Origin: an uncultured Chloroflexia bacterium
GTDB lineage: Bacteria; Chloroflexota; Anaerolineae; Anaerolineales; UBA4823
Assembly (NCBI GenBank): GCA_963774935.1
Contig: CAVZGO010000007.1
Location: 407,861-471,860, forward strand
Length of the DNA stretch: 64,000 nucleotides
Direction: 5' to 3'
Below the pieces are notes generated by a model. The model saw nothing but the letters and a program-made list of their open reading frames with translations, was not told the origin of the DNA and searched no databases. The position numbers and the translations under genes were made by a program. Positions 1-64,000 of the stretch are shown one piece after another (positions within the stretch are counted from its first letter, which is position 1; the number at the start of each line of letters is the position of its first letter).

Positions 1-253
1 GCATCTCTGCCTGTGTGACAATCAAGATCTCCCGTCCGCGCGCCAGTTGGATCGTTGACCGGGTGTATGGCTCGAGGTGCCCGGCTTTCCGTGAGCGAGG
101 CTTGCGAACCCCTTTGGCAACAACGCGAATTTTTCCAATCTCCAAACTGAACAGTGTGAGCAGACGATCTGCTTCACCCCAGTTGGTATGCCTCAGCACA
201 ATGGCTTCTACCCGAAATGACCGTTGCCGGCGGGGTATGAGTGAGTCTTCCAT
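1..253 (-). CDS. recO: DNA repair protein RecO, N-terminal part (gene runs off the left window edge)
   Basis: Reverse-strand translation from the ATG at 253 reads MEDSLIPRRQRSFRVEAIVLRHTNWGEADRLLTLFSLEIGKIRVVAKGVRKPRSRKAGHLEPY..., a typical RecO N-terminal OB-fold. The frame stays open to position 1. It is absent from the ORF track because it has no stop inside the window. Confidence 0.75.
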   Translation of the reverse strand, partial: MEDSLIPRRQRSFRVEAIVLRHTNWGEADRLLTLFSLEIGKIRVVAKGVRKPRSRKAGHLEPYTRSTIQLARGREILIVTQAEM

Positions 254-391
254 CCATGGATTATATCAACTGCAAACCACTATGCTATCCGGAATATATC
301 TGGTAAAATCGTTCGGCTTGGCGCGTTGTACCCTTCGCCCAGGCACCCCGCGAGTTGCGCGGGCAATCTGCAAGCTGAAAGGGCTTGAACC

Positions 392-907
392 ATGAAAGTA
401 CTTTTACTCAAGGACGTTTATAAGTTGGGCCGCGCTGGGGATGTAAAGAAAGTGGCCGATGGCTATGGTCGGAACTACTTAATTCCGCAAGGGCTGGCGA
501 TGCTGGCTACCCCCGGAGCATTGAAGCAATCGGAACAAATTCGTTCTACTGCCGCAACGCACCGCACCCAGGCGAATGAGCAACTGGCTGGCATCGCTGA
601 ACAGCTTAACAAGCTGGTGCTTACCTTCCCCGCTAAAGCCGGCGAAACCGGCAAGCTGTATGGCTCCATCACACCGGCGATGATTGCGGATGCCATAAAA
701 GCCAAAACCGGCGTCGAAGTAAACCGCCGCCAGATGGATTCTGAACCGATCCGCACCCTGGGAGAATTTCCGCTGCACATCCGCCTGACCCTTGACCTGA
801 TCCCGGAAATCACCGTGATCGTCCACCGCGAAGGCGAAAACCCCACCCTGCCACAAAGTGCAGTTGTCAGCGAGGCAACCCCTGTAACAGAAGCTACCGC
901 TGAATAA
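392..907 (+). CDS. rplI: 50S ribosomal protein L9 (bL9)
   Basis: MKVLLLKDVYKLGRAGDVKKVADGYGRNYLIPQGLA... is the canonical L9 N-terminal domain. The ORF is 171 aa. Confidence 0.95.
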   Translation: MKVLLLKDVYKLGRAGDVKKVADGYGRNYLIPQGLAMLATPGALKQSEQIRSTAATHRTQANEQLAGIAEQLNKLVLTFPAKAGETGKLYGSITPAMIADAIKAKTGVEVNRRQMDSEPIRTLGEFPLHIRLTLDLIPEITVIVHREGENPTLPQSAVVSEATPVTEATAE

Positions 908-1067
908 TCGCGTAACAGGCTGGAAAGGCTGTTCCCGTTCACACCGGCCCGGGGATATTGATAGCGAGCAAAAATCAATCCTGCGTATCACCCATAGCAG
1001 GAGGGTGCAGACCAGATTGGCCAGCTCGCTCATATGTCCCAGGCCGGTGCGATTTTTGCCAGCTAGC

Positions 1068-2342
1068 ATGAAAGAGTCAGTCGGTCAACAACTGCAGCAA
1101 GCGCGGGAAGCGCAAAAGCTCTCCCTGGAGCAGGTTTCTCAGGCGACCCATATGCGCATTCACAACCTGCGCGCCCTTGAGGCAGGCGAGTTTGACAAAC
1201 TCGCCTCGGCTACTCAGTTGCGCGGCTTTCTGCGCGCTTACGCCAGCTACTTAAAAATTGATCCCGAACCGTTGCTAGCCGGCATTGACCAGGTAGCAGA
1301 ACTGCCTGCTACTGAGCTCACACCAACCCCCCCCATCTCCAATGGGCAACCTTTGCCTCCATCATCCGAGCGCTACCAGCACGCCCAGGAGACTCTTGCC
1401 GGGCTGGGTCAAACACTGCGCACCCAACGTGAGCTGTTAGGCTTATCCCTGGATGAAATTGTTCGCTACACCCACCTTCGCCGCCATTATTTGGAAGCCT
1501 TAGAAGCAGGAAATCTGGAAGGGCTGCCCTCGCCAGTCCAGGGACGTGGCATGCTGAATAACTATGCCACCTTCCTTGGCTTGGACCCTGAGCCTCTATT
1601 GTTACAGTTTGCTGAAGCGCTCCAGGCACGTCTCGCCTCGCGCCAAAATGCCAGCCTTGAACCACCATCTCGCCCTGCCAGGCGCAAACGTCCCATGCCA
1701 TTGCTACTGCGCCGCATCCTTTCTCCGGATGTACTGATTGGACTCACATTTGCAATTTTCCTGGTAGCTTTTCTGTCCTGGGGCGCTGTCCGGATTTTTT
1801 CCCTGCGCGCCGGAGAGACACCTTCTCCGACAGCCCCCTCAATTGCCGAAGTGTTGCTATCAACACCTACCCAGACCCTTGCATCTTTACCATTAACCAC
1901 CAGTTCATCTCCATCAAGCACACTGCAGGTATTACCTCCCATCCAGATAGATGCCGGAACAGCCACACCTGCAGAGCTGCCTACCGGACTGGCGCCTGGT
2001 GTGCAGGTTTATGTGACTGTACAACAGCGCGCCTGGATTCGCGCCATGGTAGATGGAAAACTTGAATTTGAGGGGCGTGTGCTTCCGGGCAGTGCCTATC
2101 CATTTGTCGGCAAAGATCTTGTTGAGCTTCTGGTCAGCAATGGCGCCGGTCTAAGAATTTTCTTCAACCAGCAGGATCTTGGCCAACTCGGCTCATACGG
2201 TCAAGTTGTGAACCTGATCTTCACCCGCCAGGGAGTGCTCACACCTACCCCTACCATCACTCGCACCCCCACGCCAACATCGCGTTTCACCCCAACCCCA
2301 CCAGTCATACCGTCTACCCCAACGGTCCCTTCACTGCCCTAG
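1068..2342 (+). CDS. RodZ-like cytoskeleton/HTH membrane protein (two Xre-type HTH segments, one TM helix, RodZ_C/DUF4115-like C-terminus)
   Basis: HTH segments are LSLEQVSQATHMRIHNLRALEAGEFDKL and LSLDEIVRYTHLRRHYLEALEAGNLEGLP. The TM helix is VLIGLTFAIFLVAFLSWGAV, followed by a PT-rich linker. The C-terminal part reads VYVTVQQRAWIRAMVDGKLEFEGRVL... I prefer the ATG at 1068 (MKESVGQQ) to the track start at 1005. Confidence 0.8.
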   Translation: MKESVGQQLQQAREAQKLSLEQVSQATHMRIHNLRALEAGEFDKLASATQLRGFLRAYASYLKIDPEPLLAGIDQVAELPATELTPTPPISNGQPLPPSSERYQHAQETLAGLGQTLRTQRELLGLSLDEIVRYTHLRRHYLEALEAGNLEGLPSPVQGRGMLNNYATFLGLDPEPLLLQFAEALQARLASRQNASLEPPSRPARRKRPMPLLLRRILSPDVLIGLTFAIFLVAFLSWGAVRIFSLRAGETPSPTAPSIAEVLLSTPTQTLASLPLTTSSSPSSTLQVLPPIQIDAGTATPAELPTGLAPGVQVYVTVQQRAWIRAMVDGKLEFEGRVLPGSAYPFVGKDLVELLVSNGAGLRIFFNQQDLGQLGSYGQVVNLIFTRQGVLTPTPTITRTPTPTSRFTPTPPVIPSTPTVPSLP

Positions 2343-2363
2343 TATCCATTTAGCGTTATCATT

Positions 2364-3744
2364 ATGAACCCAAAAACCTATCACATGGTCTCTCTCGGTT
2401 GTGCGAAGAATACTGTCGATTCGCAGTCGATGGCACAATTACTCTCTACCTCCGGATTCCAAGCAGTGGATAAACCATCCAGAGCAAGTGTTTTGATCGT
2501 CAACACATGCGGTTTCATTGGCCCCGCAAAAGAAGAATCGCTGTCTGTTCTGCGCAGCCTGGCTGCGAACAAACGTAAAGGTCAGATGCTCATTGCTGCG
2601 GGCTGCCTGACTCAACGGTACGGGGCAGAAATTGCACATCAGGTTCCCGGCATCGATGGAATACTTGGAACCCGCCGGTGGATGGATATCATTGATGTGG
2701 TTCAAGACCTGCGCCAAAAAGGTCACCCGCAGCCACTCTACCATCTGCCTGTTGACCCAACGGTCAGAATGGACGACCACGGCGTGCTACATGCAGCAGT
2801 TCAAGGCACCAGTGCTTATCTCAAGATTGCTGATGGCTGCCGCAGACCTTGTGCCTTCTGTGCAATTCCTTTGATCAAAGGCACCGCGGTCAGTCGGCCT
2901 CTCCAGGTAGTCATTCATGAAGCTCAGCAATTGGAACAAATGGGTGTGCGCGAGTTGATCCTGATTGCTCAGGATACTACCGATTATGGGCATGATTTGG
3001 GATTAAAGGATGGACTGGCGCAGCTTCTCGAGCAACTCGTAATAGCCGCACCGGGCATTGACTGGATCCGTGTGATGTACGCCTACCCCGGCTACGTGAC
3101 CGACCGGCTAATCGATGTAATGGCCTCCCACTCCCAGATCCTCCCCTATCTGGATATGCCTCTCCAGCATGCTCATCCTGCCGTGCTTCGCCGGATGCGC
3201 CGCCCTGCTAATATTGAATGGGTGCACAGCACTGTTGCAAAGCTGCGCCAGGCGCTGCCGGGGCTCGCCCTGCGCACCACTTTTATCGTCGGCTATCCGG
3301 GTGAAACGGAAGAAGAATTTCAGAACTCTGCTAGACTTTATTCAGGAGATGCGCTTCGACCGCTCTGGTGCATTTCAATTTTCATTCGAGCCCGGCACGC
3401 CCAGTGAGCCGCTCGGTGATCCCATTTCTCCTGAGGTCAAGCAAGAGCGTTACGACAGGCTGATGGCGCTCCAGCAAAGAATCTCTCTGGAGGTTAACCA
3501 GGCTTTCGTTGGTCACCGGATGGATGTGCTGGTTGAAGGCAGCGCTGATGGTATCTCTATTGGGCGCTCCTATCGCGATGCACCTGAAATAGATGGCATG
3601 GTGATTCTGGATAGCGAAGTGACGGTTGGAGAAATTATCCCCGTACATATCACCGGCGCCATGGCTTATGACCTTACTGGAACAGTCGAAATTACACAAT
3701 CTGTTCTACCCGATTTACAACTTACAGCCAGACCGGGAGATTAG
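2364..3744 (+). CDS. rimO: Ribosomal protein S12 methylthiotransferase RimO, split by an apparent 1-nt insertion at the T-run 3318-3320
   Basis: The N-terminal part is YHMVSLGCAKNTVDSQ... with the radical-SAM motif CRRPCAFC, in frame 2364..3407. The TRAM/C-terminal part ([24 protein letters not shown]...) lies in frame 3169..3744. Deleting one T of ttt(3318-3320) gives [17 protein letters not shown], the expected RimO sequence. Confidence 0.85.
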
Positions 3745-3805
3745 CCATGACTGAAAGGCTGCAGGCTGGCTGCTTATACCATTTATATAAGGATACTTTA
3801 TCATC

Positions 3806-4799
3806 ATGATCGATCTTACCCAGCCCGAAGTCCAATTTGCTATGCAAGCTGTTCGCAAGGCGTCCCAGCTCGTTCGCCAGGTGCAGCAAACCATGGTCAC
3901 CCCGGCACTCACCAAAGACGACCGCTCCCCAGTGACCGTAGCCGATTTCGCATCACAGGCGATTGTTGGCCGCTTGCTCTCGCAGTCTTTTCCCGAGGAT
4001 CTGCTGGTCGCTGAAGAAGACTCGGCAGATCTGCGCAAACCCGAGGCAGCCGAGCTGCTCTCACGCGTTAGCGATTATGTCAGCCAGGCAGTACCAGGTG
4101 CAAATTCCAATCAGGTCTGCCAGTGGATTGATTTCGGTCGGGCAAACTCAGGGCAAGCGCTTCTGGACCCTCGACCCCATCGACGGCACCAAGGGCTTTC
4201 TGCGCGGCGAGCAGTATGTTGTGGCGCTGGCACTGGTTGAGAATGGTCAGGTCCAGGTAGCCGCACTGGGCTGCCCAAACCTGGTCAATGCCAGTCAACC
4301 ATTATTGGGTGGCGCGGGATCACTGATCCTTGCGGTACGCGACCAAGGCGCATGGACGACCCCTCTCGTGGGCGATGAAGATTTTCAAAAGCTACACACA
4401 TCCACAATCCAGGACCCTGCCCAGGCACGCGTCCTGCGCTCGGTTGAATCAGGCCATACCAACATCGGACAGATCGACCAATTCGCCCAGGTGCTTGGTC
4501 TCCAGGCGCCTCCAGTGAGCATGGATAGCCAGGGCAAGTATGCATTACTGGCTGCTGGTTCTGGCGAGCTGTATCTGCGCTTGCTCTCGCCAGATAAGCC
4601 AAACTATCGCGAGAAAATATGGGATCAGGCTGCCGGCTCACTTGTACTCCAGGAATCTGGCGGCATGCTCACCGACCTGGATGGCAAACAACTTGATTTT
4701 TCAACCGGACGCTCATTAATCAACAATCGCGGTATTCTGGCCTCGAATGGATTGCTGCATCCGGCGGCACTACATGCCCTGCGCGCAGTAGGAGCCTGA
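3806..4799 (+). CDS. cysQ: 3'(2'),5'-bisphosphate nucleotidase (CysQ/HAL2-type, IMPase superfamily), split by an apparent extra G at 4151-4153
   Basis: Frame 1 reads ...TKDDRSPVTVADFASQ... Frame 2 reads ...KRFWTLDPIDGTKGFLRGEQYVVALALVENGQVQVAALGCPNL..., the HAL2/CysQ signature. Removing one G of ggg(4151-4153) joins ...ANSGKRFWTLDPIDG. Confidence 0.8.
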
Positions 4800-4817
4800 G
4801 TTATTCGGCAATTTTCC

Positions 4818-6350
4818 ATGAGCCGCAGCGACAAAATTGCCCTTGCCCTCAGCTTGTTAGCCATCCTGTTCTCATATCTGGTGGCTGACCGCATCTTCGA
4901 ACGCATGGCGCACCTGGAAGATGAGATGGCCTATGTCTGGCAGGCACAGGCGATTGCGGGCGGCAAACTCACTGTTCCTTCTCCGCCTGAACCAAAAAGT
5001 TTCCTCTGGCCATTTGTCGTCGATTACAATGGCCAGCGCTTTGGCAAATATCCAATTGCCTGGCCTGCATTGCTTTCTCTAGGAGAACGTATTGGCCAGC
5101 GCAGCCTGGTAAACCCACTGCTGGCCGGTCTGGCAATCTGGCTGATCTACCGTCTGGGTAAACGCATCTTTGGTGAAACAGTCGGCTTACTGGCTGCCGG
5201 GCTGACCCTCACCTCGCCGTTTTTTTTGGTCAATTCCGGATCACTGCTTTCGCATCCTTTAGGGCTGGTGCTCAGCACTGGCTTTGCTCTCGCCTGGTTA
5301 GCCGCTTTCACTCCTCCGACTCCATCTCGTCCCTGGTTAGCGGTCATCACGGCTGGCTGTGCCTTGGGCTTACTGGCTTTAACGCGGCCGCTGACCGCGT
5401 TTGCGGTCGCCGTGCCGTTTATGCTACACGGTCTGGTGTTGTTTTTCAAACGAGATGGGCAGGTCCGCCGCAATCTCCTGGTCTTTATCGCGATTGTCCT
5501 CGGGATGGGGACGCTCCACTTCGTCTGGCAGTATGCGGTAACGGGTGATGCTCTGTTGAATCCTTACACACTCTGGTGGCCATACGACAAGATTGGATTC
5601 GGACCCGGTCATGGCCATAATCCCGTGGGGCACACCCTCCGCCAGGCGTGGCTTAACACCAAATTCAGCATAAAAGTAGGCGCTTTTGATTTGTACGGCT
5701 GGCCTAAGATCTCCTGGTTGTTTTTACCAGTTGGCCTGGCGGTCGCCATTCGCCAGCGAACCACGCGCCTGCCGGCACTGCTGATCTCTGGGGTCTTTAT
5801 CACCCTGGTGGCTTTTTATCTGGCATATTGGGTTGGCGCATCACTGTATGGGCCGCGCTATTACTACGAGGCGTTATACAGCCTCTCCATCCTGTCTGCA
5901 GCCGGGATCGCCTGGCTGGCTGGCTGGCCTACCCTCCCGGACCAAACCCGCACGCTTTTCCAGGGTTGGCAGCGCTGGCGTCCATTAGCCGTAACTGCTC
6001 TGCTTACCTTGCTGGTAGGTTTCAACCTGGTTTTCTATCTCCCTGCCCGCTTACAAGGGATGACAGACCTTTATGGCGTAAGCCGCGCAAATTTGGAGCC
6101 ATTTCTCACCGAGACAGCCCAGCAGATGACGCCCGCCTTGATCATTGTCCATCCCCAAGAAAAGTGGATCGAGTATGGCACACTCTTGGAATTGGAAAAC
6201 CCATTCCTGGATACCCCTTTTATTTTTGTTTATTCGCGCAGCGAGCGCTCCAACCAGTTGTTGGCATCCCTGTTCCCCGATCGGGCTGTTTACCATTATT
6301 ATGCCGATGAGCCTTACAAATTCTATACCGCTCCCCGGCACTCAAAGTAA
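4818..6350 (+). CDS. Glycosyltransferase family 39 / ArnT-PMT-like polytopic membrane protein
   Basis: The protein is 510 aa with more than 10 hydrophobic helices. Its N-terminal DE-containing loop (LEDEMAYVWQAQAI) is typical of PMT/ArnT-type lipid-linked sugar transferases. Confidence 0.7.
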   Translation: MSRSDKIALALSLLAILFSYLVADRIFERMAHLEDEMAYVWQAQAIAGGKLTVPSPPEPKSFLWPFVVDYNGQRFGKYPIAWPALLSLGERIGQRSLVNPLLAGLAIWLIYRLGKRIFGETVGLLAAGLTLTSPFFLVNSGSLLSHPLGLVLSTGFALAWLAAFTPPTPSRPWLAVITAGCALGLLALTRPLTAFAVAVPFMLHGLVLFFKRDGQVRRNLLVFIAIVLGMGTLHFVWQYAVTGDALLNPYTLWWPYDKIGFGPGHGHNPVGHTLRQAWLNTKFSIKVGAFDLYGWPKISWLFLPVGLAVAIRQRTTRLPALLISGVFITLVAFYLAYWVGASLYGPRYYYEALYSLSILSAAGIAWLAGWPTLPDQTRTLFQGWQRWRPLAVTALLTLLVGFNLVFYLPARLQGMTDLYGVSRANLEPFLTETAQQMTPALIIVHPQEKWIEYGTLLELENPFLDTPFIFVYSRSERSNQLLASLFPDRAVYHYYADEPYKFYTAPRHSK

Positions 6351-6426
6351 CTCCTTGCCGCAATCTCGATTGAAGTGTAAAATTAGTTCTTAATCGTTTA
6401 CGGGATTTTAATAAAAATTATATCTG

Positions 6427-8346
6427 ATGCTCTCAAAAGATCGCCCTTCAAGGCCTCGTCTCCTAAATACGCCTGCATCCATCGAAGCAAGCCAGCTATT
6501 ACTGCTGGACGATGATCCTGAACGATCCAGGCAGGTACGGGATTCCCTGCGCTCTGCCGGTTTTACCGTAACAGACCACCCGATTAAGAATTACACCAAT
6601 AATCACGAGCTCGCCTTGAAACAGCTTCAGAAGGAAGGTTACGACGCATTGCTCCTGGCAAGCCATCTGGACAATCCTGTTAATTCGGAAATGATTGAAC
6701 AGATATTAACCAGCGGGCTCCCCTTTCCGGTTGTACTTCTCGTAAATCCAGGTGAGGAGCTGCAAGCAGCCAGCTACCTGCAAAGGGGCGCTATGGACGT
6801 GATCAGCGCCAGGGGTGATTATCTCGCCAGCCTGCCAGCCCGCCTGTCAAAAGCGATTTCTGCTGACCAACTCCAGCGCAGCGTGGAGCAAATCAACTAC
6901 CAGGCGCTGGTTCTCAATAATGTCCGCGATGCAGTGGTTGTCTGGGATTTGGATGGCAATATCACCTACTGGAATCCGGCTGCCGAGGTGTTGTTTGGCT
7001 ATAGCGCACGCGATCGTCTGGGTAAGCCAATCCACGAAGTCTACCTGAGCTCCTTCGACCCGCCCGTCCACACACCAGGCCCTGAACAGACCACCGGTCA
7101 GTATGCTGAGAGACGCTACCTGACTCCCAGTGGCAAAGCGATCTGGATTAGCTCACGCCTGGCTGTCCTGCGAGAAACGAAAGCCCGCAATCGCCTGCTC
7201 GGTTATATGGACGTATCCCACGATATCACCCGCAGCCGCCAGGCCGAACAGGCGCTGCGCGAAAGCGAAGCTCGTTATCGCGCGATCGTAGAAGATTACC
7301 AAACCGAGTTAATCTGCCGCTTCACTCCTGAGGGAACACTGACCTTCGTCAACGAAGTCTACTGCCGCTACTTCGGCCTATCCCGTGACCAGCTCCTGGG
7401 CACCAACCTGATGGTCTATGTGAGGGAGTACGACCGCCAAAGACTGCGCGAGCACCTTAACAGTCTGAGCCCCAACCGCCCATACGGCACGTTGGAACAT
7501 TTGCTGGTACTGCCCACTGGCTCGGTACGCTGGTTCCAGCGAACGGATCGTGCAATCCTGGACCAGCACGGACGAATTTTTGAGTTCCAGTCCGTCGGAC
7601 GAGATATCACCGATCGTAAACGAATGGAAGCTCAGATCCAGGCAGCCCAGACCCAACTGGTTCAGGCAGCCCGCCTGGCTACTCTGGGCGAGCTGGCTTC
7701 CGGCGTGGCTCACCAGATCAATAACCCATTGACAACGATCATCGCCGATGCACAGCTCCTGCTGCGCACCCTGGATGAAGACGCTGCAGGCCGGGAATCT
7801 GCCGAGGCCATTGAACAGGCTGGCTGGCGTGTGCTCCAAGTAGTGCAGAGATTAATGGACTTCTCCCGCCCTTCTACCGATGCCATGCAGCCGATCTCGG
7901 TAAATGAGACCATTCGCCTGGCACTCTCGCTAGTCGGCACCCATGTTGCCTCGGATGGACTCAAGCTGATTTATGACCTGCAAGATGGCTTGCCAAACGT
8001 GCGCGGGCACTCACGCCAGCTTCAGGATGTGTGGGTAAACTTGATCCTGCTGGCTCGTGATGCGTGCACCGATGGCATGGATCACACCATCCTGATTCGC
8101 TCAATGTCTGACCCGGCAGGCTGGGTGCAGGTCGAAGTACAGGATGATGGCTTTCCCATCCCACCCAGAGAAATGGCCAGTATCTTCGAACCAAATTTCA
8201 TCGGACCAACCCATGGTCGGGGCACTGGGCTGGAATTGAGCATTTGCCGCGAAATTATTCGGCAACACAATGGGCGCATCTCGGCTGAGCCCACGCCGGA
8301 TGATCAAACCATCCTGCGAGTTGTGCTGCCTGCAGAAGAGGAGTGA
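6427..8346 (+). CDS. Sensor histidine kinase with N-terminal pseudo-receiver and two PAS domains
   Basis: The REC-like N-terminus (LLLLDDDPERS...YDALLLASHL) has no Asp at the acceptor position. PAS segments are VVVWDLDGNITYWNPAAEVLFGY and ELICRFTPEGTLTFVNEVYCRYFG. The HisKA H-box is ASGVAHQINNPLT, and the HATPase G-boxes are DDGFPIP and GRGTGLEL. Confidence 0.88.
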   Translation: MLSKDRPSRPRLLNTPASIEASQLLLLDDDPERSRQVRDSLRSAGFTVTDHPIKNYTNNHELALKQLQKEGYDALLLASHLDNPVNSEMIEQILTSGLPFPVVLLVNPGEELQAASYLQRGAMDVISARGDYLASLPARLSKAISADQLQRSVEQINYQALVLNNVRDAVVVWDLDGNITYWNPAAEVLFGYSARDRLGKPIHEVYLSSFDPPVHTPGPEQTTGQYAERRYLTPSGKAIWISSRLAVLRETKARNRLLGYMDVSHDITRSRQAEQALRESEARYRAIVEDYQTELICRFTPEGTLTFVNEVYCRYFGLSRDQLLGTNLMVYVREYDRQRLREHLNSLSPNRPYGTLEHLLVLPTGSVRWFQRTDRAILDQHGRIFEFQSVGRDITDRKRMEAQIQAAQTQLVQAARLATLGELASGVAHQINNPLTTIIADAQLLLRTLDEDAAGRESAEAIEQAGWRVLQVVQRLMDFSRPSTDAMQPISVNETIRLALSLVGTHVASDGLKLIYDLQDGLPNVRGHSRQLQDVWVNLILLARDACTDGMDHTILIRSMSDPAGWVQVEVQDDGFPIPPREMASIFEPNFIGPTHGRGTGLELSICREIIRQHNGRISAEPTPDDQTILRVVLPAEEE

Positions 8347-8349
8347 CGA

Positions 8350-9141
8350 TTGGAAGAACCGGTAGCCATCCTGGTCATCGAAGACGATCGTTTCGTCGCA
8401 CGCACAATTGAGCGCTGCCTGCGCAGCAATCATTTTGCAGTGACAGTCGCAAATAATGGCGCAGATGGTCTGGAGCAAGCACGCCTATCTCCGCCAGACC
8501 TTGTGATCCTGGATATTATGATGCAGGGCATGGATGGCTACGCAGTCTGCATGGCAATGCGCGCAGATCGCAGCCTTGCTCATGTGCCGGTATTGTTCCT
8601 CACCGCCAAGGTAAAAACCGAAGATAAAATTACTGGTTTCAGAGCTGGTGCGGACGATTATCTTTGTAAGCCGTTCAATCTGGATGAGCTGATGATGCGT
8701 CTGCAGGCTATCTTGAAGCGTACACTATCACCAGAACGTATGACCACCTTGCTACCCGTGTTTGCTGCTTCGGATCCGTCCATTGAACTGGATCCCAACC
8801 AGCCTCGACCGCACCATCTTGTCGCTGGTGAATACTCACTCGACACACACACGTTCGAGCTCCAAACCCCCACTCAAGGCAAGGTGCGCCTGACCCCTCT
8901 CCAATATGATCTTCTTTATCATTTGATGACCCACCCAGATGAGGTCTTTTCACCTTCCCGTTTACTTGCTGAGGTTTGGGATCATCCCGAAGGACGTGGC
9001 AGCGCTGATCTTGTGCGCGTCCATATAAAAACCCTGCGCGAGCGCATCGAAATTGACCCGCGTGCCCCTGGCTTCTTACGAACCGTCCCCGGACGCGGCT
9101 ACACCGTCGGCAGGAGCCAGCTTACTCAGGAGGAGAACTAA
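8350..9141 (+). CDS. OmpR-family response regulator (REC + winged helix, long interdomain linker); TTG start
   Basis: The REC motifs are ILVIEDD...[16 protein letters not shown]...[20 protein letters not shown]. The C-terminal part is [30 protein letters not shown]...[11 protein letters not shown]. Confidence 0.9.
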   Translation: [263 protein letters not shown]

Positions 9142-9142
9142 T

Positions 9143-11221
9143 ATGCCCTCGGGCCCCTCCACTCCCAGGCCAGAACCACCCACCGGTCAGGCGATTGAGT
9201 CCTTCAGCGACTTGCTTGCCGAATGCCCTGATCTTGATAGCGTCTGTCAAACCGCTCTCAGGTTTTCCCTCGAAACCATCAACCGTCAGGCAGGAGCTCT
9301 GATTGTTCAGTCGCAGCAGGACCGCGAGCCGCTGCTGCTGGTTGAGCACGACTTGCCTCAGGAATGGATCGCCCAGCTCGATGACCCGCAGAGCTTCCTG
9401 CGCAAGGTCGCCTGGAACAAGCTACTTTCCGGGGGCTACCTGATTGGAGACGCCTCCATGCCCGACCTTGCCGCAGCGATTGCGATTCCAGCCCGCGCAG
9501 GTCCGCAGGGCATCTTACTGGCTCGCGGCACACCCTGTTCCCCCGTTGAAATCGACTGGCTGCTCAAGCTCTCTCGCCCAATGGGGCGCGCGCTGCGCAT
9601 GAGCCGCTCAAACCAGATCCACCAGCGCAATACCCAGGGGATTGGCAGCCTTCAAACCAGTTTAAACAACCTGCGAACGGAAGCCAACCTGGAGACCATC
9701 CTGCACCACCTGATACACGCGATCCGTAAGCTGCTGGATGCGGAACAGACAGTCGTCGCTTTGATCGACGACGCCGGTCAATGGATGACACGTCGTGCCA
9801 AAGACCAGGATGATAACTGGCTGATTCAGGTAGATTCACTCCACGGTGCGGGTTTACTGCGCGAGTGCATCCTGAACAACCAATCCATGCGAGTAAACCA
9901 GGTCGCCCAGGATGCACGTTTCAACCCTGCCTGCGATGCCCTGCCGGGCGAGTTTGTGAATTCACTGCTCTGTGTCCCCTTGAAGGTAGATGACCTTGTT
10001 TTAGGTGCTATCCTCGCAACCAATAAACGCTCCGCTGAGTTCAGCACCAGCGATCAGGACCTGTTAACCCTGGTCAGCGGTGTATCTGCTTCCACAATTC
10101 AGGGCGCGCGGCTGCTCCAGCAATTACGCATAGCAGAGGCAGACCGTGAAGCCAACCGTTGGGAGCTGGCACATTTTCGCCGCACCCTTCAGGCTTTGAT
10201 GGAAAATATTCCAGCCTGTGTTTATATCGTTGACTCTGCCCTGCAACTAACTTATCTGAATCCCATCGCCGCTGCCCGCTCAGGCCAACCATCTGGACAG
10301 TTTCTGGGCAAGCCCTGCTATGAAGCTATGTATCAGCGCCAGGAACCCTGCCCAGAATGCAAAATCACCGAATCGCTTGCCACAGGGGCTGCCACCTACC
10401 GCACCACCAGTCGCCCCCACGCTCTGGACGATAATACTGAATGGGAGATCTACAGTTACCCCATCCTGGATGAGACCAACCAGGTCAGGCAGGTCATCCT
10501 GTTTGAGCAGGATGTCAGCGACAAGACCCAGCTCGAATCGGTCTTAATTCAATCCAGTAAGCTGGAGGCGCTAGGGAAAATGACCGCCAGCGTAGCCCAC
10601 GAAATTAATAACCCTCTGACGGTGATCATTGCCAATGCACAAATTTTACAGCGTGAGCTTCCCGCCGGCGATGAACGCCTCGAGTTGGTCGATCTGATCT
10701 CCATGGCAGGTGCACGCGCGGCTCAGGTGGTGCGGAACCTGCTGGATTTCGCGCGCAAAGAACAGCCTCAGCACACCCTCACCAACATCAACGAAACGCT
10801 ACGCCACTCGCTTGTTTTGGTTCAGCACGAGCTGGCCACCCATGGTATCACCCTGGAATTCACCCCTGACGACCAGATCCCATCGATCCTCGCCAACGGC
10901 GACAGCTTGCAAGGCGTATGGGTTAACCTGCTGCTGAACGCAGTTGAATCAATCGATAAGTCCCCCGGAATTTTGCGCGTTTCTACCCAATATGTCGACG
11001 AGGAGATTCACATAACTATTGCGGATAATGGTCGCGGCATCCCAACTGAACGACTGCAGCGTATCTTTGAGCCATTCTATACCACCAAGTCACCTGGGCG
11101 TGGCACAGGATTGGGTCTTTCAGTGTCAAATCGCATTGTTCAACAGCACAACGGGCGCATTCTCGTCCAAAGCCAGGTAGGCAGCGGCACGGAATTTACC
11201 GTCCTCCTGCCGGTCCGCTAA
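9143..11221 (+). CDS. Sensor histidine kinase with GAF and PAS domains
   Basis: The GAF-like region is VALIDDAGQW...LCVPLKVDDLVLGAILATNKR, and the PAS segment is VYIVDSALQLTYLNPIAA. The H-box is ASVAHEINNPLT and the HATPase motifs are DNGRGIP and GRGTGLGLS. I prefer the ATG at 9143 (MPSGPST); the track start at 9053 overlaps the upstream regulator. Confidence 0.85.
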   Translation: MPSGPSTPRPEPPTGQAIESFSDLLAECPDLDSVCQTALRFSLETINRQAGALIVQSQQDREPLLLVEHDLPQEWIAQLDDPQSFLRKVAWNKLLSGGYLIGDASMPDLAAAIAIPARAGPQGILLARGTPCSPVEIDWLLKLSRPMGRALRMSRSNQIHQRNTQGIGSLQTSLNNLRTEANLETILHHLIHAIRKLLDAEQTVVALIDDAGQWMTRRAKDQDDNWLIQVDSLHGAGLLRECILNNQSMRVNQVAQDARFNPACDALPGEFVNSLLCVPLKVDDLVLGAILATNKRSAEFSTSDQDLLTLVSGVSASTIQGARLLQQLRIAEADREANRWELAHFRRTLQALMENIPACVYIVDSALQLTYLNPIAAARSGQPSGQFLGKPCYEAMYQRQEPCPECKITESLATGAATYRTTSRPHALDDNTEWEIYSYPILDETNQVRQVILFEQDVSDKTQLESVLIQSSKLEALGKMTASVAHEINNPLTVIIANAQILQRELPAGDERLELVDLISMAGARAAQVVRNLLDFARKEQPQHTLTNINETLRHSLVLVQHELATHGITLEFTPDDQIPSILANGDSLQGVWVNLLLNAVESIDKSPGILRVSTQYVDEEIHITIADNGRGIPTERLQRIFEPFYTTKSPGRGTGLGLSVSNRIVQQHNGRILVQSQVGSGTEFTVLLPVR

Positions 11222-11897
11222 CCCACTCACCCGATTCAATCCGCTCCAACAGCTCCACGAGCCGCACCTGCGCCAGCGAACTCAGCCGCAAATCTGCCTG
11301 GTCGAGTGCCAGGTTGTGCGTCATCACTGTCGGCACCGCCACAACATACAAACCCGCTCGTTTAGCCGCCAGGACGCCGTTTAGCGAATCCTCAAAGACC
11401 ACCGCCTGACTGGCATCCAGTCCCAGGCAATCTAGCGCTTTCAAGAACAATTCAGGATCTGGCTTGGTATGGGACACGTCATCTTCTGCCACAATGCAAT
11501 CAAAGTAATCCATGAGCACTAAGCGTTCCAGGTGACCGGTCACCCAACTGCACGGCGAGCTGGATGCGATGGCTATTTTCAACCCCATCTGCCGCGCATC
11601 ATCCAACATCTCCCGCACGCCTGGTAAAGGCGCCAGGCTATACACCACATCCAGCTCACGTTTGCGCCGCACCGGCTCCAGCTCACCCCAATTCAAATTT
11701 CTGCCTACCAGGCGTTCCAGCTCCTTTGCCGGATCAAACAACGCATCCGCATTTGACGTCCCAATGATCGCCTGCCAGACATCCAGCGTAAGCTGGCATC
11801 CGTAATCACGATACAACTCCTGCCAGGATATAAAAATGGGCTCTTCCGTCTCCAGAATTAACCCATCGAAGTCGAAAATCAATCCCTGAATGGACAT
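11196..11897 (-). CDS. HAD-superfamily hydrolase (beta-phosphoglucomutase/phosphatase-like, subfamily IA)
   Basis: Motif I is LIFDFDGLILETE, motif II is AIASSS, and motif IV is VFEDSLNGVLAAKRAG. Confidence 0.8.
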   Translation of the reverse strand: MSIQGLIFDFDGLILETEEPIFISWQELYRDYGCQLTLDVWQAIIGTSNADALFDPAKELERLVGRNLNWGELEPVRRKRELDVVYSLAPLPGVREMLDDARQMGLKIAIASSSPCSWVTGHLERLVLMDYFDCIVAEDDVSHTKPDPELFLKALDCLGLDASQAVVFEDSLNGVLAAKRAGLYVVAVPTVMTHNLALDQADLRLSSLAQVRLVELLERIESGEWVSGPAGGR

Positions 11898-11901
11898 TCA
11901 G

Positions 11902-12417
11902 CTAGCTCTTCCTGCCTATAAAACGTTGCACCAGCAGCCACACACCCAGCGCAATCAACAGCACTGGCCAATATGCGCCAAACTGCTCCATGCCGCCCAG
12001 CAGCCAGCCAAAGAAGAAGAACATGCTCAGGCTGATCAGAATCAGCAGCAAGCCGTCCTTTAGCTTGCTGAGAAACTCGCCCCCCAGTACCCCAGAAAGG
12101 ATGATCCCGGCTCCAACGAATCCCGGAATCAAAGCCCAGGCATATACCCAGGTATCCCAGCGTCCGGTGACCTGCTGCAGGTATAGCAGCATACCCAGAC
12201 CACCCACCACCGAGGCTGGCACCGCCAGGTCAGGCTCGCCGATGACTACACCCAGGAAGAGCAGTGCGATCCCCACCCCCACGATGATCAGCGGCCAGGA
12301 GAATTCCACCGGCGCCCAGAAGCGCAGCGCTGGGAAGAATTGCGCGGCCAGGAAATATCCTCCCATCAGGATCAACAAAAGCCCTCCAACCAGTCCTGTT
12401 CGTTGTCTACGGCTCAT
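11902..12417 (-). CDS. Small multi-pass membrane protein of unknown function
   Basis: The protein is 171 aa and almost entirely hydrophobic helices (LLLILMGGYFLAAQFF..., LIIVGVGIALLFLGVVIG...). GC-rich codon usage is consistent with the host. Confidence 0.6.
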   Translation of the reverse strand: MSRRQRTGLVGGLLLILMGGYFLAAQFFPALRFWAPVEFSWPLIIVGVGIALLFLGVVIGEPDLAVPASVVGGLGMLLYLQQVTGRWDTWVYAWALIPGFVGAGIILSGVLGGEFLSKLKDGLLLILISLSMFFFFGWLLGGMEQFGAYWPVLLIALGVWLLVQRFIGRKS

Positions 12418-12553
12418 ACTTCCTCCTCAGATAATCAATATTTCTTAAACTTTCACCCGAGATTATAATTTATCCCGAAAATAATCTGCCGTAAATATAA
12501 AAACAAGCTTCGCCTGATTTTATATTCGGTGGTAAAATAGCTTTCGCTTGCTC

Positions 12554-12630
12554 GCCCCAGTAGCTCAGTGGATTAGAGCACTTGCTTGCGGAGCAAGGGG
12601 TCGCGTGTTCGAGTCGCGCCTGGGGCACCA
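12554..12630 (+). tRNA. tRNA-Arg, anticodon GCG (CCA encoded)
   Basis: Hand-folded cloverleaf. Acceptor stem gccccag/ctggggc. D arm gctc-agtggatta-gagc. Anticodon arm cttgc-TTGCGGA-gcaag. Variable loop gggtc. T arm gcgtg-ttcgagt-cgcgc. Discriminator A followed by CCA. Confidence 0.85.
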
Positions 12631-12637
12631 CCATCCA

Positions 12638-12675
12638 CCCCTTACCGGTCTTTTACCGTCCGGTGAGGGGTTTTT
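12638..12675 (+). terminator. Intrinsic terminator after the tRNA
   Basis: An 11-bp stem ccccttaccgg / ccggtgagggg (one G.U pair) with an 11-nt loop is followed by ttttt (12671-12675). Confidence 0.6.
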
Positions 12676-12688
12676 CCTGAGTGTAACT

Positions 12689-13489
12689 ATGCCAGAACCT
12701 CAAATCCTGCTCACCAACGACGACGGCATCCAATCCCCCGGTCTTTGGGCTGCCGCAGCCGCCCTCTCGACCATCGGCTTTGTGCATGTCGTTGCCCCGC
12801 GCGACCAGTGGTCCGGCGCCGGGCGCAGCCTGCCCGGCACCACCGATGGCGTCATCCGCCCGGAGACCGTCCTGGTAAACGGTAAAAGCTGGCAGGTCTA
12901 TGCTGCCGGCGCCACCCCCGCCCAGGCTGTGCTCTATGCCGTGCTGGAGATTCTGCCCCAGCACCCCGACCTGGTCGTTTCTGGTATCAACTACGGCGAA
13001 AACGCCGGTTCCGGCGTCACCATCTCCGGCACCGTTGGCGCCGCCCTGGAAGCCGCCGCCGAAGGCATCCCTGCCCTGGCAGTCTCCCTGCAGACCGACA
13101 TCGAGCACCACCGCTCCTACTCCGACCAGGTCGATTTCTCGACCGCCGGCTACTTCACCGCCCTGTTTGCCCGCCGAATGCTCAAGGGCGCCATGCCCCC
13201 GGATGTCGATGTTTTGAAAATCGATCTCCCCTGGGATGCCACCCCCCAGACCCCCTGGCGGGTCACCCGCCTTTCGCGCCAGCGCTACTACCAGCCCACT
13301 GCGCCCGATCGCTCTGCCACCACCATCCCTGCCCCACTCGGCTACTACCTCTCCTACGACCCGGCGCTCGATCCGCCCGATTCCGATATCTACACCCTGC
13401 TGGTGCACCGCGAAGTCTCCGTCACCCCCCTCAGCCTGGACATCACCTCCCGCACCGACCTCGCCGCCCTGGCTTCCCTCTTAAAATAA
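12689..13489 (+). CDS. surE: 5'/3'-nucleotidase SurE
   Basis: MPEPQILLTNDDGIQSPGLWAAAAAL...VVAPRDQWSGAGRS is the SurE signature. The track ORF start at 12548 reads through the tRNA and is rejected. The ATG is at 12689. Confidence 0.9.
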   Translation: MPEPQILLTNDDGIQSPGLWAAAAALSTIGFVHVVAPRDQWSGAGRSLPGTTDGVIRPETVLVNGKSWQVYAAGATPAQAVLYAVLEILPQHPDLVVSGINYGENAGSGVTISGTVGAALEAAAEGIPALAVSLQTDIEHHRSYSDQVDFSTAGYFTALFARRMLKGAMPPDVDVLKIDLPWDATPQTPWRVTRLSRQRYYQPTAPDRSATTIPAPLGYYLSYDPALDPPDSDIYTLLVHREVSVTPLSLDITSRTDLAALASLLK

Positions 13490-13507
13490 TCACTGACAAT
13501 TTCTTCC

Positions 13508-14284
13508 CTATATGTGCTGAAATTCAGCAACCATTTCATCATAAATCCCGGCGCCCGCTGCCAGAATCGTAATCGGCGGCTGTAAAAAATCGGCCTCCCC
13601 CGCCAGGTTGGTCACGACAGCACCCGCTTCCCTGGCAATCAAGCCGCCCGCTGCCACATCGTACGCGTGCACGTGCTGCTCCCAGTAGCCGTCCAGCCGC
13701 CCACAAGCTACGTAGCACAGGTCGATGGCAGCCGAACCCAACCGGCGCACACCCTGGCAGCGCTGTGAAAAATGCGCGTACTCCTTCAGGTTGTTATCCG
13801 TCCGGCTGGCGATATCATACGGAAACCCTGTCACGAGCAAGCTCCGTCGCAGGTTGTCCACTCCCGAAGCCTGGATCGACCTGCCGTTGAGCGTTGCCCC
13901 CTGCCCCACCTGCGCGCAGAAGCACTCCTCCAACACCGGTGCGTACACCGCCCCCAGCCGTAGATGTCCATTCTCGGCATAAGCAATCGACACCGAGAAC
14001 AGGGGTACTCCATGAGCGAAGTTCACCGTCCCGTCCAGTGGATCGATATACCAGACGCTGCTATCCTCCCCATCCAGCCCCCCGGACTCCTCCGAAACCA
14101 CCCGCTGCCCGGGGAAGCGCCGCTGGATCTCGTCCAAGAGGAACGCCTCCGAGCGATGGTCGTATTCTGTCACCAGTTCAATCTCGTCTTTGTAGCGCAT
14201 CTGCATCTGCGCTCCCACCCCCTGGCGTAAAATTTCCCCAGCCCGCCGGGCCAGGGACTCCAGATCTGCCAATGTCGGGCTCAT
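13508..14284 (-). CDS. suhB: Inositol monophosphatase family protein (SuhB-like)
   Basis: The motifs VVSEESGG and WYIDPLDGTVNFAHGVPLFSVSIA are present. The ATG at 14284 is preceded by the SD caggaggg; the track start at 14356 is less likely. Confidence 0.85.
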   Translation of the reverse strand: MSPTLADLESLARRAGEILRQGVGAQMQMRYKDEIELVTEYDHRSEAFLLDEIQRRFPGQRVVSEESGGLDGEDSSVWYIDPLDGTVNFAHGVPLFSVSIAYAENGHLRLGAVYAPVLEECFCAQVGQGATLNGRSIQASGVDNLRRSLLVTGFPYDIASRTDNNLKEYAHFSQRCQGVRRLGSAAIDLCYVACGRLDGYWEQHVHAYDVAAGGLIAREAGAVVTNLAGEADFLQPPITILAAGAGIYDEMVAEFQHI

Positions 14285-14389
14285 TCGCCCTCCTGTCTTT
14301 TTCGCTTTTCTTCGGGTTGCCTGATGGGATTGCTCCGCATCGCCATCAGGGTACATGCTGCCTCGTGGGTTCTTAACCCAAGGGTTTCT

Positions 14390-15658
14390 TTACACCCTAT
14401 ATACGCGCCCCTTCTTGATCACCGACTGGACCAGATTCGCCCCAAAGCGGTAGCCCAGGTGGCGGTAATCTGCCTCCGTTAAAATCAGCAAATCCGCCTG
14501 CTTGCCCACCTCGATCGAGCCGATCTGCTCCGCCCGTCCGATCGCTGCCGCCGCGTTAATCGTCGCCGCCGCGATCGCCTGCGCCGGGGTCAGGCGCATA
14601 TAGCGGCATGCCAGTGCAATCGCAAACTGCATATTCTCGCACCACGCCGTGCCCGGGTTTAAATCGCTGGCGATCGCCAGCAGCCCGCCCGCCTCCAGAA
14701 TCGCCCGTGCCGGGGTGTACTCCCGCTCCGCCAACCCAAAAGGCGTGCACGGCAGCCCCACCGCCACCGTCTCCGACCCTGCCAGCGCCCGGATGTCCTC
14801 CGCCGAGGTCTTCACCAGGTGGTCCGCCGAAACCGCTCCCAGCTCCGCCGCCAGGCTGGCTCCCCCCAGGTTATCAAACTCATCCGCATGGATCTTCAGT
14901 GGAAAGCCCAGCTCTTTTGCCTTGCTCAGGATGCGCCGCGACTGCTCCAGCGTGAACGCCCCTGTCTCGCAGAACACATCCACAAACGGCAGCTCGTGGT
15001 ATGGCACCTGCGCCGCCCACCACTCCGCCAGCACCGGCAGCATCGTCTCGCAAATCTCCTGTGTGTACTCGTCCGGTCGCTCGCGGTACTCCGGGGCAAT
15101 GGCGTGCGCCCCCAGGAAAGTCGGTGCAATCTCCAGCGGTCCTTCCCGGTCCAGGGCGAGCAGCGCCTGCAGCATGCGCAGCTCAACCGCCGTGCGCAGC
15201 CCGTAGCCGCTCTTCACCTCCGCTGTGGTTGTGCCGTAGTTGAACATGCTCCACAGCCGCGGCCGCGTCTCTGCCATCAGCCGCTCCAGCGAGCTGGTGC
15301 GCACCGCCCGCACCGTCGATAAAATTCCCCCGCCCCCTGCCAGGATCTCCAGGTAAGTCTTGCCCTGCAGGCGCATCTCGAACTCTGCCGCCCGGTCGCC
15401 CGCCCAGATGGCGTGCGTGTGCGGATCGACAAAGCCCGGCATCAGCACCTTGCCGCCCGCGTCCAGCGCCGGCGCCTGTGGGTAAGCCGCCCGCAGCTCC
15501 GCCGTCGTCCCCACCGCCGCAATCTGCTCCCCTTCCAGCAGCACCGCCCCATCCTCGATAATCCCCAGGCGGCCCAAATCCGCGCCGCGCTGCGGCCCAC
15601 CAGCCAGTGTCAGCAGTTGAGAAGCAGAATGAATTAACATCACCTCAGATTCTACCAA
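14390..15658 (-). CDS. hutI: Imidazolonepropionase
   Basis: GFVDPHTHAIWAGDRAAEFEMRLQGKTYLEILAGGGGILSTVRAVR and ...KIHADEF... are HutI/amidohydrolase signatures. The start is either TTG at 15658 or ATG at 15640. Confidence 0.9.
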   Translation of the reverse strand: MVESEVMLIHSASQLLTLAGGPQRGADLGRLGIIEDGAVLLEGEQIAAVGTTAELRAAYPQAPALDAGGKVLMPGFVDPHTHAIWAGDRAAEFEMRLQGKTYLEILAGGGGILSTVRAVRTSSLERLMAETRPRLWSMFNYGTTTAEVKSGYGLRTAVELRMLQALLALDREGPLEIAPTFLGAHAIAPEYRERPDEYTQEICETMLPVLAEWWAAQVPYHELPFVDVFCETGAFTLEQSRRILSKAKELGFPLKIHADEFDNLGGASLAAELGAVSADHLVKTSAEDIRALAGSETVAVGLPCTPFGLAEREYTPARAILEAGGLLAIASDLNPGTAWCENMQFAIALACRYMRLTPAQAIAAATINAAAAIGRAEQIGSIEVGKQADLLILTEADYRHLGYRFGANLVQSVIKKGRVYRV

Positions 15659-15690
15659 AACTTATCGGATTTTGTTGCTGCGTCAACAGA

Positions 15691-17355
15691 TCATGGTTCC
15701 TGATACCCATTCCGAAGGAAACTTCCCCTCCCCGTTCCCCAGAGGATCCGCGCCTGGCTCGTGCCCGGCAGGTCGTAGACCACCGCGCCTGAATGCGCCG
15801 TCAGCAGCACCACCTCCAGGTCGGCGTCCAGGTCGATGTTCGCCAGCGTCGGCGCCGCCAGCGCCCCGTTCCAGTCTCCCGGGTATGCCGCTGGCAGCTC
15901 GACCTCCGCCAGCCGCCTGCCCAGGCTGTCCAGAATGTGCAGCTTGCCCGTCTTCTGGCTGCCCTTCTGCGTCCACGACGCGAAGATGACTTCCGCATCG
16001 CCATCGTTGTCCAGGTCTGCCACCACCGGCTCCGAGGCGAAGCGCAGGATGCCCTCCGCCGGGTCCGTCACCGCGTAAGGCCAGTCGCCTTTCTCCGTCT
16101 TATCCAGCCAGTAAGCGTGCAACCGCCCATCGTAAGACGGGAACAGGATTTCCAGCCTCCCGTCGCCGTCCAGGTCAGCCGGCACCGGGTTGGGCACCGC
16201 TGTCTCGATCAGGTTGTAATCCTCGCTCAAAGGCGCTGCCGCCCCATCCGGCGTGGGGAGGACCGTCCAATCGTAGCCCGACGCCGCCCAGCGGCTGCGG
16301 TCGGCGTTGAAGATAAATACCATCTGGTACAGGCTGGTGTACGGGTCTGTGCCGCAGTTGTACACATTCCCCACCACCACGATCTCCCGGGCGCCGTTCC
16401 CATCCAGGTCCACCAGGACCGGCGCTGAATCAGCAAAGTTCGGGCGGTGCTCGCTCCCGCAGTTGGCATAGCCGCGCAGGTCTACTGCGTGGTCCACGTG
16501 CACCCCCACCTGGCTCCAGACTTTTGGGCCAACTGGATTAAAGCCGTTGTACATCGCGTTTGCCGGGAGCTGGTTCCCACTCCGGTCCAGTGCCGTGATG
16601 TAGTGTGTGTCCGTCGGACCGATAATCTCCTTGAAGCCGTCCCCATCCAGGTCGCCCACCGCCGCGTTCTGGTTGTACATCCCCCAGCCGTAGCCCGGGT
16701 CGCCGTCCCGCCGCGCCGGCCAACCCGCCCGCACCGAGCCATCCGGCTCGTAAACGCTGAGCTGCTTCGTCGCCCCGCCGCTTGCCCTGCCCACGATGAT
16801 CTCCACCAGCCCGTCATCCTCCAGGTCCGCCAGCGCCAGGGTGCGGATCTCCCCCGCCCCAAACGGGCTGCGCTGCCAGTCGATCCCACCCGCACTGTTG
16901 TAAACCGTCAGCAGGTCCCCGCCGCGCCCGGCAACGATCTCCAGGTCGCCGTCGCCCTCCAGGTCTCCCACCCCGATCCCCGGCCAGACCCGGCTGCTGT
17001 TCTCCGCCCGCCATTCCAAAGCCCCCGTCTCCCCATCCAGCGCTGCCAGGTCATACGTCCCTGCCAGCACCTCCATCTGCGGGTCGCCGTCGATGTTAGC
17101 CACAGCCGGGGAAGAGTACCAGCCCGTCTCGCACCACGAGGCGTAGCACCCGCCGCGCTGCCATTTCAGCACCGGCGGTTGGAGACCGGTGAAGATCATC
17201 GGCAGGTAGATCGTCGAGCCGGAAGTGGGGGATAACGGTATGGCCTGGGCCGAGGGAAATATGGGACCTGGTAGAGCTGCAATTAGAATCGCCAGGAACA
17301 TTGATCGCAGTACAAACCGCAGAGCAGATTTTTTATGGAGGTAGGAAGCTACCAT
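15691..17355 (-). CDS. Secreted FG-GAP/VCBS-repeat protein (beta-propeller type)
   Basis: The protein has a signal peptide (MFLAILIAALPGPIFPSAQA). It carries repeated D-x-D-G-D Ca-binding/FG-GAP motifs: ANIDGDPQMEVL, GDLEGDGDLEIV, ADLEDDGLVEII, GDLDGDGFKEII, VDLDGNGAREIV, ADLDGDGRLEIL and ADLDNDGDAEVI. Confidence 0.78.
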   Translation of the reverse strand: MVASYLHKKSALRFVLRSMFLAILIAALPGPIFPSAQAIPLSPTSGSTIYLPMIFTGLQPPVLKWQRGGCYASWCETGWYSSPAVANIDGDPQMEVLAGTYDLAALDGETGALEWRAENSSRVWPGIGVGDLEGDGDLEIVAGRGGDLLTVYNSAGGIDWQRSPFGAGEIRTLALADLEDDGLVEIIVGRASGGATKQLSVYEPDGSVRAGWPARRDGDPGYGWGMYNQNAAVGDLDGDGFKEIIGPTDTHYITALDRSGNQLPANAMYNGFNPVGPKVWSQVGVHVDHAVDLRGYANCGSEHRPNFADSAPVLVDLDGNGAREIVVVGNVYNCGTDPYTSLYQMVFIFNADRSRWAASGYDWTVLPTPDGAAAPLSEDYNLIETAVPNPVPADLDGDGRLEILFPSYDGRLHAYWLDKTEKGDWPYAVTDPAEGILRFASEPVVADLDNDGDAEVIFASWTQKGSQKTGKLHILDSLGRRLAEVELPAAYPGDWNGALAAPTLANIDLDADLEVVLLTAHSGAVVYDLPGTSQARILWGTGRGSFLRNGYQEP

Positions 17356-17380
17356 TAAGAAATTCCTGATAAATTGTTGT

Positions 17381-18068
17381 TGTCAATCTAAAAACCGACC
17401 ACCTTTGGGCGACCGTTCGAAATGAAAGACGAGAACAGGCATCTCTGGTAAGGTCCGGTTCCTGTCTCGGTTTGGGGGTAAGGTAATTGTAATCCAAGAC
17501 GTTGGCCTCCATCAGGCTTTTTGCCCTTCCAACATGCCCTGGCGAAAGAGGAACTACTCGCCCACCAGCTCTAGAATATGAGCATGGTGTGTAAGGATTG
17601 AATTCCAGCGGCAAGTCGGCTTCCCTTCGTCTGCGTTTTCGCCGCTCTTGGCTGACAAAATTGTGCACCGAACCGGCACTCCCCGGGTAGCCTTCGCTGC
17701 CTTGAATTTCGTACATGCGATAGGCGGTATAGCGCTGCTTGAGATGTAGTTGATCGCTCTCGTCCAGCAATTCAAGTATTCGTTGTTTGTAAGGTCCAAG
17801 TACCAGCTCAGCTCGTGGCTGTTTGAGTGTGTACGGCTCTGGCGCCGGATTCTGTGATTGCTTTTCGGATCGTCTCTCGATCAAAGCCTAACTTCCGATG
17901 GATGGCTCTCCTCCGTGTTTGTCGGGGAAGAATGCCACAATTCTCAAAGATTAACCAGTTACGTTTCGCTTTTCAGATTCCGATGGATGTCAGCCACCGA
18001 TTCCGATCTACCACCAAAAAGTGGCCGACATCGTCCGGAATCGCTGGCCGGTTTCTTCCGGATTCACA
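17381..18068 (-). mobile_element. Internally deleted, frameshifted IS21-family element (istA N-terminus fused to istB C-terminal tail) with imperfect terminal inverted repeats
   Basis: The reverse strand carries an IstA HTH (RRAIHRKLGFDRETIRKAI) and then LGPYKQRILELL...GYPGSAGSVHNFVSQERR. This jumps to an IstB-type tail (LTHHAHILELVGE-). The ends are 17381 TGTCAATCTAAAAACCGACCAC and, on the reverse complement at 18068, TGTGAATCCGGAAGAAACCGGCCAG. Several ATCGGAAT/TCCGGA sub-terminal repeats are present. Confidence 0.55.
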
Positions 18069-18442
18069 TGCACCAAAATCAATTTCTTTGGATTTATATC
18101 TTTTTTTAATAACAATTGTTTTGTGAAGATAATATTTTCAGATGTGTTGGTAGATTTATTTTCTATCAATATAGACTCTTCAGGGACACCAGAGTGAATT
18201 GCTACTTTGGCAAATTTATCTGCTTCTGGCTCAGACAATTTATTACGGGTTATTCGACCAAACCCGACTAAGAAGGCTATAATCGGTGCCTATTTGTCAA
18301 TAAATAGCTCTGTTCCATACTGAGCGGTTCTTATATCACTGTTTCCTAACACTAGTATACAATCTGATAGCTGAAGAGGCTGGCTTAGTTTTAAGTAATT
18401 CCATAACTTCTTTGCTAAATTATCAACAAAGTGATTATTCAT
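18008..18442 (-). pseudogene. DUF218 (YdcF/SanA/ElyC-like) gene remnant with an in-frame TAG and a truncated, decayed 3' end
   Basis: The reverse strand from the ATG at 18442 reads MNNHFVDNLAKKLWNYLKLSQPLQLSDCILVLGNSDIRTAQYGTELFIDK*APIIAFLVGFGRITRNKLSEPEADKFAKVAIHSGVPEESILIENKSTNTSENIIFTKQLL... The SEAE...GVP...E..S.NT.EN motif is the DUF218 pattern. The stop is at 18290-18292, and AT-rich coding ends at the IS end near 18068. Confidence 0.65.
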
Positions 18443-18454
18443 ATAACGAATCCT

Positions 18455-20497
18455 CTATTCTTGATTAGGGATTGACTCTAACAAAGCTCTGGTATACGCT
18501 GCTGCTGCGATTGATGCGTACTTTTGCCAATTATCTCCCTTGTTTTTATCACAATAATCACATATTCCTCGAATAACCAGATATCCTACTTGATGATTCC
18601 AAGTGGCATCAGCTATACCTGAACCTTCCATTTCCACTGCTTTAACATTAAATTGATTTCTTAATTCATCTCTTTTAAGAGGGTTTTTAAGAAGTTTGTT
18701 TGCCGATGCAATTGAACCAATAAAAATTCTTGGTTCCCCTTCAACTCGATCTAGATCGTATGGATGAGTAATAACTAGATTATTATTTATTGAGTTTACG
18801 AGAATGTCACTCTCACCTGAAGGGCGAGTAACTCCAAGTTGCTTTGTAGCATAATCGATATAATTTATCCAAGGTCGCTTGCCTTCTAACTCGGCGGCTT
18901 TTAACAATCGAACTCCTTCCAGCAAGAATGCGCTAGGAGGTCTAGGGGGATAACGAAATATTGTCTCGGTTATTGTTTCTTTGTCGAAGTCATATTGAAT
19001 AACACCTCTCTGATCAGATACAACAATGTCCCCCAAACGTACATGTTCAGAAGGTTTTTCGGGATAGGGGATGCCGCCTGCAATTCCGACCATTATTATC
19101 GAGTTTACAGAAGGGAAGTGCTCGAGAAGCATTGTGGCTCTACTAGCTGCTATGTTGTTTCCCATATCCGCAAGAGCTAAAATTACTTGATGAACTGAAC
19201 CCTCTTTCGAAGGAATTCCTCCTTGAAGATACCTTCTCCCTGCACCACGTCCCGGTACTTCTCTGTTTACTGGGCCATCAATAAGGACTTTAACTGCTAT
19301 ATATTCCTCTGGAAGAGCTGTTATTATTCCGACTGTGGGAATCAAGAGTGATTTATTAAAATTTCTTGATTCAGAGGGTGATCCATAAATATTAAGTTTT
19401 TTACTTGAGGCTGATTCTGCCATTTCAATAAATAATCCAATTCTTCCGTCTACAACTGCTTGCTTAATTAGCAATCTAATATAATCAGGATTTGAAGGTA
19501 CTATTGATTTATATTCAAATCCAAACCTGGATGCTAATTGTTCTAAAGTGTATACATCGAGCCTACTAGCAATTTGTTTCGCTTTATTTAATAATTCTCC
19601 TTCGGATGTATTAGATATATCTGTTCTAGACGCAAGTTCACCATCGGCGTGTTTATTAATTACATTGTATAAGGAAGAAAGTTGATGTGTAAATCCATAC
19701 TCTTGTGCAAGTGTTTCCGCCTTTGACGCAGCTTCCAAGCCGCCCGTAACTTCATCAGACGATAGTAGTAGATCCGCTAAGAGAATGTTAGTCTGTGTTA
19801 TTCGAAATTTATCTGTCTGAGGAATCACTTTTAAAGTGTCTGACACCAGGTTTTGAGCAATGTCGGTTTTCCCTTTTGTAAATTCAACAATAGCAAGTTT
19901 CTGTAAACTATATCCATAATCACCAGGCGTGACTCGACTTTCTAGTAATGAAAGACTTTCTCTTATTTTTTGCTCAGCTGAGGTGAAGTTCTCTAATTTC
20001 GTCAAGACAGTGCCAATTCTCAATAAAACTCTCCCTCTCAATATTTTGAGATCACCAATACTGTCTATTATTGTTAGAGCATCGTTATAATTTCTGAATG
20101 CCTGATCATAATTTTTTCTCATTTCGAAACACGCACCCAAATACCAACTTAAAATGGCCAATTTGTCTTTTTCGCCAAGCTGATTCCAAATAAATTGTGC
20201 TTTCTTATAAAGGGAATATGCCCCACCGGTTCCAGATATAATGCCCTGGTCTCGTCGGATACTTCCTAATTCAGTTAGGGCGCGGGCTTGTAACCTTAAA
20301 GCAGATGTGTGCTGTGTAAGTCCTTGTAACCCGATAATAATGTCCTGAAAAATATCTACTGCTCTTTCAAATTCAAACCGACTAGATAGCTGTTTAGCAG
20401 ACTCGAATGCGAATTCAAGATCCTGTACTCGAGAATTAAATACATTTTCTTGCTTAGCAACTTTATATAATTCTGTTAGCAAAGAGGATGGATCCAC
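18455..20497 (-). CDS. 680-aa TPR-repeat protein with a C-terminal nucleoside phosphorylase/nucleosidase-fold (PNP_UDP_1/MTAN-like) domain
   Basis: The N-terminal ~290 aa are helical-repeat/TPR-like (e.g. AYSLYKKAQFIWNQLGEKDKLAILSWYLGACFEMRKNYDQAFRNYNDAL). The C-terminal ~300 aa read VGIITALPEEYIAV...MGNNIAASRATMLL...IIMVGIAGGIP...LGDIVVSD...VEMEGSGIADA...VIRGICDYCD, the phosphorylase-superfamily pattern. Confidence 0.8.
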   Translation of the reverse strand: MDPSSLLTELYKVAKQENVFNSRVQDLEFAFESAKQLSSRFEFERAVDIFQDIIIGLQGLTQHTSALRLQARALTELGSIRRDQGIISGTGGAYSLYKKAQFIWNQLGEKDKLAILSWYLGACFEMRKNYDQAFRNYNDALTIIDSIGDLKILRGRVLLRIGTVLTKLENFTSAEQKIRESLSLLESRVTPGDYGYSLQKLAIVEFTKGKTDIAQNLVSDTLKVIPQTDKFRITQTNILLADLLLSSDEVTGGLEAASKAETLAQEYGFTHQLSSLYNVINKHADGELASRTDISNTSEGELLNKAKQIASRLDVYTLEQLASRFGFEYKSIVPSNPDYIRLLIKQAVVDGRIGLFIEMAESASSKKLNIYGSPSESRNFNKSLLIPTVGIITALPEEYIAVKVLIDGPVNREVPGRGAGRRYLQGGIPSKEGSVHQVILALADMGNNIAASRATMLLEHFPSVNSIIMVGIAGGIPYPEKPSEHVRLGDIVVSDQRGVIQYDFDKETITETIFRYPPRPPSAFLLEGVRLLKAAELEGKRPWINYIDYATKQLGVTRPSGESDILVNSINNNLVITHPYDLDRVEGEPRIFIGSIASANKLLKNPLKRDELRNQFNVKAVEMEGSGIADATWNHQVGYLVIRGICDYCDKNKGDNWQKYASIAAAAYTRALLESIPNQE

Positions 20498-20503
20498 AAC
20501 GTC

Positions 20504-21037
20504 TCATCCTTTAGTGTTAAGCGTATTCTGAATATTAGTGATAGCTTCATCCAATAATGCAGTTAGTTGTTGAGTTTCATCACGAAGCACACGTTTGAGA
20601 ATATTAACTTTTTTATCTAACAAACCAAAATCAGAAGCTGGGTTAAAAAACATATTCCATAAAGATTGAGCAATTTGATTTACGAAACCAATTTGCTCAT
20701 AAACGGTAATTAATCGTTTATGTAATAAATAATCGGATAAGCCGAACTGTACTCCTTCTTGTGCAGCTTGCCATGCGTCATCTGATATTAACGGATAGCG
20801 AATATCGTCTTCTGTTGACTCAATTGCGAGGAATTTTTCAATTTCGTTTTTATTCTTTTGCAACTCATCAAGTATGGTCCTTAATACCGTATTAGCACGT
20901 TCCTCTTGTTCCCTAAGCTTTATACGTCGGTCAAGCCAGAGACCGGTCGGTATGGCTAGGATTGCACCTATTAAAGCACCTACCATATTAGATAGGACAT
21001 TAATCCAAAATTCATTACCCAAATTAAGGAACCCCAT
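20504..21037 (-). CDS. 177-aa protein with one N-terminal TM helix and a long helical/coiled-coil domain; unknown function
   Basis: The TM helix is VLSNMVGALIGAILAIPTGLWL, followed by charged helical sequence (DRRIKLREQEERANTVLRTILDELQKNKNEIEKFL...). The gene sits 6 nt upstream of the TPR-PNP gene. Confidence 0.6.
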   Translation of the reverse strand: MGFLNLGNEFWINVLSNMVGALIGAILAIPTGLWLDRRIKLREQEERANTVLRTILDELQKNKNEIEKFLAIESTEDDIRYPLISDDAWQAAQEGVQFGLSDYLLHKRLITVYEQIGFVNQIAQSLWNMFFNPASDFGLLDKKVNILKRVLRDETQQLTALLDEAITNIQNTLNTKG

Positions 21038-21065
21038 ATTAGTACGATGATAGATAAAAATAGTT

Positions 21066-22399
21066 TTATACCCGTTGAATTACAGCACCAACTCCATTAA
21101 GCCTCTCATCAAAGGATTCATAACCGCGTTCTATTTGCTCAATATTTAACACCTCTGTTATATCCGAAGCTACAAGTCCCGCAATTACTAGAGCTGCCCC
21201 AGCCCGCACATCACTCGCACTAACAACGGTACCATTTAGTTTTGTTGGCCCATAAATTTTAACGGCATGGAATAATCCGGCAGTACTTTCATAAGGAAAA
21301 TTGTATATTTTAGGATCTACATCAGGATTGAAATACTCTATTTTGGCTTCCATTTTTTTTAATTCATCCAAATGAGTAAATCTTTGTGAAAATATTGTCT
21401 CGTGAAAAACACTCACACCATGCATTTGTGTCATTAAAACCTCTAACATTGGTACCCAATCCGTCGAAAATCCCGGATATGGACGACTAGTAACAGATAA
21501 CCCCGTTAATTTAAAATCGGAGCATTGAACCTCTAGAATTTGTGATTCGCCCTCATGACCTAGTTCAAATCTGACTCCTTTCTGGCTTAATATTGCCAAG
21601 AGGGGAAGTAGATGTTCTTCATTGACACCTTTGAGTGTTATTGGACCATGACCCAATGCCCCAGCAATTACAAATGTGGCAGCATCGTTTCTGTCGGGCA
21701 TGATTGTAATGTCAACATTAACAGGACTATATTCACCGGATACCCCCTGCACCTCAACAATCCCATTTTCGCCTCGCTTCACATTTGCACCCGCTTGTTG
21801 CATAAACAATATAAAATTATCAATTTCAGGTTCTAAAGCGGAATTTTGAATTATGGTCGTACCCTTTGCACATATTGAAGCAAGTATTGCATTTACTGTC
21901 CCATTTACTGTGGTTTTGGTGAATGTAATGATGCCCCCAGTTAATCCTTTTGATGTTATTTCGTAATACTCATCCTTTTCTATAACGGTTGCCCCTAGTC
22001 GTCTAAAAGCATCTAAGTGCCATGTCACTTTTCTCCTACCGATCTGATCGCCGCCAGGATGCCAAATTCTAGCACTACCAAACCTGCTCAATAATGCCCC
22101 CGCAAAAAGAAAAGAACCGGTAGATTTTGCTGTGACTTCAGGGGGAATTTCTTGAGGTTCAATATTAGTGGTGTCGATTAATAAAGTGTGTTCATCTAGT
22201 GAATTAATCTTTGCGCCTAAAAATGAAAGTATTTCAACCAATGCAGCCGAATCGTTTATTTTTGGAACATTTCTAAGTAAATACTCACCAGGAAACACAA
22301 TAGTCGCTGGAATAATTTTTTGTGCGGCATTCTTAGCGCCTTGAATTTTGACCTCCCTTTTAGAATAGGGCTATGATGGATTACAAACTTTGTAGTCAT
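21066..22399 (-). CDS. MurA-type enolpyruvyl transferase (EPSP-synthase fold) with Asp at the catalytic-Cys position; N-terminus split by an apparent 1-nt deletion at the C-run 22355-22357
   Basis: ATG 22399 (SD aaggaagga) gives MTTKFVIHHSPILKG. Adding one G continues this as EVKIQGAKNAAQKIIPATIVFPGEYLLRNVPKINDS... Other motifs are PGGDQIGRRKVTWHLDAF (E. coli MurA has PGGCAIGARPVDLH), GFSTDW and DVRAGAALVIAGL. Confidence 0.8.
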
Positions 22400-22416
22400 G
22401 GTGTATCCTTCCTTTT

Positions 22417-22956
22417 TCAATTAAATAGCCCGAGTTGTCTCACCCATAAAAGCAAAGTGATGCTAGGTAAGTGCGAAATTTCACCCTTCTCAATCATATC
22501 AAAAGCAGTTGCAATATTAAATTTGCCGATTTGTATTTTTTCTGTTGGATCAGGCTTTGGGTTACCTATAGAAAAATCTTTAACGACATAAAACCATATT
22601 TTACTTAGTAGTGTGTCTGTTCCCCAATCTGCAGATCCAATCGATATCCATGAAGTACTTGTAAAGCCAGTTTCTTCTAATAATTCTCTCTTAGCCGCAT
22701 CGATTGGTAATTCATCTTGGTCTATTCCCCCTCCAATAACTTCCCATGTTTCTTTTGCAATTGCGTAACGATATTGTTTTACTAACATTATGTTTCCACT
22801 GTGAGTTATAGGCAATATCATTACGCCTGGTTTCATTTCTAATACTAAATGGGAGGTTGTGTTTCCGTTATGCTCACACAACTTATCCTCACGAAGAGTT
22901 AACCAGGGCGATTTATAAATATTAGAACTTGATAATATTTTTGTATTGCTCACCAT
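22417..22956 (-). CDS. Nudix hydrolase, ADP-ribose pyrophosphatase (NudF)-like
   Basis: The Nudix box is GGGIDQDELPIDAAKRELLEETGF, preceded by LVKQYRYAIAKETWEV, the NudF-type pattern. Confidence 0.8.
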   Translation of the reverse strand: MVSNTKILSSSNIYKSPWLTLREDKLCEHNGNTTSHLVLEMKPGVMILPITHSGNIMLVKQYRYAIAKETWEVIGGGIDQDELPIDAAKRELLEETGFTSTSWISIGSADWGTDTLLSKIWFYVVKDFSIGNPKPDPTEKIQIGKFNIATAFDMIEKGEISHLPSITLLLWVRQLGLFN

Positions 22957-22979
22957 AATATCCCTTTGAATATTCTTTT

Positions 22980-23645
22980 CTAGATTGATTCGCCTAAAAC
23001 ACCCTTTACCACAACAAATGCCTCATAATACCTATTCTTTACATGATTGTCCGGATGTGCTTGGATAGCCCACCATTTTGCGCGGGTTGATACTACCTCC
23101 GGGTGCATGTATGATTTTCCTTTTTCAGAAAAATGTAGATTAATAGCCTGCCTCTTTATTTCAATAAAATTCGTGATATCTACAAAAATATTTGGGGCAA
23201 AATCCCCATTTTGGGTTGGTGGTTCTGAATATAGAATCCAAAATATATTGGAGTTGCGTCTTCCTGCATTTAAAACCGAAGAAGCAACAACAACATGATC
23301 TTGATGACCGTATCCCAATACTTGGGGATAATGTGTTATCAGAATAGAAGCAGAAGTCAGGGCAATATAATTTTCAACTATCGACACAATTTCATGGTTA
23401 TATAATAGCTCTCCATCAGGGAGATTCTCATTGTAAATTTGAAAGCCCCCAAGCTTAGCAGCTGCTTGGGACTCAATATGACGCTGACGAGATGATGTTG
23501 TTCTACTTTTTTCTCCATTTGTTAATTCTAGAACGGTTACTTTCCATCCAGCGTGACTAAGGCGTACAAGCGTACCAAAACATGTTAATTCATCATCATC
23601 GGGATGAGCAAAAACTGCTAACACATTAGGAGTATTATTTATCAT
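22980..23645 (-). CDS. PIG-L/LmbE-family N-acetylglucosaminyl deacetylase
   Basis: VLAVFAHPDDDELTCFGTL, the AHPDDE motif, is followed by ...HQDHVVV... (second metal-binding His/Asp motif). Confidence 0.8.
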   Translation of the reverse strand: MINNTPNVLAVFAHPDDDELTCFGTLVRLSHAGWKVTVLELTNGEKSRTTSSRQRHIESQAAAKLGGFQIYNENLPDGELLYNHEIVSIVENYIALTSASILITHYPQVLGYGHQDHVVVASSVLNAGRRNSNIFWILYSEPPTQNGDFAPNIFVDITNFIEIKRQAINLHFSEKGKSYMHPEVVSTRAKWWAIQAHPDNHVKNRYYEAFVVVKGVLGESI

Positions 23646-23651
23646 AGAAAA

Positions 23652-24635
23652 TCACCTATTGAATTTCACACCTGGTTTTATGCCATATTTTTTTGAAAAT
23701 GATACACTATCCATTTCTTCATCATCACCAAGTTGGAGTCGTTTTATTATTATAGATTTTGTAAGACAAGCAACCAATAACCCATTATCATTAATGTCAA
23801 TAATACTCCCTGGTTCATAATTTGTTACTTGCTCACCCATGGCGGCTTTCCAAATTATTACTTTTTCCCCGTTCCAAAATGTAAACGCACCAGGATATGG
23901 ATGGGTAAGTGCTCTTATCCAATTGTATTGATCTAAACTCTCCCGATACCAATCAATTACTCCATCTTCTGGCCTTCTTTTTTCCCAATATGTAACCTTT
24001 GTTGGATCTTGTGGAATACGAGGGGCAGTTCTATTTGCTAACAATGGTAGACTATCTTTGACTAACTGGTAATGGAGGATTGCTATTTTTTTATAAATAC
24101 TCGATGCATCATCATTGATCTCAATCATGTATTCATTCTGGGCTATCATGTCCCCTGCATCTGCCTCCTCTTCTAGATAAAACATAGTCACACCGCTTTT
24201 AGTAAAACCCTTGATAATTGTCCAGGGGATAGGTGCTCTACCCCTTCCTATCGGTAGTAAGGTGGGATGAATTCCTATGCAGCCATGAGTGTTATCATGG
24301 CGTTTAGAACTATTGTATTTGTTCTTTGGAATGTCTAGTAACTCACTAGGTGCCAATTCGGACCAGCCGATAATAAAGATAAAATCTGGTGATAGTTTCT
24401 TTATTTGATTGTATACGTCTATTGTCTTAATACTTGAAATCTTGAATAAGGGTGCTTTAGCTTGATTAGCTAAAGAATCGAAAGATGTGTATCCCGATGT
24501 TTTTTCGGCTTTTTCCTCTGATAAGCTAAAAACTGCAATTAATTTAGCCTCTTGACTCTTAAACACGTCTAAATCTATAAGTCCATTTAATGCGAATTGA
24601 CCTAACTCAACACCGCTTATGAATACAATATTCAT
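23652..24635 (-). CDS. Formyltransferase of the Fmt/ArnA type (N- and C-terminal formyltransferase domains)
   Basis: HGCIGIHPTLLPIGRGRAPIPWTIIKG aligns with the Fmt segment [20 protein letters not shown]. ...EEADAGDMI... holds the catalytic Asp region. The C-terminal part IDWYRESLDQYNWIRALTHPYPGAFTF is Fmt_C-like. Confidence 0.8.
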   Translation of the reverse strand: MNIVFISGVELGQFALNGLIDLDVFKSQEAKLIAVFSLSEEKAEKTSGYTSFDSLANQAKAPLFKISSIKTIDVYNQIKKLSPDFIFIIGWSELAPSELLDIPKNKYNSSKRHDNTHGCIGIHPTLLPIGRGRAPIPWTIIKGFTKSGVTMFYLEEEADAGDMIAQNEYMIEINDDASSIYKKIAILHYQLVKDSLPLLANRTAPRIPQDPTKVTYWEKRRPEDGVIDWYRESLDQYNWIRALTHPYPGAFTFWNGEKVIIWKAAMGEQVTNYEPGSIIDINDNGLLVACLTKSIIIKRLQLGDDEEMDSVSFSKKYGIKPGVKFNR

Positions 24636-25062
24636 CTTGGCTTCCCCTCTCGAAATATGAAATATGTGAGAGATTTTCTACTATTGTACAACCAATTACA
24701 TAACCAGATGTGCCTTTTGATAACTCTTGTAATCAAAACAGACACTCAGAATAAAACTCGGTTCTCATACCGATCCTGAAAACCCACTTAAGATTAAAAA
24801 AGGGGAAATGATAAGGATCATGGTCGTATTTAACTAGCCCGTATAACCTTGTAGTGAATATAAATTTTCTTCTTTATTGCGATCATCGAAATATATGACC
24901 TATGACCCGCTAACGATACCTTCCGCAAATTTTTCTGATTATATCGTAACTATCATCTTCGGTGGTCTAATTTGGGTAACAGCTATGTCTGGTGACTAAA
25001 AATATATTGTCAAATAATAGCGAGGGCATTGCCAAAGTGACTAAATGGATCATCCGGTTAGT

Positions 25063-25750
25063 TCAGGATACATTTGGACATAATCCGACACCGCAGCTAC
25101 GCACAAGTTTGTGACGACGGCGGCGGCCCCGGAAAAAGGGATGACGATGTTGGTACCAGTATTGGGTAGCTTCTCGAACAGCCTGACATACTTCTTCCCA
25201 GGTCTCAAAGCGTTTGCCTTTCAATGCCAGCGAACGCAGAATTTTCCACCACGGCTCGATCAGGTTGAGGTAAGCCGCATATTTGGGTTGAAAAACGAAC
25301 TGCCACCGGGGATGGTGCAAACTGAACAACAACACATCGGTCGCTCGGTGCGCCGGCAAGTTGTCCAAAATGGCATTGATCTGCAAATCGGCTGGCAGCT
25401 ATTGGTCTACTTTCTCCAGAAAATCCACAAAGTTCTTCGCCGAACGGCTCACATACGGTTCGGTAAAAACTTCTGCATCGCTTGGTTTGAGGGCTCCAAA
25501 GGTGTAACCTTTTCCACGTCGACCATAATCAATCTCTTGTTTGGCTCTTTTCTGTCAACCAGAAAATAAGAAAGGGTCTTCTGTCAAAGCCAGTTCGCCA
25601 ACGCTGGCTTTTCGTGCAACGGCTCGAAATCCACGTTGGTGAGATCAATATCATCACGCAGGTGCTGGAACAAATGCAAAAACCGGGGCATAGCGCACGG
25701 GGAAACCGGAGTAAGCCGCACAGCTTAACCGGAGCATGGCTCACACACAA
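25063..25750 (-). pseudogene. IS630-family (DDE_3, Tc1/mariner-like) transposase remnant with an in-frame stop and frameshifts
   Basis: The reverse strand reads ...DYGRRGKGYTFGALKPSDAEVFTEPYVSRSAKNFVDFLEKVDQ*LPADLQINAILDNLPAHRATDV...FQPKYAAYLNLIEPWWKILRS, the DDE_3 core. The upstream part is only recognisable in other frames (PFLIFWLTE). Confidence 0.7.
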
Positions 25751-25799
25751 ACCAGGATAAGGCGCTCACTTTTTTCAAAATCGGGGGATGTCAGTAAGC

Positions 25800-26131
25800 A
25801 TGATATTCGAATTCTGATTCGTAGACTTTTCATTTTCTGGTTGACATCTGTTCTCCAGTCACTACTGCACTCCGGAACAAGGACATTAAAAAGGCGGTGT
25901 TGAGAACGACGACGGGTACAGCGCAACTTCATGACACCCCTGCTGCGGGTCAATTCTTACGAAGAAATGAACGCCATCCTGCACAGGGCCTGCCAAGTCA
26001 ATATGCAGCGTCGAACCCGTGGCCATACTGATCGGGTGTATGAACTGTGGGAGGACGAAAAGCCATGTTTCCTGTTATTCAGCCTACTGATTATGTCCAA
26101 AATGAACTATTCTTCAGACCCTTCCCATTGA
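25800..26131 (+). pseudogene. IS21-family istA C-terminal fragment (stop + frameshift); no istB follows
   Basis: The forward strand reads ...HYCTPEQGH*KGGVEN, then after a frame change RRVQRNFMTPLLRVNSYEEMNAILHRACQVNMQRRTRGHTDRVYELWEDEKPCF. This matches the IstA C-terminal pattern C.P..P..KGKVE...Y....F...F.S.EELN..L..W......R.H. Confidence 0.6.
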
Positions 26132-26160
26132 AGCACTTATCAATACTGGTTACCTAACTC

Positions 26161-27303
26161 TCAAACCTTCCCCTCAAACGCGCGTCTCAGCAGCCCTTGA
26201 AACAGCATCTCTGCCTGTCTTTCTGTCTCGCGTTGCTGGATGCGTAGACGATCGTAGCGACGCACGACGTGTGCAAAAAGATCTTGATTTGCTAGAGGGG
26301 GCATAATAGTTTTGATCTTCTTGATGTCTTGAACATTGACATGTGGCGATGCAGAGCCACCAACCATTCTCTCAGCTTGTTTATAAATACTATCCAATTC
26401 AAGGACAGCCCATAAAAATTCGGGGGTTGCCTTCTGAGGATCCGCTCTAAATAGCATTATTCGTTGACCAAGACATATTTTCTTATTAGAATTTTCGGGA
26501 ATTCGTGCAGCATTTCCAAATCGAGCACCTTCACGACAATAAATCACATCATCTCCCATCGGAGTTCCTCGCTCTATCCTCTTGGCATATTCTTCGTATT
26601 CAACATATTTTGTGGTTGACCAGTCAAGGTAACCATTTTGTATATCAGAGCTTCTTACACTTGCATACTCAGTCTCGATTAAAGTATGTATTGGTGTTTC
26701 GTGTGGGCAATCCAAGATTGTTTCACACAAATCATTAATATGCCCGATTTCCCATCTTTTTAAGTTCGTTTCCGGCTCCCCAAACATCTCCACAAACACC
26801 GACTGCAAAAACGACTCCCCCAGCTCGCGCGCCGTGCGCCGCAGTTGCCTCAGTCGGTCTGCTTTCGCCAGGATCATCGCGATGCGGCGCTGCTCGGAGT
26901 GAGATGGAAGAGGAACAATCATCCTTTCAAGAAAATTTCGATTTACATGTGGTATTGTCGCCCCAGTACAATTGTCTTGAATTTCCTCGAATTTGCTCCT
27001 CAAAAAGTAGCCTAAATATGGACCATAAATAGTATCTTTATTTGGTCGTAAAATAGCCAGCGTGCTACCTGCATATCCTGTCAACCCGAAACCAATTGTT
27101 CCAGCGTTAGCACCATCCCAAGCAATCAGAACATCATTTACATTTGCAACAACAGCTTTTTCTACTTGTGCATACTTAGGTTTCCCGCCTGGTCGTAAAT
27201 CTTCAATTTGCAAATAAGGATACATTTCGGTTTTCGGTTTGCTAAAAACTTCGTCTGCTTTATTGCCTTTGATAATCGTGACCATTTCGCCAAGTGCTGT
27301 CAT
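26161..27303 (-). CDS. hsdS: Type I restriction-modification specificity subunit HsdS (two target-recognition domains)
   Basis: The protein is 380 aa. The conserved central helix is EQRRIAMILAKADRLRQLRRTARELGESFLQSVFVEMFG and the C-terminal helix is DRLRIQQRETERQAEMLFQGLLRRAFEG. These flank two variable domains. The gene overlaps hsdM by 4 nt. Confidence 0.9.
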   Translation of the reverse strand: MTALGEMVTIIKGNKADEVFSKPKTEMYPYLQIEDLRPGGKPKYAQVEKAVVANVNDVLIAWDGANAGTIGFGLTGYAGSTLAILRPNKDTIYGPYLGYFLRSKFEEIQDNCTGATIPHVNRNFLERMIVPLPSHSEQRRIAMILAKADRLRQLRRTARELGESFLQSVFVEMFGEPETNLKRWEIGHINDLCETILDCPHETPIHTLIETEYASVRSSDIQNGYLDWSTTKYVEYEEYAKRIERGTPMGDDVIYCREGARFGNAARIPENSNKKICLGQRIMLFRADPQKATPEFLWAVLELDSIYKQAERMVGGSASPHVNVQDIKKIKTIMPPLANQDLFAHVVRRYDRLRIQQRETERQAEMLFQGLLRRAFEGKV

Positions 27304-29042
27304 TTAAGCAACTCACCTAACTCTTTGATCTCCTCCTTCATCACCTGCTCCAGCCGCACCAGCCGCTCCAGCGTTACCTCCGGTTTCTCATAGTACACCT
27401 CGTCCGCTTCCACCTGCCGGTAGCGGCTGGCGGACAGGTCGTATTTATTCGCCTTGACCTGCGCCTTGCTCACCCAGAACTGCCGGCTGAGCTGCGCTAT
27501 CTCTGCCTGCAGCGGCGCGATCCGCCCCTCCAGCGCCACCAGCCGCTCCTGCGCCTCCGCCAGCTCCCCTTGCCCAGAATGGGGAGCGGCAACCTGAGCG
27601 TAGCTCAGGTCGGTGAGGGACTTAGGCCTGATCGCCGCCTCAAACCTCAGCCGGTTGATCTCTGCCTGCAGTCCCAACCGCTGCGCCTTGAGCGGCGCCG
27701 CCTGCGCTTGAAGCTCCTCCAGGCGCACCTGCCGCGCCTGCTGGAAGGCGGGCTCGCCGCGCTTCTGCCAGCAGGTCAGCACGTCCGGGATGTCGTTCTC
27801 TGCTACCGGCACGCGCTTGTCGTCCAGCGAGTAGCCGTCGTGCGCCATGTCGTAGAACCAAATCTCGCCCGTCTTTGCCCCGCGCGTGAACAGCAGCACC
27901 GCCGTGGATACCCCTGCATAGGGCCGGAATACCCCCGAAGGCATCGAGATCACCCCGTCCAGCCGGTTTTCTTCGAGTATCTTCTTGCGCAGCGCCACGT
28001 GCGCCTTACTGGAGCCAAACAGCACCCCGTCCGGCACGATCACCGCGCAGCGCCCGCCCATATCCAGGGCGCGCAGGATCAGGTGCACGAACAGCAGCTC
28101 GGTCTTGGTCGTGTCCCCCGGCAGCGTCGGGCTGGCGTCGCCCTTGTCCACCGCCCCCTTGAAGGGCGGGTTCATCAGGATCACGTCGTACTCGCGCTCG
28201 TCGGTGAACGCCTTGGAAAGCGTGTCCATGTAAAAGAACTGCGGTGAGTCGATCCCGTGCAGCATCAGGTTCATCGAGCCAATCCGCAGCATCGTCATCC
28301 CCGAATCGTTGTCGAAGCCGCGCAGGAACCTCTCGGATTTCATGAACTCCCGCTCGCGCTCATTCAGCCGGTCGCCGATCAGGTGATGCGGTAAGCCCTC
28401 TTCGTCGTAAGCCAGGATTTCTACCGAAGTGCCTTTTTCCAGCACGTACTGGTAGGCGTTCACCAGAAAGCCCGCCGTTCCGCCTGCCAGGTCGCCGATC
28501 CGCTCGGTGGGCTTGGGCGCTGCCATCTGCACCATCATGCGGATGATATGCCGCGGCGTGCGGAACTGCCCGTTGCGCCCCGCCGTGTTCAGCTTGCTCA
28601 GCAGGTATTCGTACAGGTCGCCCTGCACGTCCTGGTTCTGCTGGCTGATCTCCATCTGGTCGATCAGCTTGCAGGCTTCGATCAGCAGGCTCGCCTTGCT
28701 GATCTTGCACTCGGCGTTTGCCATGTAGCGCTCGAAAGAGCTGCCCTGTTCGCCCAGCGTGCGGAACCACGGGAAGATCGTCTCCTTCAGATGGCGCAGC
28801 GCCTGGCCCGCTTCGTACTTCGTCCAGTTCTGCCAGCGCATCTCAGCCGGGATTCTGCCCGGGTACTCCGCTTCGCGCCGCCGCGCCTGGCGCTCCAGCG
28901 CATTTTCGCGGTCGTCCAGGCGCTTCAAGAACAGCAAATACGAAAACTGCTCGATCGCGTCCAGCGGGTTGGTCAGCCCGCCCGACCAGAACTTGTCCCA
29001 CAGCGCGTCCACTTGCGATTTGAGTTTCGGATCAGTCAGCAT
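27300..29042 (-). CDS. hsdM: Type I restriction-modification DNA methyltransferase subunit HsdM (N6-adenine), with a long C-terminal coiled-coil extension
   Basis: The HsdM_N part is LWDKFWSGGLTNPLDAIEQFSYLLFLKRLD. The AdoMet motif is DLAGGTAGFL and the catalytic motif is VILMNPPFKG. Confidence 0.93.
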   Translation of the reverse strand: MLTDPKLKSQVDALWDKFWSGGLTNPLDAIEQFSYLLFLKRLDDRENALERQARRREAEYPGRIPAEMRWQNWTKYEAGQALRHLKETIFPWFRTLGEQGSSFERYMANAECKISKASLLIEACKLIDQMEISQQNQDVQGDLYEYLLSKLNTAGRNGQFRTPRHIIRMMVQMAAPKPTERIGDLAGGTAGFLVNAYQYVLEKGTSVEILAYDEEGLPHHLIGDRLNEREREFMKSERFLRGFDNDSGMTMLRIGSMNLMLHGIDSPQFFYMDTLSKAFTDEREYDVILMNPPFKGAVDKGDASPTLPGDTTKTELLFVHLILRALDMGGRCAVIVPDGVLFGSSKAHVALRKKILEENRLDGVISMPSGVFRPYAGVSTAVLLFTRGAKTGEIWFYDMAHDGYSLDDKRVPVAENDIPDVLTCWQKRGEPAFQQARQVRLEELQAQAAPLKAQRLGLQAEINRLRFEAAIRPKSLTDLSYAQVAAPHSGQGELAEAQERLVALEGRIAPLQAEIAQLSRQFWVSKAQVKANKYDLSASRYRQVEADEVYYEKPEVTLERLVRLEQVMKEEIKELGELLK

Positions 29043-29045
29043 AGC

Positions 29046-29429
29046 TTATCGATTGGCTTTCTTTTCGATATATTGCACGCCCTCAAGACCTTTGAAGTGC
29101 GCGTCCTGGGTCCACAGCGTGGCCTTATAAGCCCTGGCGCTCGCCAGGATGATGCTGTCTGCCATTGCCAATTTTAATTCGGTCGATAGCAAGGCCGCCT
29201 CAATGGCAATTTGCCTGTCTAAATCGATGACGTTTCCCACCACCATGCTGCCGGCAGCGTTCAAGGCTCGTGCTTCGCCAAATTCCGTTAGCACTCGCTT
29301 GAATACTTCGTACAGGCAGATGGTCGGCGTCACCAGGCTGTCCGCCTCCTGAATTGGCGCAGCAAAGAAATCGGCATTGACCCCGTCCGTGAGATATTCC
29401 AACCACCCAGATGAGTCAACAACGTTCAT
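29046..29429 (-). CDS. vapC: PIN-domain ribonuclease toxin VapC
   Basis: MNVVDSSGWLEYL... starts with the first acidic PIN residue, and LAMADSIILASA / TQDAHF carry the later ones. The protein is 127 aa. It overlaps vapB by 4 nt, and its stop lies 3 nt before the hsdM ATG. Confidence 0.85.
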   Translation of the reverse strand: MNVVDSSGWLEYLTDGVNADFFAAPIQEADSLVTPTICLYEVFKRVLTEFGEARALNAAGSMVVGNVIDLDRQIAIEAALLSTELKLAMADSIILASARAYKATLWTQDAHFKGLEGVQYIEKKANR

Positions 29430-29641
29430 TCGCGTTCCTCATCTTCTTCTTCACGGATACCTTCGATGTTCAATCCCTTCAGCATCCCACGTGCCTCTTC
29501 GATAGGCGGCACGATTACCACCCGTAAAGTCCCCTGATAAGGGATAAAGGCCAGCTTTTGCCCGGGCTTTAAGTTGAATTTTTCCCGCACTTCGCGCGGT
29601 ATAACCACCTGGAACTTGGATGAAATAGTTACTGCTTCCAT
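29426..29641 (-). CDS. vapB: AbrB/SpoVT-family antitoxin VapB
   Basis: MEAVTISSKFQVVIPREVREKFNLKPGQKLAFIP is a swapped-hairpin AbrB/MazE DNA-binding fold. The acidic C-terminal tail is EGIREEEDEERE. Confidence 0.85.
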   Translation of the reverse strand: MEAVTISSKFQVVIPREVREKFNLKPGQKLAFIPYQGTLRVVIVPPIEEARGMLKGLNIEGIREEEDEERE

Positions 29642-29679
29642 CGCTTTACGTCTCCTTATCGAACAGATAATGTAAGACG

Positions 29680-29708
29680 ATTATATCACCTTGTTAATTA
29701 ATTGTCTT
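29680..29708 (-). promoter_or_regulatory. Candidate sigma70-type promoter for vapBC(-hsdMS), with the TTAATTAA palindrome in the spacer
   Basis: The reverse strand reads AAGACA-17 nt-TATAAT (-35 at 29708-29703, -10 at 29685-29680). It lies in the AT-rich 114-nt gap between hsdR and vapB, and the spacer contains ttaattaa. Confidence 0.4.
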
Positions 29709-29755
29709 TTGATTCGCTAATGCATAAAATTGTTTCCACCGCTTGGAAGGGTTTG

Positions 29756-32494
29756 TCAGACCTCTAACCCCTGGGTGAAATGGATCAATTCAGAAACCTC
29801 GTTGGGCGAAAACCAGCGCTCTACCACATCCACGCCGAATTTGTCGAACGGCGCCTCGTACAAATCGGCGGTCTCCAGGCGCCGCTTCTGCAGGAACACG
29901 CTCTGCACCGCCCGCAGAAAGCGGATCTGGTCGCCATTGTACGGGTGGGCTGCGATGAACTGCAGGAATTGGTGCTGCACCACCTCGCCGTAGCCCGGGA
30001 TGGCATCTACCGCCAGCACCAGGCGCAGGAAGTCCAGGAAGCTATCCGCCTGCACCCCGTACGCCCGGCGGATGTTCTGCGGCGTCAGCTCCAGCGCGCT
30101 CCCCGCCAGCTCTGAGCGCAGCACGCGCTCCAGGTCGAGCAGCGCCAAATCGTCCGGGGTCTCGCCCCGCCCGATTGCTTGCAGCGCCGGGTGGCTTTCC
30201 ACAATCGCCAGGATGCGCGCTTCCACCCGCAGGCGGTATTCTTTGACGTACACCTGCTCGCCGCTCTGCGTCAGCAGGATGTAGCCGCTCAGGTCGATCC
30301 GGTCGGGCAGGTCCAGCATCAGGAAGTTGTTCACTCGCCGCCGGTTTTTCATCTGCGGCGCCAGCCCGGCTGCGATCTGGCTGAGCTCGGCAGGCTTTGC
30401 CTGGGCCAGGTTGTTGGGCGTGCACTGCCGCACCAGCGGCGCCAGCGCAGGGTCCTCGGTGACGAATTCTGGCAGGCTGGCGGCGTCCTCCACAATCGAC
30501 TGCACCAGGGCGCTCGCCTCCCTGCCTGTGCGCTGCGCCAGCTTCAAGCGCTCGATCTTGTGCTGGAAGGTCTCCGCTGGCACGTCCACCTCCGCCGCCA
30601 GGCGCAGCAGCGGGCCGACCTTCAGGCGCAGAAAATCGATCTTAGACGGGATCAGGTAGCCCCAAAACGCCTCGCCGAAGGCTTCTTCGATCTCGGGCAG
30701 CACCCGCCGCACCGAGAACGATTCTTTGGGGATGCGGTTGACCTGCGCCAGCAGGTCACCGGTCACCTGCTGGCAGCCGGGGTCGTTTTGCTCGCCCAGG
30801 TAGGTCTCCAGCAGCTTCAGGCGCGTGTTGAACAGCGCCACCAGCACCGGCAGCTCCTGCCTCAGCGCCTCCTCGGGCGCCTTGTTGAAATCGTTCTCCC
30901 AGAAGTCGATCACCAGGAATTCCTGCTTGCTCCCGCCCGGCAGCCGCTCGGGGAACCGGCAGGCCGCGTTCGAGCGCGTGCCCCGCCCGATCATCTGCTC
31001 CAGCTTGATGCGTGACTGCACCGGTTTCATGAATACCAGGTTGACCACCTCCGGCACGTCGATGCCGGTGTCCAGCATATCCACCGAAATGGCGATGCGC
31101 GGCAGCTCTTCCTGTTTAAAGCGCTTTACCAGTTGGCCGCGGTACTCGGATTTATACGTGATCACCCGCGCCAGGTTGGGAAACTGCGGGTACATTTCGT
31201 CGAAGGTATCTTGCAGCCGCAGGGCATGCTCCTGGGTCATTGCAAAAACAATCGTCTTACCGGGTAGCTGCCCGGACTGGTCATAGAAGCACTGCCCCAT
31301 AATTTCTTCCCACTGCCGGCGCAGCGTGTCCTTGTTGCTGACGTCTTTCTCGAGCTGCGTGCCTTCGAAATCGATCTCGTCCGGGTCAAAGCCCTGCTCG
31401 ATCAATTGGTTGCGGTCTTCGTCGCTCAGGTCGATGCCGCGGATACCCTGGCGCTGGAAGTGGGTTTGCGCTGCGTACAGGGTGTAATCCACCAGGTAGC
31501 CTTCTTCGATCGCCTGCTTGTAAAGATACAGGAAGGTCGGCTTGCCATCCCCGCAGTCGAAGACCCGGAAGGTGTCCCGGTCGATGAACTGCGCTGGTGT
31601 GGCGGTCAGCCCGATCATCCGCCCGTCGAAGTACTGCAGCACTTCGTTGAACTTGTTGAAAATCGAGCGGTGCACTTCGTCGAAAATGATCAGGTCGAAA
31701 AAAGCCGGCGAGAACTGCTCGAAGCACTGGCTGAGGGTCTGCAGGGTCACTGCATACAGCCGCTTGGTCTTATCAATCGTGTGTGAGTAGATCCGGTCGC
31801 ACGGCTCGTTTGGCAGGAACTTCTCGAAGCCGTCCGTCTTGGCCTGCTCCACCAGCGCGTCGCGGTCTGCCACGAACAGGATCGTGCGCGCCTGGTTGGC
31901 ACGCAGAAAAACGTCGATAATCGACATGGTGGTGCGCGTCTTGCCCGTGCCGGTCGCCATCACAAGCAGCGCCTTGCGTTTTCCCGCATCGAACGCTTCG
32001 CACACCCGCCGCACCGCTTCATGCTGGTAGGGTCGGTCGGTGATGCGGTTGTCGATAGCAATGCTGCTGAGCGGTTTCTGCTGCTGGCGCAGGAACAGCA
32101 GCCGCTCCAGGTCATCCGGGGTGGCAAAGCCGTACACCATCCGCTTGGGCGCTGCGCCCGCATCCAGGAAATAAATATCTGTCCCGTTTGCCAGGTAAGC
32201 GAAGGGTTGGAAGCTCTGGTGCTTATGGATCTCGGCTACGTAGTGCTCCGCCTGCTGCTGCGCCAGGCGCGGGTCGTGGCTGGTGCGCTTGGCTTCCACC
32301 ACCGCGATCACCTCACCGTTAGCCCGGTACAGGCAGTAATCCGTCACCCCGTTCCACGGCTCCTGGTCGTAGCCATCCACCGGAATCTCGATCCCCACCT
32401 GGGCGTGATTCCTCAAGTTCCACCCCGCCCGTTCCAGCGCCGGATCGATCATCTCCTTGCGCGTCTCTGCTTCCGAAATTCTACGCATGCCCAT
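29756..32494 (-). CDS. hsdR: Type I restriction enzyme R subunit HsdR (SF2 helicase/translocase + nuclease)
   Basis: The N-terminal part is AETRKEMIDPALERAGW. The Walker A motif is MATGTGKT and the DEAD-box variant is IIFDEVHRS. Helicase C motifs are TGIDVPEVVNLVFM and QMIGRGTR. The protein is 912 aa. Confidence 0.93.
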   Translation of the reverse strand: MGMRRISEAETRKEMIDPALERAGWNLRNHAQVGIEIPVDGYDQEPWNGVTDYCLYRANGEVIAVVEAKRTSHDPRLAQQQAEHYVAEIHKHQSFQPFAYLANGTDIYFLDAGAAPKRMVYGFATPDDLERLLFLRQQQKPLSSIAIDNRITDRPYQHEAVRRVCEAFDAGKRKALLVMATGTGKTRTTMSIIDVFLRANQARTILFVADRDALVEQAKTDGFEKFLPNEPCDRIYSHTIDKTKRLYAVTLQTLSQCFEQFSPAFFDLIIFDEVHRSIFNKFNEVLQYFDGRMIGLTATPAQFIDRDTFRVFDCGDGKPTFLYLYKQAIEEGYLVDYTLYAAQTHFQRQGIRGIDLSDEDRNQLIEQGFDPDEIDFEGTQLEKDVSNKDTLRRQWEEIMGQCFYDQSGQLPGKTIVFAMTQEHALRLQDTFDEMYPQFPNLARVITYKSEYRGQLVKRFKQEELPRIAISVDMLDTGIDVPEVVNLVFMKPVQSRIKLEQMIGRGTRSNAACRFPERLPGGSKQEFLVIDFWENDFNKAPEEALRQELPVLVALFNTRLKLLETYLGEQNDPGCQQVTGDLLAQVNRIPKESFSVRRVLPEIEEAFGEAFWGYLIPSKIDFLRLKVGPLLRLAAEVDVPAETFQHKIERLKLAQRTGREASALVQSIVEDAASLPEFVTEDPALAPLVRQCTPNNLAQAKPAELSQIAAGLAPQMKNRRRVNNFLMLDLPDRIDLSGYILLTQSGEQVYVKEYRLRVEARILAIVESHPALQAIGRGETPDDLALLDLERVLRSELAGSALELTPQNIRRAYGVQADSFLDFLRLVLAVDAIPGYGEVVQHQFLQFIAAHPYNGDQIRFLRAVQSVFLQKRRLETADLYEAPFDKFGVDVVERWFSPNEVSELIHFTQGLEV

Positions 32495-33302
32495 CTTCTC
32501 CCACCACCCGCTCCAGGTTCTCCTTCGTCAGCAATCCCAGGTCAAACCCCGGCTCGACAAACGGGCGCACATCCGCCCGGATGCTCTCCCAATCCAGGTC
32601 GCCCAGGCGCTCGTTCACCCGTGACCGCCAGTTGGCTTCGGTCAGCAGCCCTCCCTGCCAGCTCGTTTGCGCCAGGGCGTTGTTGAGCAGCACCAGGTTG
32701 GGCGGCGGCCAGGCCGGGTCGCTCAGGTACCAGAGCAGGTCGAATAGATCGCGCCCCTTGGTGTAAGGTCGTTGTAAGATCGCGTGCAGCTTTCCTGAAA
32801 GCAGCGAGGCCTTGTCGTGATGCTGGAGCTGGAGCACGAAATAACGCCGCACCACGCTGGTGGTCAGTCCCGCACCGGCTGGCGGGTGGGTATCCACTTC
32901 CAGCTTGATCGCCAGCACTTCGCTGCGCTGTCCGGACAAGCCAAGCTCGTAAAGCAAGCCGGGGAAGCGCACAAAGGCGCTGTGGACCGCCTTTTGATCG
33001 TTGATCTTTAATTCAACAGGATAACCTTCTGGCATCAATTCGGCCCGGATGGCCTGCAAATAGCCGCGGAAATCGTAGGCAGCCGGTTCGCCGCCTTCCA
33101 GGGCAAAATCCAGGTCTTCAGAGTAGCGCCCGTGGCCGTACAGGAAGCGCAAGGCTGTGCCGCCGTGAAAAGCCAGCGGCATCATTGCCCCTGCCCGCTG
33201 CAGTGCGGCCAAAATGCGCGCCTGCAGGTACTCACGCGCCAGGTTGCGCCCCTGCGCTGGCGTGCTCGCCTGCCGCACCAGCTCAGCCAGGTGCTCTTTC
33301 AT
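32481..33302 (-). CDS. abiEii: AbiEii/AbiGii-family nucleotidyltransferase toxin (type IV TA)
   Basis: LAFHGGTALRFLYGHGRYSEDLDFAL is the family signature. The gene overlaps abiEi by 4 nt and hsdR by 14 nt. Confidence 0.85.
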   Translation of the reverse strand: MKEHLAELVRQASTPAQGRNLAREYLQARILAALQRAGAMMPLAFHGGTALRFLYGHGRYSEDLDFALEGGEPAAYDFRGYLQAIRAELMPEGYPVELKINDQKAVHSAFVRFPGLLYELGLSGQRSEVLAIKLEVDTHPPAGAGLTTSVVRRYFVLQLQHHDKASLLSGKLHAILQRPYTKGRDLFDLLWYLSDPAWPPPNLVLLNNALAQTSWQGGLLTEANWRSRVNERLGDLDWESIRADVRPFVEPGFDLGLLTKENLERVVGEDGHA

Positions 33303-33949
33303 AATGGCTCATACTCCTGGGCTTCCGCTTCAGCCAGGCGCAGGATCGCCTGGACGGCTCGGCGCAGCTTGGGCGTGTTGAATCCTTCAGCTTGCTTTTG
33401 CAGCGCTTCCAAGTCCAATCTTTCCAGGTTCTGCAGCCGCAGTTCGCGCAGGTAGTCGGGATGATCCCCTCCAGGCTGCAGATACACCAGGTCAAGCAGG
33501 GCCTTTTCCGGAGTCGCGACGAGCGCATGCTGGCTTGGCTGCATGCGGTTCAGGTCGATCATGCGGTATCCGCTCAGCAGGTTTTGCTTGACGTGCCGGA
33601 ACTCGAACACGCCCAGGGGTGTTTCCCAGCGCCCTGGGCGGCCGGTGGTTGCACTGAGGGTGGCGTGCACAATATCCGGGATCAGCCCGTAAAAAGCCAG
33701 CGCCGTCTGGCAGCTCACGTAGGATGCCCGCTGCAGTTGGTTGGCGATTAAAAAAGGGTGCGGCTTCACCTTCTGGTAAGGCGGCGCCAGGGCATACAGC
33801 CCACGCCGCAGCTGGTACAACCGCCCACTTTTTGTCCAGCGCGTGAGCTGCAGCCGCACGATGTCCGGGTTCACCTTTCCCGCCAGCAGCATCGCGGTTT
33901 CAAATACCGGCTCGTCGCCGATCAGTTCCAGCAAACTTTCGAATTCCAT
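33299..33949 (-). CDS. abiEi: AbiEi-family antitoxin/transcriptional regulator (type IV TA)
   Basis: The N-terminal winged-helix part LQLTRWTKSGRLYQLRRGLYALAPP is followed by a C-terminal AbiEi_4-like domain. The protein is 216 aa. Confidence 0.85.
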   Translation of the reverse strand: MEFESLLELIGDEPVFETAMLLAGKVNPDIVRLQLTRWTKSGRLYQLRRGLYALAPPYQKVKPHPFLIANQLQRASYVSCQTALAFYGLIPDIVHATLSATTGRPGRWETPLGVFEFRHVKQNLLSGYRMIDLNRMQPSQHALVATPEKALLDLVYLQPGGDHPDYLRELRLQNLERLDLEALQKQAEGFNTPKLRRAVQAILRLAEAEAQEYEPL

Positions 33950-33955
33950 ATCGAA

Positions 33956-33984
33956 ATACTAGCATACATGCTAAATTAATGCAA
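33956..33984 (-). promoter_or_regulatory. Candidate abiE operon promoter with an overlapping 14-bp palindrome (possible AbiEi operator); probably a leaderless transcript
   Basis: The reverse strand reads TTGCAT (33984-33979)-17 nt-TAGTAT (33961-33956), with the ATG at 33949 only 6 nt downstream. The palindrome TAGCATGTATGCTA (33960-33973) spans the spacer/-10 junction. Confidence 0.45.
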
Positions 33985-34120
33985 TAAAACCAGCATAAAC
34001 TTCTCGATTCTAAAACAACTTGGGGGTCTGGGCTCAGTTGCGCAAGCTCCAGCCTGAACGCTAAGCTTGAGCCTGATCACCCTATGATTTCACGATACGA
34101 GCTGTATTTACTCGGGGTCT

Positions 34121-34157
34121 GGGGGAATGTGAGCGGTTTCACCGCTCACATTCCCCC
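34121..34157. repeat. Perfect 17-bp-stem hairpin (3-nt loop)
   Basis: The sequence is gggggaatgtgagcggt-ttc-accgctcacattccccc. Confidence 0.9.
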
Positions 34158-34168
34158 AGAATCCTCTA

Positions 34169-34222
34169 AAAGCCCATTCCATGGGTGCTGAGCGATAGCA
34201 CAGCACCCATGGAATGGGCTTT
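34169..34222. repeat. Perfect 22-bp-stem hairpin (10-nt loop)
   Basis: The sequence is aaagcccattccatgggtgctg-agcgatagca-cagcacccatggaatgggcttt. Confidence 0.9.
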
Positions 34223-34296
34223 AGAAACCAATGTTTTTATCTGCTATACTACAAGGGTGATCGAGCTTAACGCGACCACCCAAAGGAAAGGCACAT

Positions 34297-34521
34297 ATGG
34301 CCGACATCAAATTTGAAATCGTCAAAAAGATTGGAATTCTCTCCAAATCCAGCAAAGGCTGGGCAAAGGAGCTGAACCTGGTCTCCTGGAACGACCGTGA
34401 GCCAAAGTACGACATCCGTGAATGGTCGCCGGATGGGCAGACCATGGGCAAGGGGGTAACCCTGACAAAGGACGAATTGGCAGCCCTGCGGGAGTTAATG
34501 AAGGATCTGGATCTGGAGTAA
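34297..34521 (+). CDS. YdbC/PC4-like single-stranded-DNA-binding protein (transcriptional coactivator p15 fold)
   Basis: MADIKFEIVKKIGILSKSSKGWAKELNLVSWNDREPKYDIREWSPDGQTMGKGVTLTKDE closely follows the bacterial YdbC pattern as I remember it. An upstream tgcTATACT element is a candidate -10. Confidence 0.8.
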   Translation: MADIKFEIVKKIGILSKSSKGWAKELNLVSWNDREPKYDIREWSPDGQTMGKGVTLTKDELAALRELMKDLDLE

Positions 34522-34540
34522 ATGGGTTTTGGTTATTTGT

Positions 34541-36075
34541 CATTGAGCTCTCTTCCTCCTTACCGCCAATCCCCAGATCAACAGCGCTGCCCCCACCAAT
34601 ACCCCCGCGCCGATCCCCACCAGCAGCCAGTCCACTCTGCCGGCTTCCTCCGCCTCTTCCGTGCTTGATTCCGCAGGAGTTCCCACCGCCGTGGGTGCTT
34701 GCTGTCATGGTTGGTAGTGGGGTGGACGTCAGCCTCGGCTGCGGTGTGCGCCTCGGCGCTTCGGTCGGCGTGGCGCTTGGCGTCAAAGTCGGCTCGGCTG
34801 CTTTCACCACGATCTTGGTCACCCGGCTGGATCACCGACTGCATCGTCAGTCCGTTCAAATCCAGCAGCTCTTGCAGTGGAACCTCGTACACCGTGGCGA
34901 TGCCCACCAGCGTCTGCCCGCTCTGCACCGTGTGCACCAGCGAGCCATCCGGGTTGGGCGTGGCCTTCGATCCAGCCGATCGCCCCGCTTCCCGATCCTG
35001 TCCCCGGTGTAGTTGAGCCCCCCGGCGCGGCCTGATCCCAGCCCTCTGTCCACAGAAATGTCACCGCCACCCTGGTGTTGCCCGAAGGCAGCCCCAGGGT
35101 CTTCGCCAGCGAGCAAGAGATATCCAGTCCCACCGGGCTGGTCACCACCCGCCCATACTGGTCCAGCCCGCCGTTGTAGCCGTTGAAATAAGCCGCCTGC
35201 GCCTCCGGCACCCCCAGGCCCAGGTCGGCGAACATGCGCCGCGGCTGCGGATCGCTGAGCTTCGACCAGAAGTTATCGTCCACGTTCCACGGCCCCGATT
35301 CAGCCACCAGCGCCGCTACCAGCTTGCCCTGGTAGCCGATCATGATCGAGTAGCCCTGCCCAAAAGCGTAGCCGTCACACGCCATCGCCCCACCGTTGGC
35401 GAATTTCAGGCACTTGTCCGGGAGCGCCACGATCTCGCGCTCCCCTGCATCGTAGCAGGTGGCATAGACATCGAAGCTGCGCGCAGCGGACTTCGCCAAA
35501 ATAAGCGACAAGGAGAAACTATCAAGGCTCAATTCAGACTTTGTCTCAGGATTGCCCCCCTGTGGTCTCGATGCAACTTGCTTGGCTGCCCATTTCCTCT
35601 CGACCCATTCCACCAGTCGTTGGTAACCCGCTTCACCCAGAATTTTCTGCAGCCTGGACTGGTCCTTATCCAGGATGCCCCAGATTTGCACATTGTAGCC
35701 GCTCTCCGCAATTGCCGCTCTCTTTTCTGCTGCTCCTATCAATGGGTTGGCGAGAATTGTCCGGCTCTCTGCCTCCAACTGCTCGATTTGTTGTGCTTCC
35801 TGTCTGGCGATTTCGATTACTGCCTCTGCTTCTTGCCGGGTGAATCCCAGGTCTTGTGTCAGTGCATGTTTCCCACGCCCATCCAGCAGCAGCTGCGCCA
35901 GCACCGGTTTGCTCCCCCATACACCATCAGTCGTCTGCATCACTGAAAACACTGGCTGCGCTGTGCCCAACACCAGCACGAGCACTACCAGCGCGGCAAG
36001 CTGCTTACACCGTAATATCATCCGAAAACGCTCCACAAAACGATTATAAGCCATAATATTTCGCTGCCCGCGCAA
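34541..36075 (-). CDS. Secreted/cell-wall protein: signal peptide, RlpA/DPBB-like middle domain (tentative), LysM domain, PT-rich linker, C-terminal TM anchor; three apparent homopolymer frameshifts
   Basis: Frame 1 (36075->~34985) holds the signal LAALVVLVLVLGTAQPVFS and ...GKLVAALVAESGPWNVDDNFW... Frame 2 holds the LysM domain HTVQSGQTLVGIATVYEVPLQELLDLNGLTMQSVIQPGD. Frame 3 reads KIVVKAAEPTLTPSATPTEAP... The fourth piece reads APTAVGTPAESSTEEAEEAGRVDWLLVGIGAGVLVGAALLIWGLAVRRKRAQ*, with its stop at 34541. The breaks are at the C-run 34983-86, gg 34817-18 and tt 34699-700. Confidence 0.7.
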
Positions 36076-36082
36076 CGAAATA

Positions 36083-36111
36083 TTACCATTTTTGTCAACA
36101 AATATTATAAT
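36083..36111 (+). promoter_or_regulatory. Candidate sigma70-type promoter upstream of aspA
   Basis: The elements are TTACCA (36083-88)-17 nt-TATAAT (36106-11), 60 nt upstream of the ATG at 36172. Confidence 0.4.
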
Positions 36112-36171
36112 TTCTATAGGAAGCTCATCGTTTCGTGCCTAAGCCTTATTCACGATAGGATTATTAAAGAA

Positions 36172-37641
36172 ATGTCCTCTCAGACTTCATCACCTCCTCC
36201 TTACCGTCTCGAGCGCGACTCGCTTGGCGAGCTACCGGTACCACTCACCGCCCTCTACGGTGTGCAGACCCAGCGCGCCGTGCTCAATTTCCCCATATCC
36301 GGTCTAAAGCCCTGGCGTGCCTTCATCTGGTCGATGGCGATGATCAAGCGCGCCGCCGCCGAAGTCAACCGCGACCTGGGTTTGCTCGACTCCGACCTGG
36401 CAAACGCCATCGTCCAGGCTGCCCAGGAGGTTATCGACGGTCGCTGGGACGACCAGTTTGTCGTCGATCCCTTCCAGGCTGGCGCCGGCACCAGCCACAA
36501 CATGAACACCAACGAGGTCATTGCCAACCGCGCCACCCAGATCCTGGGCGGCTCGCTGGGCGAATATCGTGTCAACCCCAACGACCACGTCAACATGGCC
36601 CAATCCACCAACGATACCATCCCCACCGCCATCCGCCTGGGCGCGTTGTGGCGTTTGGATGAGCTGCTGGGCGTGGTTGCTGACCTTACTACTGCGCTGC
36701 GCCAAAAAGCTCACGAGTTCGATCCGATCGTCAAGTCCGGGCGCACCCATTTACAGGACGCCGTGCCGATTCGCCTGGGCCAAGAATTTGGCGCTTACGC
36801 CCGCGCCGTTGAGCGTGACGGCGAGCGCATCCAGCGCTCCGCCGAAGGCTTGCGCCGCCTGGGCATCGGCGGCACTGCTGTTGGCACTGGTTTGAACGCC
36901 CATCCCGCCTATCCCGCCGGCATGGTACAGCGGCTAGGTGAGATCACAGGGCTGGCGCTCTATCCCTCCGATGACCTGATTGAAAGTATGCAGTCGCTGG
37001 CGGATGTTGCCGATTTCTCCGCCGCCCTGCGCACCCTGGCGATCACCCTCACGCGCATTGCTAACGATTTCCGCCTGCTGGCTTCTGGGCCTTCCACCGG
37101 CCTGGACGAGCTGCGTCTACCGCCGGTTCAGCCCGGCTCCAGCATTATGCCCGGCAAGGTCAATCCTGTCCTGGCAGAGATGCTCAACATGGCTATGTTC
37201 CATGTCCAGGGCTGTGATCTGGTCGTTTCACTGGCATCCCAGGCTGGTCAGCTCGAGCTGAATGTGATGATGCCCATCATCGCCCACAACCTGTTCGAGA
37301 GCATGCAGGTCATCATTGGCTCGGTCAGCGCTTTCACAGAGAAGTGTGTGCGTGGACTGGTCGCCAATCAGACCAAAGCCGAAGCCTGGCTGGAGCAGAA
37401 TGCGATCATCGTCACGGTCCTTAATCCGCTCATCGGTTACGCAGCCGGTGCGTCGTTGGTGAAAGAATCGCTGGCAAGCGGACGCACCATCCGCGAGGTC
37501 GCCCTCGAAAAAGCAGCCGCCGGATTACTGCACCACAGCAACCAGGATCGCTTGGTAACGGTATTCGAGGTTGAAGCCGCCCTGCACGATATGCGCCGTC
37601 TTACCGAAGGCGGCATCTTCGGCGGAGCTGGCGGTGGGTAA
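36172..37641 (+). CDS. aspA: Aspartate ammonia-lyase (fumarase/aspartase family)
   Basis: The motifs are YGVQTQRAVLNFPISG, TGLNAHPAY and the signature GSSIMPGKVNPVLAEMLN. The V-x-x-E after KVNP favours aspartase over FumC, which has KVNPTQCE. Confidence 0.85.
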   Translation: MSSQTSSPPPYRLERDSLGELPVPLTALYGVQTQRAVLNFPISGLKPWRAFIWSMAMIKRAAAEVNRDLGLLDSDLANAIVQAAQEVIDGRWDDQFVVDPFQAGAGTSHNMNTNEVIANRATQILGGSLGEYRVNPNDHVNMAQSTNDTIPTAIRLGALWRLDELLGVVADLTTALRQKAHEFDPIVKSGRTHLQDAVPIRLGQEFGAYARAVERDGERIQRSAEGLRRLGIGGTAVGTGLNAHPAYPAGMVQRLGEITGLALYPSDDLIESMQSLADVADFSAALRTLAITLTRIANDFRLLASGPSTGLDELRLPPVQPGSSIMPGKVNPVLAEMLNMAMFHVQGCDLVVSLASQAGQLELNVMMPIIAHNLFESMQVIIGSVSAFTEKCVRGLVANQTKAEAWLEQNAIIVTVLNPLIGYAAGASLVKESLASGRTIREVALEKAAAGLLHHSNQDRLVTVFEVEAALHDMRRLTEGGIFGGAGGG

Positions 37642-37764
37642 TTAAAATCGATCCTTTTAACACTTACTTTATGGATTTTCTAGGCATCCTGTTTTAACAT
37701 AATGGGTACGGTGATATCTACTGCTTGTTATAATTTGAGTTGCAGCGCCTGAGGGAGGTGTCAT

Positions 37765-38577
37765 ATCAGTACCACCAATATCCTTGTCATTGAAGATGAT
37801 GATATTGTCGCCCGCACCATCGAGCGCAGTCTGCGTGGTGATGAATTCCGCGTTGTGCTGACAGATAATGGCGTGGAGGGACTCAAACAAGCTCGCCGCC
37901 GCCGTCCAGATCTTGTCATCCTGGATGTGATCATGCCTGGAATGGATGGCTATGCCGTCAGCCGGGAAATGCGTCGTGATCCGCTGCTGCAAGACTTGCC
38001 GATCTTATTCCTTACAGCCAAGGTAAAGGACGAAGATAAGATTGCCGGTTTTATGGCTGGTGCCGACGATTACATGACCAAGCCGTTCAACCTTGATGAG
38101 TTGATTCTGCGCATTCGCGCCATCTTGCGCCGAGCAGCCAGACGGACTGACCCCAACACTGAGGCCGAAATTAATTCTGTTTCGAATTCGATAGCTCGCC
38201 CCCCTGGATTCCGCCTGTCCGGTGCCAATTCAAACGCCATGTCTCGCAACCATGTCGAGGAAAAAATTGTCCTCGTGGTCGAAAATTACTCCCTTGACAC
38301 CCGCTCGTATGAGCTGACTACACCCACGCATGGCAAGATCCGCCTCACCCCGGTGCAGTTCGACCTTCTGCAGCACCTGATGAACCACCCGGGTGAAATC
38401 TTTTCTCCCACACGCCTGCTGGATGAGGTGTGGGATTATCCTTCAGACTCCGGCAGTCCGGACCTGGTGCGCGTCCACATCAAAAACCTGCGTGAGCGTA
38501 TCGAAGTCGACCCGCGTGCCCCCTCCTTCATTCGTACCGTGCCAGGATACGGCTACATCGTCGGCTCTGAAGCCTGA
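37765..38577 (+). CDS. OmpR-family response regulator (paralogue of 8350..9141); no canonical start codon ahead of the REC domain
   Basis: The in-frame sequence from 37765 reads ISTTNILVIEDDDIVARTIERSLRGDEFRVVLTDNG...PDLVILDVIMPGMDGY...GADDYMTKPF...LTPVQFDLLQHLMNHPGEIFS...IRTVPGYGYIV. The in-frame stop is at 37750-52. The SD gagggagg lies 6 nt before ATC 37765. The first ATG (37855) would delete strand beta1 and the acidic pocket. Confidence 0.8.
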   Translation: MSTTNILVIEDDDIVARTIERSLRGDEFRVVLTDNGVEGLKQARRRRPDLVILDVIMPGMDGYAVSREMRRDPLLQDLPILFLTAKVKDEDKIAGFMAGADDYMTKPFNLDELILRIRAILRRAARRTDPNTEAEINSVSNSIARPPGFRLSGANSNAMSRNHVEEKIVLVVENYSLDTRSYELTTPTHGKIRLTPVQFDLLQHLMNHPGEIFSPTRLLDEVWDYPSDSGSPDLVRVHIKNLRERIEVDPRAPSFIRTVPGYGYIVGSEA

Positions 38578-38663
38578 GCCCGCGTCCATTTTTACAAGCT
38601 CTTTATCCTGCTTTCACTCTCGCTTTATTACAAATCAGGGAAGCCAAATTAAAATGGGATCAC

Positions 38664-39227
38664 ATGGATCCCAGCCCTGATTTTATTTCTCATGCACCAA
38701 TTCCAGCCGCCAACATCGTTGAAGAACAATTGGTGCCTTTGTTTCGTGCTTTCCAGGCGCTTCACTGCCTGAGCTTAGATGAATTTGCTGCTTTACAAAA
38801 GCAAGAGCTCGATCGGTTAAAAGAAATTTCACGTGAGAAGGAACACTGGCTGAACATTGCCAATCACCTGCTTGCCAGGGAAATAACCGTGGAATTGCTC
38901 GCTGCGCCTTATGCAGGTCCTAAAGGAGCTCCAGCATGTGACAAGCTGGTGCACGGCATCCGGGCTCAAGGAGATCGAATGCATGATCTGCTGGTGGTCA
39001 ACCAGGCAGTCGCCGCCCGTGATCTCATGCTGGCAGTTAAAACCCAATCGATGATCCAGCGCCAGGGTGAGGCGTTGAATATGACTGGCGGTTTTGGAAC
39101 CAGCAGCCAGTCAGGCGTGCTGCGGTATTTGCAAGAGCAGGTGGAAGCGCTGCAGGCGATCTCGAGCGCGAATGAAAACCTGTTGCTACTCATCTGCAGC
39201 CTGGAAAACCTGTCCAAGCGAATTTGA
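38664..39227 (+). CDS. Hypothetical helical protein (187 aa)
   Basis: This is a long ORF with host-like composition, and I recognise no motif in it. Confidence 0.5.
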   Translation: MDPSPDFISHAPIPAANIVEEQLVPLFRAFQALHCLSLDEFAALQKQELDRLKEISREKEHWLNIANHLLAREITVELLAAPYAGPKGAPACDKLVHGIRAQGDRMHDLLVVNQAVAARDLMLAVKTQSMIQRQGEALNMTGGFGTSSQSGVLRYLQEQVEALQAISSANENLLLLICSLENLSKRI

Positions 39228-39465
39228 CACTTCCCATACGGTATTCTTTTTTAATCCCCCCACTGCACAGTTTAATACAGCCTGGATTTCAACCACATAA
39301 TCTGCTGCTTGCGCCAGAGGTGTATCGAGGGCACAACTGATTGCCGGGGTATGGCAGCTTTTCACAGGCTCTTCATCATACTTGCCCTACCACTCAGCGT
39401 TGTCGTATGTGTCTCGCATCGCGATATTCCTTGCTATAATTGATTAACCATCAAAGGAGTACAGT

Positions 39466-39849
39466 ATGAGCGATCAGAATACCACCCCACCCAACGTGGA
39501 TGACGAAATACCCGACAACGATAGCTGGCAGGAAGTTGGACACCAGTTCCAGATTCTGGGCGAGAGTCTGGCTGCCACGCTTCGTGTTGCTTTAGAGAAG
39601 GAGGAAAATCGGCAGCGGATGAAGGATATCCAGCAAGGGCTGGAGGCAATGATTGACAAGGTCGGCGAAGTAATTCAGGATGCTGCTGCCACACCAGAAG
39701 GTCAAAAAGTTAAGGAAGAAGCCAAAAAGGCTGCCAACACCCTCCAAGACTCGGCTGAGCATACCGCCCAGGAAGTTCGCCCACACCTGATTTCCGCATT
39801 GAAGCAGGTTAATATTGAGCTGGGAAAGTTGGCTGACTGGCTAAAATAG
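39466..39849 (+). CDS. Hypothetical acidic/helical protein (127 aa)
   Basis: The ATG is preceded by the SD aaaggag and an upstream TATAAT. The sequence is a low-complexity amphipathic helix (QGLEAMIDKVGEVIQDAAATPEGQKVKEEAKKAANTLQDSAEHTAQE). Confidence 0.55.
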   Translation: MSDQNTTPPNVDDEIPDNDSWQEVGHQFQILGESLAATLRVALEKEENRQRMKDIQQGLEAMIDKVGEVIQDAAATPEGQKVKEEAKKAANTLQDSAEHTAQEVRPHLISALKQVNIELGKLADWLK

Positions 39850-41152
39850 TCCCCTGCATCGACCACGGTCCCGTCCAGGTTATCCTCACGTTATGCACCT
39901 GACCGCGCAGATCGCTATCAGACGCGACGAACACCAGCTTATTGGTAGGAGTCCTGCCACGCCAGCGATCACGCACTTTCTCCTCGAATAATACATCCAC
40001 CTTCTGACCCAGGTAATGCGCATTGATCTCCCCCGCAATGCGCTCCTGCTGCTCTTCCAGCAGGCGGAAACGCTGCCATTTCTCCTCATCCGGCACATCA
40101 TCCGCCATGCGCCGTTCTGCAACCGTACCCGGACGCACAGAATAGCGAGCCAGATGAGCCACATCTAAACGTAGCTCTTCCAGCAGGTCATAGGTTCGCT
40201 GGAACTGTTCTTCGCTCTCCCCCGGAAAGCCGACGATCACATCCGTCGCTATCGCCACGCCTGGAATTATGTCACGGATTACCTTTACCAGCTGGCGATA
40301 ATCATCCGCTGTATAACCCCGCTTCATGTTTTCCAACACAAGGTCATCACCAGCCTGTACGGGAACCTCAATGTGCGGCATCACCTTCGGCAGCTCAGCC
40401 ACGGTTTCAAGCAGCTCTGTGGTCATCCAGTTTGGGTGGGAGGTTAAAAACCGAATTCTCTCCAAGCCTTCAACTTTGTCAATCTGATGCAGCAATGCAG
40501 CCAGGTTCGGCCCTTCGGGGATGTCTTTGCCGTAACGGTCGACAATCTGTCCAAGCAGGGTGATTTCTTTCACTCCCTGGCTGACCAGGGAATGCACGTC
40601 TGCAAGGATTTCTCCAACTCGCCGGCTGCGTTCCACTCCGCGCCGGTAGGGAATAATGCAGAAAGTGCACGCATGCGAGCAACCCAACACAACCGGTACG
40701 TAAGTGGAAACCAGCCGACCGCGCTCATCCAAAGGCAGGATCAGCTCATGATCTTGAGTTTTATAGCGCTGCTCTGTCTCGGCTTGCTCCAATGCATAGC
40801 TTTCGTCCTGAGTCAGGAAAGCCACCAGTGGGCCAGGATCGGACGGTGGCGAGAACACATCTACAAAAGGAAAATGCTTCGCCAGTCGATCATAGCCGTG
40901 AACCCCCACCAGACAACCCATCAGGTTTATTACCAGCTCGGGTCTCTTTTGTTTCAATGGACGCAAGGAATGCAGCCGTCCATAGGCTTTATCCTCGGCG
41001 CTTTGCCGGACCACGCAAGTATTCAATACGATGACATTCGCCTCTTCAGCCAGATCGGTGGGCTGGTATCCTAAATGCTCCAACGCCGAAGCAATCCGCA
41101 GTGAATCGGCTACATTCATCTGGCAGCCTTCTGTCCAAATGTGATATTTCAT
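39809..41152 (-). CDS. miaB: tRNA-2-methylthio-N6-dimethylallyladenosine synthase MiaB
   Basis: The N-terminal part is MKYHIWTEGCQMNVADSLRIASALEHLGY, the radical-SAM motif is CSHACTFCIIPYRRG, and a C-terminal TRAM domain is present. The upstream alternative ATG at 41197 is possible. Confidence 0.9.
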   Translation of the reverse strand: MKYHIWTEGCQMNVADSLRIASALEHLGYQPTDLAEEANVIVLNTCVVRQSAEDKAYGRLHSLRPLKQKRPELVINLMGCLVGVHGYDRLAKHFPFVDVFSPPSDPGPLVAFLTQDESYALEQAETEQRYKTQDHELILPLDERGRLVSTYVPVVLGCSHACTFCIIPYRRGVERSRRVGEILADVHSLVSQGVKEITLLGQIVDRYGKDIPEGPNLAALLHQIDKVEGLERIRFLTSHPNWMTTELLETVAELPKVMPHIEVPVQAGDDLVLENMKRGYTADDYRQLVKVIRDIIPGVAIATDVIVGFPGESEEQFQRTYDLLEELRLDVAHLARYSVRPGTVAERRMADDVPDEEKWQRFRLLEEQQERIAGEINAHYLGQKVDVLFEEKVRDRWRGRTPTNKLVFVASDSDLRGQVHNVRITWTGPWSMQGTILASQPTFPAQY

Positions 41153-41214
41153 GTCCGATATTATATCAAAAGGATTCTGGCTATCTCCGCTACTCATCTT
41201 TTGCTTAATTAAGA

Positions 41215-42489
41215 GTGATAAAATTTTCCCTTATGCGAAAATTATCTCGCAGAACGATATTGATCGCTATTAGCATACTGGTTTTGCTGTCTGGATTAGC
41301 TTTTATGGTTGGGCTGCTCCAGGACCGGCTCGCCTGGCGGGCGGACATGGCTTATACCTATGTGCGCGCCATTCTTAACCCTGCCGGCGCCATGCCCACC
41401 TCCCTGCCCGATCCACGCGTGGTCACCAGACGTGAGCCAACCGCCACCCCTGATCGGATGATCGCTCTGGCGCCTACTTTAGCACCAACCAACGGCCCGA
41501 CCCTGACTCCCACTGCATCGCCTACTCCCATCCCATCCGCGGCTTCACTGAACCCACCGAAATGGGAAAAACAAGACGCCAATAACTGCGGCCCGACCAC
41601 CTTGGCAATGTATTTGCGCTATTTTGGTTGGGAAGGAGATCAGTTCACAATATCCAATTTAATCAAGCCGAAGCGCGAGGATCGCAATGTAAATGTTGAT
41701 GAGCTGATCTATTACGTTCGCAACCACGCCGGCTGGCTGAACATCGAATACCGTGTGGGAGGCGATCTCGAAACCCTCAAACGCTTCCTGGCAGCAGGTT
41801 TGCCTGTGATGATTGAAGAAGGCACGCTACTGGACCAGACTTACTGGCCCAACGATGATCGCTGGGCAGCCCACTACCTGCTATTAACTGGTTATGATGA
41901 TACTGCCAAGACCTTCATCGGTCAGGACAGTTATTATGGACCTGATAAACGGATCCCTTTTCCTGACCTGGACAAAGCCTGGCAGACATTTAATCGCGTT
42001 TACATAGTGATTTATCCACCCAACCAGGATTCTGTAGTTAAATCAATTATCGGTCCTGATTGGGACGAAGCCACGAACCGCACACGTGCATTGGAAGTTG
42101 CCCAGGCAGAAACCTCATCTGATCCGGATAACCCCTTCACCTGGTTCAACCTTGGCACCAACCTGGCTTATTTCGAGCGCTACATTGAAGCTACCGACGC
42201 ATTCGACCGCGCCCGAAACCTGGGCCTGCCCCAGCGAATGCTGCGCTACCAGTTTGGACCTTTCATGGCATACTTCCACAGCGGTCAGCTTGATGAGCTG
42301 GCATCCTTGCTCGAATACTCGCTCAAGATCACCCGCAACTCCGAAGAAACTTTCTTATGGCGAGGCTGGATGGAATACCGTAAAGGAGATAAGGTTGCGG
42401 CTATTGCCGATTTCCGCCGCGCTCTGGATGAAAACCCGAATTATGAAGATGCCCTGTATGCGCTACGCTTCACCGGCGCCATCCCGTAA
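41215..42489 (+). CDS. Membrane-anchored peptidase C39-like domain protein with C-terminal TPR repeats
   Basis: The N-terminal TM helix is TILIAISILVLLSGLAFMVGLL, followed by a PT-rich linker. NNCGPTTLAMYLRYFGW carries the papain-like catalytic Cys context of C39-like/BtrH_N domains, and ...AAHYLLLTGYDD carries the His. The TPR-like tail is NPFTWFNLGTNLAYFERYIEATDAFDRA... Confidence 0.65.
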   Translation: MIKFSLMRKLSRRTILIAISILVLLSGLAFMVGLLQDRLAWRADMAYTYVRAILNPAGAMPTSLPDPRVVTRREPTATPDRMIALAPTLAPTNGPTLTPTASPTPIPSAASLNPPKWEKQDANNCGPTTLAMYLRYFGWEGDQFTISNLIKPKREDRNVNVDELIYYVRNHAGWLNIEYRVGGDLETLKRFLAAGLPVMIEEGTLLDQTYWPNDDRWAAHYLLLTGYDDTAKTFIGQDSYYGPDKRIPFPDLDKAWQTFNRVYIVIYPPNQDSVVKSIIGPDWDEATNRTRALEVAQAETSSDPDNPFTWFNLGTNLAYFERYIEATDAFDRARNLGLPQRMLRYQFGPFMAYFHSGQLDELASLLEYSLKITRNSEETFLWRGWMEYRKGDKVAAIADFRRALDENPNYEDALYALRFTGAIP

Positions 42490-42547
42490 ATTAAAAACCC
42501 GTCAAACTTTCGTGCTATACTGTAGAAAATAAAAGCAGGAGGAAACC

Positions 42548-44989
42548 ATGAATCTTGCAGCATATCGCAAACGCTCCACCAGGACAAAGTCGACTCGCCT
42601 GGATCGTCCATTAATATACCGGCTGGCAACGCTGTTCGTGATGCTTTCACTGGTTTTGACCGGTGTTCAAAGCACTGCAGCTCAAGAGCCAGAATCTGGA
42701 ACAGCATTCTGGAATATATACACTGCTGATGATCCCCCCTTATTCTCGAATATGACCAACCGAAGCTTACGCTTCGATGCGGCTGGCAATCCGCGCATCG
42801 CTTATGGTGGTGATCATCTCTATTATGCCTGGTACGACAGCGGCGCCGCAGCCTGGCGTCGTGTCGTAGTGGATCACGATACCCAGGTCGGGCAGTATGC
42901 TTCGCTGGCATTGGATGCTGCTGGCAACCCATACATCAGCTACTATGATGCCTATAACCGGCGCTTAAAATTCGCCTTCACCCTGGGCAGTCCTAATAAT
43001 CCCTGGAACATCCAGGTGGTAGATACGCCCAGCGTGATGGCAGCCAGCACGGTTAAGATTGATCCAGAAACTCAGATTTTCCAAAATTTTGAGCAGCAAA
43101 TGCTGCTGGCAGCCAGCGGGCGTGACCCAGCGTTCCAAGCTACGCCCGATGCGCCCCAGGCTCCTACATTAACTATAGGCGTGGGTGCATACAACTCCAT
43201 TGCGATCGACCAGCGCGGGTATGTCCACATCAGCTATTACGATGCCGATGAACAGGCACTCAAATACGCGATGTGGGATGGCTCCAACCCCTGGGTTATC
43301 CGTACCCCAGACGGTCCTCCACCCGATGACCCCGAATACAATGTCGGCAGGTACTCATCCATTGCAGTAGATACCAATAATCGGGCTCATATCACCTATA
43401 TGGATGAGAAATATGATGGATTACGCTACACTGTAGACCCGGGCGCAGGCGATTATTGGAACCATACCGACATTGAACGCTACAACTCCTGGGATAAGAT
43501 TCACTTCGGTCCATATAATTCACTGGCGCTTGACAGCTCAAACCGCCCGCACGTCAGTTATATGCCCTGGGTTGTGACCGAAGGCTCTGTCTACAATACC
43601 GCGCTGCGTTATGCAGTCCGAGAAAACGATGGTACCTGGACGAAATCTGACGTTGATTCCAGCACCCTGACCGGGTGGTATTCATCGATCAGCGTGAACA
43701 GCAGCGGTAAGATCATGATCAGCTACTTTGACAGCAACACAGCGGGATTGCGTTATGCATTCTCGACAAAGAAGGATAAGTGGACGGTGAACGCACTGCA
43801 AGATGAGGGTTATACCGGCCTATATACCTCTATTGCTGTCGACCCGAACGGCTACCCCGGCATTTCCTATATGAACGGCGGAAATGGGCAGCTCCAGTTC
43901 ATGCGTGAAAGCAGCGCTGGCTGGTCGATGACCGTGGTGGATACCTCGGCGGATGTGGGCATCGTCTCATCCTTGGGGCTCCACACCAGCACACCCTGGA
44001 TATCGTATTTCAACGATACCGGCGACCAGTTAAAGCTGGCGATTGGTCAATCCAGTATCTGGCAGCGCTACCTGCTTTACGAAGGAACCAGCTTTAGCTC
44101 CATGAAATTGAACAGCACCGGAGCCCCTCGAATCGCCTTATACAACACCTTTAACGGCGACCTGCAGTTTGCTTATCTAAATAATGGCATCTGGTATAAC
44201 CAGGTGGTGGATAGCGAAGGCGATGTGGGACAATACCCTTCGCTGGCATTAGACGATTATGGACTGCCTCATATCAGCTACTATGATGCCACGAACCAGC
44301 GCCTGAAGTATGCTTATTCCAACGGATCGACCTGGACGATTCAGGTGGTGGATAATACTGCCAATGTCGGTAAGTATAGCTCCCTGGCGCTCAGCGATGG
44401 ACCCTGGCAGTGTTTTTACTCGACCAGTGGAAATTGCCCGTTTATCGCCTACTTTGACGACACAAATGATGACCTGAGATTTGCTTTCAAGTCAGCCCTC
44501 AGCGCCTGGATTCCGATGACCGTCGATAGTGCTGGCGATGTTGGACGCTATGCATCCATGGCGCTTGGACCCACAGGTAACATGCACATCAGCTACTACG
44601 ATAACACCAATGATGACCTGAAGTACGCAGTCGGAAATCAAGGAGCTACCAGCTGGGATTGGTCCACCCCGAAAACGGTGGTCGACAGCTCCGGAGATGT
44701 CGGGCAAAGCACTTCGCTGGCAGCCGATCAATTCAACAAGATTCATGTATCCTATTACGATGCTACCAATGGCGACTTGAAATACGCCTTGCAGACCGGC
44801 GGCATCTGGACGACCGAAATCGTTGACAGCATCGGGAATGTCGGTTCCGGGTCTTCTCTGGCGCTCAATCCAAGTGGGCTGCCCGGCATCAGCTATTATG
44901 ACGCCACCAATGGCGACCTCAAATTCGCCGCTACATTTACCCTACCCACCACGGTTTACCGGGTGTACCTCCCATTTGCTCGTCGTTAG
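42548..44989 (+). CDS. Secreted 813-aa protein built from ~14 tandem ~45-55-aa repeats (propeller-like)
   Basis: The signal/TM region is LATLFVMLSLVLTGVQSTAAQ. A repeated core appears 14 times, e.g. VGQYASLALDAAGNPYISYYDAYNRRLKFAF, VGAYNSIAIDQRGYVHISYYDADEQALKYAM, DVGQYPSLALDDYGLPHISYYDATNQRLKYAY and NVGSGSSLALNPSGLPGISYYDATNGDLKFAA. Confidence 0.75.
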   Translation: MNLAAYRKRSTRTKSTRLDRPLIYRLATLFVMLSLVLTGVQSTAAQEPESGTAFWNIYTADDPPLFSNMTNRSLRFDAAGNPRIAYGGDHLYYAWYDSGAAAWRRVVVDHDTQVGQYASLALDAAGNPYISYYDAYNRRLKFAFTLGSPNNPWNIQVVDTPSVMAASTVKIDPETQIFQNFEQQMLLAASGRDPAFQATPDAPQAPTLTIGVGAYNSIAIDQRGYVHISYYDADEQALKYAMWDGSNPWVIRTPDGPPPDDPEYNVGRYSSIAVDTNNRAHITYMDEKYDGLRYTVDPGAGDYWNHTDIERYNSWDKIHFGPYNSLALDSSNRPHVSYMPWVVTEGSVYNTALRYAVRENDGTWTKSDVDSSTLTGWYSSISVNSSGKIMISYFDSNTAGLRYAFSTKKDKWTVNALQDEGYTGLYTSIAVDPNGYPGISYMNGGNGQLQFMRESSAGWSMTVVDTSADVGIVSSLGLHTSTPWISYFNDTGDQLKLAIGQSSIWQRYLLYEGTSFSSMKLNSTGAPRIALYNTFNGDLQFAYLNNGIWYNQVVDSEGDVGQYPSLALDDYGLPHISYYDATNQRLKYAYSNGSTWTIQVVDNTANVGKYSSLALSDGPWQCFYSTSGNCPFIAYFDDTNDDLRFAFKSALSAWIPMTVDSAGDVGRYASMALGPTGNMHISYYDNTNDDLKYAVGNQGATSWDWSTPKTVVDSSGDVGQSTSLAADQFNKIHVSYYDATNGDLKYALQTGGIWTTEIVDSIGNVGSGSSLALNPSGLPGISYYDATNGDLKFAATFTLPTTVYRVYLPFARR

Positions 44990-45014
44990 CCACGACCACG
45001 AGAAGGAGTCATTG

Positions 45015-45503
45015 ATGCTTCAAGAAGAAAATAACAGCACTTTAGAGATTCAGGACAATGTCGTGGTCACACTTGACTACATCCTGACTGTGGATGGCGA
45101 GATCGTTGATAAGTCAGACGATACCGGCCCAATCCAATTCCTGCAGGGGTTTGGACAAATCATCCCTGGCTTAGAAAATGCTTTGTATGGCATGGTGGTA
45201 GGCGAGAGCAAGCGGGTGCTCGTTTCCCCGGATGACGGGTATGGCGTTGAGGATGAAGATGCCTATGCAGAGATTCCACGCAGCGAGTTTCCGCCCGAAA
45301 TACCTTTAGAAGTGGGTGTGGAGCTGCAGCTGAAAGACCAGGATGGAGATGTCTTCGATGCCTATATCGAAGAATTACGGGAAGACACCGTGCTGCTCAA
45401 CTTTAATCACCGGCTGGCTGGCAAAGAATTAGAATTCTCGGTCAAAGTCGTCGATCTTCGATCTGCAACGGAAGAAGAACTCGATCACGGTCACGTACAC
45501 TAA
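45015..45503 (+). CDS. slyD: FKBP-type peptidyl-prolyl cis-trans isomerase, SlyD-like
   Basis: The ATG at 45015 follows the SD gaaggag. The sequence VVVTLDYILTVDGEIVDKSD...IQFLQGFGQIIPGLENALYGMVVGESKRVLVSPDDGYG has an IF-domain insert and a His-containing tail (HGHVH). The track start at 44823 overlaps the upstream gene. Confidence 0.85.
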   Translation: MLQEENNSTLEIQDNVVVTLDYILTVDGEIVDKSDDTGPIQFLQGFGQIIPGLENALYGMVVGESKRVLVSPDDGYGVEDEDAYAEIPRSEFPPEIPLEVGVELQLKDQDGDVFDAYIEELREDTVLLNFNHRLAGKELEFSVKVVDLRSATEEELDHGHVH

Positions 45504-45518
45504 GACCTCTTAATATCT

Positions 45519-45571
45519 AAGGGACTGGCTTGCCTATGATGATGGTAGGATTGCCAGTCCCTTATGTTTTT
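45519..45571. terminator. Hairpin terminator between the convergent slyD and luxR-type genes
   Basis: An 11-bp perfect stem aagggactggc / gccagtccctt with a 23-nt loop is followed by atgttttt. Confidence 0.55.
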
Positions 45572-45605
45572 AATGCATCGTGGTAGGCGAATGACCGGCT
45601 GCCGC

Positions 45606-46286
45606 CTATAATGACACAAGCCCTTTCTGCAGTCCCAGACGCACAGCTTCCGTACGATTGGCTACTCCGAGTTTGCTGAAAATAGACGAAACATGGAACT
45701 TAACCGTATGCTCACTGATCCCCAGCAGCACAGAAATTTGCTTATTCGCAAGACCCTCAGCCAATCGCTGCAGCACCTGGAGCTCACGGTCAGTTAAATC
45801 TTCCAGTTTACCCTCCGGGGAGATCGAATGGGTTAGCGTGTTCACCGAATACATCTGACTGATGGCTTGACCCATCAGTCCCGGATCGCCCACCAGCAGC
45901 CCCTCAGCGAGAGCCCTTATTGCCGCGATTAATTCCTCCGCACTGGCCTCCAGGGGTAGAATGCCCCAGGCACGCAGGTTGGTGTTTAAAAACGCCGGCA
46001 CAACTGGCGCCTGATCTGCCAGCATGAGCACAGCAAGGTTATTTATATCATATGAACCTGGATGCCTTAGCTCATCCAGTGCTCGTTCGCCAGCCAGCAC
46101 CAGGACATCGGGTGTGAAATCCAGCCGGGTCGCCTCCAGCAGGTTTCTTGCCTCCGATACATCCAGGTCGAGCGCATCCTGTGAAGCCATCCGCACAGAG
46201 CCATCCGAAGAGATCGACAACATCACTCTCAACCCGGTTCTCACAGCCTGAGCCGGCGATACAATCAGCACGTGGATCAATACCAA
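45606..46286 (-). CDS. LuxR/NarL-family regulator with a degenerate (pseudo-)receiver domain
   Basis: The C-terminal HTH is LTDRELQVLQRLAEGLANKQISVLLGISEHTVKFHVSSIFSKLGVANRTEA. The N-terminal REC-like fold lacks the acidic pocket (VLIVSPAQ instead of DD) and the acceptor Asp (PDVLVLAGE). Confidence 0.8.
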   Translation of the reverse strand: MVLIHVLIVSPAQAVRTGLRVMLSISSDGSVRMASQDALDLDVSEARNLLEATRLDFTPDVLVLAGERALDELRHPGSYDINNLAVLMLADQAPVVPAFLNTNLRAWGILPLEASAEELIAAIRALAEGLLVGDPGLMGQAISQMYSVNTLTHSISPEGKLEDLTDRELQVLQRLAEGLANKQISVLLGISEHTVKFHVSSIFSKLGVANRTEAVRLGLQKGLVSL

Positions 46287-46436
46287 GCCTCCGATTTCAT
46301 GAGCTTTTATTCAAGGTTACGCTTTGGTCACCATGATGCTCGAGGATTTGAATCTGCTCCACAAGATTACGCACCTGCATCTCCACCATCAAAATCAGCC
46401 GTTGCTGAATTTTCTATGAGCACCACTCCATTAATA

Positions 46437-47485
46437 TTATACATCGCCGGCGCCGGTGTTAAAAGTTGCTGTGGGCGTCGGCGTTGGTGAGGGGGGACAC
46501 GATTCCACTATAACCCTCTTATCGTCACTATCCCCGCAATCAGAAAATTTGTTACAGGGAAAACTGGTGCAATACGGGCTGCCGGTACAAGCATGACCGC
46601 CGTTATCCCATGCGTTCGCCCCCACGTAATAACTGCCGGTTTCATCCCAGCTTAGAACTTGCTGATAAGGGCTATAAATTTGGACCGATGTCCACACGGG
46701 CGTCGGTATCGCCGGGGTCCACCACATCTCTACCTTGTTGATTATCCCATCGTCACGACAATTTGCCGTATAAGTACCAGTTTGGTTTTGGCACAATGAC
46801 GTGAGCCCGCTAATTTCACAAGTTGGCGGATCATTGGGTACCGGTGTTAAAGTTGGCATGGGGGTCAATGTCGGCGCTGGGGCTGATGAACACCGGCAAC
46901 AACTTTTGTTGGGTCGTCTGGGGTACAAATTTTCCCATCATTCCCCCCGGTACCCTCACACCCAGCCGCCCCGCTATTATCGCAATTTGGATGATTGCCG
47001 CAAGCGCACTTGGTCCCGTTGACAGTACCAGAACAGCTATCGGCACAAGCGCCCCCGCCAACCCCACCCGGTGTTGGGGTTGGTCCCACCCCAGAATACC
47101 AACTACATGAATCCTTAAACGCACACTGACCAGAACAAGCGCTGTTATGGGAAGCCGTACAAGTAGATTGGGTAGTGAAATCCGGGCAAGATTCACTATG
47201 CGTCGCCGGGGAACCAGCTACACATTGCGGGCCGCAAACACATGCTGCCCCGCCACAATCGAAAGAACTACTACAATCCTGATTTGTATTATTAGAGTAC
47301 CTACAGTCATCCACATAAGTGCCGCACTCAATTACCCCTGAACAACTTTGGGCTGATACTGGAGGAGCTATCCAGTTTTTAATGTCGCGCCACAGGCTTT
47401 GGGCCGGGTTGGCCGCCTTGTCGCTTTCAACATTGATAGGCTGCTGGGTGGCTTGTTCCATTTCGTTTTTAATGGCATACATCAA
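46437..47485 (-). CDS. Cys-rich, PT-linker protein of unknown function; two frames joined by an apparent 1-nt deletion at the G-run 46879-82
   Basis: Frame A (47485->~46880) reads ...CSGVIECGTYVDDCRYSNNTNQDCSSSFDCGGAACVCGPQCV...CACGNHPNCDNSGAAGCEG... Frame B reads ...APAPTLTPMPTLTPVPNDPPTCEISGLTSLCQNQTGTYTANCRDDG...CTGSPYCTSFPCNKFSDCGD... Adding one C gives ...VVAGVHQPPAPTLTPMPT... Confidence 0.6.
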
Positions 47486-48060
47486 CTCACGGTTGGGACT
47501 AAGTTTGTTGCCGCAAACAGAGTCCGCAGCATCCGGTAAGATAACTCTAAAGCCACCTGGTCAGAATCAGATTTTGCCCAATCCTCTTTTAGAAAGATGG
47601 TATACACGGCCTCGTTGCCTACCAAGGCGCTTTGCATGCCAGCGATGGTTTCGCCCCCGGCTCTGGTCCGCTCGTACAAAGTGTTTTCCCGGGTAGTTGC
47701 CTCTATGGGGTTAATGGACTCAAACACAAAAGCCACCGCCTCGGGGTACACAGGTGTCAACCGGCCATTTTGGAGTACCACAAAGGATTTATCTGGTGGG
47801 TAATTGATCTGCTCCATCTTTTGCTTAATCCACTCAGTTCCCTCAGGACTCAAAGTAGCCGTAATGCCCGGGATGTTCGATGCCACCCGGAACTTAATTG
47901 CCCTTTCGGCCAAGGGGGTAAGCATCGGAGTTGGTGATGCCGCATTCTGCCTTGGCAGCTGTATTTGCCTATACCGTTGATAGCCTAACCCCGCCAGTAA
48001 CCCCAAGCCAAACAAACACCCCAACAAAACCATCACCCATACTATCCGCTTCTTTTCCAT
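47482..48060 (-). CDS. Membrane-anchored hypothetical protein (192 aa)
   Basis: The N-terminal TM helix is IVWVMVLLGCLFGLGLLAGLGY. The stop overlaps the start of the Cys-rich gene (ATGA). Confidence 0.6.
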   Translation of the reverse strand: MEKKRIVWVMVLLGCLFGLGLLAGLGYQRYRQIQLPRQNAASPTPMLTPLAERAIKFRVASNIPGITATLSPEGTEWIKQKMEQINYPPDKSFVVLQNGRLTPVYPEAVAFVFESINPIEATTRENTLYERTRAGGETIAGMQSALVGNEAVYTIFLKEDWAKSDSDQVALELSYRMLRTLFAATNLVPTVS

Positions 48061-48125
48061 ACCCTCTTAGTATGGCAAAAAATCCGCCCCCGTGCAATCC
48101 TTATGTAGAAATTTCGCTTTCCAGC

Positions 48126-49685
48126 CTACTTCACCGCCCGCCACTTAATCGGATAATTAACCAAACCAGACTGAAACTCATATTTCTCTGATGCAAGTGG
48201 CCGATTACTGCTTCTATCCATAACCAGCCGCCCACTCACTTGACTATCATCCGTGGGAAATGACGGAAAATTTAGGCCCTCAATTATCATCCATCCAGCC
48301 AGGTTAATCCCTCCACCATCATGACCATTTCGCATCCATTGGCTTGCCCAAGAATCATTTAGTTCACTAATAATTATTAAGCTCTCAGTTTGCGGATCGT
48401 AAACCATGCCAAAGCCGCGGCTTTCCTCCGGACTTGACGCGAAAGGCATAACAAGCGGCAGTTGCGGCATACCTGGTCGAAGTACTTGCGCTAGGTTGAA
48501 AAATTTCAATTGTCTGACGCGGAAGTTAGAGTAGGGCCCCAGCTGGCCGTCAGCAATGTCATTGGCCTTAAAGCTCAGAATCGTTTGATTGGGGTCACTG
48601 GATACTTCCCTAATAATGGAGTCAAAATAACTTATAATGGCACTCGGATTATCTACTACTCCCCTCAACTCACGCTTGGCGGGATCACCCCTTTCTAATA
48701 TTGACCGGCTGACAAATATTCCATCCAAATCTACGGTGGCTGCATTGGGTAAGTCTAAGAAAAATAAATCCGCCCGAGGCTCACCGGTATTCGGTTCATA
48801 CAATTGCCAATCAAGCCACGTCCGGCCGGTATCTACCAACCCGCCGTTTTCTAGGCGATAAACCTTGAATCCAATTTGGGCCTCACCCTTGTAGGCCGCC
48901 ACGGGGTGATTGCGGTCCACTACCGCGGTTAAGACGCCGTCCTGGGCATACACCACGCCCTGAGGCATTTCCAACCGCTGATTTGCGCTAATTGGCTGAT
49001 CCAGGGTGTCTTTAAGTGGCACAAACGACCGCCCGTCCCAATTGATTAGCTGCCCCTCCTTAATCTGCACCGGTTCAATCCAGGTGTGGTTTTCCCCGTC
49101 CCACACTACCAACGCTCCAGCTGGTGTCAAAGTAGTCTGATCTTTCAAGTAAATTTGGTTTAAAAGCGTCGTCGCCTCGCCCGTAGTTGGGTTTATTAGC
49201 GCTGTCGCGCCGCCGTTATACTCGGCTAACAGGCCTAACTCAGTTACATGCAGCTCCTGGGCTTTAACATTCTCCGGCTTACTGTTGATCTCGACCGTCA
49301 CCTGCCGGTAACGCCCGGCCTCCTGGTCCCAACGCCGCAGGTTGCCGCCGCTAGATTCAAATGCCTCAACTGGCTGGTTGTTAGCCGTATCCCAACCAAC
49401 TAACTGGCCATCCATCAGATACAAACCAGCGCCAGTTCTTGGGACTGGCTCATACGCTTCCTTTTCCTTGTTCCAATGGGCTAAAGTGCCGTCGTCCTGG
49501 ACTACAAACGCCTCTGGCGGAGTGGTGGGCTCAGGAGTGAACGTGGATAATGACGTCATCGTTGGAATAGCGCTGGGTTGAGCAGTAGCAGATGGCGCAG
49601 TAGTTTGCGTTGATTTTACAGTTGGTGTAGTACAAGCGCCGAGGAAAAAAGTCACTACAATAATCAGCATGAACCATTTTTTCAT
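48126..49685 (-). CDS. Lipoprotein of unknown function (~519 aa)
   Basis: MKKWFMLIIVVTFFLGAC has a lipobox (LGAC), followed by a PT-rich linker and a large beta-rich domain. The track start at 49703 (MNGDLF-) is less likely. Confidence 0.65.
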   Translation of the reverse strand: MKKWFMLIIVVTFFLGACTTPTVKSTQTTAPSATAQPSAIPTMTSLSTFTPEPTTPPEAFVVQDDGTLAHWNKEKEAYEPVPRTGAGLYLMDGQLVGWDTANNQPVEAFESSGGNLRRWDQEAGRYRQVTVEINSKPENVKAQELHVTELGLLAEYNGGATALINPTTGEATTLLNQIYLKDQTTLTPAGALVVWDGENHTWIEPVQIKEGQLINWDGRSFVPLKDTLDQPISANQRLEMPQGVVYAQDGVLTAVVDRNHPVAAYKGEAQIGFKVYRLENGGLVDTGRTWLDWQLYEPNTGEPRADLFFLDLPNAATVDLDGIFVSRSILERGDPAKRELRGVVDNPSAIISYFDSIIREVSSDPNQTILSFKANDIADGQLGPYSNFRVRQLKFFNLAQVLRPGMPQLPLVMPFASSPEESRGFGMVYDPQTESLIIISELNDSWASQWMRNGHDGGGINLAGWMIIEGLNFPSFPTDDSQVSGRLVMDRSSNRPLASEKYEFQSGLVNYPIKWRAVK

Positions 49686-50105
49686 AAATAGATCCCCATT
49701 CATTGGCTTTTCTTGGCTGAATTATGCCTTAAATCTCTGACAGAAAAGGAGGCTATCGATACACATTATAAATGCACATAGACGCAGTTTTGATATGCGT
49801 TCGTAAGTTGACTTCCCCAATTGGATGTGAGAGCATGATGGCATGCTGATGCGATTCCGGAATAGCAGGATTATGCTAAACCGTAAATACACAATAGTGC
49901 CAAGCCAATTAATTTAACCTTGGAGGTAATTTTTAAAATCTCGGAGATGCTATGCGCCAGATCGTATTTACAAATGACAGATGAAGTGCTGATGCAGTCA
50001 ACAGCTCCAGTTGTGCAGGGAATCCTGCTCGCCCAGGCTGATCCTTACTCGGTCACCTGAGATACTTTTTACAAGGCTGAAACTCCGACTATCATTCCAT
50101 GTTTT

Positions 50106-51014
50106 TCATCTATGCTCCCCTATTATAACTTCGACGAATTGCACCTGACCGCCTCGCAGCACCTGGACTGGTGTTGCCGTTCCAACCAGACCGCCTACCA
50201 GCATGATTGCCAGGTCATCAGGGTCGCTTACCGGCTGCCCACCCAGGCTGACCAGGATATCTCCCACCAGCAGACCGCCCTTATCTGCTGGGCTGTTCTC
50301 TTCTACCCCAACCAACAGGAGACCGCTCGCCTGTGCTCGTCCCAAAGCCTGACGTTGGGCAGCCTGTAACGCCACGGTCTGGCTGCGTACACCCAGGAAT
50401 CCCCGTTTAACACGCCCATCCTTGTCCAACACGTTCGCAATCGACCATGCCAGACCTGCCGGGATTGTCAGCGAGCCACCCTGCCACAAGCCGGAAGTAT
50501 TAATGCCCAATATTTCACCGCTGGCATCCACCAATGGCCCGCCTGAGAAACCCGGGTAAGGAATCGTGTCGGTGCGCAGGTAACGCTCGAGCATGCCACC
50601 GCGACCGGTGCGCACCGGACCGCCCAGCGCACTCACCACTCCCAGGCTTGCTTGAATACCCTCCGGGCTGGGCCGTCCTAAAGCGAGTACAAGCTGTCCG
50701 ACTCGAGCTTCGTCCTTGGATTGGACAGCCGAGGTTAATTTAACGTCTTGAAGGCGCAGCAGCGCCAGGTCGCTGCCAGGATCACGTCCTGCCAGGGAAG
50801 CGGTTTTCTCGCTGCCGTCCGGCAGCATAATGTGAATTTCTTCATCACGCTCAACAACATGGTCGGCAGTTAATACCAGCTCGGATGATATGGCAATTCC
50901 ACTGGCTGGGTGACGCCGGCGCGCATCCACTAATACTGTGGCAGCGCCAGCTCGGGCAACCGCTTCAGCCATCGCATCGGAAAAGGCTACCAGGGGGTTA
51001 TCATATTGTGACAT
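50106..51014 (-). CDS. S1C-family trypsin-like serine protease with one PDZ domain (HtrA/DegP-like)
   Basis: The catalytic regions are LVLTADHVV (His), ...SDLALLRL (Asp) and PGFSGGPLVDASGEILGINTS (Ser). The PDZ part is GLLLVGVEENSPADKGGLLVGDILVSLGGQPV. Confidence 0.85.
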   Translation of the reverse strand: MSQYDNPLVAFSDAMAEAVARAGAATVLVDARRRHPASGIAISSELVLTADHVVERDEEIHIMLPDGSEKTASLAGRDPGSDLALLRLQDVKLTSAVQSKDEARVGQLVLALGRPSPEGIQASLGVVSALGGPVRTGRGGMLERYLRTDTIPYPGFSGGPLVDASGEILGINTSGLWQGGSLTIPAGLAWSIANVLDKDGRVKRGFLGVRSQTVALQAAQRQALGRAQASGLLLVGVEENSPADKGGLLVGDILVSLGGQPVSDPDDLAIMLVGGLVGTATPVQVLRGGQVQFVEVIIGEHR

Positions 51015-51170
51015 CGGATATTTTCCTTTCGCAATACCAATAGGGTTATAGTTACTTCCTTGCTATCATAGCAAATGCATGGGTATGAATGCATCACCTA
51101 AAAGACTGGTTTTCTCCTGGAAATTCGTCGAGCAACCTGTATTTGTTCCGGAGTATACTTAAGCCTGCTT

Positions 51171-51959
51171 ATGCCTCACAATTTACAAGCTTACCTTGAT
51201 TTCACTATTGAAACTGTATTCCTGGCTGGAAAGCTCACCTTAGGATATTTTCAGCGAGATATTACACCGGATTACAAGAAGGATTCCTCCCCGGTGACCA
51301 TCGCCGACCGGCTGGCTGAAGAGCTGATCCGCAGCCGGATCGAGAAGAATTATCCTCAGCACGCGATCATCGGTGAAGAACAAGGCGTCAAAGAAAGCGA
51401 AGGTTCCTCTCATCGCTGGATTATTGATCCAATCGATGGCACGAAGTCTTTTATGCGCGGCGTACCGCTCTATGGCGTCCTTGTAGGTCTGGAGATCGAT
51501 GGTCAGGTGCAGGTTGGAGCCGCTTACTTTCCAGCGATGGGGGAGATGATATCTGCCGCGACTGGTTTAGGCTGCTACTGGAACGGGCGCCCGGCAAGAG
51601 TATCATCTATTTCGCAACTCAGACAGGCTTTTGTCTCTTGTACGGATCCTGGCAGCTTTTACAAATATGGTCGCCATAAAGTTTTTAAACGCCTGGCGTT
51701 AGCGAGCTATTTCCGTGCCGGATGGGGAGACGCTTACGGATATCTGCTGGTCGCCACTGGCCGGGCAGAGGTGATGCTCGACCCGGTGATGCACATCTGG
51801 GACTGCGGCCCATTTCCCCCAATCTTTCGCGAAGCTGGCGGCTACTTTGGAGATTGGCAGGGCAACGAAACCATTTATGCTGGCGAGGCGATGGCTACCA
51901 ATGGTGTGCTGCTGCCGCAAGTGCTAGCCATTATGCAAAACAAACAAGAATCCATCTGA
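51171..51959 (+). CDS. Inositol monophosphatase-family protein, histidinol-phosphatase (HisN)-like
   Basis: The motifs are PVTIADRLAEELI, IIGEEQG and WIIDPIDGTKSFMRGVPLYGVLVGLE. Confidence 0.75.
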   Translation: MPHNLQAYLDFTIETVFLAGKLTLGYFQRDITPDYKKDSSPVTIADRLAEELIRSRIEKNYPQHAIIGEEQGVKESEGSSHRWIIDPIDGTKSFMRGVPLYGVLVGLEIDGQVQVGAAYFPAMGEMISAATGLGCYWNGRPARVSSISQLRQAFVSCTDPGSFYKYGRHKVFKRLALASYFRAGWGDAYGYLLVATGRAEVMLDPVMHIWDCGPFPPIFREAGGYFGDWQGNETIYAGEAMATNGVLLPQVLAIMQNKQESI

Positions 51960-51977
51960 TCGAAGTTTAAATTAGAG

Positions 51978-52025
51978 TTTCTGAAACGCTTCTGGAAACG
52001 GCTGCTGAAACACCTCTGAAACGCC
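51978..52025. repeat. Four tandem imperfect 12-nt repeats with core CTGAAAC
   Basis: The copies are tttCTGAAACgc / ttCTGgAAACgg / ctgCTGAAACac / ctCTGAAACgcc. They lie in the intergenic region ~50 nt upstream of the 52072 ORF. Confidence 0.8.
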
Positions 52026-52071
52026 TGCCCGATAAACTACAGGCAGGATTAAGAACAAGAGGAGAGCAGCC

Positions 52072-52566
52072 ATGTTTATCACAACCAGCATTTCCCAGCA
52101 AACCGGTATATTCGCAAGTGACCGAGCGGAACACAATAACTACAATGCAAAGAGCCAGGCGAGCTCAATTTTCCAAGGAATCCTGGCAAAGGCTGCAATG
52201 GTACGCTGGATCTCCCGCCTGACCGGGCGTTCTAATCGCCTGATGGATCTGAGTGAGCTTCAGACCGCACATATCGTAAGCACCCGCCACTATGCTGGTA
52301 TCCAGTCTGTACAGATCCACCAGATCCGTGGCACTGAAGGACGCAGCAACGATTTTGACAACAGCTTCCGACCATTGAGCGAGAGAGCTCGCGATCGCTG
52401 GTCAAGCATCTTCGTCGCACGTCTGAACGGCACGGCAATGCCAGCCGTAGACCTGATCCAGGTAGGCGAGCGCTACTTCGTCCGTGATGGGCACCATCGA
52501 ATATCTGTGGCACAGGCTTTTGGCGAACAGGCAATCGATGCGCATGTGACTGTCTGGGGTTTCTAG
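52072..52566 (+). CDS. ParB/Srx-fold (ParB-like nuclease domain) protein, 164 aa
   Basis: The C-terminal half is VQIHQIRGTEGRSNDFDNSFRP...YFVRDGHHRISVAQAFG. The DGHHR motif is typical of ParB-N/sulfiredoxin-fold proteins. Confidence 0.55.
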   Translation: MFITTSISQQTGIFASDRAEHNNYNAKSQASSIFQGILAKAAMVRWISRLTGRSNRLMDLSELQTAHIVSTRHYAGIQSVQIHQIRGTEGRSNDFDNSFRPLSERARDRWSSIFVARLNGTAMPAVDLIQVGERYFVRDGHHRISVAQAFGEQAIDAHVTVWGF

Positions 52567-52702
52567 TGTGTTCTGCCTTGAGGAGTAACTCAAGACTTCG
52601 AAATGAGCCAGGTAAAAACCACCTGGCTCATTTCATTAAAAGGGTTAGTAGACTGACCTGATTTTAATAAGTGCAAATTTATGAGATGTTATACTATGCC
52701 AG

Positions 52703-53532
52703 ATGGATCGAATCTGTGAGGTACAGACCCTTGGGGTACTGCCATTTCCTCAAGCATACGAATACCAGGCACACCTCGCCAGGCAGATTGCCCAGGGTGA
52801 GCAGCCACCCACATTGCTGCTCTTGGAACATCCACATACATATACCTTTGGGCGGCGCGGCCAACCAGAAAATCTGCTCTGGAATTCAGATGAGCTGGAA
52901 CAACGTGACGTTCAGGTGGTTTGGACTGACCGCGGCGGTGATGTGACCTATCACGGACCCGGGCAGCTGGTCGGCTACCCGCTGATACCGCTGGCAAGAA
53001 TTAACTCCAAGAATGGAACAGATCAAATAAGCAGCCTCATCAACCAGCGCGCCGTATGCAGAATTATGTTGGCTACCTGCGCCAGTTGGAGCAGACGCTG
53101 ATCATCGCCCTGGAACGGTTTAATGTCCGGGCTTGCCAATTACCAGGATTGACGGGTGTATGGGTCAACCACCCATTTTTTATTCAGACATCAAGCCAGC
53201 TTCGCCCTGATCATAAAAACCATGCCAAGATTGCATCGATCGGTGTAAAAATTGATGCTCTGGGTGTTACCCGGCATGGTTTTGCCATGAATGTCAATCC
53301 TGATATGAGCTACTGGCGCGGCATCGTCGCCTGTGGAATAGCTGGCTGCCAGATGGTCAGCCTTGCCGAGATACTGGAACCCCCTCCCACCTTGACCCAG
53401 GTCAGCCAGTCGATAATAACTGCTTTTAGCGAGATATTTGGTTATACAATGGTAGAATCCATGCCACAAGGAGAGAAGAATGTCCCAACCAGCATACCAG
53501 TTGGTGATGCGCGCCGGTCCTACCCCGGATAA
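52703..53532 (+). CDS. lipB: Octanoyltransferase LipB, split by an apparent 1-nt deletion near 53045-53056
   Basis: Frame 1 reads LLLLEHPHTYTFGRRG...DRGGDVTYHGPGQLVGYPLIPL. Frame 2 reads YVGYLRQLEQTLIIALERFNV...LTGVWV...KIASIGVKIDALGVTRHGFAMNVNPDMSYWRGIVACG. Together these make a complete LipB. Confidence 0.85.
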
Positions 53533-54220
53533 GGCAATCGAGCTCAACCAGGATCGGATGACGATTGGCCGCGATGCCACCAACGAAATTGTTATCAATG
53601 ATCCTGAAGTTTCTCGCCAGCACGCACGTTTGACTGCCCAAATCGGCGGTTATATTCTGGAAGACCTCGGTTCTACCAACGGCACCTTTGTCGATGGCGA
53701 GAAATTGATTGGCCCCCACCTGCTCAAACCGGGTGAAACCGTCCAGTTGGGCGGCAATGTTATCCTGTCATTCCAGGCAGTTCAGTTTGATCCAGACGCC
53801 ACGATCGTTTCGTCATACGGATTGCCGGCATATCCGCCACAAGCCAGCCCAGGCGTGTACCCAGCCGGGCCTGCTGCTCAGAGCCCCCAACAGGTTCAAC
53901 CTTTCCCACAAGCTGTTCCCGCACAACCACAACCGGTTCCATATCAGGTTTACCCCGTCGCCCCGCCACCAGCGGCAGTGCAGACCCCTCCAACATACTA
54001 TGCCGGGCAGATCCCTCAAAATCCAGACGAAGCCGCGATAGATGAAGTTGAAGAAGAAGTACAACCCAGGCGTTCCAAAACCTGGATTTGGGTCGCAGGC
54101 GGTTGTTTGCTGGTTTTTCTTTGCGTATGCGTTGCCGCGACATACCTTTTTGATTATCTTAACTTGTATTGTTTTCCGCCGTTCGATAACCTCTTTAGCT
54201 GGTTGTATACCTGCCCATAA
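53480..54220 (+). CDS. FHA-domain protein with Pro-rich linker and C-terminal TM anchor
   Basis: The FHA core is MTIGRDATNEIVINDPEVSRQHARLTAQIGGYILEDLGSTNGTFVDGEKL. The PQ-rich region is AVPAQPQPVPYQVYPVAPPPAAVQTPP. The TM helix is TWIWVAGGCLLVFLCVCVAATYLF. Confidence 0.85.
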   Translation: MSQPAYQLVMRAGPTPDKAIELNQDRMTIGRDATNEIVINDPEVSRQHARLTAQIGGYILEDLGSTNGTFVDGEKLIGPHLLKPGETVQLGGNVILSFQAVQFDPDATIVSSYGLPAYPPQASPGVYPAGPAAQSPQQVQPFPQAVPAQPQPVPYQVYPVAPPPAAVQTPPTYYAGQIPQNPDEAAIDEVEEEVQPRRSKTWIWVAGGCLLVFLCVCVAATYLFDYLNLYCFPPFDNLFSWLYTCP

Positions 54221-54294
54221 TTGATATTTTGCATTGAGAAAACAATGAGCCGGCGGAACACAACTCCGCCGGCTCATTTTAGTGATTCAACCGA

Positions 54295-55947
54295 TTATTC
54301 CGCATTCGGCAGCCAGGCTCGGTTTTGTTGCAGAACTTCAAGAACAGCATTGACAGCATCGAGCAGGAATTCCATGCGGGCATAATTCCCTTCACTCATG
54401 GCATTGTTCGCAGAAACCAGCAACATTTCAAGTGCCACGTTTTCAGCGTTAGAAGGATGGCGCAGGTAGTCTGCTACAATCTCCCTCTGGCGCATTTCAT
54501 TTCCGTTCAACAACCAGGCGGTCAGGAAATAAGCGGAAGGGTCCAGCATTTCCTGGTAGCGCCGCACGGTATCATAATAATAAACAGATAGCCGCACATC
54601 ATCGACCAATTGGGGTGTGAGCGGCATTTGCCGTAGCGCCTCAACGAAGTTATCTTCCAATTCGTTGAAAGTGAGACCAAAATGCTTCTGTAAAGCCGCA
54701 TCGATAGCCGCCGCCTGGCTGTCTGTACCTTCCACTGGAGTAATATCACGATAAAAACTGGAAAAATCATCCCAGCCCCAGGTTTCCACCATGAATTCCA
54801 CCAGAGCTCCAGCCTGTAAATAGCCAATTTCGTGCTGAGCCGGGTAAAAGTCATCTGCAAGCTGTTGTAAGGGTATCCATCGTCCGAGCCCACATCCGGG
54901 AGTTGAGGGTGTTTCAGTGGCTGTTACGCCACCTGGCGCAGGCTGCTCGCAATTTTCAGCCGGCGAAAGCAGTCCCGCGGCGCGTTCCATCAACGGTTCA
55001 AGCTTGAAGTGTCCACCTGTCAGGTAAACAGCCAATCCTTCCACCAGCAGGGTAGGTCGCAGGTTGCCCTCAAGGCGCCCGTCCAGCAGGTGAACCATTT
55101 CATGCTGCAGGACCACTTGAGAGGCGCTGCCGGCATAATTTCGGTCCAGATAAGAAACCGTGATCTCACCCGCGGTGAAACCTCCATGCCCTAAAACTCT
55201 GGGTATAAACGCCAGGTCTACCTTTTCCTGGATTTCGGTACCCAATTGCTCACTCACATGCTGGGCGACCTCATCAGCCGTGCTCTGAAGCTGCTGGATG
55301 TCCCGCTCCGCTTCGGTACCAGTGATGTAATGAATCCGGCAGCATTCACTCTCCACCACAACCCATTGCGCCTCTGGCTCAGGTGGGAGCACCGCTTCGG
55401 AGGGCAGCAATTCCACAGTTTCCTGCCAGGATTTGCCCAGTGGTTCGACCTGAAATGTCAGGGTGTGCTCTCCGGCAGGCAACCCGGATGTATCCCATAT
55501 CCAAATGAAAGTCGCTTGTAATCGATGCCCTAAACCGAATTCGGCAAACGGAGAAGTTTCCGTTTGCAGCGTACCTTGAGCGGTTGGAACTTCTATCTTT
55601 ACCGCCTGGGCTTCGTCCTGCGTTCCTGCTGGAGCGATGACTTCGATGCTGACCTGATCGCCCACATACAACGGACCATCCGGGTGATACCGCACAGAAA
55701 AGTCATCCGTTGTAATCCAGACGGTTGGCGTGACGACAACGGTTTCCTCTATCTGGTATGGAGATGGGCTGGGGGCTAGTGTGGGCTCGATGGTGGCTGT
55801 GCGGATTGCAGGCTGATTTGTTGGACTGGCGCTTGGCTGGGTTGTGACAGGAGAAGGCGTAGCCTGTGAAGGAATCTGAAATGGTAATACGCCACAACCT
55901 GTCAACATCGACAGGATCACCAGGACTGGCAGCAGAGTTCGAGTCAT
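54295..55947 (-). CDS. Lipoprotein with an HExxH zinc-metallopeptidase-like motif
   Basis: MTRTLLPVLVILSMLTGC has a lipobox, and the HExxH motif lies in VVLQHEMVHLLDG. I recognise no other family signature. The track start at 55998 is possible. Confidence 0.55.
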   Translation of the reverse strand: MTRTLLPVLVILSMLTGCGVLPFQIPSQATPSPVTTQPSASPTNQPAIRTATIEPTLAPSPSPYQIEETVVVTPTVWITTDDFSVRYHPDGPLYVGDQVSIEVIAPAGTQDEAQAVKIEVPTAQGTLQTETSPFAEFGLGHRLQATFIWIWDTSGLPAGEHTLTFQVEPLGKSWQETVELLPSEAVLPPEPEAQWVVVESECCRIHYITGTEAERDIQQLQSTADEVAQHVSEQLGTEIQEKVDLAFIPRVLGHGGFTAGEITVSYLDRNYAGSASQVVLQHEMVHLLDGRLEGNLRPTLLVEGLAVYLTGGHFKLEPLMERAAGLLSPAENCEQPAPGGVTATETPSTPGCGLGRWIPLQQLADDFYPAQHEIGYLQAGALVEFMVETWGWDDFSSFYRDITPVEGTDSQAAAIDAALQKHFGLTFNELEDNFVEALRQMPLTPQLVDDVRLSVYYYDTVRRYQEMLDPSAYFLTAWLLNGNEMRQREIVADYLRHPSNAENVALEMLLVSANNAMSEGNYARMEFLLDAVNAVLEVLQQNRAWLPNAE

Positions 55948-56126
55948 TTGGAAATAACGGACAGAATGCGATCGTGAGGTGGCTGGGACAAGGTTCATAG
56001 AGAATATTATAGCAGCGCCTTTCTTTACTTAAGAAACCCTAAGATAGCTCATCCTGTTAAGCGAAGACAGCAGCGGGATCAAGCTGGTACAATTGATTGT
56101 CAAGTTACTTATTTCTGGAGGTATTT

Positions 56127-57203
56127 ATGCCGCGCATGTTTGTTCCTGGACCGGTCGATGTGGCTGACGAAGTATTGGCTGCCCAGACTTTACCCATGCT
56201 GCCCCACCGCAGCAAAGAGTTCGAAACCATATTTCAACGTGCATCCGAGAAAGCACGCGCCCTTTTTTACACCCAATTCCGAGTCTTCCTGGTCACCGCC
56301 TCTGGAACAGGACTGCACGAGGCTGCCGTGCGGAATTTCGCAAATCAGGATGTCCTGGCGTGCGTCAACGGTGCGTTTGCCAACCGGTGGTATGAGGTGG
56401 CTGTATCGAATGGAAAGGCGACAGATAAACTGGAAACACCCTGGAATGAACCGATTACTCCAGAGCTGGTGTCACGGGCGCTCAAGCAGCGCCATTATGA
56501 GATGATTACTATCGTCCATAACGAAACATCCACTGGGCTGCAAAATCCAATAGCAGAAATCGCTGCTGTAGTCCATGAGACCAGCCCCGATACATTGATC
56601 TGCGTGGATGCAGTTTCCTCATTGGGTGGCGCCAGGCTGGAGATGGATGCCTGGGGATTAGATATGGTGCTTACATCGTCGCAAAAGTGCCTGGGCTTAC
56701 CACCGGGTTTAGCTCTGGCGGCTGTTTCTGATCGTGCCATGGCGTATGCTGAACAGGTGCTGAATCGCGGCTGGTATTTCGACCTGGTGCGTATGGAAAA
56801 ACACCGCTTGAAAGACTCCACCCCTGCAACGCCGGCTTTATCTCTCATCTATGCGTTGGATGTTCAATTGGACCGAATATTTGCTGAAGGAATGGATCGG
56901 CGTTTTGCTCGGCATTCCGCAATGGCAGAACGAGTACAGACCTGGGTATTGGAACACGGATTGAAATTATACGCCCCCCCTGGTTATCGCTCACAAACGG
57001 TAACTACGATCGATAACCATCTCAATCTTGATGTAGGGGAGATGAATAAATATCTATCAACCCAGGGGATGCGAATTGCTAACGGGTATGGGATTTTGAA
57101 AGGGAAAACCTTTCGGATTGCTCACATGGCTGAAACCAGCATGCAGGACATAGATGATCTGCTCGTGGCTTTGGATGAATATTTGAACGGAAGGAACACC
57201 TGA
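56127..57203 (+). CDS. Class V aminotransferase (serine-pyruvate / alanine-glyoxylate aminotransferase family)
   Basis: The ATG at 56127 follows the SD ggagg. The sequence reads MPRMFVPGPVDVADEVLAA...; ...CVDAVSSLGG...TSSQKCLGLPPGLA contains the PLP-Lys. Confidence 0.8.
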   Translation: MPRMFVPGPVDVADEVLAAQTLPMLPHRSKEFETIFQRASEKARALFYTQFRVFLVTASGTGLHEAAVRNFANQDVLACVNGAFANRWYEVAVSNGKATDKLETPWNEPITPELVSRALKQRHYEMITIVHNETSTGLQNPIAEIAAVVHETSPDTLICVDAVSSLGGARLEMDAWGLDMVLTSSQKCLGLPPGLALAAVSDRAMAYAEQVLNRGWYFDLVRMEKHRLKDSTPATPALSLIYALDVQLDRIFAEGMDRRFARHSAMAERVQTWVLEHGLKLYAPPGYRSQTVTTIDNHLNLDVGEMNKYLSTQGMRIANGYGILKGKTFRIAHMAETSMQDIDDLLVALDEYLNGRNT

Positions 57204-57206
57204 TCC

Positions 57207-58433
57207 TTGGAGCATGTCGTCAGACTGACAAATTATATCTTCGGTGGGGATTGCCTGGGAAGGCTGCCGGATGGACGGGCAGTCTTCGTTCCATTTACAA
57301 TTCCAGGAGAATTAGTCCGCATCCAGTTGGTGGAAGAAAAACGCAGCTATTGCCGTGCGGCGGTCCTTGAGATAATTGAGCCATCACCGCAACGAATAAA
57401 TCCGCTCTGCAGCCATTTTGGAGAATGTGGTGGTTGCCAGTACCAGCATATCCCGTATACTGAGCAGTTAGCCTTGAAAACATCGATCCTCAGGGATCAG
57501 CTCGAAAGGGTAGGAGGATTAAAAGAGGTATGCGTTCTACCATGCGTTGCTGCTCCTGAGCCTTTTCATTATCGCAATTATGTACAATTTCACCAGACAC
57601 CAACAGGGCAGTTAGGTTATTTTAAGGCAAATCCGCATGAGGTGTTTCCGGTAAGGGAGTGTTTCCTGCTGGAAAAGGCGCTTGGTGAGTTGTGGCCGCT
57701 TCTTTCATTCGATGAATCTCAAGATTTTGAGCGAGTATCCCTACGCAAGGGGGCTGGAGATGATATCCAAATCATCCTGGAAGGAACCGAGCCTACCGCT
57801 CCAGAATTACTGGTGGAAGATTTACCGGTCTCGGTAGTATATAGGTTCGATGAGCAAGCTACGGTCTTGGCGGGGAGTGAGTTTACTACGCATGAGATAA
57901 ACGGAAATGTGTTTCTGGTATCCTCGGGCTCATTTTTTCAAGTTAACTCGATGGTCGCCGCCAGGATGGTTGAAAAATTACTTGCATCGTTGCGCTTAAA
58001 TGCGATTTCGAACGTGCTTGATGTATATTGTGGAGTAGGATTATTTAGCAAGTTTATCGCACCGGTTGTGGATCGGGTCGTGGGTGTCGAATCCTCGCCA
58101 GATGCTTGCAGTGATTTTGCGGTCAACCTGGATGAATTTGAGAATGTAGAGCTGTACCAGGCGCAGGCAGAGCAGGTATTGCCGTTATTAAAATATAAAC
58201 CAGATGTCGTTATCCTTGATCCGCCGCGGTCCGGTATAGGACGAAGAGCAATGGATGGTTTGTTGCAGCTTTCGCCTGCAACCGTCGCATACGTATCATG
58301 TGATCCTGCTACGCTGGCTCGGGATGCGCGCAAGTTGATAGATGGGGGTTATTCACTCATGGAGGTGACGCCATTCGATATGTTTCCGCAGACATCCCAT
58401 GTAGAGAGCGTCTCTCTCTGGATAAAAGATTAA
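57207..58433 (+). CDS. TRAM-domain 23S rRNA (uracil-C5)-methyltransferase, RlmD/RumA family
   Basis: TRAM strands are present. The Fe-S Cys cluster is CSHFGECGGCQYQH, the SAM motif is VLDVYCGVGLFS, and further motifs are ILDPPRSG and SCDPATLARD. The gene uses a TTG start. Confidence 0.85.
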   Translation: MEHVVRLTNYIFGGDCLGRLPDGRAVFVPFTIPGELVRIQLVEEKRSYCRAAVLEIIEPSPQRINPLCSHFGECGGCQYQHIPYTEQLALKTSILRDQLERVGGLKEVCVLPCVAAPEPFHYRNYVQFHQTPTGQLGYFKANPHEVFPVRECFLLEKALGELWPLLSFDESQDFERVSLRKGAGDDIQIILEGTEPTAPELLVEDLPVSVVYRFDEQATVLAGSEFTTHEINGNVFLVSSGSFFQVNSMVAARMVEKLLASLRLNAISNVLDVYCGVGLFSKFIAPVVDRVVGVESSPDACSDFAVNLDEFENVELYQAQAEQVLPLLKYKPDVVILDPPRSGIGRRAMDGLLQLSPATVAYVSCDPATLARDARKLIDGGYSLMEVTPFDMFPQTSHVESVSLWIKD

Positions 58434-58454
58434 TATAAATTAATCTTTTGCCTC

Positions 58455-58498
58455 TTGACTCGTGGAACATATCCCTTATAATAGAACATAAGTTCTAT
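58455..58498 (+). promoter_or_regulatory. Near-consensus sigma70-type promoter overlapped by a GAAC-N4-GTTC (LexA/Cheo-box-like) palindrome
   Basis: The promoter is TTGACT (58455-60)-16 nt-TATAAT (58477-82). The perfect palindrome ATAGAAC-ATAA-GTTCTAT (58481-58498) starts inside the -10, and the ATG is at 58512. Confidence 0.55.
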
Positions 58499-58511
58499 TT
58501 GGAGGTGAAAT

Positions 58512-59582
58512 ATGGCATCCAGAGTACAAGCACCCATTGGTAATTACCGACGATCTTTAATTTTAACTACCACAGAGACCTTTCTGGCGAAAGTTGCTCA
58601 TAAAGCACATCATCAGATCAGTCAAATCGAACAATTGCTGCAACAAAGATCGCCTAAATCCAGACCGACTGCCCAACGTGAGAAACGACCATCTGAGATC
58701 AGTACGATTGCCGCTTACAACGACAACATTACGACGTTAGAATTCGACGATCTCCCTCCCAATTCTTTACTACTTGGTATATGCGATGACGGTCTACCAT
58801 TACGCTTGGATTTGGATAATCCGGTCGCTGGATCCATTCTCGTTTCTGGTGATCCCGGTAGCGGAAAGACACAATTACTCCAGGGTATATTGACATCAAT
58901 CCTAGCTTTTGAACCAATCAAGGAATTGACCATCTCCATCATTGCCCACGACCCTCAGGAATACAATCAGATAACACAAACGCAGTATTGTCAGGATGTT
59001 AGCAGCCTGGTGCATCGAAATGCAAGGATGATCATTCGAACTTTGATGCTCGATGCTGAACAGCGTCGCAGCGAACCTGCTGGACCGATTAGATTACTTG
59101 TAATCGATGACCTGGCACGATTGCTTCAATCCGTCGACGACGAAACATTCGGATACCTGTACCGGTTAATCAAGCATGGCCCCCGGTACCATATATGGAC
59201 GATTGCATCCCTATCAACCAGATATGCAGAATACCTTGATCAGCGATTACTTGATGCATTCCGGACTCACATTTTGGGACACATAGACGACAAGAGAGTT
59301 GCTGAACTCCTGGGCAGGGATTCGGGTAAGCTTGTTCAAAGTCTCACTCCTCCTGACAATTTCATTGCCTCCCTTGGGATGGATTGGATATCCTTTATGA
59401 GCCCCAAGAATGCATTCGCCCAGGAATATCAAGAGGATGATCCTTCAGCCCCGAATTCCATCGATACTGTCGTGGAAGATACACCTGTTCCTATTATTAG
59501 CAGCAGCCCATCAGATGTGAAATCAGTTTCAGACCTGCCGGATCTGGAGTCACCATTTCTCAAGAAAGGAAATGTCAAATGA
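58512..59582 (+). CDS. P-loop NTPase of unknown function (FtsK/RecA-like core)
   Basis: Walker A is ILVSGDPGSGKTQLLQG and Walker B is RLLVIDDLARLL. The protein is 356 aa. Confidence 0.6.
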   Translation: MASRVQAPIGNYRRSLILTTTETFLAKVAHKAHHQISQIEQLLQQRSPKSRPTAQREKRPSEISTIAAYNDNITTLEFDDLPPNSLLLGICDDGLPLRLDLDNPVAGSILVSGDPGSGKTQLLQGILTSILAFEPIKELTISIIAHDPQEYNQITQTQYCQDVSSLVHRNARMIIRTLMLDAEQRRSEPAGPIRLLVIDDLARLLQSVDDETFGYLYRLIKHGPRYHIWTIASLSTRYAEYLDQRLLDAFRTHILGHIDDKRVAELLGRDSGKLVQSLTPPDNFIASLGMDWISFMSPKNAFAQEYQEDDPSAPNSIDTVVEDTPVPIISSSPSDVKSVSDLPDLESPFLKKGNVK

Positions 59583-59836
59583 ACGTCGGGATGCTGTGGT
59601 TCGATAACGATCCAAAAACAGCTCTGGTAGGCAAAATCGAACGTGCTGCAACTTATTACCGCTCAAAATACGGTTGCACACCTACGATCTGCTTTGTTCA
59701 TCCAAGCATGCTAGCTCAAAATACCAACGAGCAACGATCCGGAGATGGAACTCAAACCGACCCCATTGAAGTCAAACCAAACCGCTCAGTACTTCCCAAT
59801 CATTTTTGGCTAGGAGTCAATGCATCTGCGACTTAA
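59579..59836 (+). CDS. Small hypothetical protein (85 aa), translationally coupled to the ATPase gene
   Basis: Its start overlaps the upstream stop (ATGA), and an intrinsic terminator follows it. Confidence 0.5.
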   Translation: MNVGMLWFDNDPKTALVGKIERAATYYRSKYGCTPTICFVHPSMLAQNTNEQRSGDGTQTDPIEVKPNRSVLPNHFWLGVNASAT

Positions 59837-59872
59837 CGACATCAATCAATTCACTGTGTAAGATAACCAAAT

Positions 59873-59905
59873 AATCGGGTGGATTTGCAGTCTCCACCCG
59901 ATTTT
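59873..59905 (+). terminator. Intrinsic terminator of the 58512-59836 operon
   Basis: An 11-bp perfect stem aatcgggtgga / tccacccgatt with a 9-nt loop runs into tttt. Confidence 0.6.
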
Positions 59906-60016
59906 CTATCTCATACCTTACTAAAGTCCAAGATAAATAATTCCAATGCCAGGCGATCAGCCATATCACTTGTCTTAACCGCCTCGTCGAGTTCAACCAA
60001 TTGATGCATAACCTGA

Positions 60017-60904
60017 TCAAGCCGGTCGAAGTCTTAAATTCCTGGCTTGCTCGATCATTTTTTCCGCAACAAAAGGATGGATTTTCAGAATTTTTATTAC
60101 TTCATCAGATTTTCCACTACCATCCAGGATCTCTCTCACCTGAGATAACAATCGGAACTGACGAACGACCATAGAAAATATGAACTGAAATTCTTGCTGT
60201 TCACATAATCGTTGAAAAAGCGCTAATGCTTGTTTTGTATTTTGTTTCCCTAAGGCATCTACCAGAGCAAAGATATCTTCATCCGCTGTATTCGAGGTAA
60301 TATGCCGGACATCATCAACTTCAATCGTCCGCTTGTAATTGACATAGGCAAGTAGTTTCAGGATTTCCTGGTCAGCCTGGCGAGGTTCAGCGCCTGTCAT
60401 GGTTGCAAGGTATTTCGCTGCAGACGGTGTGATTTTTCCTCCATGGGATTTTACTCGCTCGATAATCCATGAGGTCAGATCCTTTGGAACCGAGTAACGC
60501 TCAACTTTTGCAAGAGGTTTCGCCGCCTCTGCCCATGCCTCCAACCAGTGAAACTCTCCTTTCCTCCGCTTCATCTCCGAGGTCAATTCTTGAAACTCAA
60601 CGAGAATTAGAACGGTGCTAGAAGGAACACCTTGAAGGTCCTTCTTGAAGGCCAATTCAGCACCTGTAGATATTCTCGCTAAGGGATTTTCCAGAATAAC
60701 TACTCTGCGATCTGCCAGGAACGGCATTGCCATTGTGATGGATTTTATCGTGTTCAGATCAGTGGTTTTCCCATCCAGACAAGTGACATTCATTGCAGCC
60801 AGTCCCGGATCACACAGACTGTCCTGCAGAGCCTTCACGCGTTGGGAGATTTCAAATTCATTTTCCCCAAAGATTAAGTATACATTCGGGGTTGATTCTG
60901 TCAC
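60017..60904 (-). CDS. holA: DNA polymerase III subunit delta
   Basis: VYLIFGENEFEISQRVKAL... is followed by the typical three-domain HolA layout (...ILVEFQELT..., ...LAYVNYKRTIEVDDVRHI...). The protein is 295 aa. Confidence 0.8.
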   Translation of the reverse strand: MTESTPNVYLIFGENEFEISQRVKALQDSLCDPGLAAMNVTCLDGKTTDLNTIKSITMAMPFLADRRVVILENPLARISTGAELAFKKDLQGVPSSTVLILVEFQELTSEMKRRKGEFHWLEAWAEAAKPLAKVERYSVPKDLTSWIIERVKSHGGKITPSAAKYLATMTGAEPRQADQEILKLLAYVNYKRTIEVDDVRHITSNTADEDIFALVDALGKQNTKQALALFQRLCEQQEFQFIFSMVVRQFRLLSQVREILDGSGKSDEVIKILKIHPFVAEKMIEQARNLRLRPA

Positions 60905-61446
60905 ATCGGAAACCGGGTGACCACCCTGTGGGCAGTCACTCGCCCTCGCTGCTCTTTGCGAATATCCACAATTTGAAGATTACCCGGATCACCTGAAGTG
61001 GTAACACGCGCTTGCAGCACTGGTCCCAATGGTCTCGCCAGGATCAGCGCCAGTGAAACAAGGCTGATCGCCAGGGGAAGGCGATCTAGTTTTTCCCGGA
61101 ACCGGTTATTCGTACCCTGTGTTGCCAGCACGCCAGCCAGCCCAGCCAATACACTGGAAGCTACCAGGTTTGTGCCGCAATTCGGATGAATGGCCAGCCC
61201 TGCTTCGCCACTACGTAGCCGTTGTAAGGCTTCCATTACCGCCTGAGAAAGATCGTCTGTCTCGATCTCACCGACGATCCAAAACCCTCCTGGATCAGAA
61301 TGTCCCGCCAGACGGCGGCGCGGAAATCGCCGGGTGAGCATGTGCAGGGTAGCATGTTCTAGACCATGGTTTCTGCGCGTTTTCAGTATAAAGGAGGGCT
61401 GCAGCTTATCATTAGGGATTAAAGATGATGTGTCCATGAGACTCAT
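60901..61446 (-). CDS. Conserved hypothetical membrane-associated protein
   Basis: The sequence NHGLEHATLHML...AIHPNCGTNLVASSVLAGLAGVLA has two hydrophobic segments. I prefer the ATG at 61446 to 61482, which overlaps the upstream gene. Confidence 0.5.
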   Translation of the reverse strand: MSLMDTSSLIPNDKLQPSFILKTRRNHGLEHATLHMLTRRFPRRRLAGHSDPGGFWIVGEIETDDLSQAVMEALQRLRSGEAGLAIHPNCGTNLVASSVLAGLAGVLATQGTNNRFREKLDRLPLAISLVSLALILARPLGPVLQARVTTSGDPGNLQIVDIRKEQRGRVTAHRVVTRFPM

Positions 61447-61453
61447 TTTACCA

Positions 61454-62179
61454 CTACGACTGGTTCGCAGCCGATGCCGCAAGCGCCTTATTTTTTACCG
61501 GTCTATAAGATGTCGCTTTAACGAAACCTACATACATCAAGATTACTCCGATCAGCTCACTGATGTACAATAAATCCACCACTCCAGAGCCACGTAATGC
61601 ACCTGCTATTGCAGGAAACATAGCGCCTGTAGCGATCAAAATATTTCCGATCATCCGGTCCAGCAATACGCGTTTACGCCAGAACAGGTAGGCTGAATAA
61701 AGTGCACCACCAACAAGAGTAATCGTTCCGTAGATATTGAGGAAGATTGTCAGAGCAATAATGGAATCACTTCGCGTCAAAATATCTCGATATTGTTCTG
61801 AAACAGGCCGGAGCAAATCATATCCACTTGCAGAAGGATTCAAAGCGGTGGAAAAAACCAGCCCCACGGACAGCAGCGATAAAGCCGTCAAGATCAACGT
61901 GAGCATCCGAGCAACGCCCGGTTTACGCACCAACAACCACACAGTTCCCTGCCCCAACCAGGCTGCCGTCAGCATTGCTCCACAAACGTACCAAAGCTTT
62001 AGAAACCACTCATTGAAAGTGAAAGCTAAAAGCATTTCGGCAAGAGTACCCATGCCAAAAAACAACAGGCCGATGCTCCACATCAGTAGATGGGTGCCTT
62101 TACGGCTGAGATAGCGGGTAAATACGGCTGCAGCAAAATAGAAAGTAATGATCGTAGAAAGAATGGGAATGTAGTGCAT
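61454..62179 (-). CDS. Polytopic membrane protein (about 7 TM helices), unknown function
   Basis: The protein is 241 aa and hydrophobic throughout (IPILSTIITFYFAAAVF..., LLMWSIGLLFFGMGTLAEML...). Confidence 0.55.
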   Translation of the reverse strand: MHYIPILSTIITFYFAAAVFTRYLSRKGTHLLMWSIGLLFFGMGTLAEMLLAFTFNEWFLKLWYVCGAMLTAAWLGQGTVWLLVRKPGVARMLTLILTALSLLSVGLVFSTALNPSASGYDLLRPVSEQYRDILTRSDSIIALTIFLNIYGTITLVGGALYSAYLFWRKRVLLDRMIGNILIATGAMFPAIAGALRGSGVVDLLYISELIGVILMYVGFVKATSYRPVKNKALAASAANQS

Positions 62180-62188
62180 TCAATCTCC

Positions 62189-62831
62189 TCACGATTTAGG
62201 CTCAAATACCCGGCTCTTCAAATATTGCTCATAAGTCTCAAGCAGTTTACTGAGGATCCTGTCCGTAAAGCCAATTATCCGCCGGAACATGTCCCCCCAG
62301 GCTTGAGGGGAGCGAACGGCACCTGTTTCATATACCCCTAAAATCGACTCCAAGAGTACATTGCGGAAAAACAGATAAGCGCTGGTAGCTTCGACACTGC
62401 TCAAACGATAACGATAGCCGCGAGATGCATACTCATAGCCGAGCGCATCCGCATCGATGTTGTTAATTTCATCACCGGTTATGGAGTTAATCAATCCCTG
62501 CAGTAATGCTCGCCCGCTGTGGCGATACTGTTGGCGGGCTTCTTCATCTAACTTGATATACCAGGATTCGTTGCTCAACCGTCCTTCGCTGATGCTGAAC
62601 CGCGTGTTGCGCAGTGCATTTTCGATGACCAGGTTAACTCCATTCATCTGGTCGCTCTGCGACTGAAGCCACGCATCGATCTCGCTGGATAAATATCGAC
62701 GATGCCCTCCCTGAGTGCGGTGGCAGGCAAGAAGCCCCCGATCTGTCCAGTTCCGCACTGTGCTGGGGTGTACACCCAGACGACGTGCAGCGCCTCCCAA
62801 ACTGAGCCACTCTCCTGGAAGGTCGTGTCAT
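62189..62831 (-). CDS. MerR/excisionase-type HTH regulator with a C-terminal helical domain; apparent 1-nt insertion just after the start codon
   Basis: The HTH is EWLSLGGAARRLGVHPSTVRNWTDRGLLACHRTQGGHRRY. Only the ATG at 62831 (MTRP...) is available, and it lies in the +1 frame. Removing one C of the reverse-strand run (forward gg 62821-22) gives MTRLPGEWLSLGGAARRLGV. Confidence 0.7.
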
Positions 62832-62837
62832 ATCGAG

Positions 62838-64000
62838 CTAAACCTCCCCATCCACAGCCGCCAGCCTGATCACCGAAGCCTCGGCTAAGGGCTCAGCTGC
62901 TTGTTTACGGAACGCGTCAACGCTGACCCGGCTTAGAATTACCAGTGAAATCCCTAGAAACAAAACCTGAGTAGCAAAAGCCAGTACGTAACCCGTAACT
63001 GCCGTCTCAGGGGATTGATTCACCATATCCCGCACGACCGCGGTGGTAAAGGAGCCAAGAAATCGCGCGAGCGCACTGGCTGTTCCCCAGGCGCCAATAA
63101 ACAAACCCACTTTGCCTGGAACGGTCATATCCAACATCAAGGACAGGTTGGCAACCGTTGCTGGACCAGTCGCCAGGCCCAATAAAACAACGCCAGCATA
63201 AAAAAGACCCAATTGCGTACTCAAACCGCTGGCGGCAATCAGCAAGAAAGCCAGGATTGCACCCAGGGAAGCCATGCGCACCACTGTAATTTTGGCTGCT
63301 TTTCCCTCAAGCAAGCCCGTGACCACGAGAGAGAGCAGATAACACACCCCCCAAATTGTTGTTATTCGCGTTGTAGCATTCACCGGTAATCCGAAAGCAC
63401 GCGCTGCAAATGGCTCAAGAAGCACATCTTGCCCCAGGATGGCGGCTAACATCATAATCAAATAAAGGAAGAAAAGAGTAGTCTGCTTATGGGATAAGAT
63501 TTCCCCAACAATACTGTGCAGAGAATATCGATGATCGGTCTTCGCAATCACCGAACGCTTTTCAAGGCCAATCAACCCGATCAAGCCCATTACCAATGCA
63601 ACCATGGCAATGATCACAAAAGAGCGCTGCAAGGCTTGATCAGAGAATGGCTGCAGCATGTGACTCAAGCCGGCGGACGAGATGATGATGCTAACGATCA
63701 TTATGAAGAACATTATTGCAGTTGTCTTAGAACGACCATTCTCTCCTGAAATCTCTGAAGCCAGGGAGAAATAAGCAACCGATGCAAAGTTAAATCCCAT
63801 ACCCCAGGCACCATAAGTCAGCAGACCCAGTCCCAGCCCTGCCCAGAAATTTTCTGATAGCGTCAGCGCCACCCGTGTAGACATCAGCAGCCCGGCGACA
63901 CAAAGCAAAAGACCAATCAGGATATAAGGAGAGCGCCGGTATCCCATCACTGGATGAGAATCCGAGAATGATCCTATTGCGATTTGAATGAAAGAAATCA
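62838..64000 (-). CDS. MFS transporter, BCD/PucC-like family (5' end beyond the right window edge)
   Basis: The frame stays open upstream of the track start (…IAIGSFSDSHPVMGYRRSPYILIG…) to the window end. At least 10 TM helices are visible. Confidence 0.7.
   Translation of the reverse strand, partial: ISFIQIAIGSFSDSHPVMGYRRSPYILIGLLLCVAGLLMSTRVALTLSENFWAGLGLGLLTYGAWGMGFNFASVAYFSLASEISGENGRSKTTAIMFFIMIVSIIISSAGLSHMLQPFSDQALQRSFVIIAMVALVMGLIGLIGLEKRSVIAKTDHRYSLHSIVGEILSHKQTTLFFLYLIMMLAAILGQDVLLEPFAARAFGLPVNATTRITTIWGVCYLLSLVVTGLLEGKAAKITVVRMASLGAILAFLLIAASGLSTQLGLFYAGVVLLGLATGPATVANLSLMLDMTVPGKVGLFIGAWGTASALARFLGSFTTAVVRDMVNQSPETAVTGYVLAFATQVLFLGISLVILSRVSVDAFRKQAAEPLAEASVIRLAAVDGEV

What the first reader, a model, noticed from the sequence alone, without database searches (positions are those of the whole stretch)
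18455..24635. AT-rich six-gene operon joining a TPR-PNP-nucleosidase protein to a MurA / Nudix / LmbE / formyltransferase enzyme set: candidate undescribed nucleotide-based conflict (defence) system
What the sequence shows:
- Six co-directional minus-strand genes run 24635->18455.
- Their gaps are only 6, 23, 17, 28 and 6 nt. A decayed seventh (DUF218) gene follows after 12 nt.
- A ~430-nt non-coding leader lies upstream.
- The block is far more AT-rich than the host: 16/60 G+C in 19381-19440 versus 34/60 in 31021-31080 by my hand count.
- It is bracketed by IS debris and lies directly beside a type I R-M/AbiE/VapBC operon.

Motif-based calls, in gene order:
- Fmt/ArnA-type formyltransferase.
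- AHPDDE LmbE/PIG-L deacetylase.
- NudF-type Nudix hydrolase.
- MurA-type enolpyruvyl transferase.
- A single-TM coiled-coil protein.
- A 680-aa TPR + phosphorylase/nucleosidase-fold protein.

Established knowledge:
- PNP/MTAN-fold domains act as ATP-nucleosidase immune effectors (Cap17 in CBASS, DtcC in Detocs).
- The MurA homologues NikO/PolA enolpyruvylate UMP in nucleoside-antibiotic pathways.
- LmbE and Fmt/ArnA enzymes deacetylate and formylate amino sugars.

Inference: I know of no named defence system or sugar pathway with this gene set. Two readings fit:
- (a) The four enzymes build or modify a nucleotide/nucleotide-sugar (a chemical defence or a signal), and the TPR-PNP and TM proteins act as sensor and effectors.
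- (b) The block is a mobile cell-envelope glycan-modification cassette, which could alter a phage receptor.
Basis: partly seen in the sequence, partly recalled or inferred. Interest (0 to 1): 0.9.

Follow-up and report, generated by a model that had tools for sequence, protein, structure and literature searches.

The report
Rare MurA-linked TPR/ATP-nucleosidase conflict cassette
A horizontally acquired six-gene operon joins cell-wall-precursor-type enzymes to a membrane-tethered TPR protein carrying an immune-type ATP-destroying domain; the same set recurs in a few unrelated metagenomes with the killing module swapped, so it looks like an undescribed, very rare defence-type system, although its function is untested.

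Summary
Six co-directional minus-strand genes lie at 24635-18455, followed by a decayed DUF218 gene. They form a 37.5% GC island in a 54% GC background. IS fragments flank the island, and a type I R-M/VapBC/AbiE operon lies next to it. All six motif calls hold.

New findings:
1. The same six genes recur in the same order in an unrelated metagenome contig (L008). Partial or rearranged versions occur in five more lineages.
2. The invariant hub is the small TM protein plus the TPR module. A MurA-type enzyme is linked in 6 of 7 lineages.
3. The Fmt-like/PIG-L/Nudix genes are an accessory trio. Their wider family normally sits in amino-sugar and nonulosonic-acid loci.
4. The output is swapped between loci: a fused PNP here, an EAD7 adaptor in L008, and an adjacent RES gene in L009.
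5. The Fmt-like enzyme lacks the canonical catalytic Asn, which is Gly.
6. The MurA gene carries a 1-nt frameshift here. This is probably an assembly error.

No defence library or paper describes this gene set. The best reading is a conflict system that monitors the peptidoglycan-precursor node and kills by ATP depletion. The defence function and the trigger are inferred, not shown.

The parts
24636..25062 (-). about 430-nt non-coding leader upstream of the operon
   Evidence: Only short ORFs of at most 40 aa. No Rfam family at E<=1. Promoter-like hits are not above the shuffled expectation.
23652..24635 (-). Fmt/ArnA-like two-domain protein (327 aa) with Gly in place of the catalytic Asn
   Evidence: Formyl_trans_N 1.9e-21 and Formyl_trans_C 1.6e-23. 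ArnA model 1.1e-53, below its cutoff. Best PDB match is the ArnA formyltransferase domain, 2e-38, with ArnA N102 aligned to Gly. Gly occupies this position in 79 of 81 related loci. Orthologues are 61% (L008) and 55% (L009) identical.
22980..23645 (-). PIG-L/LmbE-family deacetylase (221 aa)
   Evidence: PIG-L 8.4e-21. BshB1 model 9e-20, below its cutoff. The AHPDDDE and HQDH motifs are visible in the translation. 58% and 54% identical to the L008 and L009 proteins.
22417..22956 (-). Nudix hydrolase of the NudE/YffH (NDP-X) type (179 aa)
   Evidence: NUDIX 8.8e-12. NudE model 1.3e-15 and YffH/AdpP model 3e-6, both below cutoff. The Nudix box GGGIDQDELPIDAAKRELLEETG is in the translation. 43% identical to the L008 protein.
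21066..22399 (-). MurA-family enolpyruvyl transferase (444 aa after repair), frameshifted in this assembly at the GGG run 22357-22355
   Evidence: Frameshift read directly. L001 has GGGG. The repaired protein scores 396.7 bits on the MurA subfamily model (cutoff 297) and 388.2 on the equivalog (cutoff 392.7). PDB MurA 1e-70 against NikO 1e-24; Asp at the Cys115 position; about 19-aa insertion. 65% identical to the L008 protein.
20504..21037 (-). Small single-TM protein with a helical-bundle C-terminal domain (177 aa); hub component, no known family
   Evidence: No Pfam, NCBIfam or PADLOC family. AF2 pLDDT 88.6, all-helical. No structural match, best Foldseek E 0.4. Orthologues are always next to the TPR gene. 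7 representatives at E<=1e-30 among 1.84 billion.
18455..20497 (-). TPR module (aa 1-~290), about 90-aa linker, then an immune-clade PNP_UDP_1 nucleosidase domain (aa ~388-680)
   Evidence: PNP_UDP_1 1.2e-18 and TPR_12 1.2e-10. PADLOC CBASS 'Effector PN-superfamily' 3.7e-22. The PNP domain is 60-70% identical to REC-, TIR-, NB-ARC-, kinase-, HEAT- and EAD-fused proteins. The TPR module has only about 4 relatives among 5.8 billion proteins. The linker's similarity to EAD7 is not significant.
18008..18442 (-). DUF218/YdcF-family pseudogene, with an in-frame TAG and a 3' truncation at the island boundary
   Evidence: DUF218 4e-9. The TAG is shared with L001. 31% identical to YdcF genes that also directly follow TPR homologues on Streptomyces plasmids.
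17333..17884 (-). IS21-family transposase fragment marking the low-coordinate island boundary
   Evidence: NF033546 transpos_IS21 2e-6, partial.
25063..25386 (-). DDE_3 transposase fragment marking the high-coordinate island boundary
   Evidence: PF13358 DDE_3 7.5e-9, C-terminal part only.

Best explanation
The block is a horizontally acquired, very rare conflict (defence-type) cassette. It is built around a two-protein hub: a small membrane-anchored helical protein and a cytoplasmic TPR sensor/adaptor.

The hub is genetically tied to enzymes of the UDP-GlcNAc/peptidoglycan-precursor node. A MurA-type enzyme is nearly always present. An Fmt-like/PIG-L/Nudix trio or a DUF218 gene is sometimes present. 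The hub is also tied to interchangeable cell-killing outputs.

In this window the output is fused to the TPR module. It is a PNP domain of the Cap17/DtcC immune type, which in characterised members cleaves ATP and dATP into adenine and ribose triphosphate.

Most likely mechanism (inferred):
1. The TPR module, held at the membrane by the TM partner, reads the state of the MurA-type enzyme or of its nucleotide-sugar products.
2. That node is perturbed, for example by a phage 'protein antibiotic' that blocks a step in lipid II supply, or by a precursor imbalance.
3. The perturbation relieves autoinhibition of the PNP domain.
4. ATP is depleted and the cell arrests (abortive infection).

In relatives the same hub ends in an EAD7 adaptor, which would recruit effectors in trans, or is followed by a RES gene (an NAD+-degrading toxin type).

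The Fmt-like/PIG-L/Nudix trio is an accessory borrowed from amino-sugar pathways. It probably remodels the N-acyl group of a UDP-HexNAc-type substrate and hydrolyses it. Its role is unknown; it may make the ligand, make a resistant precursor, or be a further guarded target.

Shown here: gene content, conservation, linkage, output swapping and family assignments.
Inferred: defence function, trigger, protein contacts and substrates.
For: Conserved linkage
- TM+TPR are adjacent in 7 independent lineages: window/L001, L008, L009, L011/12, L013, L015 and L096-99. Identity is 36-59% (TM) and 35-52% (TPR). Three different gene orders occur.
- A MurA-type gene is adjacent in 6 of 7 lineages. These include a second MurA lineage that is 33% identical and keeps Cys115, in L096 next to murD.
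- The full six-gene order is repeated in L008.

Output swapping
- PNP is fused in the window.
- EAD7 is above Pfam's gathering score in L008 (37.2 against 32) and sub-threshold in L013 and L096.
- A RES gene lies downstream in L009 (35.4 bits against 23.2).

PNP is of the immune type
- PADLOC CBASS effector model 3.7e-22.
- The nearest relatives are REC-PNP (the DtcC architecture) and TIR-, NB-ARC- and EAD-fused proteins at 60-70% identity.
- Housekeeping MTAN models score below cutoff and reach only about 1e-9 in the PDB, with the catalytic Glu and Asp retained.
- ATP-nucleosidase activity and abortive infection are shown for this clade in 10.1101/2023.01.24.525353.
- EAD7 is described as an effector-recruiting adaptor and PNPase as an effector in PMC7159879 and PMC8195603.

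Pathway theme
- The MurA-like proteins are near-canonical MurA.
- DUF218 proteins SanA and ElyC control peptidoglycan/ECA precursor flux (PMC12176290).
- The TPR-DUF218 adjacency recurs in Streptomyces.
- Phage lysis proteins inhibit three steps of lipid II supply: Qbeta A2 inhibits MurA, phiX174 E inhibits MraY and phage M Lys inhibits MurJ (10.1101/2023.10.16.562596).

Context
- The cassette is a low-GC, IS-flanked island beside type I R-M, VapBC and AbiE.
Against: - There is no experimental evidence of defence.
- No NTPase, cyclase or other recognised signalling core is present.
- The hub is absent from annotated phages, plasmids and viral contigs. It is extremely rare, so the statistics are thin.
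- L096-99 shows TM-TPR-MurA beside murD with no visible effector and no defence neighbours. That looks more like cell-wall housekeeping or regulation.
- L009 lacks a linked MurA.
- The window's own linker is not significantly EAD7-like.
- No cognate EAD7-effector gene was seen next to L008 or L011 before the contigs end.
- TPR homologues in Streptomyces carry an HTH, so they are ordinary regulators.
- MurA and DUF218 are damaged in this assembly, so this copy may be decaying.
Confidence: 0.45

Rival explanations
1. Cell-wall precursor regulation or modification cassette. The TM and TPR proteins are adaptors that control a dedicated MurA paralogue, in the way LapB, ReoM/ReoY or CwlM control committed-step enzymes. 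Fmt-like, PIG-L and Nudix make an N-acyl-variant UDP-HexNAc/MurNAc precursor, for example to resist lysozyme or endolysin or to alter a phage receptor. The PNP, EAD7 and RES parts are secondary add-ons.
For: - The MurA-like proteins are near-canonical and keep their catalytic residues.
- L096-99 is just TM-TPR-MurA beside a bona fide murD.
- DUF218 proteins regulate peptidoglycan/ECA precursor flux.
- The wider Fmt-like/PIG-L family sits in amino-sugar and nonulosonic-acid loci.
- MurA is a known regulated hub (PMC7286690 and PMC12723410).
- Streptomyces TPR homologues are HTH regulators next to YdcF/WbqC.
Against: - It does not explain why the TPR partner carries an immune-clade ATP-nucleosidase domain or an EAD7 adaptor, or sits next to RES.
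- None of the hub-linked loci has a glycosyltransferase, flippase, MurB, NeuB or aminotransferase.
- The cassette is a foreign island inside a defence island.
Confidence: 0.25
2. Reader's reading (a). The four enzymes synthesise a modified nucleotide or nucleotide-sugar that is itself the antiviral agent or a second messenger. The TPR-PNP and TM proteins act as its receptor and effector.
For: - Four enzymes acting on nucleotide-sugar-type substrates are co-transcribed with a sensor-effector protein.
- The Fmt-like/PIG-L/Nudix trio also occurs beside a dGTPase that matches the PADLOC defence model, in L020.
- TPR homologues next to small-molecule enzymes in Streptomyces suggest ligand sensing.
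Against: - The enzyme complement is not constant around the conserved hub. L096 has MurA only, and L009 has Fmt/PIG-L plus an unrelated Nudix and no MurA. No single product can be common to all loci.
- MurA is MurA-like and not NikO-like.
- The Fmt-like enzyme lacks the catalytic Asn.
- Known signal-based systems use one infection-activated synthase, not a constitutive pathway (my own knowledge).
Confidence: 0.15
3. Decaying mosaic. The island is mobile-element cargo in which an orphan TPR-PNP defence gene happens to lie beside a sugar-modification operon. There is no functional connection, and this copy is no longer functional.
For: - There is IS debris on both sides, a DUF218 pseudogene and a frameshifted MurA.
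- The PNP domain is a promiscuously shuffled module.
Against: - The same genes recur together in unrelated contigs with 36-65% identity and rearranged orders. Chance juxtaposition does not predict this.
- The MurA frameshift is absent from the sister assembly.
Confidence: 0.05

Closest known systems
Cap17/DtcC-clade PNP 'ATP nucleosidase' effectors (CBASS, Detocs, Avs, pAgo, DRT8; Rousset et al., 10.1101/2023.01.24.525353)
   Same: - The C-terminal domain has the PNP_UDP_1 fold and matches the PADLOC CBASS effector model.
- Its closest relatives have the DtcC-like REC-PNP architecture and other immune fusions.
- It is fused to a putative sensor domain.
   Different: - There is no CD-NTase/SAVED, no histidine kinase or receiver, no STAND NTPase and no Argonaute.
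- The partner is a rare TPR module linked to a TM protein and to MurA-type enzymes.
- Activity has not been tested.
EAD-coupled conflict systems of multicellular prokaryotes (Kaur, Burroughs, Iyer, Aravind; PMC7159879, PMC8195603)
   Same: - Relatives of the TPR protein end in EAD7, described there as an effector-recruiting adaptor.
- PNPase is among the listed effectors.
- The effector or adaptor part varies between closely related loci.
   Different: - Those systems are built on NTPase cores (STAND, MoxR-vWA, GTPases). None is present here.
- Neither paper mentions formyltransferase, PIG-L/LmbE or MurA.
- The window protein's own linker is not demonstrably an EAD.
Housekeeping MurA and its regulatory adaptors (ReoM/ReoY-ClpCP, CwlM; by analogy LapB for LpxC)
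   Same: - A MurA-family enzyme with conserved catalytic residues is tied to small non-enzymatic partner proteins.
- One partner is membrane-anchored and one is a TPR protein.
   Different: - The partners have no sequence or fold relation to ReoM, ReoY or CwlM.
- The TPR partner carries death-effector or adaptor domains.
- The MurA here has Asp at position 115 and a clade-specific insertion of about 19 aa, and sits on a foreign island.
Amino-sugar N-acyl remodelling pairs in nonulosonic-acid and O-antigen loci (PIG-L deacetylase plus ArnA/Fmt-type formyltransferase)
   Same: - The Fmt-like and PIG-L genes belong to a widespread adjacent pair, found in about 50 of 80 related loci.
- That pair is usually accompanied by NeuB-type and/or DegT-type genes.
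   Different: - The hub-linked loci have none of those pathway genes, and no glycosyltransferase or flippase.
- Almost the whole clade, including this protein, has Gly instead of the catalytic Asn.
HTH-TPR regulators next to YdcF/DUF218 on Streptomyces plasmids
   Same: - They share a TPR module with the LGxxRRDQG and terminal HQL motifs (about 30% identity).
- They are directly followed by a YdcF/DUF218 gene, as in the window.
   Different: - Their output domain is an N-terminal HTH.
- They have no TM partner, MurA, PNP or EAD7.

Membership tests
Immune (Cap17/DtcC-clade) PNP ATP nucleosidase | PNP_UDP_1 fold | tested here: met
   PF01048 1.2e-18, aa 388-658.
Immune (Cap17/DtcC-clade) PNP ATP nucleosidase | Groups with immune-system PNP domains rather than housekeeping MtnN/DeoD/Udp | tested here: met
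   PADLOC CBASS effector model 3.7e-22. The top 120 homologues at 51-70% identity are fused to REC, TIR, SEFIR, NB-ARC, kinase, HEAT or EAD domains. MTAN equivalog scores 90.9 bits against a cutoff of 169. PDB MTANs reach only about 1e-9. No phylogenetic tree was built.
Immune (Cap17/DtcC-clade) PNP ATP nucleosidase | Catalytic acidic residues retained | tested here: met
   The alignment to MTAN shows the VEMEGSG Glu and the CDY Asp aligned with the MTAN catalytic Glu and Asp. The correspondence to DtcC D353 was not aligned directly.
Immune (Cap17/DtcC-clade) PNP ATP nucleosidase | Cleaves ATP/dATP to adenine; toxic when freed | not testable with these tools
   Needs enzymology and expression experiments.
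Detocs | DtcA histidine kinase, DtcB receiver, and a receiver domain on the PNP protein | tested here: not met
   No HisKA, HATPase or Response_reg domain in any of the six proteins.
CBASS | CD-NTase plus a signal-sensing domain on the effector | tested here: not met
   Only the PNP part matches a CBASS model. No cyclase is present.
EAD-coupled NTP-dependent conflict systems (Kaur et al. 2020) | EAD adaptor on a core component | tested here: inconclusive
   L008 orthologue: EAD7 37.2 bits, above the gathering score of 32. L013 scores 22.3 and L096 17.8, both below it. Window linker: 7-bit partial match and hhalign probability 4.9%.
EAD-coupled NTP-dependent conflict systems (Kaur et al. 2020) | NTPase core (STAND, MoxR-vWA or GTPase) | tested here: not met
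   No P-loop or NTPase domain in the operon or in the related loci.
EAD-coupled NTP-dependent conflict systems (Kaur et al. 2020) | Variable effectors on a conserved core | tested here: met
   PNP, EAD7 or an adjacent RES gene on orthologous TPR cores.
MurA (UDP-GlcNAc 1-carboxyvinyltransferase) | Passes curated family models | tested here: inconclusive
   Subfamily NF006873 scores 396.7 against a cutoff of 297 (pass). Equivalog TIGR01072 scores 388.2 against 392.7 (narrow fail).
MurA (UDP-GlcNAc 1-carboxyvinyltransferase) | Catalytic and PEP-binding residues (K22, C115, R120, D305, R397) | tested here: inconclusive
   K22/N23, R120, D305, R371 and R397 are retained. Position 115 is Asp, as in naturally fosfomycin-resistant MurAs (my own knowledge). 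R91 is Thr and G164 is Asn, and there is an insertion of about 19 aa.
MurA (UDP-GlcNAc 1-carboxyvinyltransferase) | Intact reading frame | tested here: not met
   There is a 1-nt frameshift at 22357-22355 in the window. The frame is restored in L001.
Fmt/ArnA-type N-formyltransferase | Formyl_trans_N plus Formyl_trans_C domains | tested here: met
   E-values 1.9e-21 and 1.6e-23.
Fmt/ArnA-type N-formyltransferase | Catalytic Asn-His-Asp triad | tested here: not met
   His and Asp are present. Asn (ArnA N102) is replaced by Gly in GCIGIHPTLLP.
PIG-L/LmbE deacetylase | PIG-L domain with AHPDD(D/E) and HxxH metal/catalytic motifs | tested here: met
   PF02585 8.4e-21. The motifs are read in the translation.
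Nudix hydrolase | Nudix box GX5EX7REUXEEXGU | tested here: met
   PF00293 8.8e-12. The box is read in the translation.
Glycan (O-antigen/capsule/nonulosonic-acid) biosynthesis locus | Glycosyltransferases, flippase/polymerase, NeuB/aminotransferase genes in the cluster | tested here: not met
   None are present in the window island or in L008 and L009. They are present around the more distant Fmt-like/PIG-L pairs.

The most novel reading that the evidence does not exclude
This is a new kind of abortive-infection system that guards the first committed step of peptidoglycan synthesis. A dedicated, fosfomycin-insensitive MurA copy acts as bait for phage 'protein antibiotics' such as Qbeta A2-type MurA inhibitors. 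A membrane-tethered TPR adaptor detects the attack. The cell is then shut down by ATP depletion (fused PNP), by NAD+ depletion (RES), or by effectors recruited through EAD7. The Fmt-like/PIG-L/Nudix trio extends surveillance to, or remodels, UDP-HexNAc precursors.
Probability: 0.2. Interest if true: 0.85.

Novelty: new variant of a known kind. Interest (0 to 1): 0.68.

Why it matters
If the cassette is a defence system, it would link immunity to the cell-wall precursor pathway. That pathway is attacked by phage single-gene lysis proteins and by antibiotics, but no described bacterial immune system is known to monitor it.

The cassette would also show that the TPR/EAD/PNP 'sensor-adaptor-effector' logic can operate without an NTPase or cyclase core.

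Independently of the defence question, the work defines three things that can be tested:
- A conserved TM + TPR + MurA triad.
- A large, uncharacterised clade of ArnA/Fmt-like proteins that lack the canonical catalytic Asn and are paired with PIG-L deacetylases.
- A recurrent TPR-DUF218 pairing that may bear on the unknown biochemistry of the SanA/ElyC/YdcF family.

Tried and rejected
- **Genome-collection scans.** The scan with the Fmt-like protein found nothing. The scan with the TM alignment found one false positive, an ABC permease sharing LAIPTGLW.
- **Metagenome scan with the TM alignment.** It found nothing, although L008 is a JGI contig. The collection evidently lacks these contigs.
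- **Viral contigs, plasmids and phages.** The hub was not found.
- **EAD7 in the window's own linker.** An HMM from the orthologous tails gave only 7 bits over half the domain. An HMM from PNP-attached EAD7s gave nothing. hhalign gave 4.9% probability. The idea is rejected as unsupported.
- **Stand-alone PNP_UDP_1 in L002/L003.** It was considered as a link between PNP and Fmt/PIG-L, but it has no detectable similarity to the window PNP domain.
- **Cognate EAD7-effector downstream of L008 and L011.** None is visible before the contig ends.
- **Riboswitch or other known RNA in the leader.** None was found.
- **Host taxonomy.** Cluster members carry no organism names, so the lineage stays unknown.
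- **NikO-like nucleoside-antibiotic chemistry.** It is disfavoured because MurA scores 1e-70 and NikO 1e-24.

Full report
**1. Observation**

The six minus-strand ORFs exist at the stated coordinates. Every family call made from motifs is confirmed:
- Formyl_trans_N and Formyl_trans_C.
- PIG-L.
- NUDIX. The best NCBIfam models are NudE and YffH.
- EPSP_synthase/MurA.
- A protein with no family.
- TPR_12 plus PNP_UDP_1.

The composition step is sharp. The island 18008-25062 is 37.5% GC against 54.2% for the rest of the window.

The island is bounded by an IS21 fragment at 17333-17884 and a DDE_3 fragment at 25063-25386. Next to it lies an hsdS-hsdM-[VapB/VapC]-hsdR-AbiEii-AbiEi block.

The leader 24636-25062 has no long ORF and no Rfam match. 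Promoter-like hits do not exceed the shuffled expectation.

Two corrections apply:
- The MurA gene is interrupted. The frame from ATG 22399 (MTTKFVIHHSPILKG) and the frame carrying EVKIQGAKNAA differ by one missing G in the GGG run at 22357-22355. The window matches an ENA metagenome contig (ERZ25039462 contig_5389, locus L001) at 98.4% with 70 gap openings, mostly in homopolymers. L001 reads GGGG at this site. The frameshift is therefore most likely an assembly error.
- The DUF218 gene at 18442-18008 carries an in-frame TAG that is identical in both assemblies, and it is cut off at the GC boundary. It is genuinely decayed.

**2. The PNP domain is a shuffled immune module**

A search with the 680-aa protein returned hundreds of proteins that are 51-70% identical over the C-terminal ~290 aa only. 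They come from Chloroflexota, Cyanobacteria, Acidobacteriota and Methanosarcina. In them the domain is fused to receiver, TIR, SEFIR, NB-ARC, kinase, HEAT, pentapeptide and EAD domains.

PADLOC matches only this part, to the CBASS 'Effector PN-superfamily' model at 3.7e-22. Housekeeping MTAN models stay below their cutoffs. PDB MTANs align at about 1e-9, with the catalytic Glu and Asp retained.

For this clade, Rousset et al. showed ATP/dATP N-glycosidic cleavage and abortive infection in CBASS (Cap17) and Detocs (DtcC). They also noted fusions with TPRs, Avs, pAgo and DRT8.

**3. The gene set recurs, and the recurrence redefines the unit**

The Fmt-like protein has a tight orthologue group at 45-61% identity. 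Their neighbourhoods are as follows:

| Locus | Gene content |
|---|---|
| L008 | Fmt, PIG-L, Nudix, MurA, unknown, TPR+EAD7. Same order as the window, at 61, 58, 43, 65, 59 and 52% identity. |
| L009 | Nudix (unrelated), Fmt, PIG-L, unknown, TPR, then a RES-domain gene. No MurA. |
| L011/L012 | MurA, TM, TPR. |
| L015 | MurA, TM, TPR. |
| L013 | TPR+EAD7 convergent with TM and MurA. |
| L096-L099 (soil and root) | TM, TPR (weak EAD7), then a second, Cys115-type MurA lineage (33% identical), beside a bona fide murD. No Fmt/PIG-L/Nudix. |

The invariant pair is therefore TM+TPR, found in seven lineages. A MurA-type enzyme accompanies it in six of them. Fmt-like/PIG-L accompanies it in three of the four lineages whose contigs reach far enough.

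The hub is extremely rare:
- The TPR module has four true relatives among 5.8 billion proteins.
- The TM protein has seven representatives at E<=1e-30 among 1.84 billion.

**4. Output swapping**

On orthologous TPR cores the C-terminal or downstream element differs:
- A fused PNP in the window.
- EAD7 in L008 at 37.2 bits, above Pfam's gathering score of 32. L013 (22.3) and L096 (17.8) are sub-threshold.
- A separate RES protein in L009.

Kaur et al. describe EAD7 as an adaptor that recruits effectors, and PNPase as one such effector. Neither of their papers mentions formyltransferase, PIG-L/LmbE or MurA.

The window's own 90-aa linker aligns positionally with the EAD7 tails. The similarity is not significant.

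**5. The enzymes**

- **MurA-like.**
  - The repaired protein passes the MurA subfamily model and misses the equivalog cutoff by 4.5 bits.
  - It is far closer to true MurA (1e-70) than to NikO (1e-24).
  - It keeps K22/N23, R120, D305, R371 and R397, and has Asp at position 115.
  - It differs at R91 (Thr) and G164 (Asn).
  - It has an insertion of about 19 aa that the L008 and L015 sequences share.
- **Fmt-like.** The best structural relative is the ArnA formyltransferase domain (2e-38). ArnA's catalytic N102 aligns with Gly. The same Gly is present in 79 of 81 related loci. One of the two that keep Asn is L007, where the enzyme is fused to a 5-formyl-THF cyclo-ligase inside a NeuB/CMP-transferase/SHMT/FolD glycan locus.
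- **Fmt-like/PIG-L pair.** The two genes are adjacent in about 50 of 80 broader loci. Of the 34 loci of at least 6 kb, 24 carry a NeuB-type and/or DegT-type gene. The hub-linked loci have none of these.
- **Fmt-like/PIG-L/Nudix trio.** It also occurs in L020 after a dGTPase (PADLOC model 2e-50) and a methyltransferase.

**6. The TM protein**

AF2 with 15 homologues gives pLDDT 88.6. The model is one long TM-plus-stalk helix followed by three helices. Foldseek against the PDB finds nothing better than E = 0.4. No Pfam or PADLOC family matches.

Basic residues directly after the TM segment (DRR/DRK) suggest that the C-terminal bundle is cytoplasmic. This is an inference from the positive-inside rule.

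**7. An unexpected extra link**

Weak TPR matches (about 30% identity) occur on seven Streptomyces plasmids. In the copy examined in detail they share the LGxxRRDQG and HQL motifs. In all three copies examined the gene is followed directly by a YdcF/DUF218 gene, and once by WbqC as well. The protein checked also has a weak N-terminal HTH match.

The window's DUF218 remnant is 31% identical to these YdcF proteins. DUF218 proteins SanA and ElyC control peptidoglycan and ECA precursor flux, and probably act as enzymes.

The TPR module thus looks like a sensor with interchangeable outputs (HTH, EAD7 or PNP). It is habitually placed beside enzymes of nucleotide-sugar and cell-wall precursor metabolism.

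**8. Interpretation**

The evidence favours a conflict or defence-type cassette:
- Conserved linkage across rearrangements.
- Swapped death-effector and adaptor outputs.
- An immune-clade PNP domain.
- A foreign island inside a defence island.

The hub appears to read the peptidoglycan-precursor node. MurA is both a tightly regulated hub (PMC7286690, PMC12723410) and a known phage target, since Qbeta A2 inhibits it. I therefore consider a guard-type mechanism the most likely. In it, the TPR/TM hub monitors the MurA-type enzyme or its products and activates ATP depletion. This mechanism is inference.

The main rival is a cell-wall precursor regulation or modification cassette. It is supported chiefly by L096-99 and by the Streptomyces HTH homologues, but it does not explain PNP, EAD7 or RES.

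Chance mosaicism is excluded by the conserved synteny.

**9. Novelty**

No library model or paper searched describes the set. The sensor/adaptor/effector logic and the PNP effector are known. The TM+TPR hub, its linkage to MurA-type, Fmt-like, PIG-L, Nudix and DUF218 enzymes, and the lack of any NTPase or cyclase core are new.

I rate it a new variant of a known kind. It is interesting, but it rests on about seven lineages and no experiment.

Noticed in passing
window 22355-22357 (MurA-like gene): There is a 1-nt frameshift in a GGG run. The sister assembly L001 has GGGG. Both assemblies carry many homopolymer indels, so other 'broken' genes in this window may also be assembly artefacts.
   Followed up: yes
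L100 6572-8359; L101 4710-7225; L102 4572-6358 (Streptomyces plasmids): A TPR protein related to the window's TPR module is directly followed by a YdcF/DUF218 gene in all three plasmids, and by WbqC as well in one. The L100 copy has weak N-terminal HTH matches. This mirrors the TPR-PNP/DUF218 adjacency in the window. Upstream lie 'ATP-binding protein' and small hypothetical genes, which look like WhiJ-type clusters.
   Followed up: partly
L016-L095 and the window Fmt-like gene (23652-24635): There is a large clade of ArnA/Fmt-like proteins with Gly instead of the catalytic Asn (79 of 81 loci). They are usually adjacent to a PIG-L deacetylase and often lie in NeuB/DegT (nonulosonic-acid or amino-sugar) loci. 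Their chemistry may differ from canonical formyl transfer.
   Followed up: partly
L020 776-5705: A co-directional set of dGTPase (PADLOC defence model 2e-50), SAM methyltransferase, Fmt-like, a 447-aa PIG-L fusion and Nudix. This is a second nucleotide-centred context for the Fmt/PIG-L/Nudix trio.
   Followed up: partly
L002 6897-20984 and L003: The second-closest Fmt-like/PIG-L pair (59% and 51% identity) sits in a cluster with a stand-alone, non-immune PNP_UDP_1 gene, GT2, GNAT, a carrier protein, an adenylating enzyme, an Asn-synthase homologue, MaoC and an NRPS module. This looks like a glyco-lipopeptide biosynthetic cluster.
   Followed up: no
L096 11393-12883 (and L098, L099): A bona fide murD (TIGR01087, 260 bits against a cutoff of 212) lies convergent to the TM-TPR-MurA unit. 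That MurA may be the housekeeping copy of its organism.
   Followed up: partly
window 27647-30464 against L001 1-2847: The hsdM/VapBC/hsdR stretch is only about 90% identical between the two assemblies, while the remaining 18.7 kb is 98.4% identical. This may reflect faster divergence or recombination in the R-M region, or locally worse assembly.
   Followed up: no
window 29046-29641: A VapC (PIN) and MazE/AbrB-type antitoxin pair is nested between hsdM and hsdR of the type I R-M operon.
   Followed up: yes
window 34322-36075: Two co-directional ORFs (166 and 418 aa) just beyond AbiEi have no Pfam family. They may be further defence-island cargo.
   Followed up: no
window 12554-12627: This is the only Rfam hit in the window, a tRNA. 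It overlaps the start of a mechanical 313-aa ORF (12548-13489), which is therefore probably mis-started or spurious.
   Followed up: no
one search hit list (P0102, P0107, P0114, P0119): The immune-type PNP domain is about 60% identical between this bacterial protein and Methanosarcina HEAT-repeat proteins. That is unusually high conservation and implies inter-domain transfer of the effector module.
   Followed up: no

Follow-up and report, generated by a model that had tools for sequence, protein, structure and literature searches.

Only recently have PNP-fold ATP nucleosidases been recognised as a class of immune effectors, one common to bacteria, fungi, and animals. We know of little work on how they are switched on beyond CBASS and Detocs. 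ATP nucleosidase activity and toxicity have been published for Cap17, DtcC, a fungal NLR PNP, and a sponge Death-PNP; all experimentally tested members of the immune PNP clade are toxic ATP/dATP nucleosidases, and PNP-TPR contexts are already on record (10.1101/2023.01.24.525353). The EAD principle and the PNPase as an EAD-linked effector have been described (PMC7159879, PMC8195603).

The protein characterized here is encoded on the minus strand of the window, the whole 64-kb stretch of DNA analyzed, by an uninterrupted open reading frame of 2,043 nt (680 amino acids plus stop). Its start codon is GTG, with an AAGGA motif approximately 11 nt upstream; the same start was called in a sibling assembly (P0001), and an independent Logan assembly (ERR15459710) yielded exactly the same 680-residue product. 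An earlier note on this DNA had proposed the order TPR, helical module, PNP. The reading frame and all three segments proved to be real, and the strand has been added (Table 1). Disordered linkers, residues 286-298 and 366-385, lie on either side of the middle module. AlphaFold2 models were built for residues 1-385 and for the middle module by itself, since MAFFT, given full-length sequences, misaligned the TPR family to the PNP domain.

Table 1. Features of the locus. Coordinates are positions in the window.
Feature	Coordinates	Strand	Basis or remarks
Full target ORF: TPR, four-helix module, PNP nucleosidase	18455..20497	-	Pfam; identical product in independent assembly
TPR solenoid, aa 1-285, 13 helices	19643..20497	-	Pfam TPR_12, AlphaFold2, Foldseek, family identity
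Four-helix middle module, aa 299-365	19403..19603	-	AlphaFold2, MAFFT, hhalign P = 0.011, weak HMM/BLAST
PNP/MTAN-fold nucleosidase domain, aa 386-680	18458..19342	-	Pfam PF01048, PADLOC, MTAN structures, conservation
177-aa single-pass membrane protein, 6 bp upstream of target	20504..21037	-	43-59% identical homologues L002, L003/L004, L005
Divergent MurA-like enolpyruvyl transferase	21066..22399	-	Domain searches; uninterrupted in independent assembly
Nudix hydrolase (NudF/ADP-sugar pyrophosphatase-like)	22417..22956	-	Domain searches
PIG-L/LmbE-family deacetylase	22980..23645	-	Domain searches
ArnA/Fmt-like formyltransferase, N- and C-terminal domains	23652..24635	-	Domain searches
Low-GC island, 37.6% GC vs 57-68% in flanks	17950..25000		GC profile
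IS21-family transposase fragment, one island edge	17333..17884	-	NCBIfam, GC profile
DDE_3 transposase fragment, other island edge	25063..25386	-	Pfam, GC profile
DUF218 pseudogene directly downstream of target	18071..18442	-	Pfam DUF218, 76-aa fragment
Adjacent defence genes: type I R-M HsdS, HsdM, HsdR and AbiEii/AbiEi	26161..33949	-	Domain searches

The last 300 residues or so carry the nucleosidase. Pfam PNP_UDP_1 (PF01048) matched residues 388-658 at 67.9 bits (E = 1.2e-18; gathering cutoff 25.1), and all the motifs quoted in the earlier note were found. That note had made its claim depend on the presence of nucleosidase or phosphorylase catalytic residues. Comparison with MTA nucleosidases found E398, E624, and D647 in place: E398, M623, E624, and D647 of the target correspond to E12, M173, E174, and D197 of E. 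coli MTAN. Further, each of the 69 PNP columns with at least 97% conservation among 119 relatives is kept in the target. Despite sharing the fold and these four residues with MtnN, the 5'-methylthioadenosine/S-adenosylhomocysteine nucleosidase, the protein scored under both NCBIfam equivalog cutoffs (PRK05584, 90.9 vs 169 bits; TIGR01704, 45.2 vs 73.8 bits). It also differs from MtnN in being multidomain, in lying in a foreign island, and in carrying a clade-specific insertion of approximately 70 residues (aa ~526-596). The PADLOC model for CBASS PN-superfamily effectors matched with E = 3.7e-22, and MTAN models scored similarly.

Relatives of the PNP domain occur in fusions with REC, TIR, SEFIR, EADs, HEAT repeats, kinases, or STAND NTPases. 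Its identity to those joined to REC, TIR, SEFIR, EADs, and STAND NTPases is 60-70%, which leads us to place it in the "PNPase" pool of conflict systems and not with the housekeeping MTANs. The closest relatives are embedded in immune architectures (REC-PNP, STAND-PNP, and TIR/EAD fusions): a REC-PNP protein (69% identical) adjoins a HisKA histidine kinase and a REC-CHAT gene, and EAD7-PNP proteins (66-69%) occur in loci with iSTAND, MoxR AAA, vWA, and nSTAND genes. On plasmids, a tblastn search with the domain returned distant matches only (28-34% identity). By analogy with the characterized effectors, the domain probably degrades ATP/dATP. Like Cap17 and DtcC (the immune PNP clade, Rousset et al. 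2023), it has the PNP_UDP_1/MTAN-like fold with the catalytic Asp and Glu, and it matched the PADLOC CBASS model; the 69% identical domain belongs to a REC-PNP response regulator encoded beside a histidine kinase. The domain behaves as a portable effector cassette, C-terminal or N-terminal.

What differs from these systems is the regulatory module, which in the target is a TPR solenoid. No CD-NTase and no signal-binding domain (SAVED or similar), the hallmarks of CBASS, is present in the target or the cluster around it; nor is this Detocs, in which a receiver domain on the PNP protein goes with a cognate histidine kinase and DtcB, since the target has no receiver domain and the cluster no kinase. 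The earlier note's statement that the protein contains no NTPase held up: domain and profile searches of the protein, the cluster, and the other large window ORFs scanned returned no P-loop/NTPase domain. In particular, the central P-loop STAND NTPase that defines Avs, NACHT, and NB-ARC proteins is absent from target and cluster. PNP-NB-ARC-TPR STAND (Avs/NLR-like) proteins such as P0057 combine a 60% identical PNP effector with TPR repeats, but the domain order is reversed in the target and the switch is absent.

The description of the N-terminal ~290 residues as TPR-like was borne out by both profile and predicted structure, so that the target qualifies as a TPR repeat protein with an alpha-solenoid. 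Pfam TPR_12 matched at 41.8 bits (cutoff 30.1) beside a weak match to TPR_MalT, AlphaFold2 placed 13 helices over residues 3-285 with pLDDT mostly >90, and Foldseek matched the region to the TPR solenoids of LGN/Pins, kinesin light chain, and NprR. The region is 35-57% identical to that of the TPR-EAD7 proteins P0122-P0124 and L006 and 32% identical to that of a TPR-patatin protein (L007). All invariant residues of this family are kept in the target.

More distant homologues (21-31% identity) are the TPR modules of uncharacterized actinobacterial XRE-HTH + TPR proteins, which dominated a profile search with the TPR alignment. Invariant polar residues common to these modules and the target include R82, D83, G85, E125, K167, Q199, K200, H271, and Q272. 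The actinobacterial genes adjoin DUF218 and WbqC genes, and in Streptomyces they are carried on mobile elements, with Abi_C, Mrr, and nSTAND genes as neighbours. A DUF218 link also exists at the present locus: the pseudogene 3' of the target, which is interrupted by an in-frame stop and truncated at its 3' end, matched an HTH-TPR-DUF218 fusion (P0154) in tblastn (E = 1e-11). The actinobacterial proteins differ in that their output is a DNA-binding HTH, not an effector or adaptor, and in the enzymes that accompany them. Pattern scans with the TPR region found no further instance of the cluster in GTDB species genomes or viral contigs, and on plasmids returned only the Streptomyces HTH-TPR relatives.

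Between solenoid and nucleosidase lies a module of four predicted helices (residues 299-312, 315-324, 337-349, and 353-365). The earlier note's all-helical module at residues ~300-375 is thus upheld, though its range was slightly generous, the ordered part being 299-365. Folded by itself it reached a pLDDT of 80.5, as against 54-70 within the longer model. Two folds were rejected: the six-helix Death fold, for which Foldseek returned no match, and a PCI-type winged helix suggested by the motif 'LIKQAVVDGRIGLFIE', for which AlphaFold2 gave no beta strands and Foldseek no winged-helix match.

The note's suggestion of an effector-associated adaptor, based there on composition only, gains support from relatives of the protein. 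Those whose TPR regions are 35-57% identical carry an EAD7 or EAD7-like tail at this place, and in a MAFFT alignment the module falls in register with the EAD7 position of related proteins, including P0122 and P0124. An hhalign comparison gave the expected register over 51 columns (P = 0.011). In itself, the module falls short of significance against EAD7, this P value included. Pfam EAD7 (PF19960) did not match residues 285-390 at E ≤ 10, and custom EAD7 HMMs scored the module at -0.1 to 3.2 bits; for individual HMMs, between 38 and 374 of 2000 shuffles did as well or better. In tail-only BLAST, the module matched EAD7 with E ~0.05, as compared to 1e-7 to 1e-11 for true EAD7 tails against each other. 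A search of 1.84 billion representatives with the module by itself yielded no homologue other than its sibling copy and a spurious match, P0121. The latter is a low-complexity, eukaryote-like repeat protein. At the level of sequence, the position matches EAD7 exactly and the similarity is marginal; the module is probably a degenerate EAD7.

This arrangement invites comparison with the EAD7-PNPase proteins of NTP-dependent conflict systems (Kaur, Burroughs, Iyer, Aravind 2020/2021). The PNP domains are 66-69% identical, the related TPR proteins end in EAD7, and the middle module of the target occupies the EAD7 position. The differences are that the target has sensor and effector in one polypeptide, that its module fails the Pfam EAD7 model, and that the 64-kb window yielded neither an NTPase nor a second EAD7 copy. 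Indeed, no second EAD7-like ORF, the partner expected from the EAD principle, was found anywhere within the window.

The earlier note had treated the protein as a stand-alone sensor-effector. It is instead the last gene of a tightly packed, conserved cluster of six, encoding in order an ArnA-like formyltransferase, a PIG-L deacetylase, a Nudix hydrolase, a divergent MurA-like enolpyruvyl transferase, a protein with one transmembrane segment, and the TPR protein. The six genes span 6.2 kb (24635 to 18455). The formyltransferase matched that of ArnA with E = 2e-38, and the PIG-L protein resembles BshB/MshB-type deacetylases. In the present assembly, the MurA-like gene contains a 1-nt frameshift near position 22358; it is uninterrupted in ERR15459710. 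The one-TM protein matched no Pfam, NCBIfam, or PADLOC family. PADLOC defence-system models left the cluster enzymes, the membrane protein, and the TPR-EAD7 protein unmatched, apart from two hits: the Nudix hydrolase to the candidate system PDC-S07, and a weak generic TPR model. Rfam found no match in the island, predicted promoters in a scan that included terminators were not above expectation, and we found no literature on such a gene combination. By its base composition and the transposase remnants at its edges, the cluster is a horizontally acquired cassette, and it is rare.

Five other metagenomic loci carry parts of the cluster, for six independent loci in total, most on short contigs. 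The TPR protein is always encoded beside the divergent MurA-like enzyme, usually together with the one-TM protein, which adjoins the TPR gene in four further loci. The deacetylase and the formyltransferase are present wherever the contig extends far enough, and the Nudix hydrolase in the two closest loci. Conservation extends to rearranged gene orders (L002, L003/L004, L005, and L007). The variable part is the C-terminus of the TPR protein: four of the other loci have a Pfam EAD7 or EAD7-like tail and one has a patatin phospholipase, whose domain matches a CBASS phospholipase effector (L007). The MurA-like proteins of these operons are 50-65% identical to each other and share no more than 39% identity with MurA from 185,579 species genomes; a scan of those genomes returned canonical MurA only, with partner genes in 0 of 80 matched loci. 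R91T, C115D, and an insertion of ~20 aa mark the MurA-like clade.

A constant TPR-containing region with interchangeable effectors (PNPase, TIR, and others) or an EAD is also found in the NTPase-less TPR / GreA/B-C / PIN constant-core systems (Kaur et al. 2021), whose variable effectors, including PNPase, are N-terminal. The target differs in lacking GreA/B-C and PIN, in having its effector at the C-terminus, and in its constant partners, which are nucleotide-sugar-type enzymes and a membrane protein.

Our best reading is that the cluster is an undescribed candidate defence cassette and the target a cis-fused sensor-effector. The enzymes themselves could be read otherwise. The four of them resemble enzymes of UDP-amino-sugar pathways (ArnA formyltransferase, BshB/MshB-type deacetylases, MurA), and XRE-HTH regulators beside DUF218 and WbqC genes are among the distant TPR relatives, as might be expected of a biosynthetic or envelope-glycan operon in which the TPR protein serves as scaffold or regulator and the PNP domain salvages a nucleoside by-product. 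We consider this unlikely: salvage leaves the exchange of the C-terminus for a patatin phospholipase or EAD7 unexplained, the PNP domain falls under the MTAN cutoff and is 60-70% identical to TIR-, REC-, and STAND-fused domains, and the cluster lies in foreign DNA of low GC next to R-M and AbiE genes, with the Streptomyces relatives also in mobile elements near Abi_C, Mrr, and nSTAND. Alternatively, the domain might supply the cluster enzymes or another effector with a nucleotide-derived signal or intermediate (free base or phosphoribosyl product) and not deplete ATP. PNPase domains of conflict systems were originally predicted to make second messengers by base release (PMC7159879), and the NudF-like ADP-sugar pyrophosphatase and the other nucleotide-sugar enzymes of the cluster would suit such a role. 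However, these enzymes are independent of PNP chemistry, since they are equally conserved where EAD7 or patatin replaces the domain; with the toxic ATP/dATP cleavage of the tested immune PNP clade members (10.1101/2023.01.24.525353), a signalling product becomes improbable.

The cassette may be decaying, as its DUF218 neighbour is a pseudogene and IS debris flanks the island. Frameshifts interrupt the MurA-like gene both here and in L001, and the target in L001. That the target is itself a functionless relic, an accidental fusion in a decaying island, nevertheless seems very improbable. Its ORF is intact here and in the independent assembly, where the MurA-like gene is uninterrupted as well; many genes are split in L001, a pattern typical of assembly error; and neither the 69 conserved PNP positions nor the TPR-family invariant residues have been lost.

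We therefore return to the cis-fused sensor-effector and on balance favour a conflict cassette that was acquired horizontally and most probably acts against phage, with the target as its sensor subunit and carrier of the effector. More tentatively, the six genes together may form an undescribed conflict or defence system in which nucleotide-sugar-type enzymes and a membrane protein accompany a TPR sensor with a swappable suicide-effector socket, filled by PNP, patatin, or an EAD7 that recruits in trans. EAD7 versions of the TPR protein would recruit an EAD7-tagged effector in trans; in the target's lineage, an effector would have been captured in cis behind the adaptor, and we propose that this made homotypic docking superfluous and so let the adaptor drift. 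Going by published work on Cap17, DtcC, and eukaryotic relatives, a triggered TPR module would bring the PNP domains together or free them from inhibition, and these would then cleave the N-glycosidic bond of ATP/dATP, giving adenine and ribose-5'-triphosphate and halting growth of the infected cell. Candidates for the trigger are a protein or peptide, the membrane partner, and some product of the nucleotide-sugar enzymes.

If this is correct, the target is a natural "Rosetta-stone" fusion, one that would show EAD7 to be the link between this TPR sensor and PNP effectors. It is a compact case that does without an NTPase and combines sensor, probably vestigial adaptor, and effector in a single chain. 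We know of no experimental test of the EAD docking principle so far; the family offers direct comparative evidence for it, because relatives carry the adaptor alone or another effector. The ecological weight of the family is probably small, as it is rare (six loci), and the cassette is a clean, clonable test system. Its conserved link to a private MurA-like enzyme, deacetylase, formyltransferase, Nudix hydrolase, and membrane protein points to metabolite chemistry, as yet unexplored, that is coupled to cell-suicide effectors, and would, if the reading holds, place modified sugar or nucleotide small-molecule chemistry upstream of an abortive-infection effector.

The TPR-PNP protein is encoded by a 680-codon reading frame that begins with GTG, downstream of an AAGGA motif. 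The N-terminus of its sibling-assembly entry (P0001) was called identically, and an independent Logan assembly (ERR15459710) encodes an exactly identical product. Pfam models matched TPR_12 (41.8 bits; cutoff 30.1) and PNP_UDP_1 (residues 388-658, E = 1.2e-18), and the PADLOC model of a CBASS-type "PN-superfamily effector" also matched (E = 3.7e-22). In an AlphaFold2 model of residues 1-385, built on an alignment of 34 sequences, residues 3-285 formed a 13-helix solenoid (pLDDT mostly >90), followed by a disordered linker, four helices (299-312, 315-324, 337-349 and 353-365; pLDDT 54-70), and disorder as far as the PNP domain. Folded in isolation, the middle module had a pLDDT of 80.5 and a pTM of 0.68. 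These Pfam and PADLOC matches and models confirm the three segments described in the earlier note: TPR-like repeats in the first ~290 residues, seen as both the TPR_12 match and the solenoid; a small all-helical module at ~300-375, here four helices across 299-365; and a phosphorylase-superfamily pattern in the last ~300 residues. The fusion was also said to lack an NTPase. Indeed, scans of the target, its gene cluster and further large ORFs of the window revealed no NTPase domain.

A PDB sequence search with the nucleosidase domain returned MTA/SAH nucleosidases only (best E ~4e-9). When 119 PNP-domain relatives were aligned together with E. coli MTAN, the target retained all 69 columns conserved at ≥97% in the family. 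Among these are E398, M623, E624 and D647, corresponding to MTAN E12, M173, E174 and D197, so the earlier assignment as a nucleosidase holds at its catalytic residues. The family carries an insertion at ~526-596 that MTAN lacks. The domain scored 90.9 bits against the MtnN equivalog cutoff of 169, which argues that it is not a housekeeping MtnN.

The PNP relatives are 60-70% identical to the target, the similarity being confined to the domain, and come from Cyanobacteria, Chloroflexota, Acidobacteriota and Methanosarcina. The domain is C-terminal in 70 of the 119, N-terminal in 33 and internal in 16. Its fusion partners are REC, TIR, SEFIR, adaptors of the EAD1/2/7/8/9 types, TCADs, HEAT or pentapeptide repeats, kinases, and STAND NTPases. 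A REC-PNP protein (69% identity) adjoins a TCAD9-HisKA kinase and a REC-CHAT protein, and EAD7-PNP proteins (66-69% identity) neighbor either iSTAND, MoxR AAA, vWA and nSTAND genes or nSTAND1/NACHT-like genes. The domain is assigned to the "PNPase" pool of shuffled immune effectors described by Kaur et al. (PMC7159879, PMC8195603). The target's relatives show architecture classes that Rousset et al. put in the Cap17/DtcC clade, whose tested members, namely Cap17, DtcC and the PNPs of a fungal NLR and a sponge Death-domain protein, proved to be toxic ATP/dATP nucleosidases (10.1101/2023.01.24.525353); membership of the target domain in this clade is suggested by architecture and identity, not phylogeny.

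Searched alone against 1.84 billion representative proteins, the middle module had no homolog: the sole hits were its sibling copy and a repeat protein judged spurious. A search with residues 1-385 returned three stand-alone TPR proteins (P0122, P0123 and P0124; 373-418 aa, 35-52% identity), and a metagenome scan found a fourth, at locus L006. All four share the TPR solenoid with the target and, in the alignment, carry a tail at the position of the query module. The tails of P0122 (residues 310-370, E = 2.6e-9) and P0124 (E = 1e-4) are the adaptor domain EAD7 of Pfam; those of P0123 and the L006 protein fall below the Pfam model yet are homologous to the first two, and among themselves the four give E = 1e-7 to 1e-11. 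The query tail resembles them far more weakly, with a tail-only BLAST E of ~0.05 and Smith-Waterman z-scores of 0.5-2.5. It scored 3.2 bits with a custom HMM, and hhalign gave P = 0.011 across 51 columns in the expected register. A Foldseek search of the module against the PDB yielded nothing significant; the top TM-scores were for four-helix SAP domains, and neither a Death nor a winged-helix fold was among the matches. The EAD-type (death-like) resemblance proposed earlier is backed by the position of EAD7 in relatives; the module's own similarity to EAD7 is weak, and no Death fold was recovered. With modest confidence, we take the module to be a degenerate EAD7 descendant; otherwise, it would be a replacement for EAD7. 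A plausible cause of such decay is that, with the effector fused in cis, homotypic EAD docking would no longer be selected.

The target ends a run of six genes that share one direction, with 6-28 bp between neighbors. Metagenomic locus L002 encodes the formyltransferase, PIG-L, Nudix, an EPSP-synthase-like protein, the TM protein and a TPR-EAD7 protein in the order of the window. L003/L004 encode the EPSP-like protein, the TM protein and a TPR protein whose tail is EAD7-like, and in L005, TPR-EAD7 is convergent with the TM protein and EPSP-like genes. In L007, the EPSP-like gene abuts the gene of a TPR-patatin fusion of 667 aa, and PIG-L and formyltransferase genes come next on the opposite strand; the patatin domain (Pfam E = 1e-30) is also hit by the PADLOC model of the CBASS phospholipase effector. 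With the window copies, the TM-protein homologs share 43-59% identity and the MurA-like proteins of the recurring loci 50-65%. In 185,579 GTDB species genomes, the closest MurA proteins were 37-39% identical, and none of the 80 MurA loci retrieved contained partner genes of the cluster. Constant genes combined with a sensor that exchanges a terminal adaptor, nucleosidase or phospholipase are a conflict-system signature.

Features of the window and of related loci
Feature	Sequence	Position	Strand	Remark
IS21 transposase fragment	window	17333-17884		bounds island
Low-GC island	window	~17,950-25,000		37.6% GC
DUF218 pseudogene	window	18071-18442	minus	in-frame stop after codon 50
TPR-PNP protein (target)	window	18455-20497	minus
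177-aa single-TM protein	window	20504-21037	minus	no known family matched
MurA-like enolpyruvyl transferase	window	21066-22399	minus
NudF-like Nudix hydrolase	window	22417-22956	minus
PIG-L/LmbE deacetylase	window	22980-23645	minus
ArnA-like formyltransferase	window	23652-24635	minus	ArnA structures, E = 2e-38
DDE_3 transposase fragment	window	25063-25386		bounds island
HsdS	window	26161-27303	minus	type I R-M, directly beyond island
HsdM	window	27300-29042	minus	type I R-M
HsdR	window	29756-32494	minus	type I R-M
AbiEii/AbiEi pair	window	32481-33302, 33299-33949	minus
Peptidase_C39_2 + TPR protein	window	41215-42489	plus	unrelated to target
TPR-patatin fusion	L007	1368-3371
PIG-L protein	L007	3352-4719		455 aa
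HTH_XRE-TPR operon and divergent radical-SAM gene	L008/L009 (Streptomyces)	6797-11526

The hydrophobic C-terminal tail of the L007 TPR-patatin protein may anchor it in the membrane, and the L007 PIG-L protein has a C-terminal extension of ~300 aa with no family match. The window TM protein is without the N-terminal signal/TM segment and the ~80-aa Pro/Ser/Thr-rich stretch of its 253-267-aa homologs in L002, L003 and L005; all that remains is the conserved TM helix plus a helical domain on the cytoplasmic side.

The reading frame of the window MurA-like gene shifts by 1 nt at the run "ctaaaaggg" near 22358 (minus strand), a shift common to the sibling-assembly locus L001 (ENA ERZ25039462 contig_5389); from the true ATG at 22399, the frame shifts into the ORF at 21066-22298. 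In L001, frameshifts split the target into three frames, the MurA-like gene into three pieces and an inositol monophosphatase gene into two, as well as other genes. Since the MurA-like ORF is uninterrupted (at least 429 aa) and the target intact in the independent Logan contig, the frameshifts in the window gene and L001 are probably assembly errors. L001 looks like an error-prone long-read assembly, which explains the "truncated" 536-aa entry P0001. The MurA-like clade retains K22, N23, R120, D305, D369, R371 and R397, and these residues suggest a probably active enzyme. Three of the four members have Asp in place of C115, R91 is Thr in all, and the clade carries a ~20-residue insertion; the acceptor substrate is possibly different. 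The MurA homologs NikO and PolA enolpyruvylate UMP, not UDP-GlcNAc, providing a lead on the product of the cluster enzymes.

The entire cluster lies in the sharply bounded low-GC island, whose flanks have 57-68% GC; the remainder of the window is ordinary chromosome. This foreign island has defense genes directly beside it: a type I R-M system that looks complete and the AbiEii/AbiEi pair. Directly downstream of the target's stop codon is the DUF218 pseudogene, truncated by the IS21 fragment. Actinobacterial XRE-HTH-TPR proteins are distant relatives of the TPR module (21-31% identity; 19 invariant columns, many polar) with DUF218 and WbqC genes alongside, and one is fused to DUF218. Their genes occur inside integrative elements near Abi_C, Mrr, nSTAND and TerD genes. 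The presence of DUF218 next to both the target and these relatives argues that the TPR-DUF218 link is old. In the Streptomyces loci, an HTH_XRE-TPR, DUF218 and WbqC operon is divergent from a radical-SAM gene matching PADLOC prokaryotic viperin models (E = 1e-13), and a HATPase_c_2 protein is also encoded there. The surrounding integrative element also carries relaxase, integrase, Abi_C, Mrr and nSTAND genes, and this may be a separate, as yet uncharacterized conflict locus.

The target is not a member of the CBASS, Detocs or STAND/NLR families, as their defining domains were looked for in the target and cluster and were absent. By analogy, it is predicted to work like Cap17/DtcC-type effectors and the TPR-core systems with exchangeable effectors (Kaur et al., 2021). 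TPR-PNP combinations have been reported (10.1101/2023.01.24.525353). The enzyme/TM/TPR cassette as a system is absent from PADLOC and was not found in the searchable literature; this conserved cassette, known from six loci, may be a genuinely new system. We consider it fairly probable that the target is the effector-carrying sensor subunit of a horizontally acquired conflict cassette, most probably anti-phage. The TPR solenoid, whose nearest structural analogs by Foldseek all bind peptides or protein tails, would be the trigger-binding element. Activation would bring the PNP domains together or relieve inhibition, and the active enzyme would then cleave ATP/dATP and arrest the cell.

Follow-up and report, generated by a model that had tools for sequence, protein, structure and literature searches.

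MurA, on which fosfomycin acts, catalyses the first committed step of cell-wall synthesis, and its natural Asp types (Mycobacterium, Chlamydia), with Asp in place of the Cys that fosfomycin targets, use UDP-GlcNAc. Arg91 and the Ser162-Val163-Gly164 stretch of MurA have been assigned to the binding of the UDP-GlcNAc phosphates, Arg91 being conserved even in the Asp-type enzymes of Mycobacterium and Chlamydia (PMC8698320), and enzymes with Asp at position 115 are expected to be insensitive to fosfomycin (PMC6801904, PMC8698320). The MurA fold is also known from NikO/PolA, paralogues recruited to a nucleotide-linked substrate (UMP) in nikkomycin and polyoxin biosynthesis, of which NikO retains the Cys (Cys130) (PMC6801904).

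Other described systems bear on the genes found next to the one studied here. The EAD/STAND NTP-dependent conflict systems of multicellular bacteria, described by Kaur, Burroughs, Iyer and Aravind (eLife 2020, PMC7159879), contain TPR/WD40 sensors, EAD7 adaptors, swappable effectors and STAND NTPases; MurA/EPSP, formyltransferase and PIG-L are mentioned neither there nor in the 2021 sequel, and our literature search found no MurA-like, enolpyruvyl, PIG-L or formyltransferase component reported in defence or conflict systems. PNP effectors are present in CBASS (Cap17) and Detocs (DtcC), and ArnA (UDP-Ara4N) is the reference point among sugar N-formyltransferases. In the present study, a MurA-like gene was analysed within the window, i.e., the whole 64-kb stretch of DNA. 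The reading which we favour, with moderate confidence, is that an accessory, Asp-type MurA-like enzyme forms the sugar-nucleotide arm of an undescribed conflict/defence operon, and that the break in its reading frame is a probable assembly error.

A six-gene operon on a low-GC island

The MurA-like gene lies on an island with a GC content of 37-38%, compared with 52-64% for the surroundings, and the island has transposase remnants and a type I R-M system on its flanks (Table 1). The shift in GC falls at the IS21-like remnant. A tRNA integration site was not found, as the only tRNA in the window (Arg, 12554-12630) is located away from the island edges. The R-M genes were matched in PADLOC as Specificity_I (1.3e-60), MTase_I (4.7e-158) and REase_I (7.2e-114), with the inserted PIN-domain gene at 1.4e-11, and they form the defence-island context. 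The DUF218 gene beside the operon is a genuine pseudogene; its in-frame TAG shows no difference between the window and L001, in which the same locus of this organism was assembled independently from a metagenome.

Table 1. Features of the island and its edges (coordinates are those of the window).
Feature	Positions	Strand	Remarks
IS21-like transposase remnant	17333..17884	-	left island edge; NF033546 2e-06 (weak)
DUF218/YdcF-like pseudogene	18008..18442	-	island edge; in-frame TAG, truncated C-terminus
Gene 6, sensor-effector: MalT-like TPR + EAD7-like linker + PNP_UDP_1	18455..20497	-	PF13424, weak PF17874, PF01048
Gene 5, small protein X, one N-terminal transmembrane helix + helical domain	20504..21037	-	
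Gene 4, MurA-like enolpyruvyl transferase (predicted)	21066..22399	-	444 aa with one G restored; PF00275 2.6e-60
410-aa ORF, GTG start	21066..22298	-	without first 34 residues, including Lys22/Asn23 equivalents
Frame-break site	22355..22357	-	coding strand GGG (A4G3); + strand CCC
Gene 3, Nudix hydrolase, NDP-sugar/ADP-ribose pyrophosphatase type (NudE/YffH-like)	22417..22956	-	PF00293 8.8e-12
Gene 2, PIG-L/LmbE-family N-deacetylase	22980..23645	-	AHPDDD motif; PF02585 8.4e-21
Gene 1, ArnA/Fmt-like formyltransferase (N- + C-terminal domains)	23652..24635	-	PF00551, PF02911
DDE_3 (IS630-type) transposase remnant	25063..25386	-	right island edge; PF13358 7.5e-09
Type I R-M system: hsdS, hsdM, hsdR + inserted PIN-domain gene	26161..32494	-	PADLOC

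The operon consists of a formyltransferase, a PIG-L deacetylase, a Nudix hydrolase, the MurA-like enzyme (gene 4), a small membrane protein and a TPR-nucleosidase, in that order, with intergenic gaps of 6-28 nt and a GC content of 38%. Gene 1 has both Fmt domains, and its product is likely a sugar N-formyltransferase. ArnA is its best named match (1.1e-53, with fmt at 2.3e-42), and this suggests a formylated NDP-aminosugar; unlike ArnA, however, gene 1 stays below all curated cut-offs, including those of these two models, and Arn-pathway or O-antigen genes are absent nearby. Gene 2 matches a BshB1-like model (9e-20), also below its cut-off, and gene 3 matches the NudE model (1.3e-15) with an intact Nudix box. 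In L009, another locus with the cassette, the orthologues of gene 1, gene 2 and protein X are 61%, 58% and 59% identical, respectively. Protein X has no match in Pfam, NCBIfam or PADLOC. Its gene always accompanies the TPR gene and also occurs in L097, L099 and L100; the single-sequence AlphaFold model of the protein (pLDDT 39.6) is too low in confidence for fold comparison.

Gene 6 starts with a TPR region of about 290 aa, continues with a short EAD7-like linker (visible by eye in the alignment only, with no Pfam match) and ends with a nucleosidase domain. This last domain matches the PADLOC "Effector PN-superfamily" at 3.7e-22 (a generic model, PDC-M60C), which it has in common with the PNP effectors of CBASS and Detocs, and its closest solved folds are distant MTA/SAH nucleosidases. 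In contrast to CBASS and Detocs, there are no cyclase or two-component genes, and the PNP domain is fused to a MalT-like TPR, whose distant relatives are regulators of the XRE-HTH/TPR_MalT type. In PADLOC-DB v2.0.0, no match was found for the MurA-like protein, Fmt, PIG-L or X, and the Nudix protein matched only weakly to PDC-S07. Neither the sensor-effector gene nor a link to conflict systems was part of the original prediction.

Family, clade and substrate of the MurA-like protein

As judged from its sequence, gene 4 encodes an Asp-type enolpyruvyl transferase of the MurA family. The best solved relatives in a PDB search are MurA proteins (1e-70, alignment over residues 4-444), and with the Asp115-type enzymes the protein shares the PF00275 fold, alignment over the full length and Asp in place of the fosfomycin-target Cys. 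Since PGGDQIGRRKV aligns with PGGC/DAIG(T/S)RP(I/V)D of the solved MurA structures, Asp118 (numbering of the restored protein; codon 22049-22047, minus strand) takes the position of Cys115, exactly as had been predicted. The equivalents of Lys22, Asn23, Arg120, Asp305, Asp369, Arg371 and Arg397 are all retained (K23, N24, R123, D314, D397, R399 and R425). The earlier claim that the catalytic landmarks are kept is correct for Lys22, Asp305 and Arg397, but the VRAGAAL motif had been mislabelled as Arg397; it is the Asp369-Leu370-Arg371 segment, while Arg397 is the R of IERGY, which is conserved too. Within the clade, the lysine and the equivalents of Arg120 and Asp305 are invariant, and Arg397 is present in all sequences except one.

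The differences from MurA of the Asp115 type are R91T, G164N and H394Q (T94, N166 and Q422, with the N166 codon at 21905-21903 on the minus strand), and they are clade-wide. Thr94 for Arg91, and Thr-Val-Asn for Ser-Val-Gly, occur in all 39 clade sequences of the alignment, whereas Arg91 is retained in the ordinary MurA proteins aligned with them (one has Lys). Identity to ordinary MurA is only 35-41%, the group with T91/N166 is monophyletic (50/50 NJ bootstraps), and the clade was present in only 3 of 185,579 species-representative genomes scanned. On these comparisons, the protein belongs to a rare and probably horizontally mobile clade, distinct from housekeeping MurA, which unlike MurA is island-borne, accessory and sporadic across phyla, with enzymes foreign to peptidoglycan synthesis and a sensor-effector as operon partners. 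The "YNF" insertion (22-24 aa) was rejected as a clade marker, since it is shared with many ordinary MurA proteins, in which it measures 26-29 aa.

It is very improbable that the gene simply provides the housekeeping MurA function of the organism as a natural Asp-type enzyme. The NCBI subfamily model NF006873 (396.7 bits, above the cut-off of 297) would indeed name the protein UDP-GlcNAc 1-carboxyvinyltransferase, but the score on TIGR01072 murA (388.2 bits) is below the equivalog cut-off of 392.7, and the same holds for four other clade members (387.2, 383.3, 374.1 and 359.4 bits), that is, for 5 of 5 tested. The invariant motif of the clade is missing from nearly all of the scanned genomes, and a housekeeping role also fits poorly with a foreign-GC island between transposase remnants and with operon partners that are unrelated enzymes. 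The original prediction of an accessory enzyme, distinct from the housekeeping MurA, is thus supported by the island's GC content, the non-peptidoglycan genes of the operon, the monophyly of the clade and its presence in 3 of 185,579 genomes.

The substrate is a separate question, on which Asp115 is uninformative, as UDP-GlcNAc is also the substrate of Asp-type MurA enzymes. The R91T and G164N changes lend real but indirect support to a putative substrate other than UDP-GlcNAc. Against such a substrate, similarity to MurA is much stronger than similarity to NikO (1e-70, compared with E 1.4e-24 for 4fqd). In addition, the gene of one clade member (L012) shows translational coupling to that of a bona fide MurC, an arrangement that speaks for a reaction near the UDP-GlcNAc/UDP-MurNAc axis. 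Given this coupling and the catalytic residues of an ordinary MurA, the substrate may be no other than UDP-GlcNAc. The gene could then encode a bypass enzyme insensitive to drugs or inhibitors, a second UDP-GlcNAc enolpyruvyl transferase in reserve that would sustain cell-wall synthesis when the housekeeping MurA is blocked, possibly by fosfomycin-like compounds or by a phage lysis protein that targets MurA, such as Qbeta A2. We regard this as quite improbable. The fosfomycin insensitivity predicted by Asp115 (PMC6801904, PMC8698320), the conserved catalytic residues, the coupling in L012 and the defence-island setting of the gene would all agree with a bypass, but Arg91, which the Asp-type MurA of Mycobacterium and Chlamydia keeps (PMC8698320), is lost clade-wide, and a bypass would not account for the formyltransferase, PIG-L, Nudix and TPR-effector genes linked to the MurA-like gene.

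Recurrence of the cassette and a proposed conflict system

The full cassette recurs in L009 and, in rearranged form, in L011, while the trio of MurA-like gene, X and TPR gene is also found in L097 and L099 and the X-TPR pair in L100; this amounts to about 3 full cassettes and another 3 that are partial and lie on short contigs. The domain joined to the homologous TPR module changes from locus to locus: in the window it is PNP, whereas the other loci have EAD7 (L009, L099 and L100) or patatin (L011). The TPR module of gene 6 is 52% identical to that of the EAD7 fusion in L009 and 32% identical to that of the patatin fusion in L011. A repeat-type sensor with an effector that varies between relatives is also what characterises the EAD/STAND systems.

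Clade genes lie directly downstream of STAND-type genes (NACHT/NB-ARC/BTAD-WD40/TPR or AAA_16-TPR) in L002, L004, L006, L010, L012 and L016, cases which may represent one syntenic lineage of STAND-rich Ktedonobacteria-like genomes; such a neighbour was found at 0 of 36 ordinary murA loci. The clade and the EAD/STAND systems also have in common that both occur in filamentous Chloroflexota. The window operon differs from the EAD/STAND systems in that no NTPase was found among its genes, and in that a cassette of four sugar-nucleotide enzymes makes up the part that stays constant.

Gene neighbourhood is the whole basis on which we infer the substrate, the order in which the enzymes act, the way the signal is sensed and any role against phages. 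The six-gene operon would have been acquired on the low-GC island inside a defence locus, and its four enzymes would remodel a metabolite of the UDP-aminosugar type: the deacetylase and the formyltransferase would exchange N-acetyl for N-formyl, the MurA-like enzyme would attach an enolpyruvyl group from PEP, and the Nudix enzyme would cleave the nucleotide. The changed pool of small molecules could then be read by the TPR module, which would gate a toxic output domain (the nucleosidase in the window, patatin or the EAD7 adaptor in relatives), so that the whole operon would act as a conflict or abortive-infection device. In its most specific form, we offer this tentatively, as a possible rather than a probable account: the operon would be a new conflict/anti-phage type in which four enzymes make or destroy a UDP-aminosugar-derived molecule, a MalT-like TPR senses it and an interchangeable killing domain fires (nucleosidase, patatin, or effectors brought in via EAD7), with the clade wired to STAND NTPases in Ktedonobacteria-like genomes.

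The same four enzymes could instead form a small specialised-metabolite pathway, for a nucleoside- or aminosugar-type antibiotic or antimetabolite, with no immune sensing and with a role for the MurA-like enzyme like that of NikO/PolA. The combination of a deacetylase, a re-acylating enzyme and a Nudix protein is a known pattern in tunicamycin biosynthesis and would fit such a pathway. NikO is a precedent for a MurA-like enzyme in a nucleoside-antibiotic pathway (PMC6801904), and R91T and G164N alter contacts to the nucleotide phosphates (PMC8698320). We nevertheless judge this pathway unlikely, as transporter, radical-SAM, glycosyltransferase and regulator genes are all absent from the operon, its last gene is a TPR sensor with interchangeable PNP, patatin or EAD7 parts typical of conflict systems, and the island adjoins an R-M system. 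Compared with NikO, moreover, the protein is far nearer to MurA, and its neighbours are Fmt, PIG-L, Nudix and TPR-PNP genes rather than partners of the nikkomycin or polyoxin type.

If the conflict-operon reading is true, it would extend the MurA fold into immunity or conflict biology, and a molecule derived from a sugar nucleotide could be the signal or an antimetabolite. The clade would then be a group of MurA paralogues that lack two UDP-GlcNAc phosphate contacts, travel on mobile islands and are connected to TPR/STAND sensors whose toxic domains can be exchanged. It is also a pitfall for annotation, since pipelines label the clade proteins as ordinary MurA.

Reading frame and the break near the start

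In the sequence as written, the stop codon of the Nudix gene (TGA 22419-22417, minus strand) is followed after 17 nt by ATG 22399, which AAGGAAGGA precedes. The frame of this ATG gives MTTKFVIHHSPILKG and is thereafter out of frame with MurA. The MurA frame opens after a TAG, and its first start codon is GTG 22298, from which a protein of 410 aa without GAKNAA/Lys22 is read. The original prediction had taken the listed ORF to begin at an internal GTG and the real start to be ATG 22399, and both points agree with what we found, including the Shine-Dalgarno-side sequence and the spacing from the Nudix gene. It had also proposed that one extra G repairs the frame. This is so: a G added to the GGG run puts ATG 22399 in frame with MurA and yields the full-length product of 444 aa, which aligns end to end with intact homologues (coverage 99-100%). 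With A4G4 at this site, ...ILKGEVKIQGAKNAA... would be restored, encoding Gly15, a residue that is invariant among 34 clade sequences and is encoded by G4 only.

The additional G is present in L001, which is 99.6% identical across the island and reads AAAAGGGG where the window reads AAAAGGG. When L008 is included, the three assemblies have A4G3 (window), A4G4 (L001) and A3G4 (L008), so that the majority rule gives A4G4. Because L001 carries the extra G, and because two housekeeping genes in the window (a rimO/miaB-like gene, at about 3380, and lipB, at about 53060) are also frame-broken, the break is a probable homopolymer assembly error. Most likely, the MurA-like gene is intact in the real organism, and the missing G is a homopolymer error of the long-read assembly.

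A genuine frameshift, i.e., a real null allele and a dead copy in a decaying island, is rather unlikely but has to be considered, because the window, by far the cleanest of the three assemblies, carries the break, the total run length in L008 equals that of the window, and the adjoining DUF218 gene is a pseudogene whose TAG is the same in L001. L001 itself has the ORF-breaking allele at about 27 of 45 indel sites (16 kb compared), transposase remnants flank the island, and clade genes are also interrupted in other metagenomes (L020, L021, L022 and L055). What speaks against a dead gene, besides A4G4 in L001, G4 in L008 and the two broken housekeeping genes, is that the restored gene has no second lesion over 1.3 kb and that its catalytic residues are all intact. 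Even if this copy were dead, the family-level reading could still hold for the intact relatives.

We also considered whether the enzyme could be made from the sequence as written, by programmed -1 ribosomal frameshifting or by transcriptional slippage. The P-site tRNA-Lys could slip on A_AAA_G, and both frames overlap; however, an X_XXY_YYZ heptamer is absent, 4 A + 3 G is too short for slippage, the shifted product has Arg at the invariant Gly15 position, and intact homologues (L009, L011, L016, L097 and others) are single ORFs without such a site. Recoding is hardly conceivable on these grounds and was rejected.

With an assembly error as the probable cause of the break, a second annotation pitfall appears: the exact 410-aa protein, without Lys22, is present in the public databases (NCBI, ENA; P0121).

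Placement of the gene among MurA proteins

The strengths of the PDB matches (MurA 1e-70, NikO 1.4e-24, AroA 2e-11) make membership of the MurA family clear and rule out identity with NikO or AroA. In HMMER alignments to solved MurA structures, Asp118 of the restored 444-aa protein stands opposite Cys115, as predicted, and equivalents of Lys22, Asn23, Arg120, Asp305, Asp369, Arg371 and Arg397 are present; the original prediction rightly had Lys22, Asp305 and Arg397 as kept, but its VRAGAAL is the Asp369-Leu370-Arg371 segment, and Arg397 is the R of IERGY.

Across 5,266 homologues, identity falls in a sharp step, from 42-65% in a small group to about 41% or less in ordinary MurA. This clade has Thr in place of Arg91 and Asn in place of Gly164, with Asp at position 115 in nearly all members (Cys in two) and Gln at the His394 position in the members checked; its 39 signature sequences were monophyletic in 50 of 50 neighbour-joining bootstraps. 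Arg91 and Arg120 contact the UDP-GlcNAc phosphates, Ser162-Val163-Gly164 is the diphosphate-binding region, and Arg91 persists even in M. tuberculosis and Chlamydia MurA, which is of the Asp type (PMC8698320). A substrate other than UDP-GlcNAc is thus plausible, on grounds other than Asp115. Five clade members tested against the murA equivalog model scored 388.2, 387.2, 383.3, 374.1 and 359.4 bits, all just under its cut-off of 392.7, and all passed a looser subfamily model. A 22-24-aa "YNF" insertion, considered as a marker, is not clade-specific.

When 185,579 species-representative genomes were scanned with the clade-conserved motifs STG[TS]FLFAG and FHET[IV]F[SA]xRF, five loci were found, three of them clade members (in a Proteobacteria, a Thermoanaerobaculia and a Solirubrobacteraceae MAG). 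This scattered occurrence marks the gene as accessory, not as any large group's housekeeping enzyme; together with its low-GC island, this bears out the accessory role first proposed.

Reading frame of the MurA-like gene

The start at ATG 22399, preceded on the minus strand by AAGGAAGGA, begins 17 bases beyond the Nudix stop (TGA 22419-22417, minus strand), as had been claimed. Its frame encodes MTTKFVIHHSPILKG and nonsense beyond, while MurA is encoded in the -1 frame relative to it, which is preceded by TAG and has GTG 22298 as its earliest start codon. The 410-aa ORF from this GTG, which is the version stored as a protein in public databases, lacks the GAKNAA segment and therefore the Lys22 equivalent. 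One additional G in the GGG run (plus strand CCC 22355-57) gives a 444-aa product, ...PILKGEVKIQGAKNAA..., that aligns with intact homologues over 99-100% of its length.

Two other assemblies of the locus, L001 (ENA ERZ25039462, contig_5389) and L008 (ERZ25039527, contig_96012), read A4G4 and A3G4 at the break site, where the window reads A4G3. The L001 run is precisely the repair predicted for the window, the majority per homopolymer is A4G4, and G4 alone encodes Gly15, which is invariant across 34 clade sequences. Both assemblies are noisy, with many ORF-breaking homopolymer indels, and their Flye-style contig names suggest long-read data; the window is cleaner, yet also contains errors. A rimO/miaB-like methylthiotransferase, a housekeeping gene, is split into overlapping ORFs in different frames, probably through an assembly error at a homopolymer, and a lipB-type octanoyltransferase is split as well (see table). 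Since two housekeeping genes are broken in the same 64 kb, the third break, in the MurA-like gene, is most likely also an assembly artefact, which we accept with fair confidence. The alternative of a dead gene, in which a real one-base deletion has left a null allele in the window strain, is less likely; in its favour, the neighbouring DUF218/YdcF-like gene has an in-frame TAG at which L001 is identical to the window and a C-terminus truncated at the GC boundary, and so is a genuine pseudogene. Artefact or real, an intact allele is present in the population. An explanation by programmed frameshifting is unlikely, given the absence of a slippery heptamer, the short runs, the Arg that would stand at the Gly15 position and the homologues, which are single ORFs. 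On other metagenome contigs several clade genes are interrupted too (see table), three of them by frameshifts and one by a stop codon in frame, which may reflect either assembly error or frequent inactivation.

The low-GC island and its recurring cassette

At about 17.9-25.2 kb the window has 37-38% GC, against 52-64% in the surrounding DNA. Relatives of hutI place the host among the Anaerolineales (Chloroflexota). Transposase remnants border this island, and a type I restriction-modification system adjoins it, with a PIN gene inserted that, with a 71-aa upstream ORF, is likely a toxin-antitoxin pair. In hsdS, many closely spaced indels and substitutions set the window apart from L001, a pattern that looks like target-recognition-domain variation beyond noise alone. 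The six operon genes follow one another in the same direction, 6-28 nt apart.

Features of the window and of related contigs
Feature	Coordinates	Strand	Remarks
rimO/miaB-like, UPF0004 and radical SAM	2364-3407	+	frame switch at CAGAACT near 3380
rimO/miaB-like, TRAM	3169-3744	+	
Transposase remnants	17333-17884; 25063-25386		island borders
DUF218/YdcF-like gene	18008-18442	-	island edge
Operon gene 1			ArnA/Fmt-like formyltransferase
Operon gene 2			PIG-L/LmbE deacetylase
Operon gene 3			NudE/YffH-type Nudix hydrolase
Operon gene 4	21066-22399	-	MurA-like; 410-aa ORF at 21066-22298
Operon gene 5			protein X, 177 aa, membrane-anchored, no family match
Operon gene 6			680 aa; MalT-like TPR module and C-terminal PNP_UDP_1 nucleosidase (matches PADLOC "Effector PN-superfamily")
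hsdS	26738-27296 (compared with L001)		
PIN-domain gene and 71-aa ORF	29046-29641	-	between hsdM and hsdR
lipB-type octanoyltransferase	52703-53101; 53056-53532	+	overlapping ORFs; LplA-B_cat 5-100 and 90-199
L011, DUF6119 and integrase genes beside the rearranged cassette	5435-9189		
L012, locus of the divergent clade member	9971-16099		Thermoanaerobaculia MAG
L020, interrupted clade gene	9617-10942		
L021, interrupted clade gene	1307-2658		
L022, interrupted clade gene	10001-11382		
L055, interrupted clade gene			

The whole cassette recurs on L009, a metagenome contig unrelated to the window, where individual genes are 43-65% identical and EAD7 takes the place of PNP at the end of the TPR protein. 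It recurs in rearranged form in a Proteobacteria MAG (L011), where a TPR module 32% identical to that of the window is fused to a patatin phospholipase. A DUF6119 gene and a phage-type integrase adjoin the latter cassette, consistent with a mobile defence island. The MurA-like gene, X and the TPR protein occur as a trio on L097/L098, and on L099 in convergent orientation; L100 has a pair of X and TPR-EAD7. Profile searching against 1.84 billion representative proteins gave just nine proteins closely related to the TPR module, whose distant relatives are XRE-HTH/TPR_MalT-type regulators, suggesting a ligand-sensing domain.

A constant enzyme and sensor part is joined to a toxic output that varies (nucleosidase, phospholipase or EAD7 adaptor), which is the signature of a conflict or immune system, as is the placement in a defence island. 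EAD7 and STAND/TPR/WD40 architectures are known from multicellular bacteria (PMC7159879); components of the MurA, PIG-L or formyltransferase kind go unmentioned in that paper and its sequel and have no model in PADLOC v2, and our literature searches turned up no earlier description. Deacetylation, N-formylation, enolpyruvyl transfer and pyrophosphate cleavage point to nucleotide-sugar chemistry. In the model that we favour, the four enzymes would remodel a UDP-aminosugar-like metabolite, and the TPR module would sense its level and gate the effector; a small antimetabolite pathway is an alternative.

STAND NTPase neighbours of other clade members

Other clade members have no cassette and lie directly downstream of STAND NTPases, some overlapping them. 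The adjacent genes encode NACHT-WD40 (L004), BTAD-NB-ARC-WD40 (L006 and L010, the latter with a pentapeptide-TIR gene after the MurA-like gene), a WD40 giant with NB-ARC-TPR (L016) and BTAD-TPR (L002). Such a neighbour is present in 13 of about 16 distinct clade contexts, although the cases from Ktedonobacteria-like contigs may represent a single syntenic lineage, so that the independent associations are nearer to three; among 36 control loci of ordinary murA, each flanked by 6 kb or more, none had one within 6 kb. On this genomic-context evidence, the clade is an undescribed MurA-like group linked to sensor-effector genes, and extends two known kinds, MurA paralogues and modular conflict systems.

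The divergent member on L012 (N23T, R91A, G164H) overlaps the start of a bona fide MurC paralogue, which is followed by an AAA_16-TPR STAND protein, and has an IS66 transposase upstream. Because of this MurC partner and the conserved catalytic core, the substrate may still be UDP-GlcNAc; an inhibitor-insensitive bypass MurA is a further alternative. On the Ktedonobacteria-like contigs (L002, L004 and L006), a GAF-domain protein and a UbiE-type methyltransferase are encoded near the STAND NTPase, upstream of the MurA-like gene.
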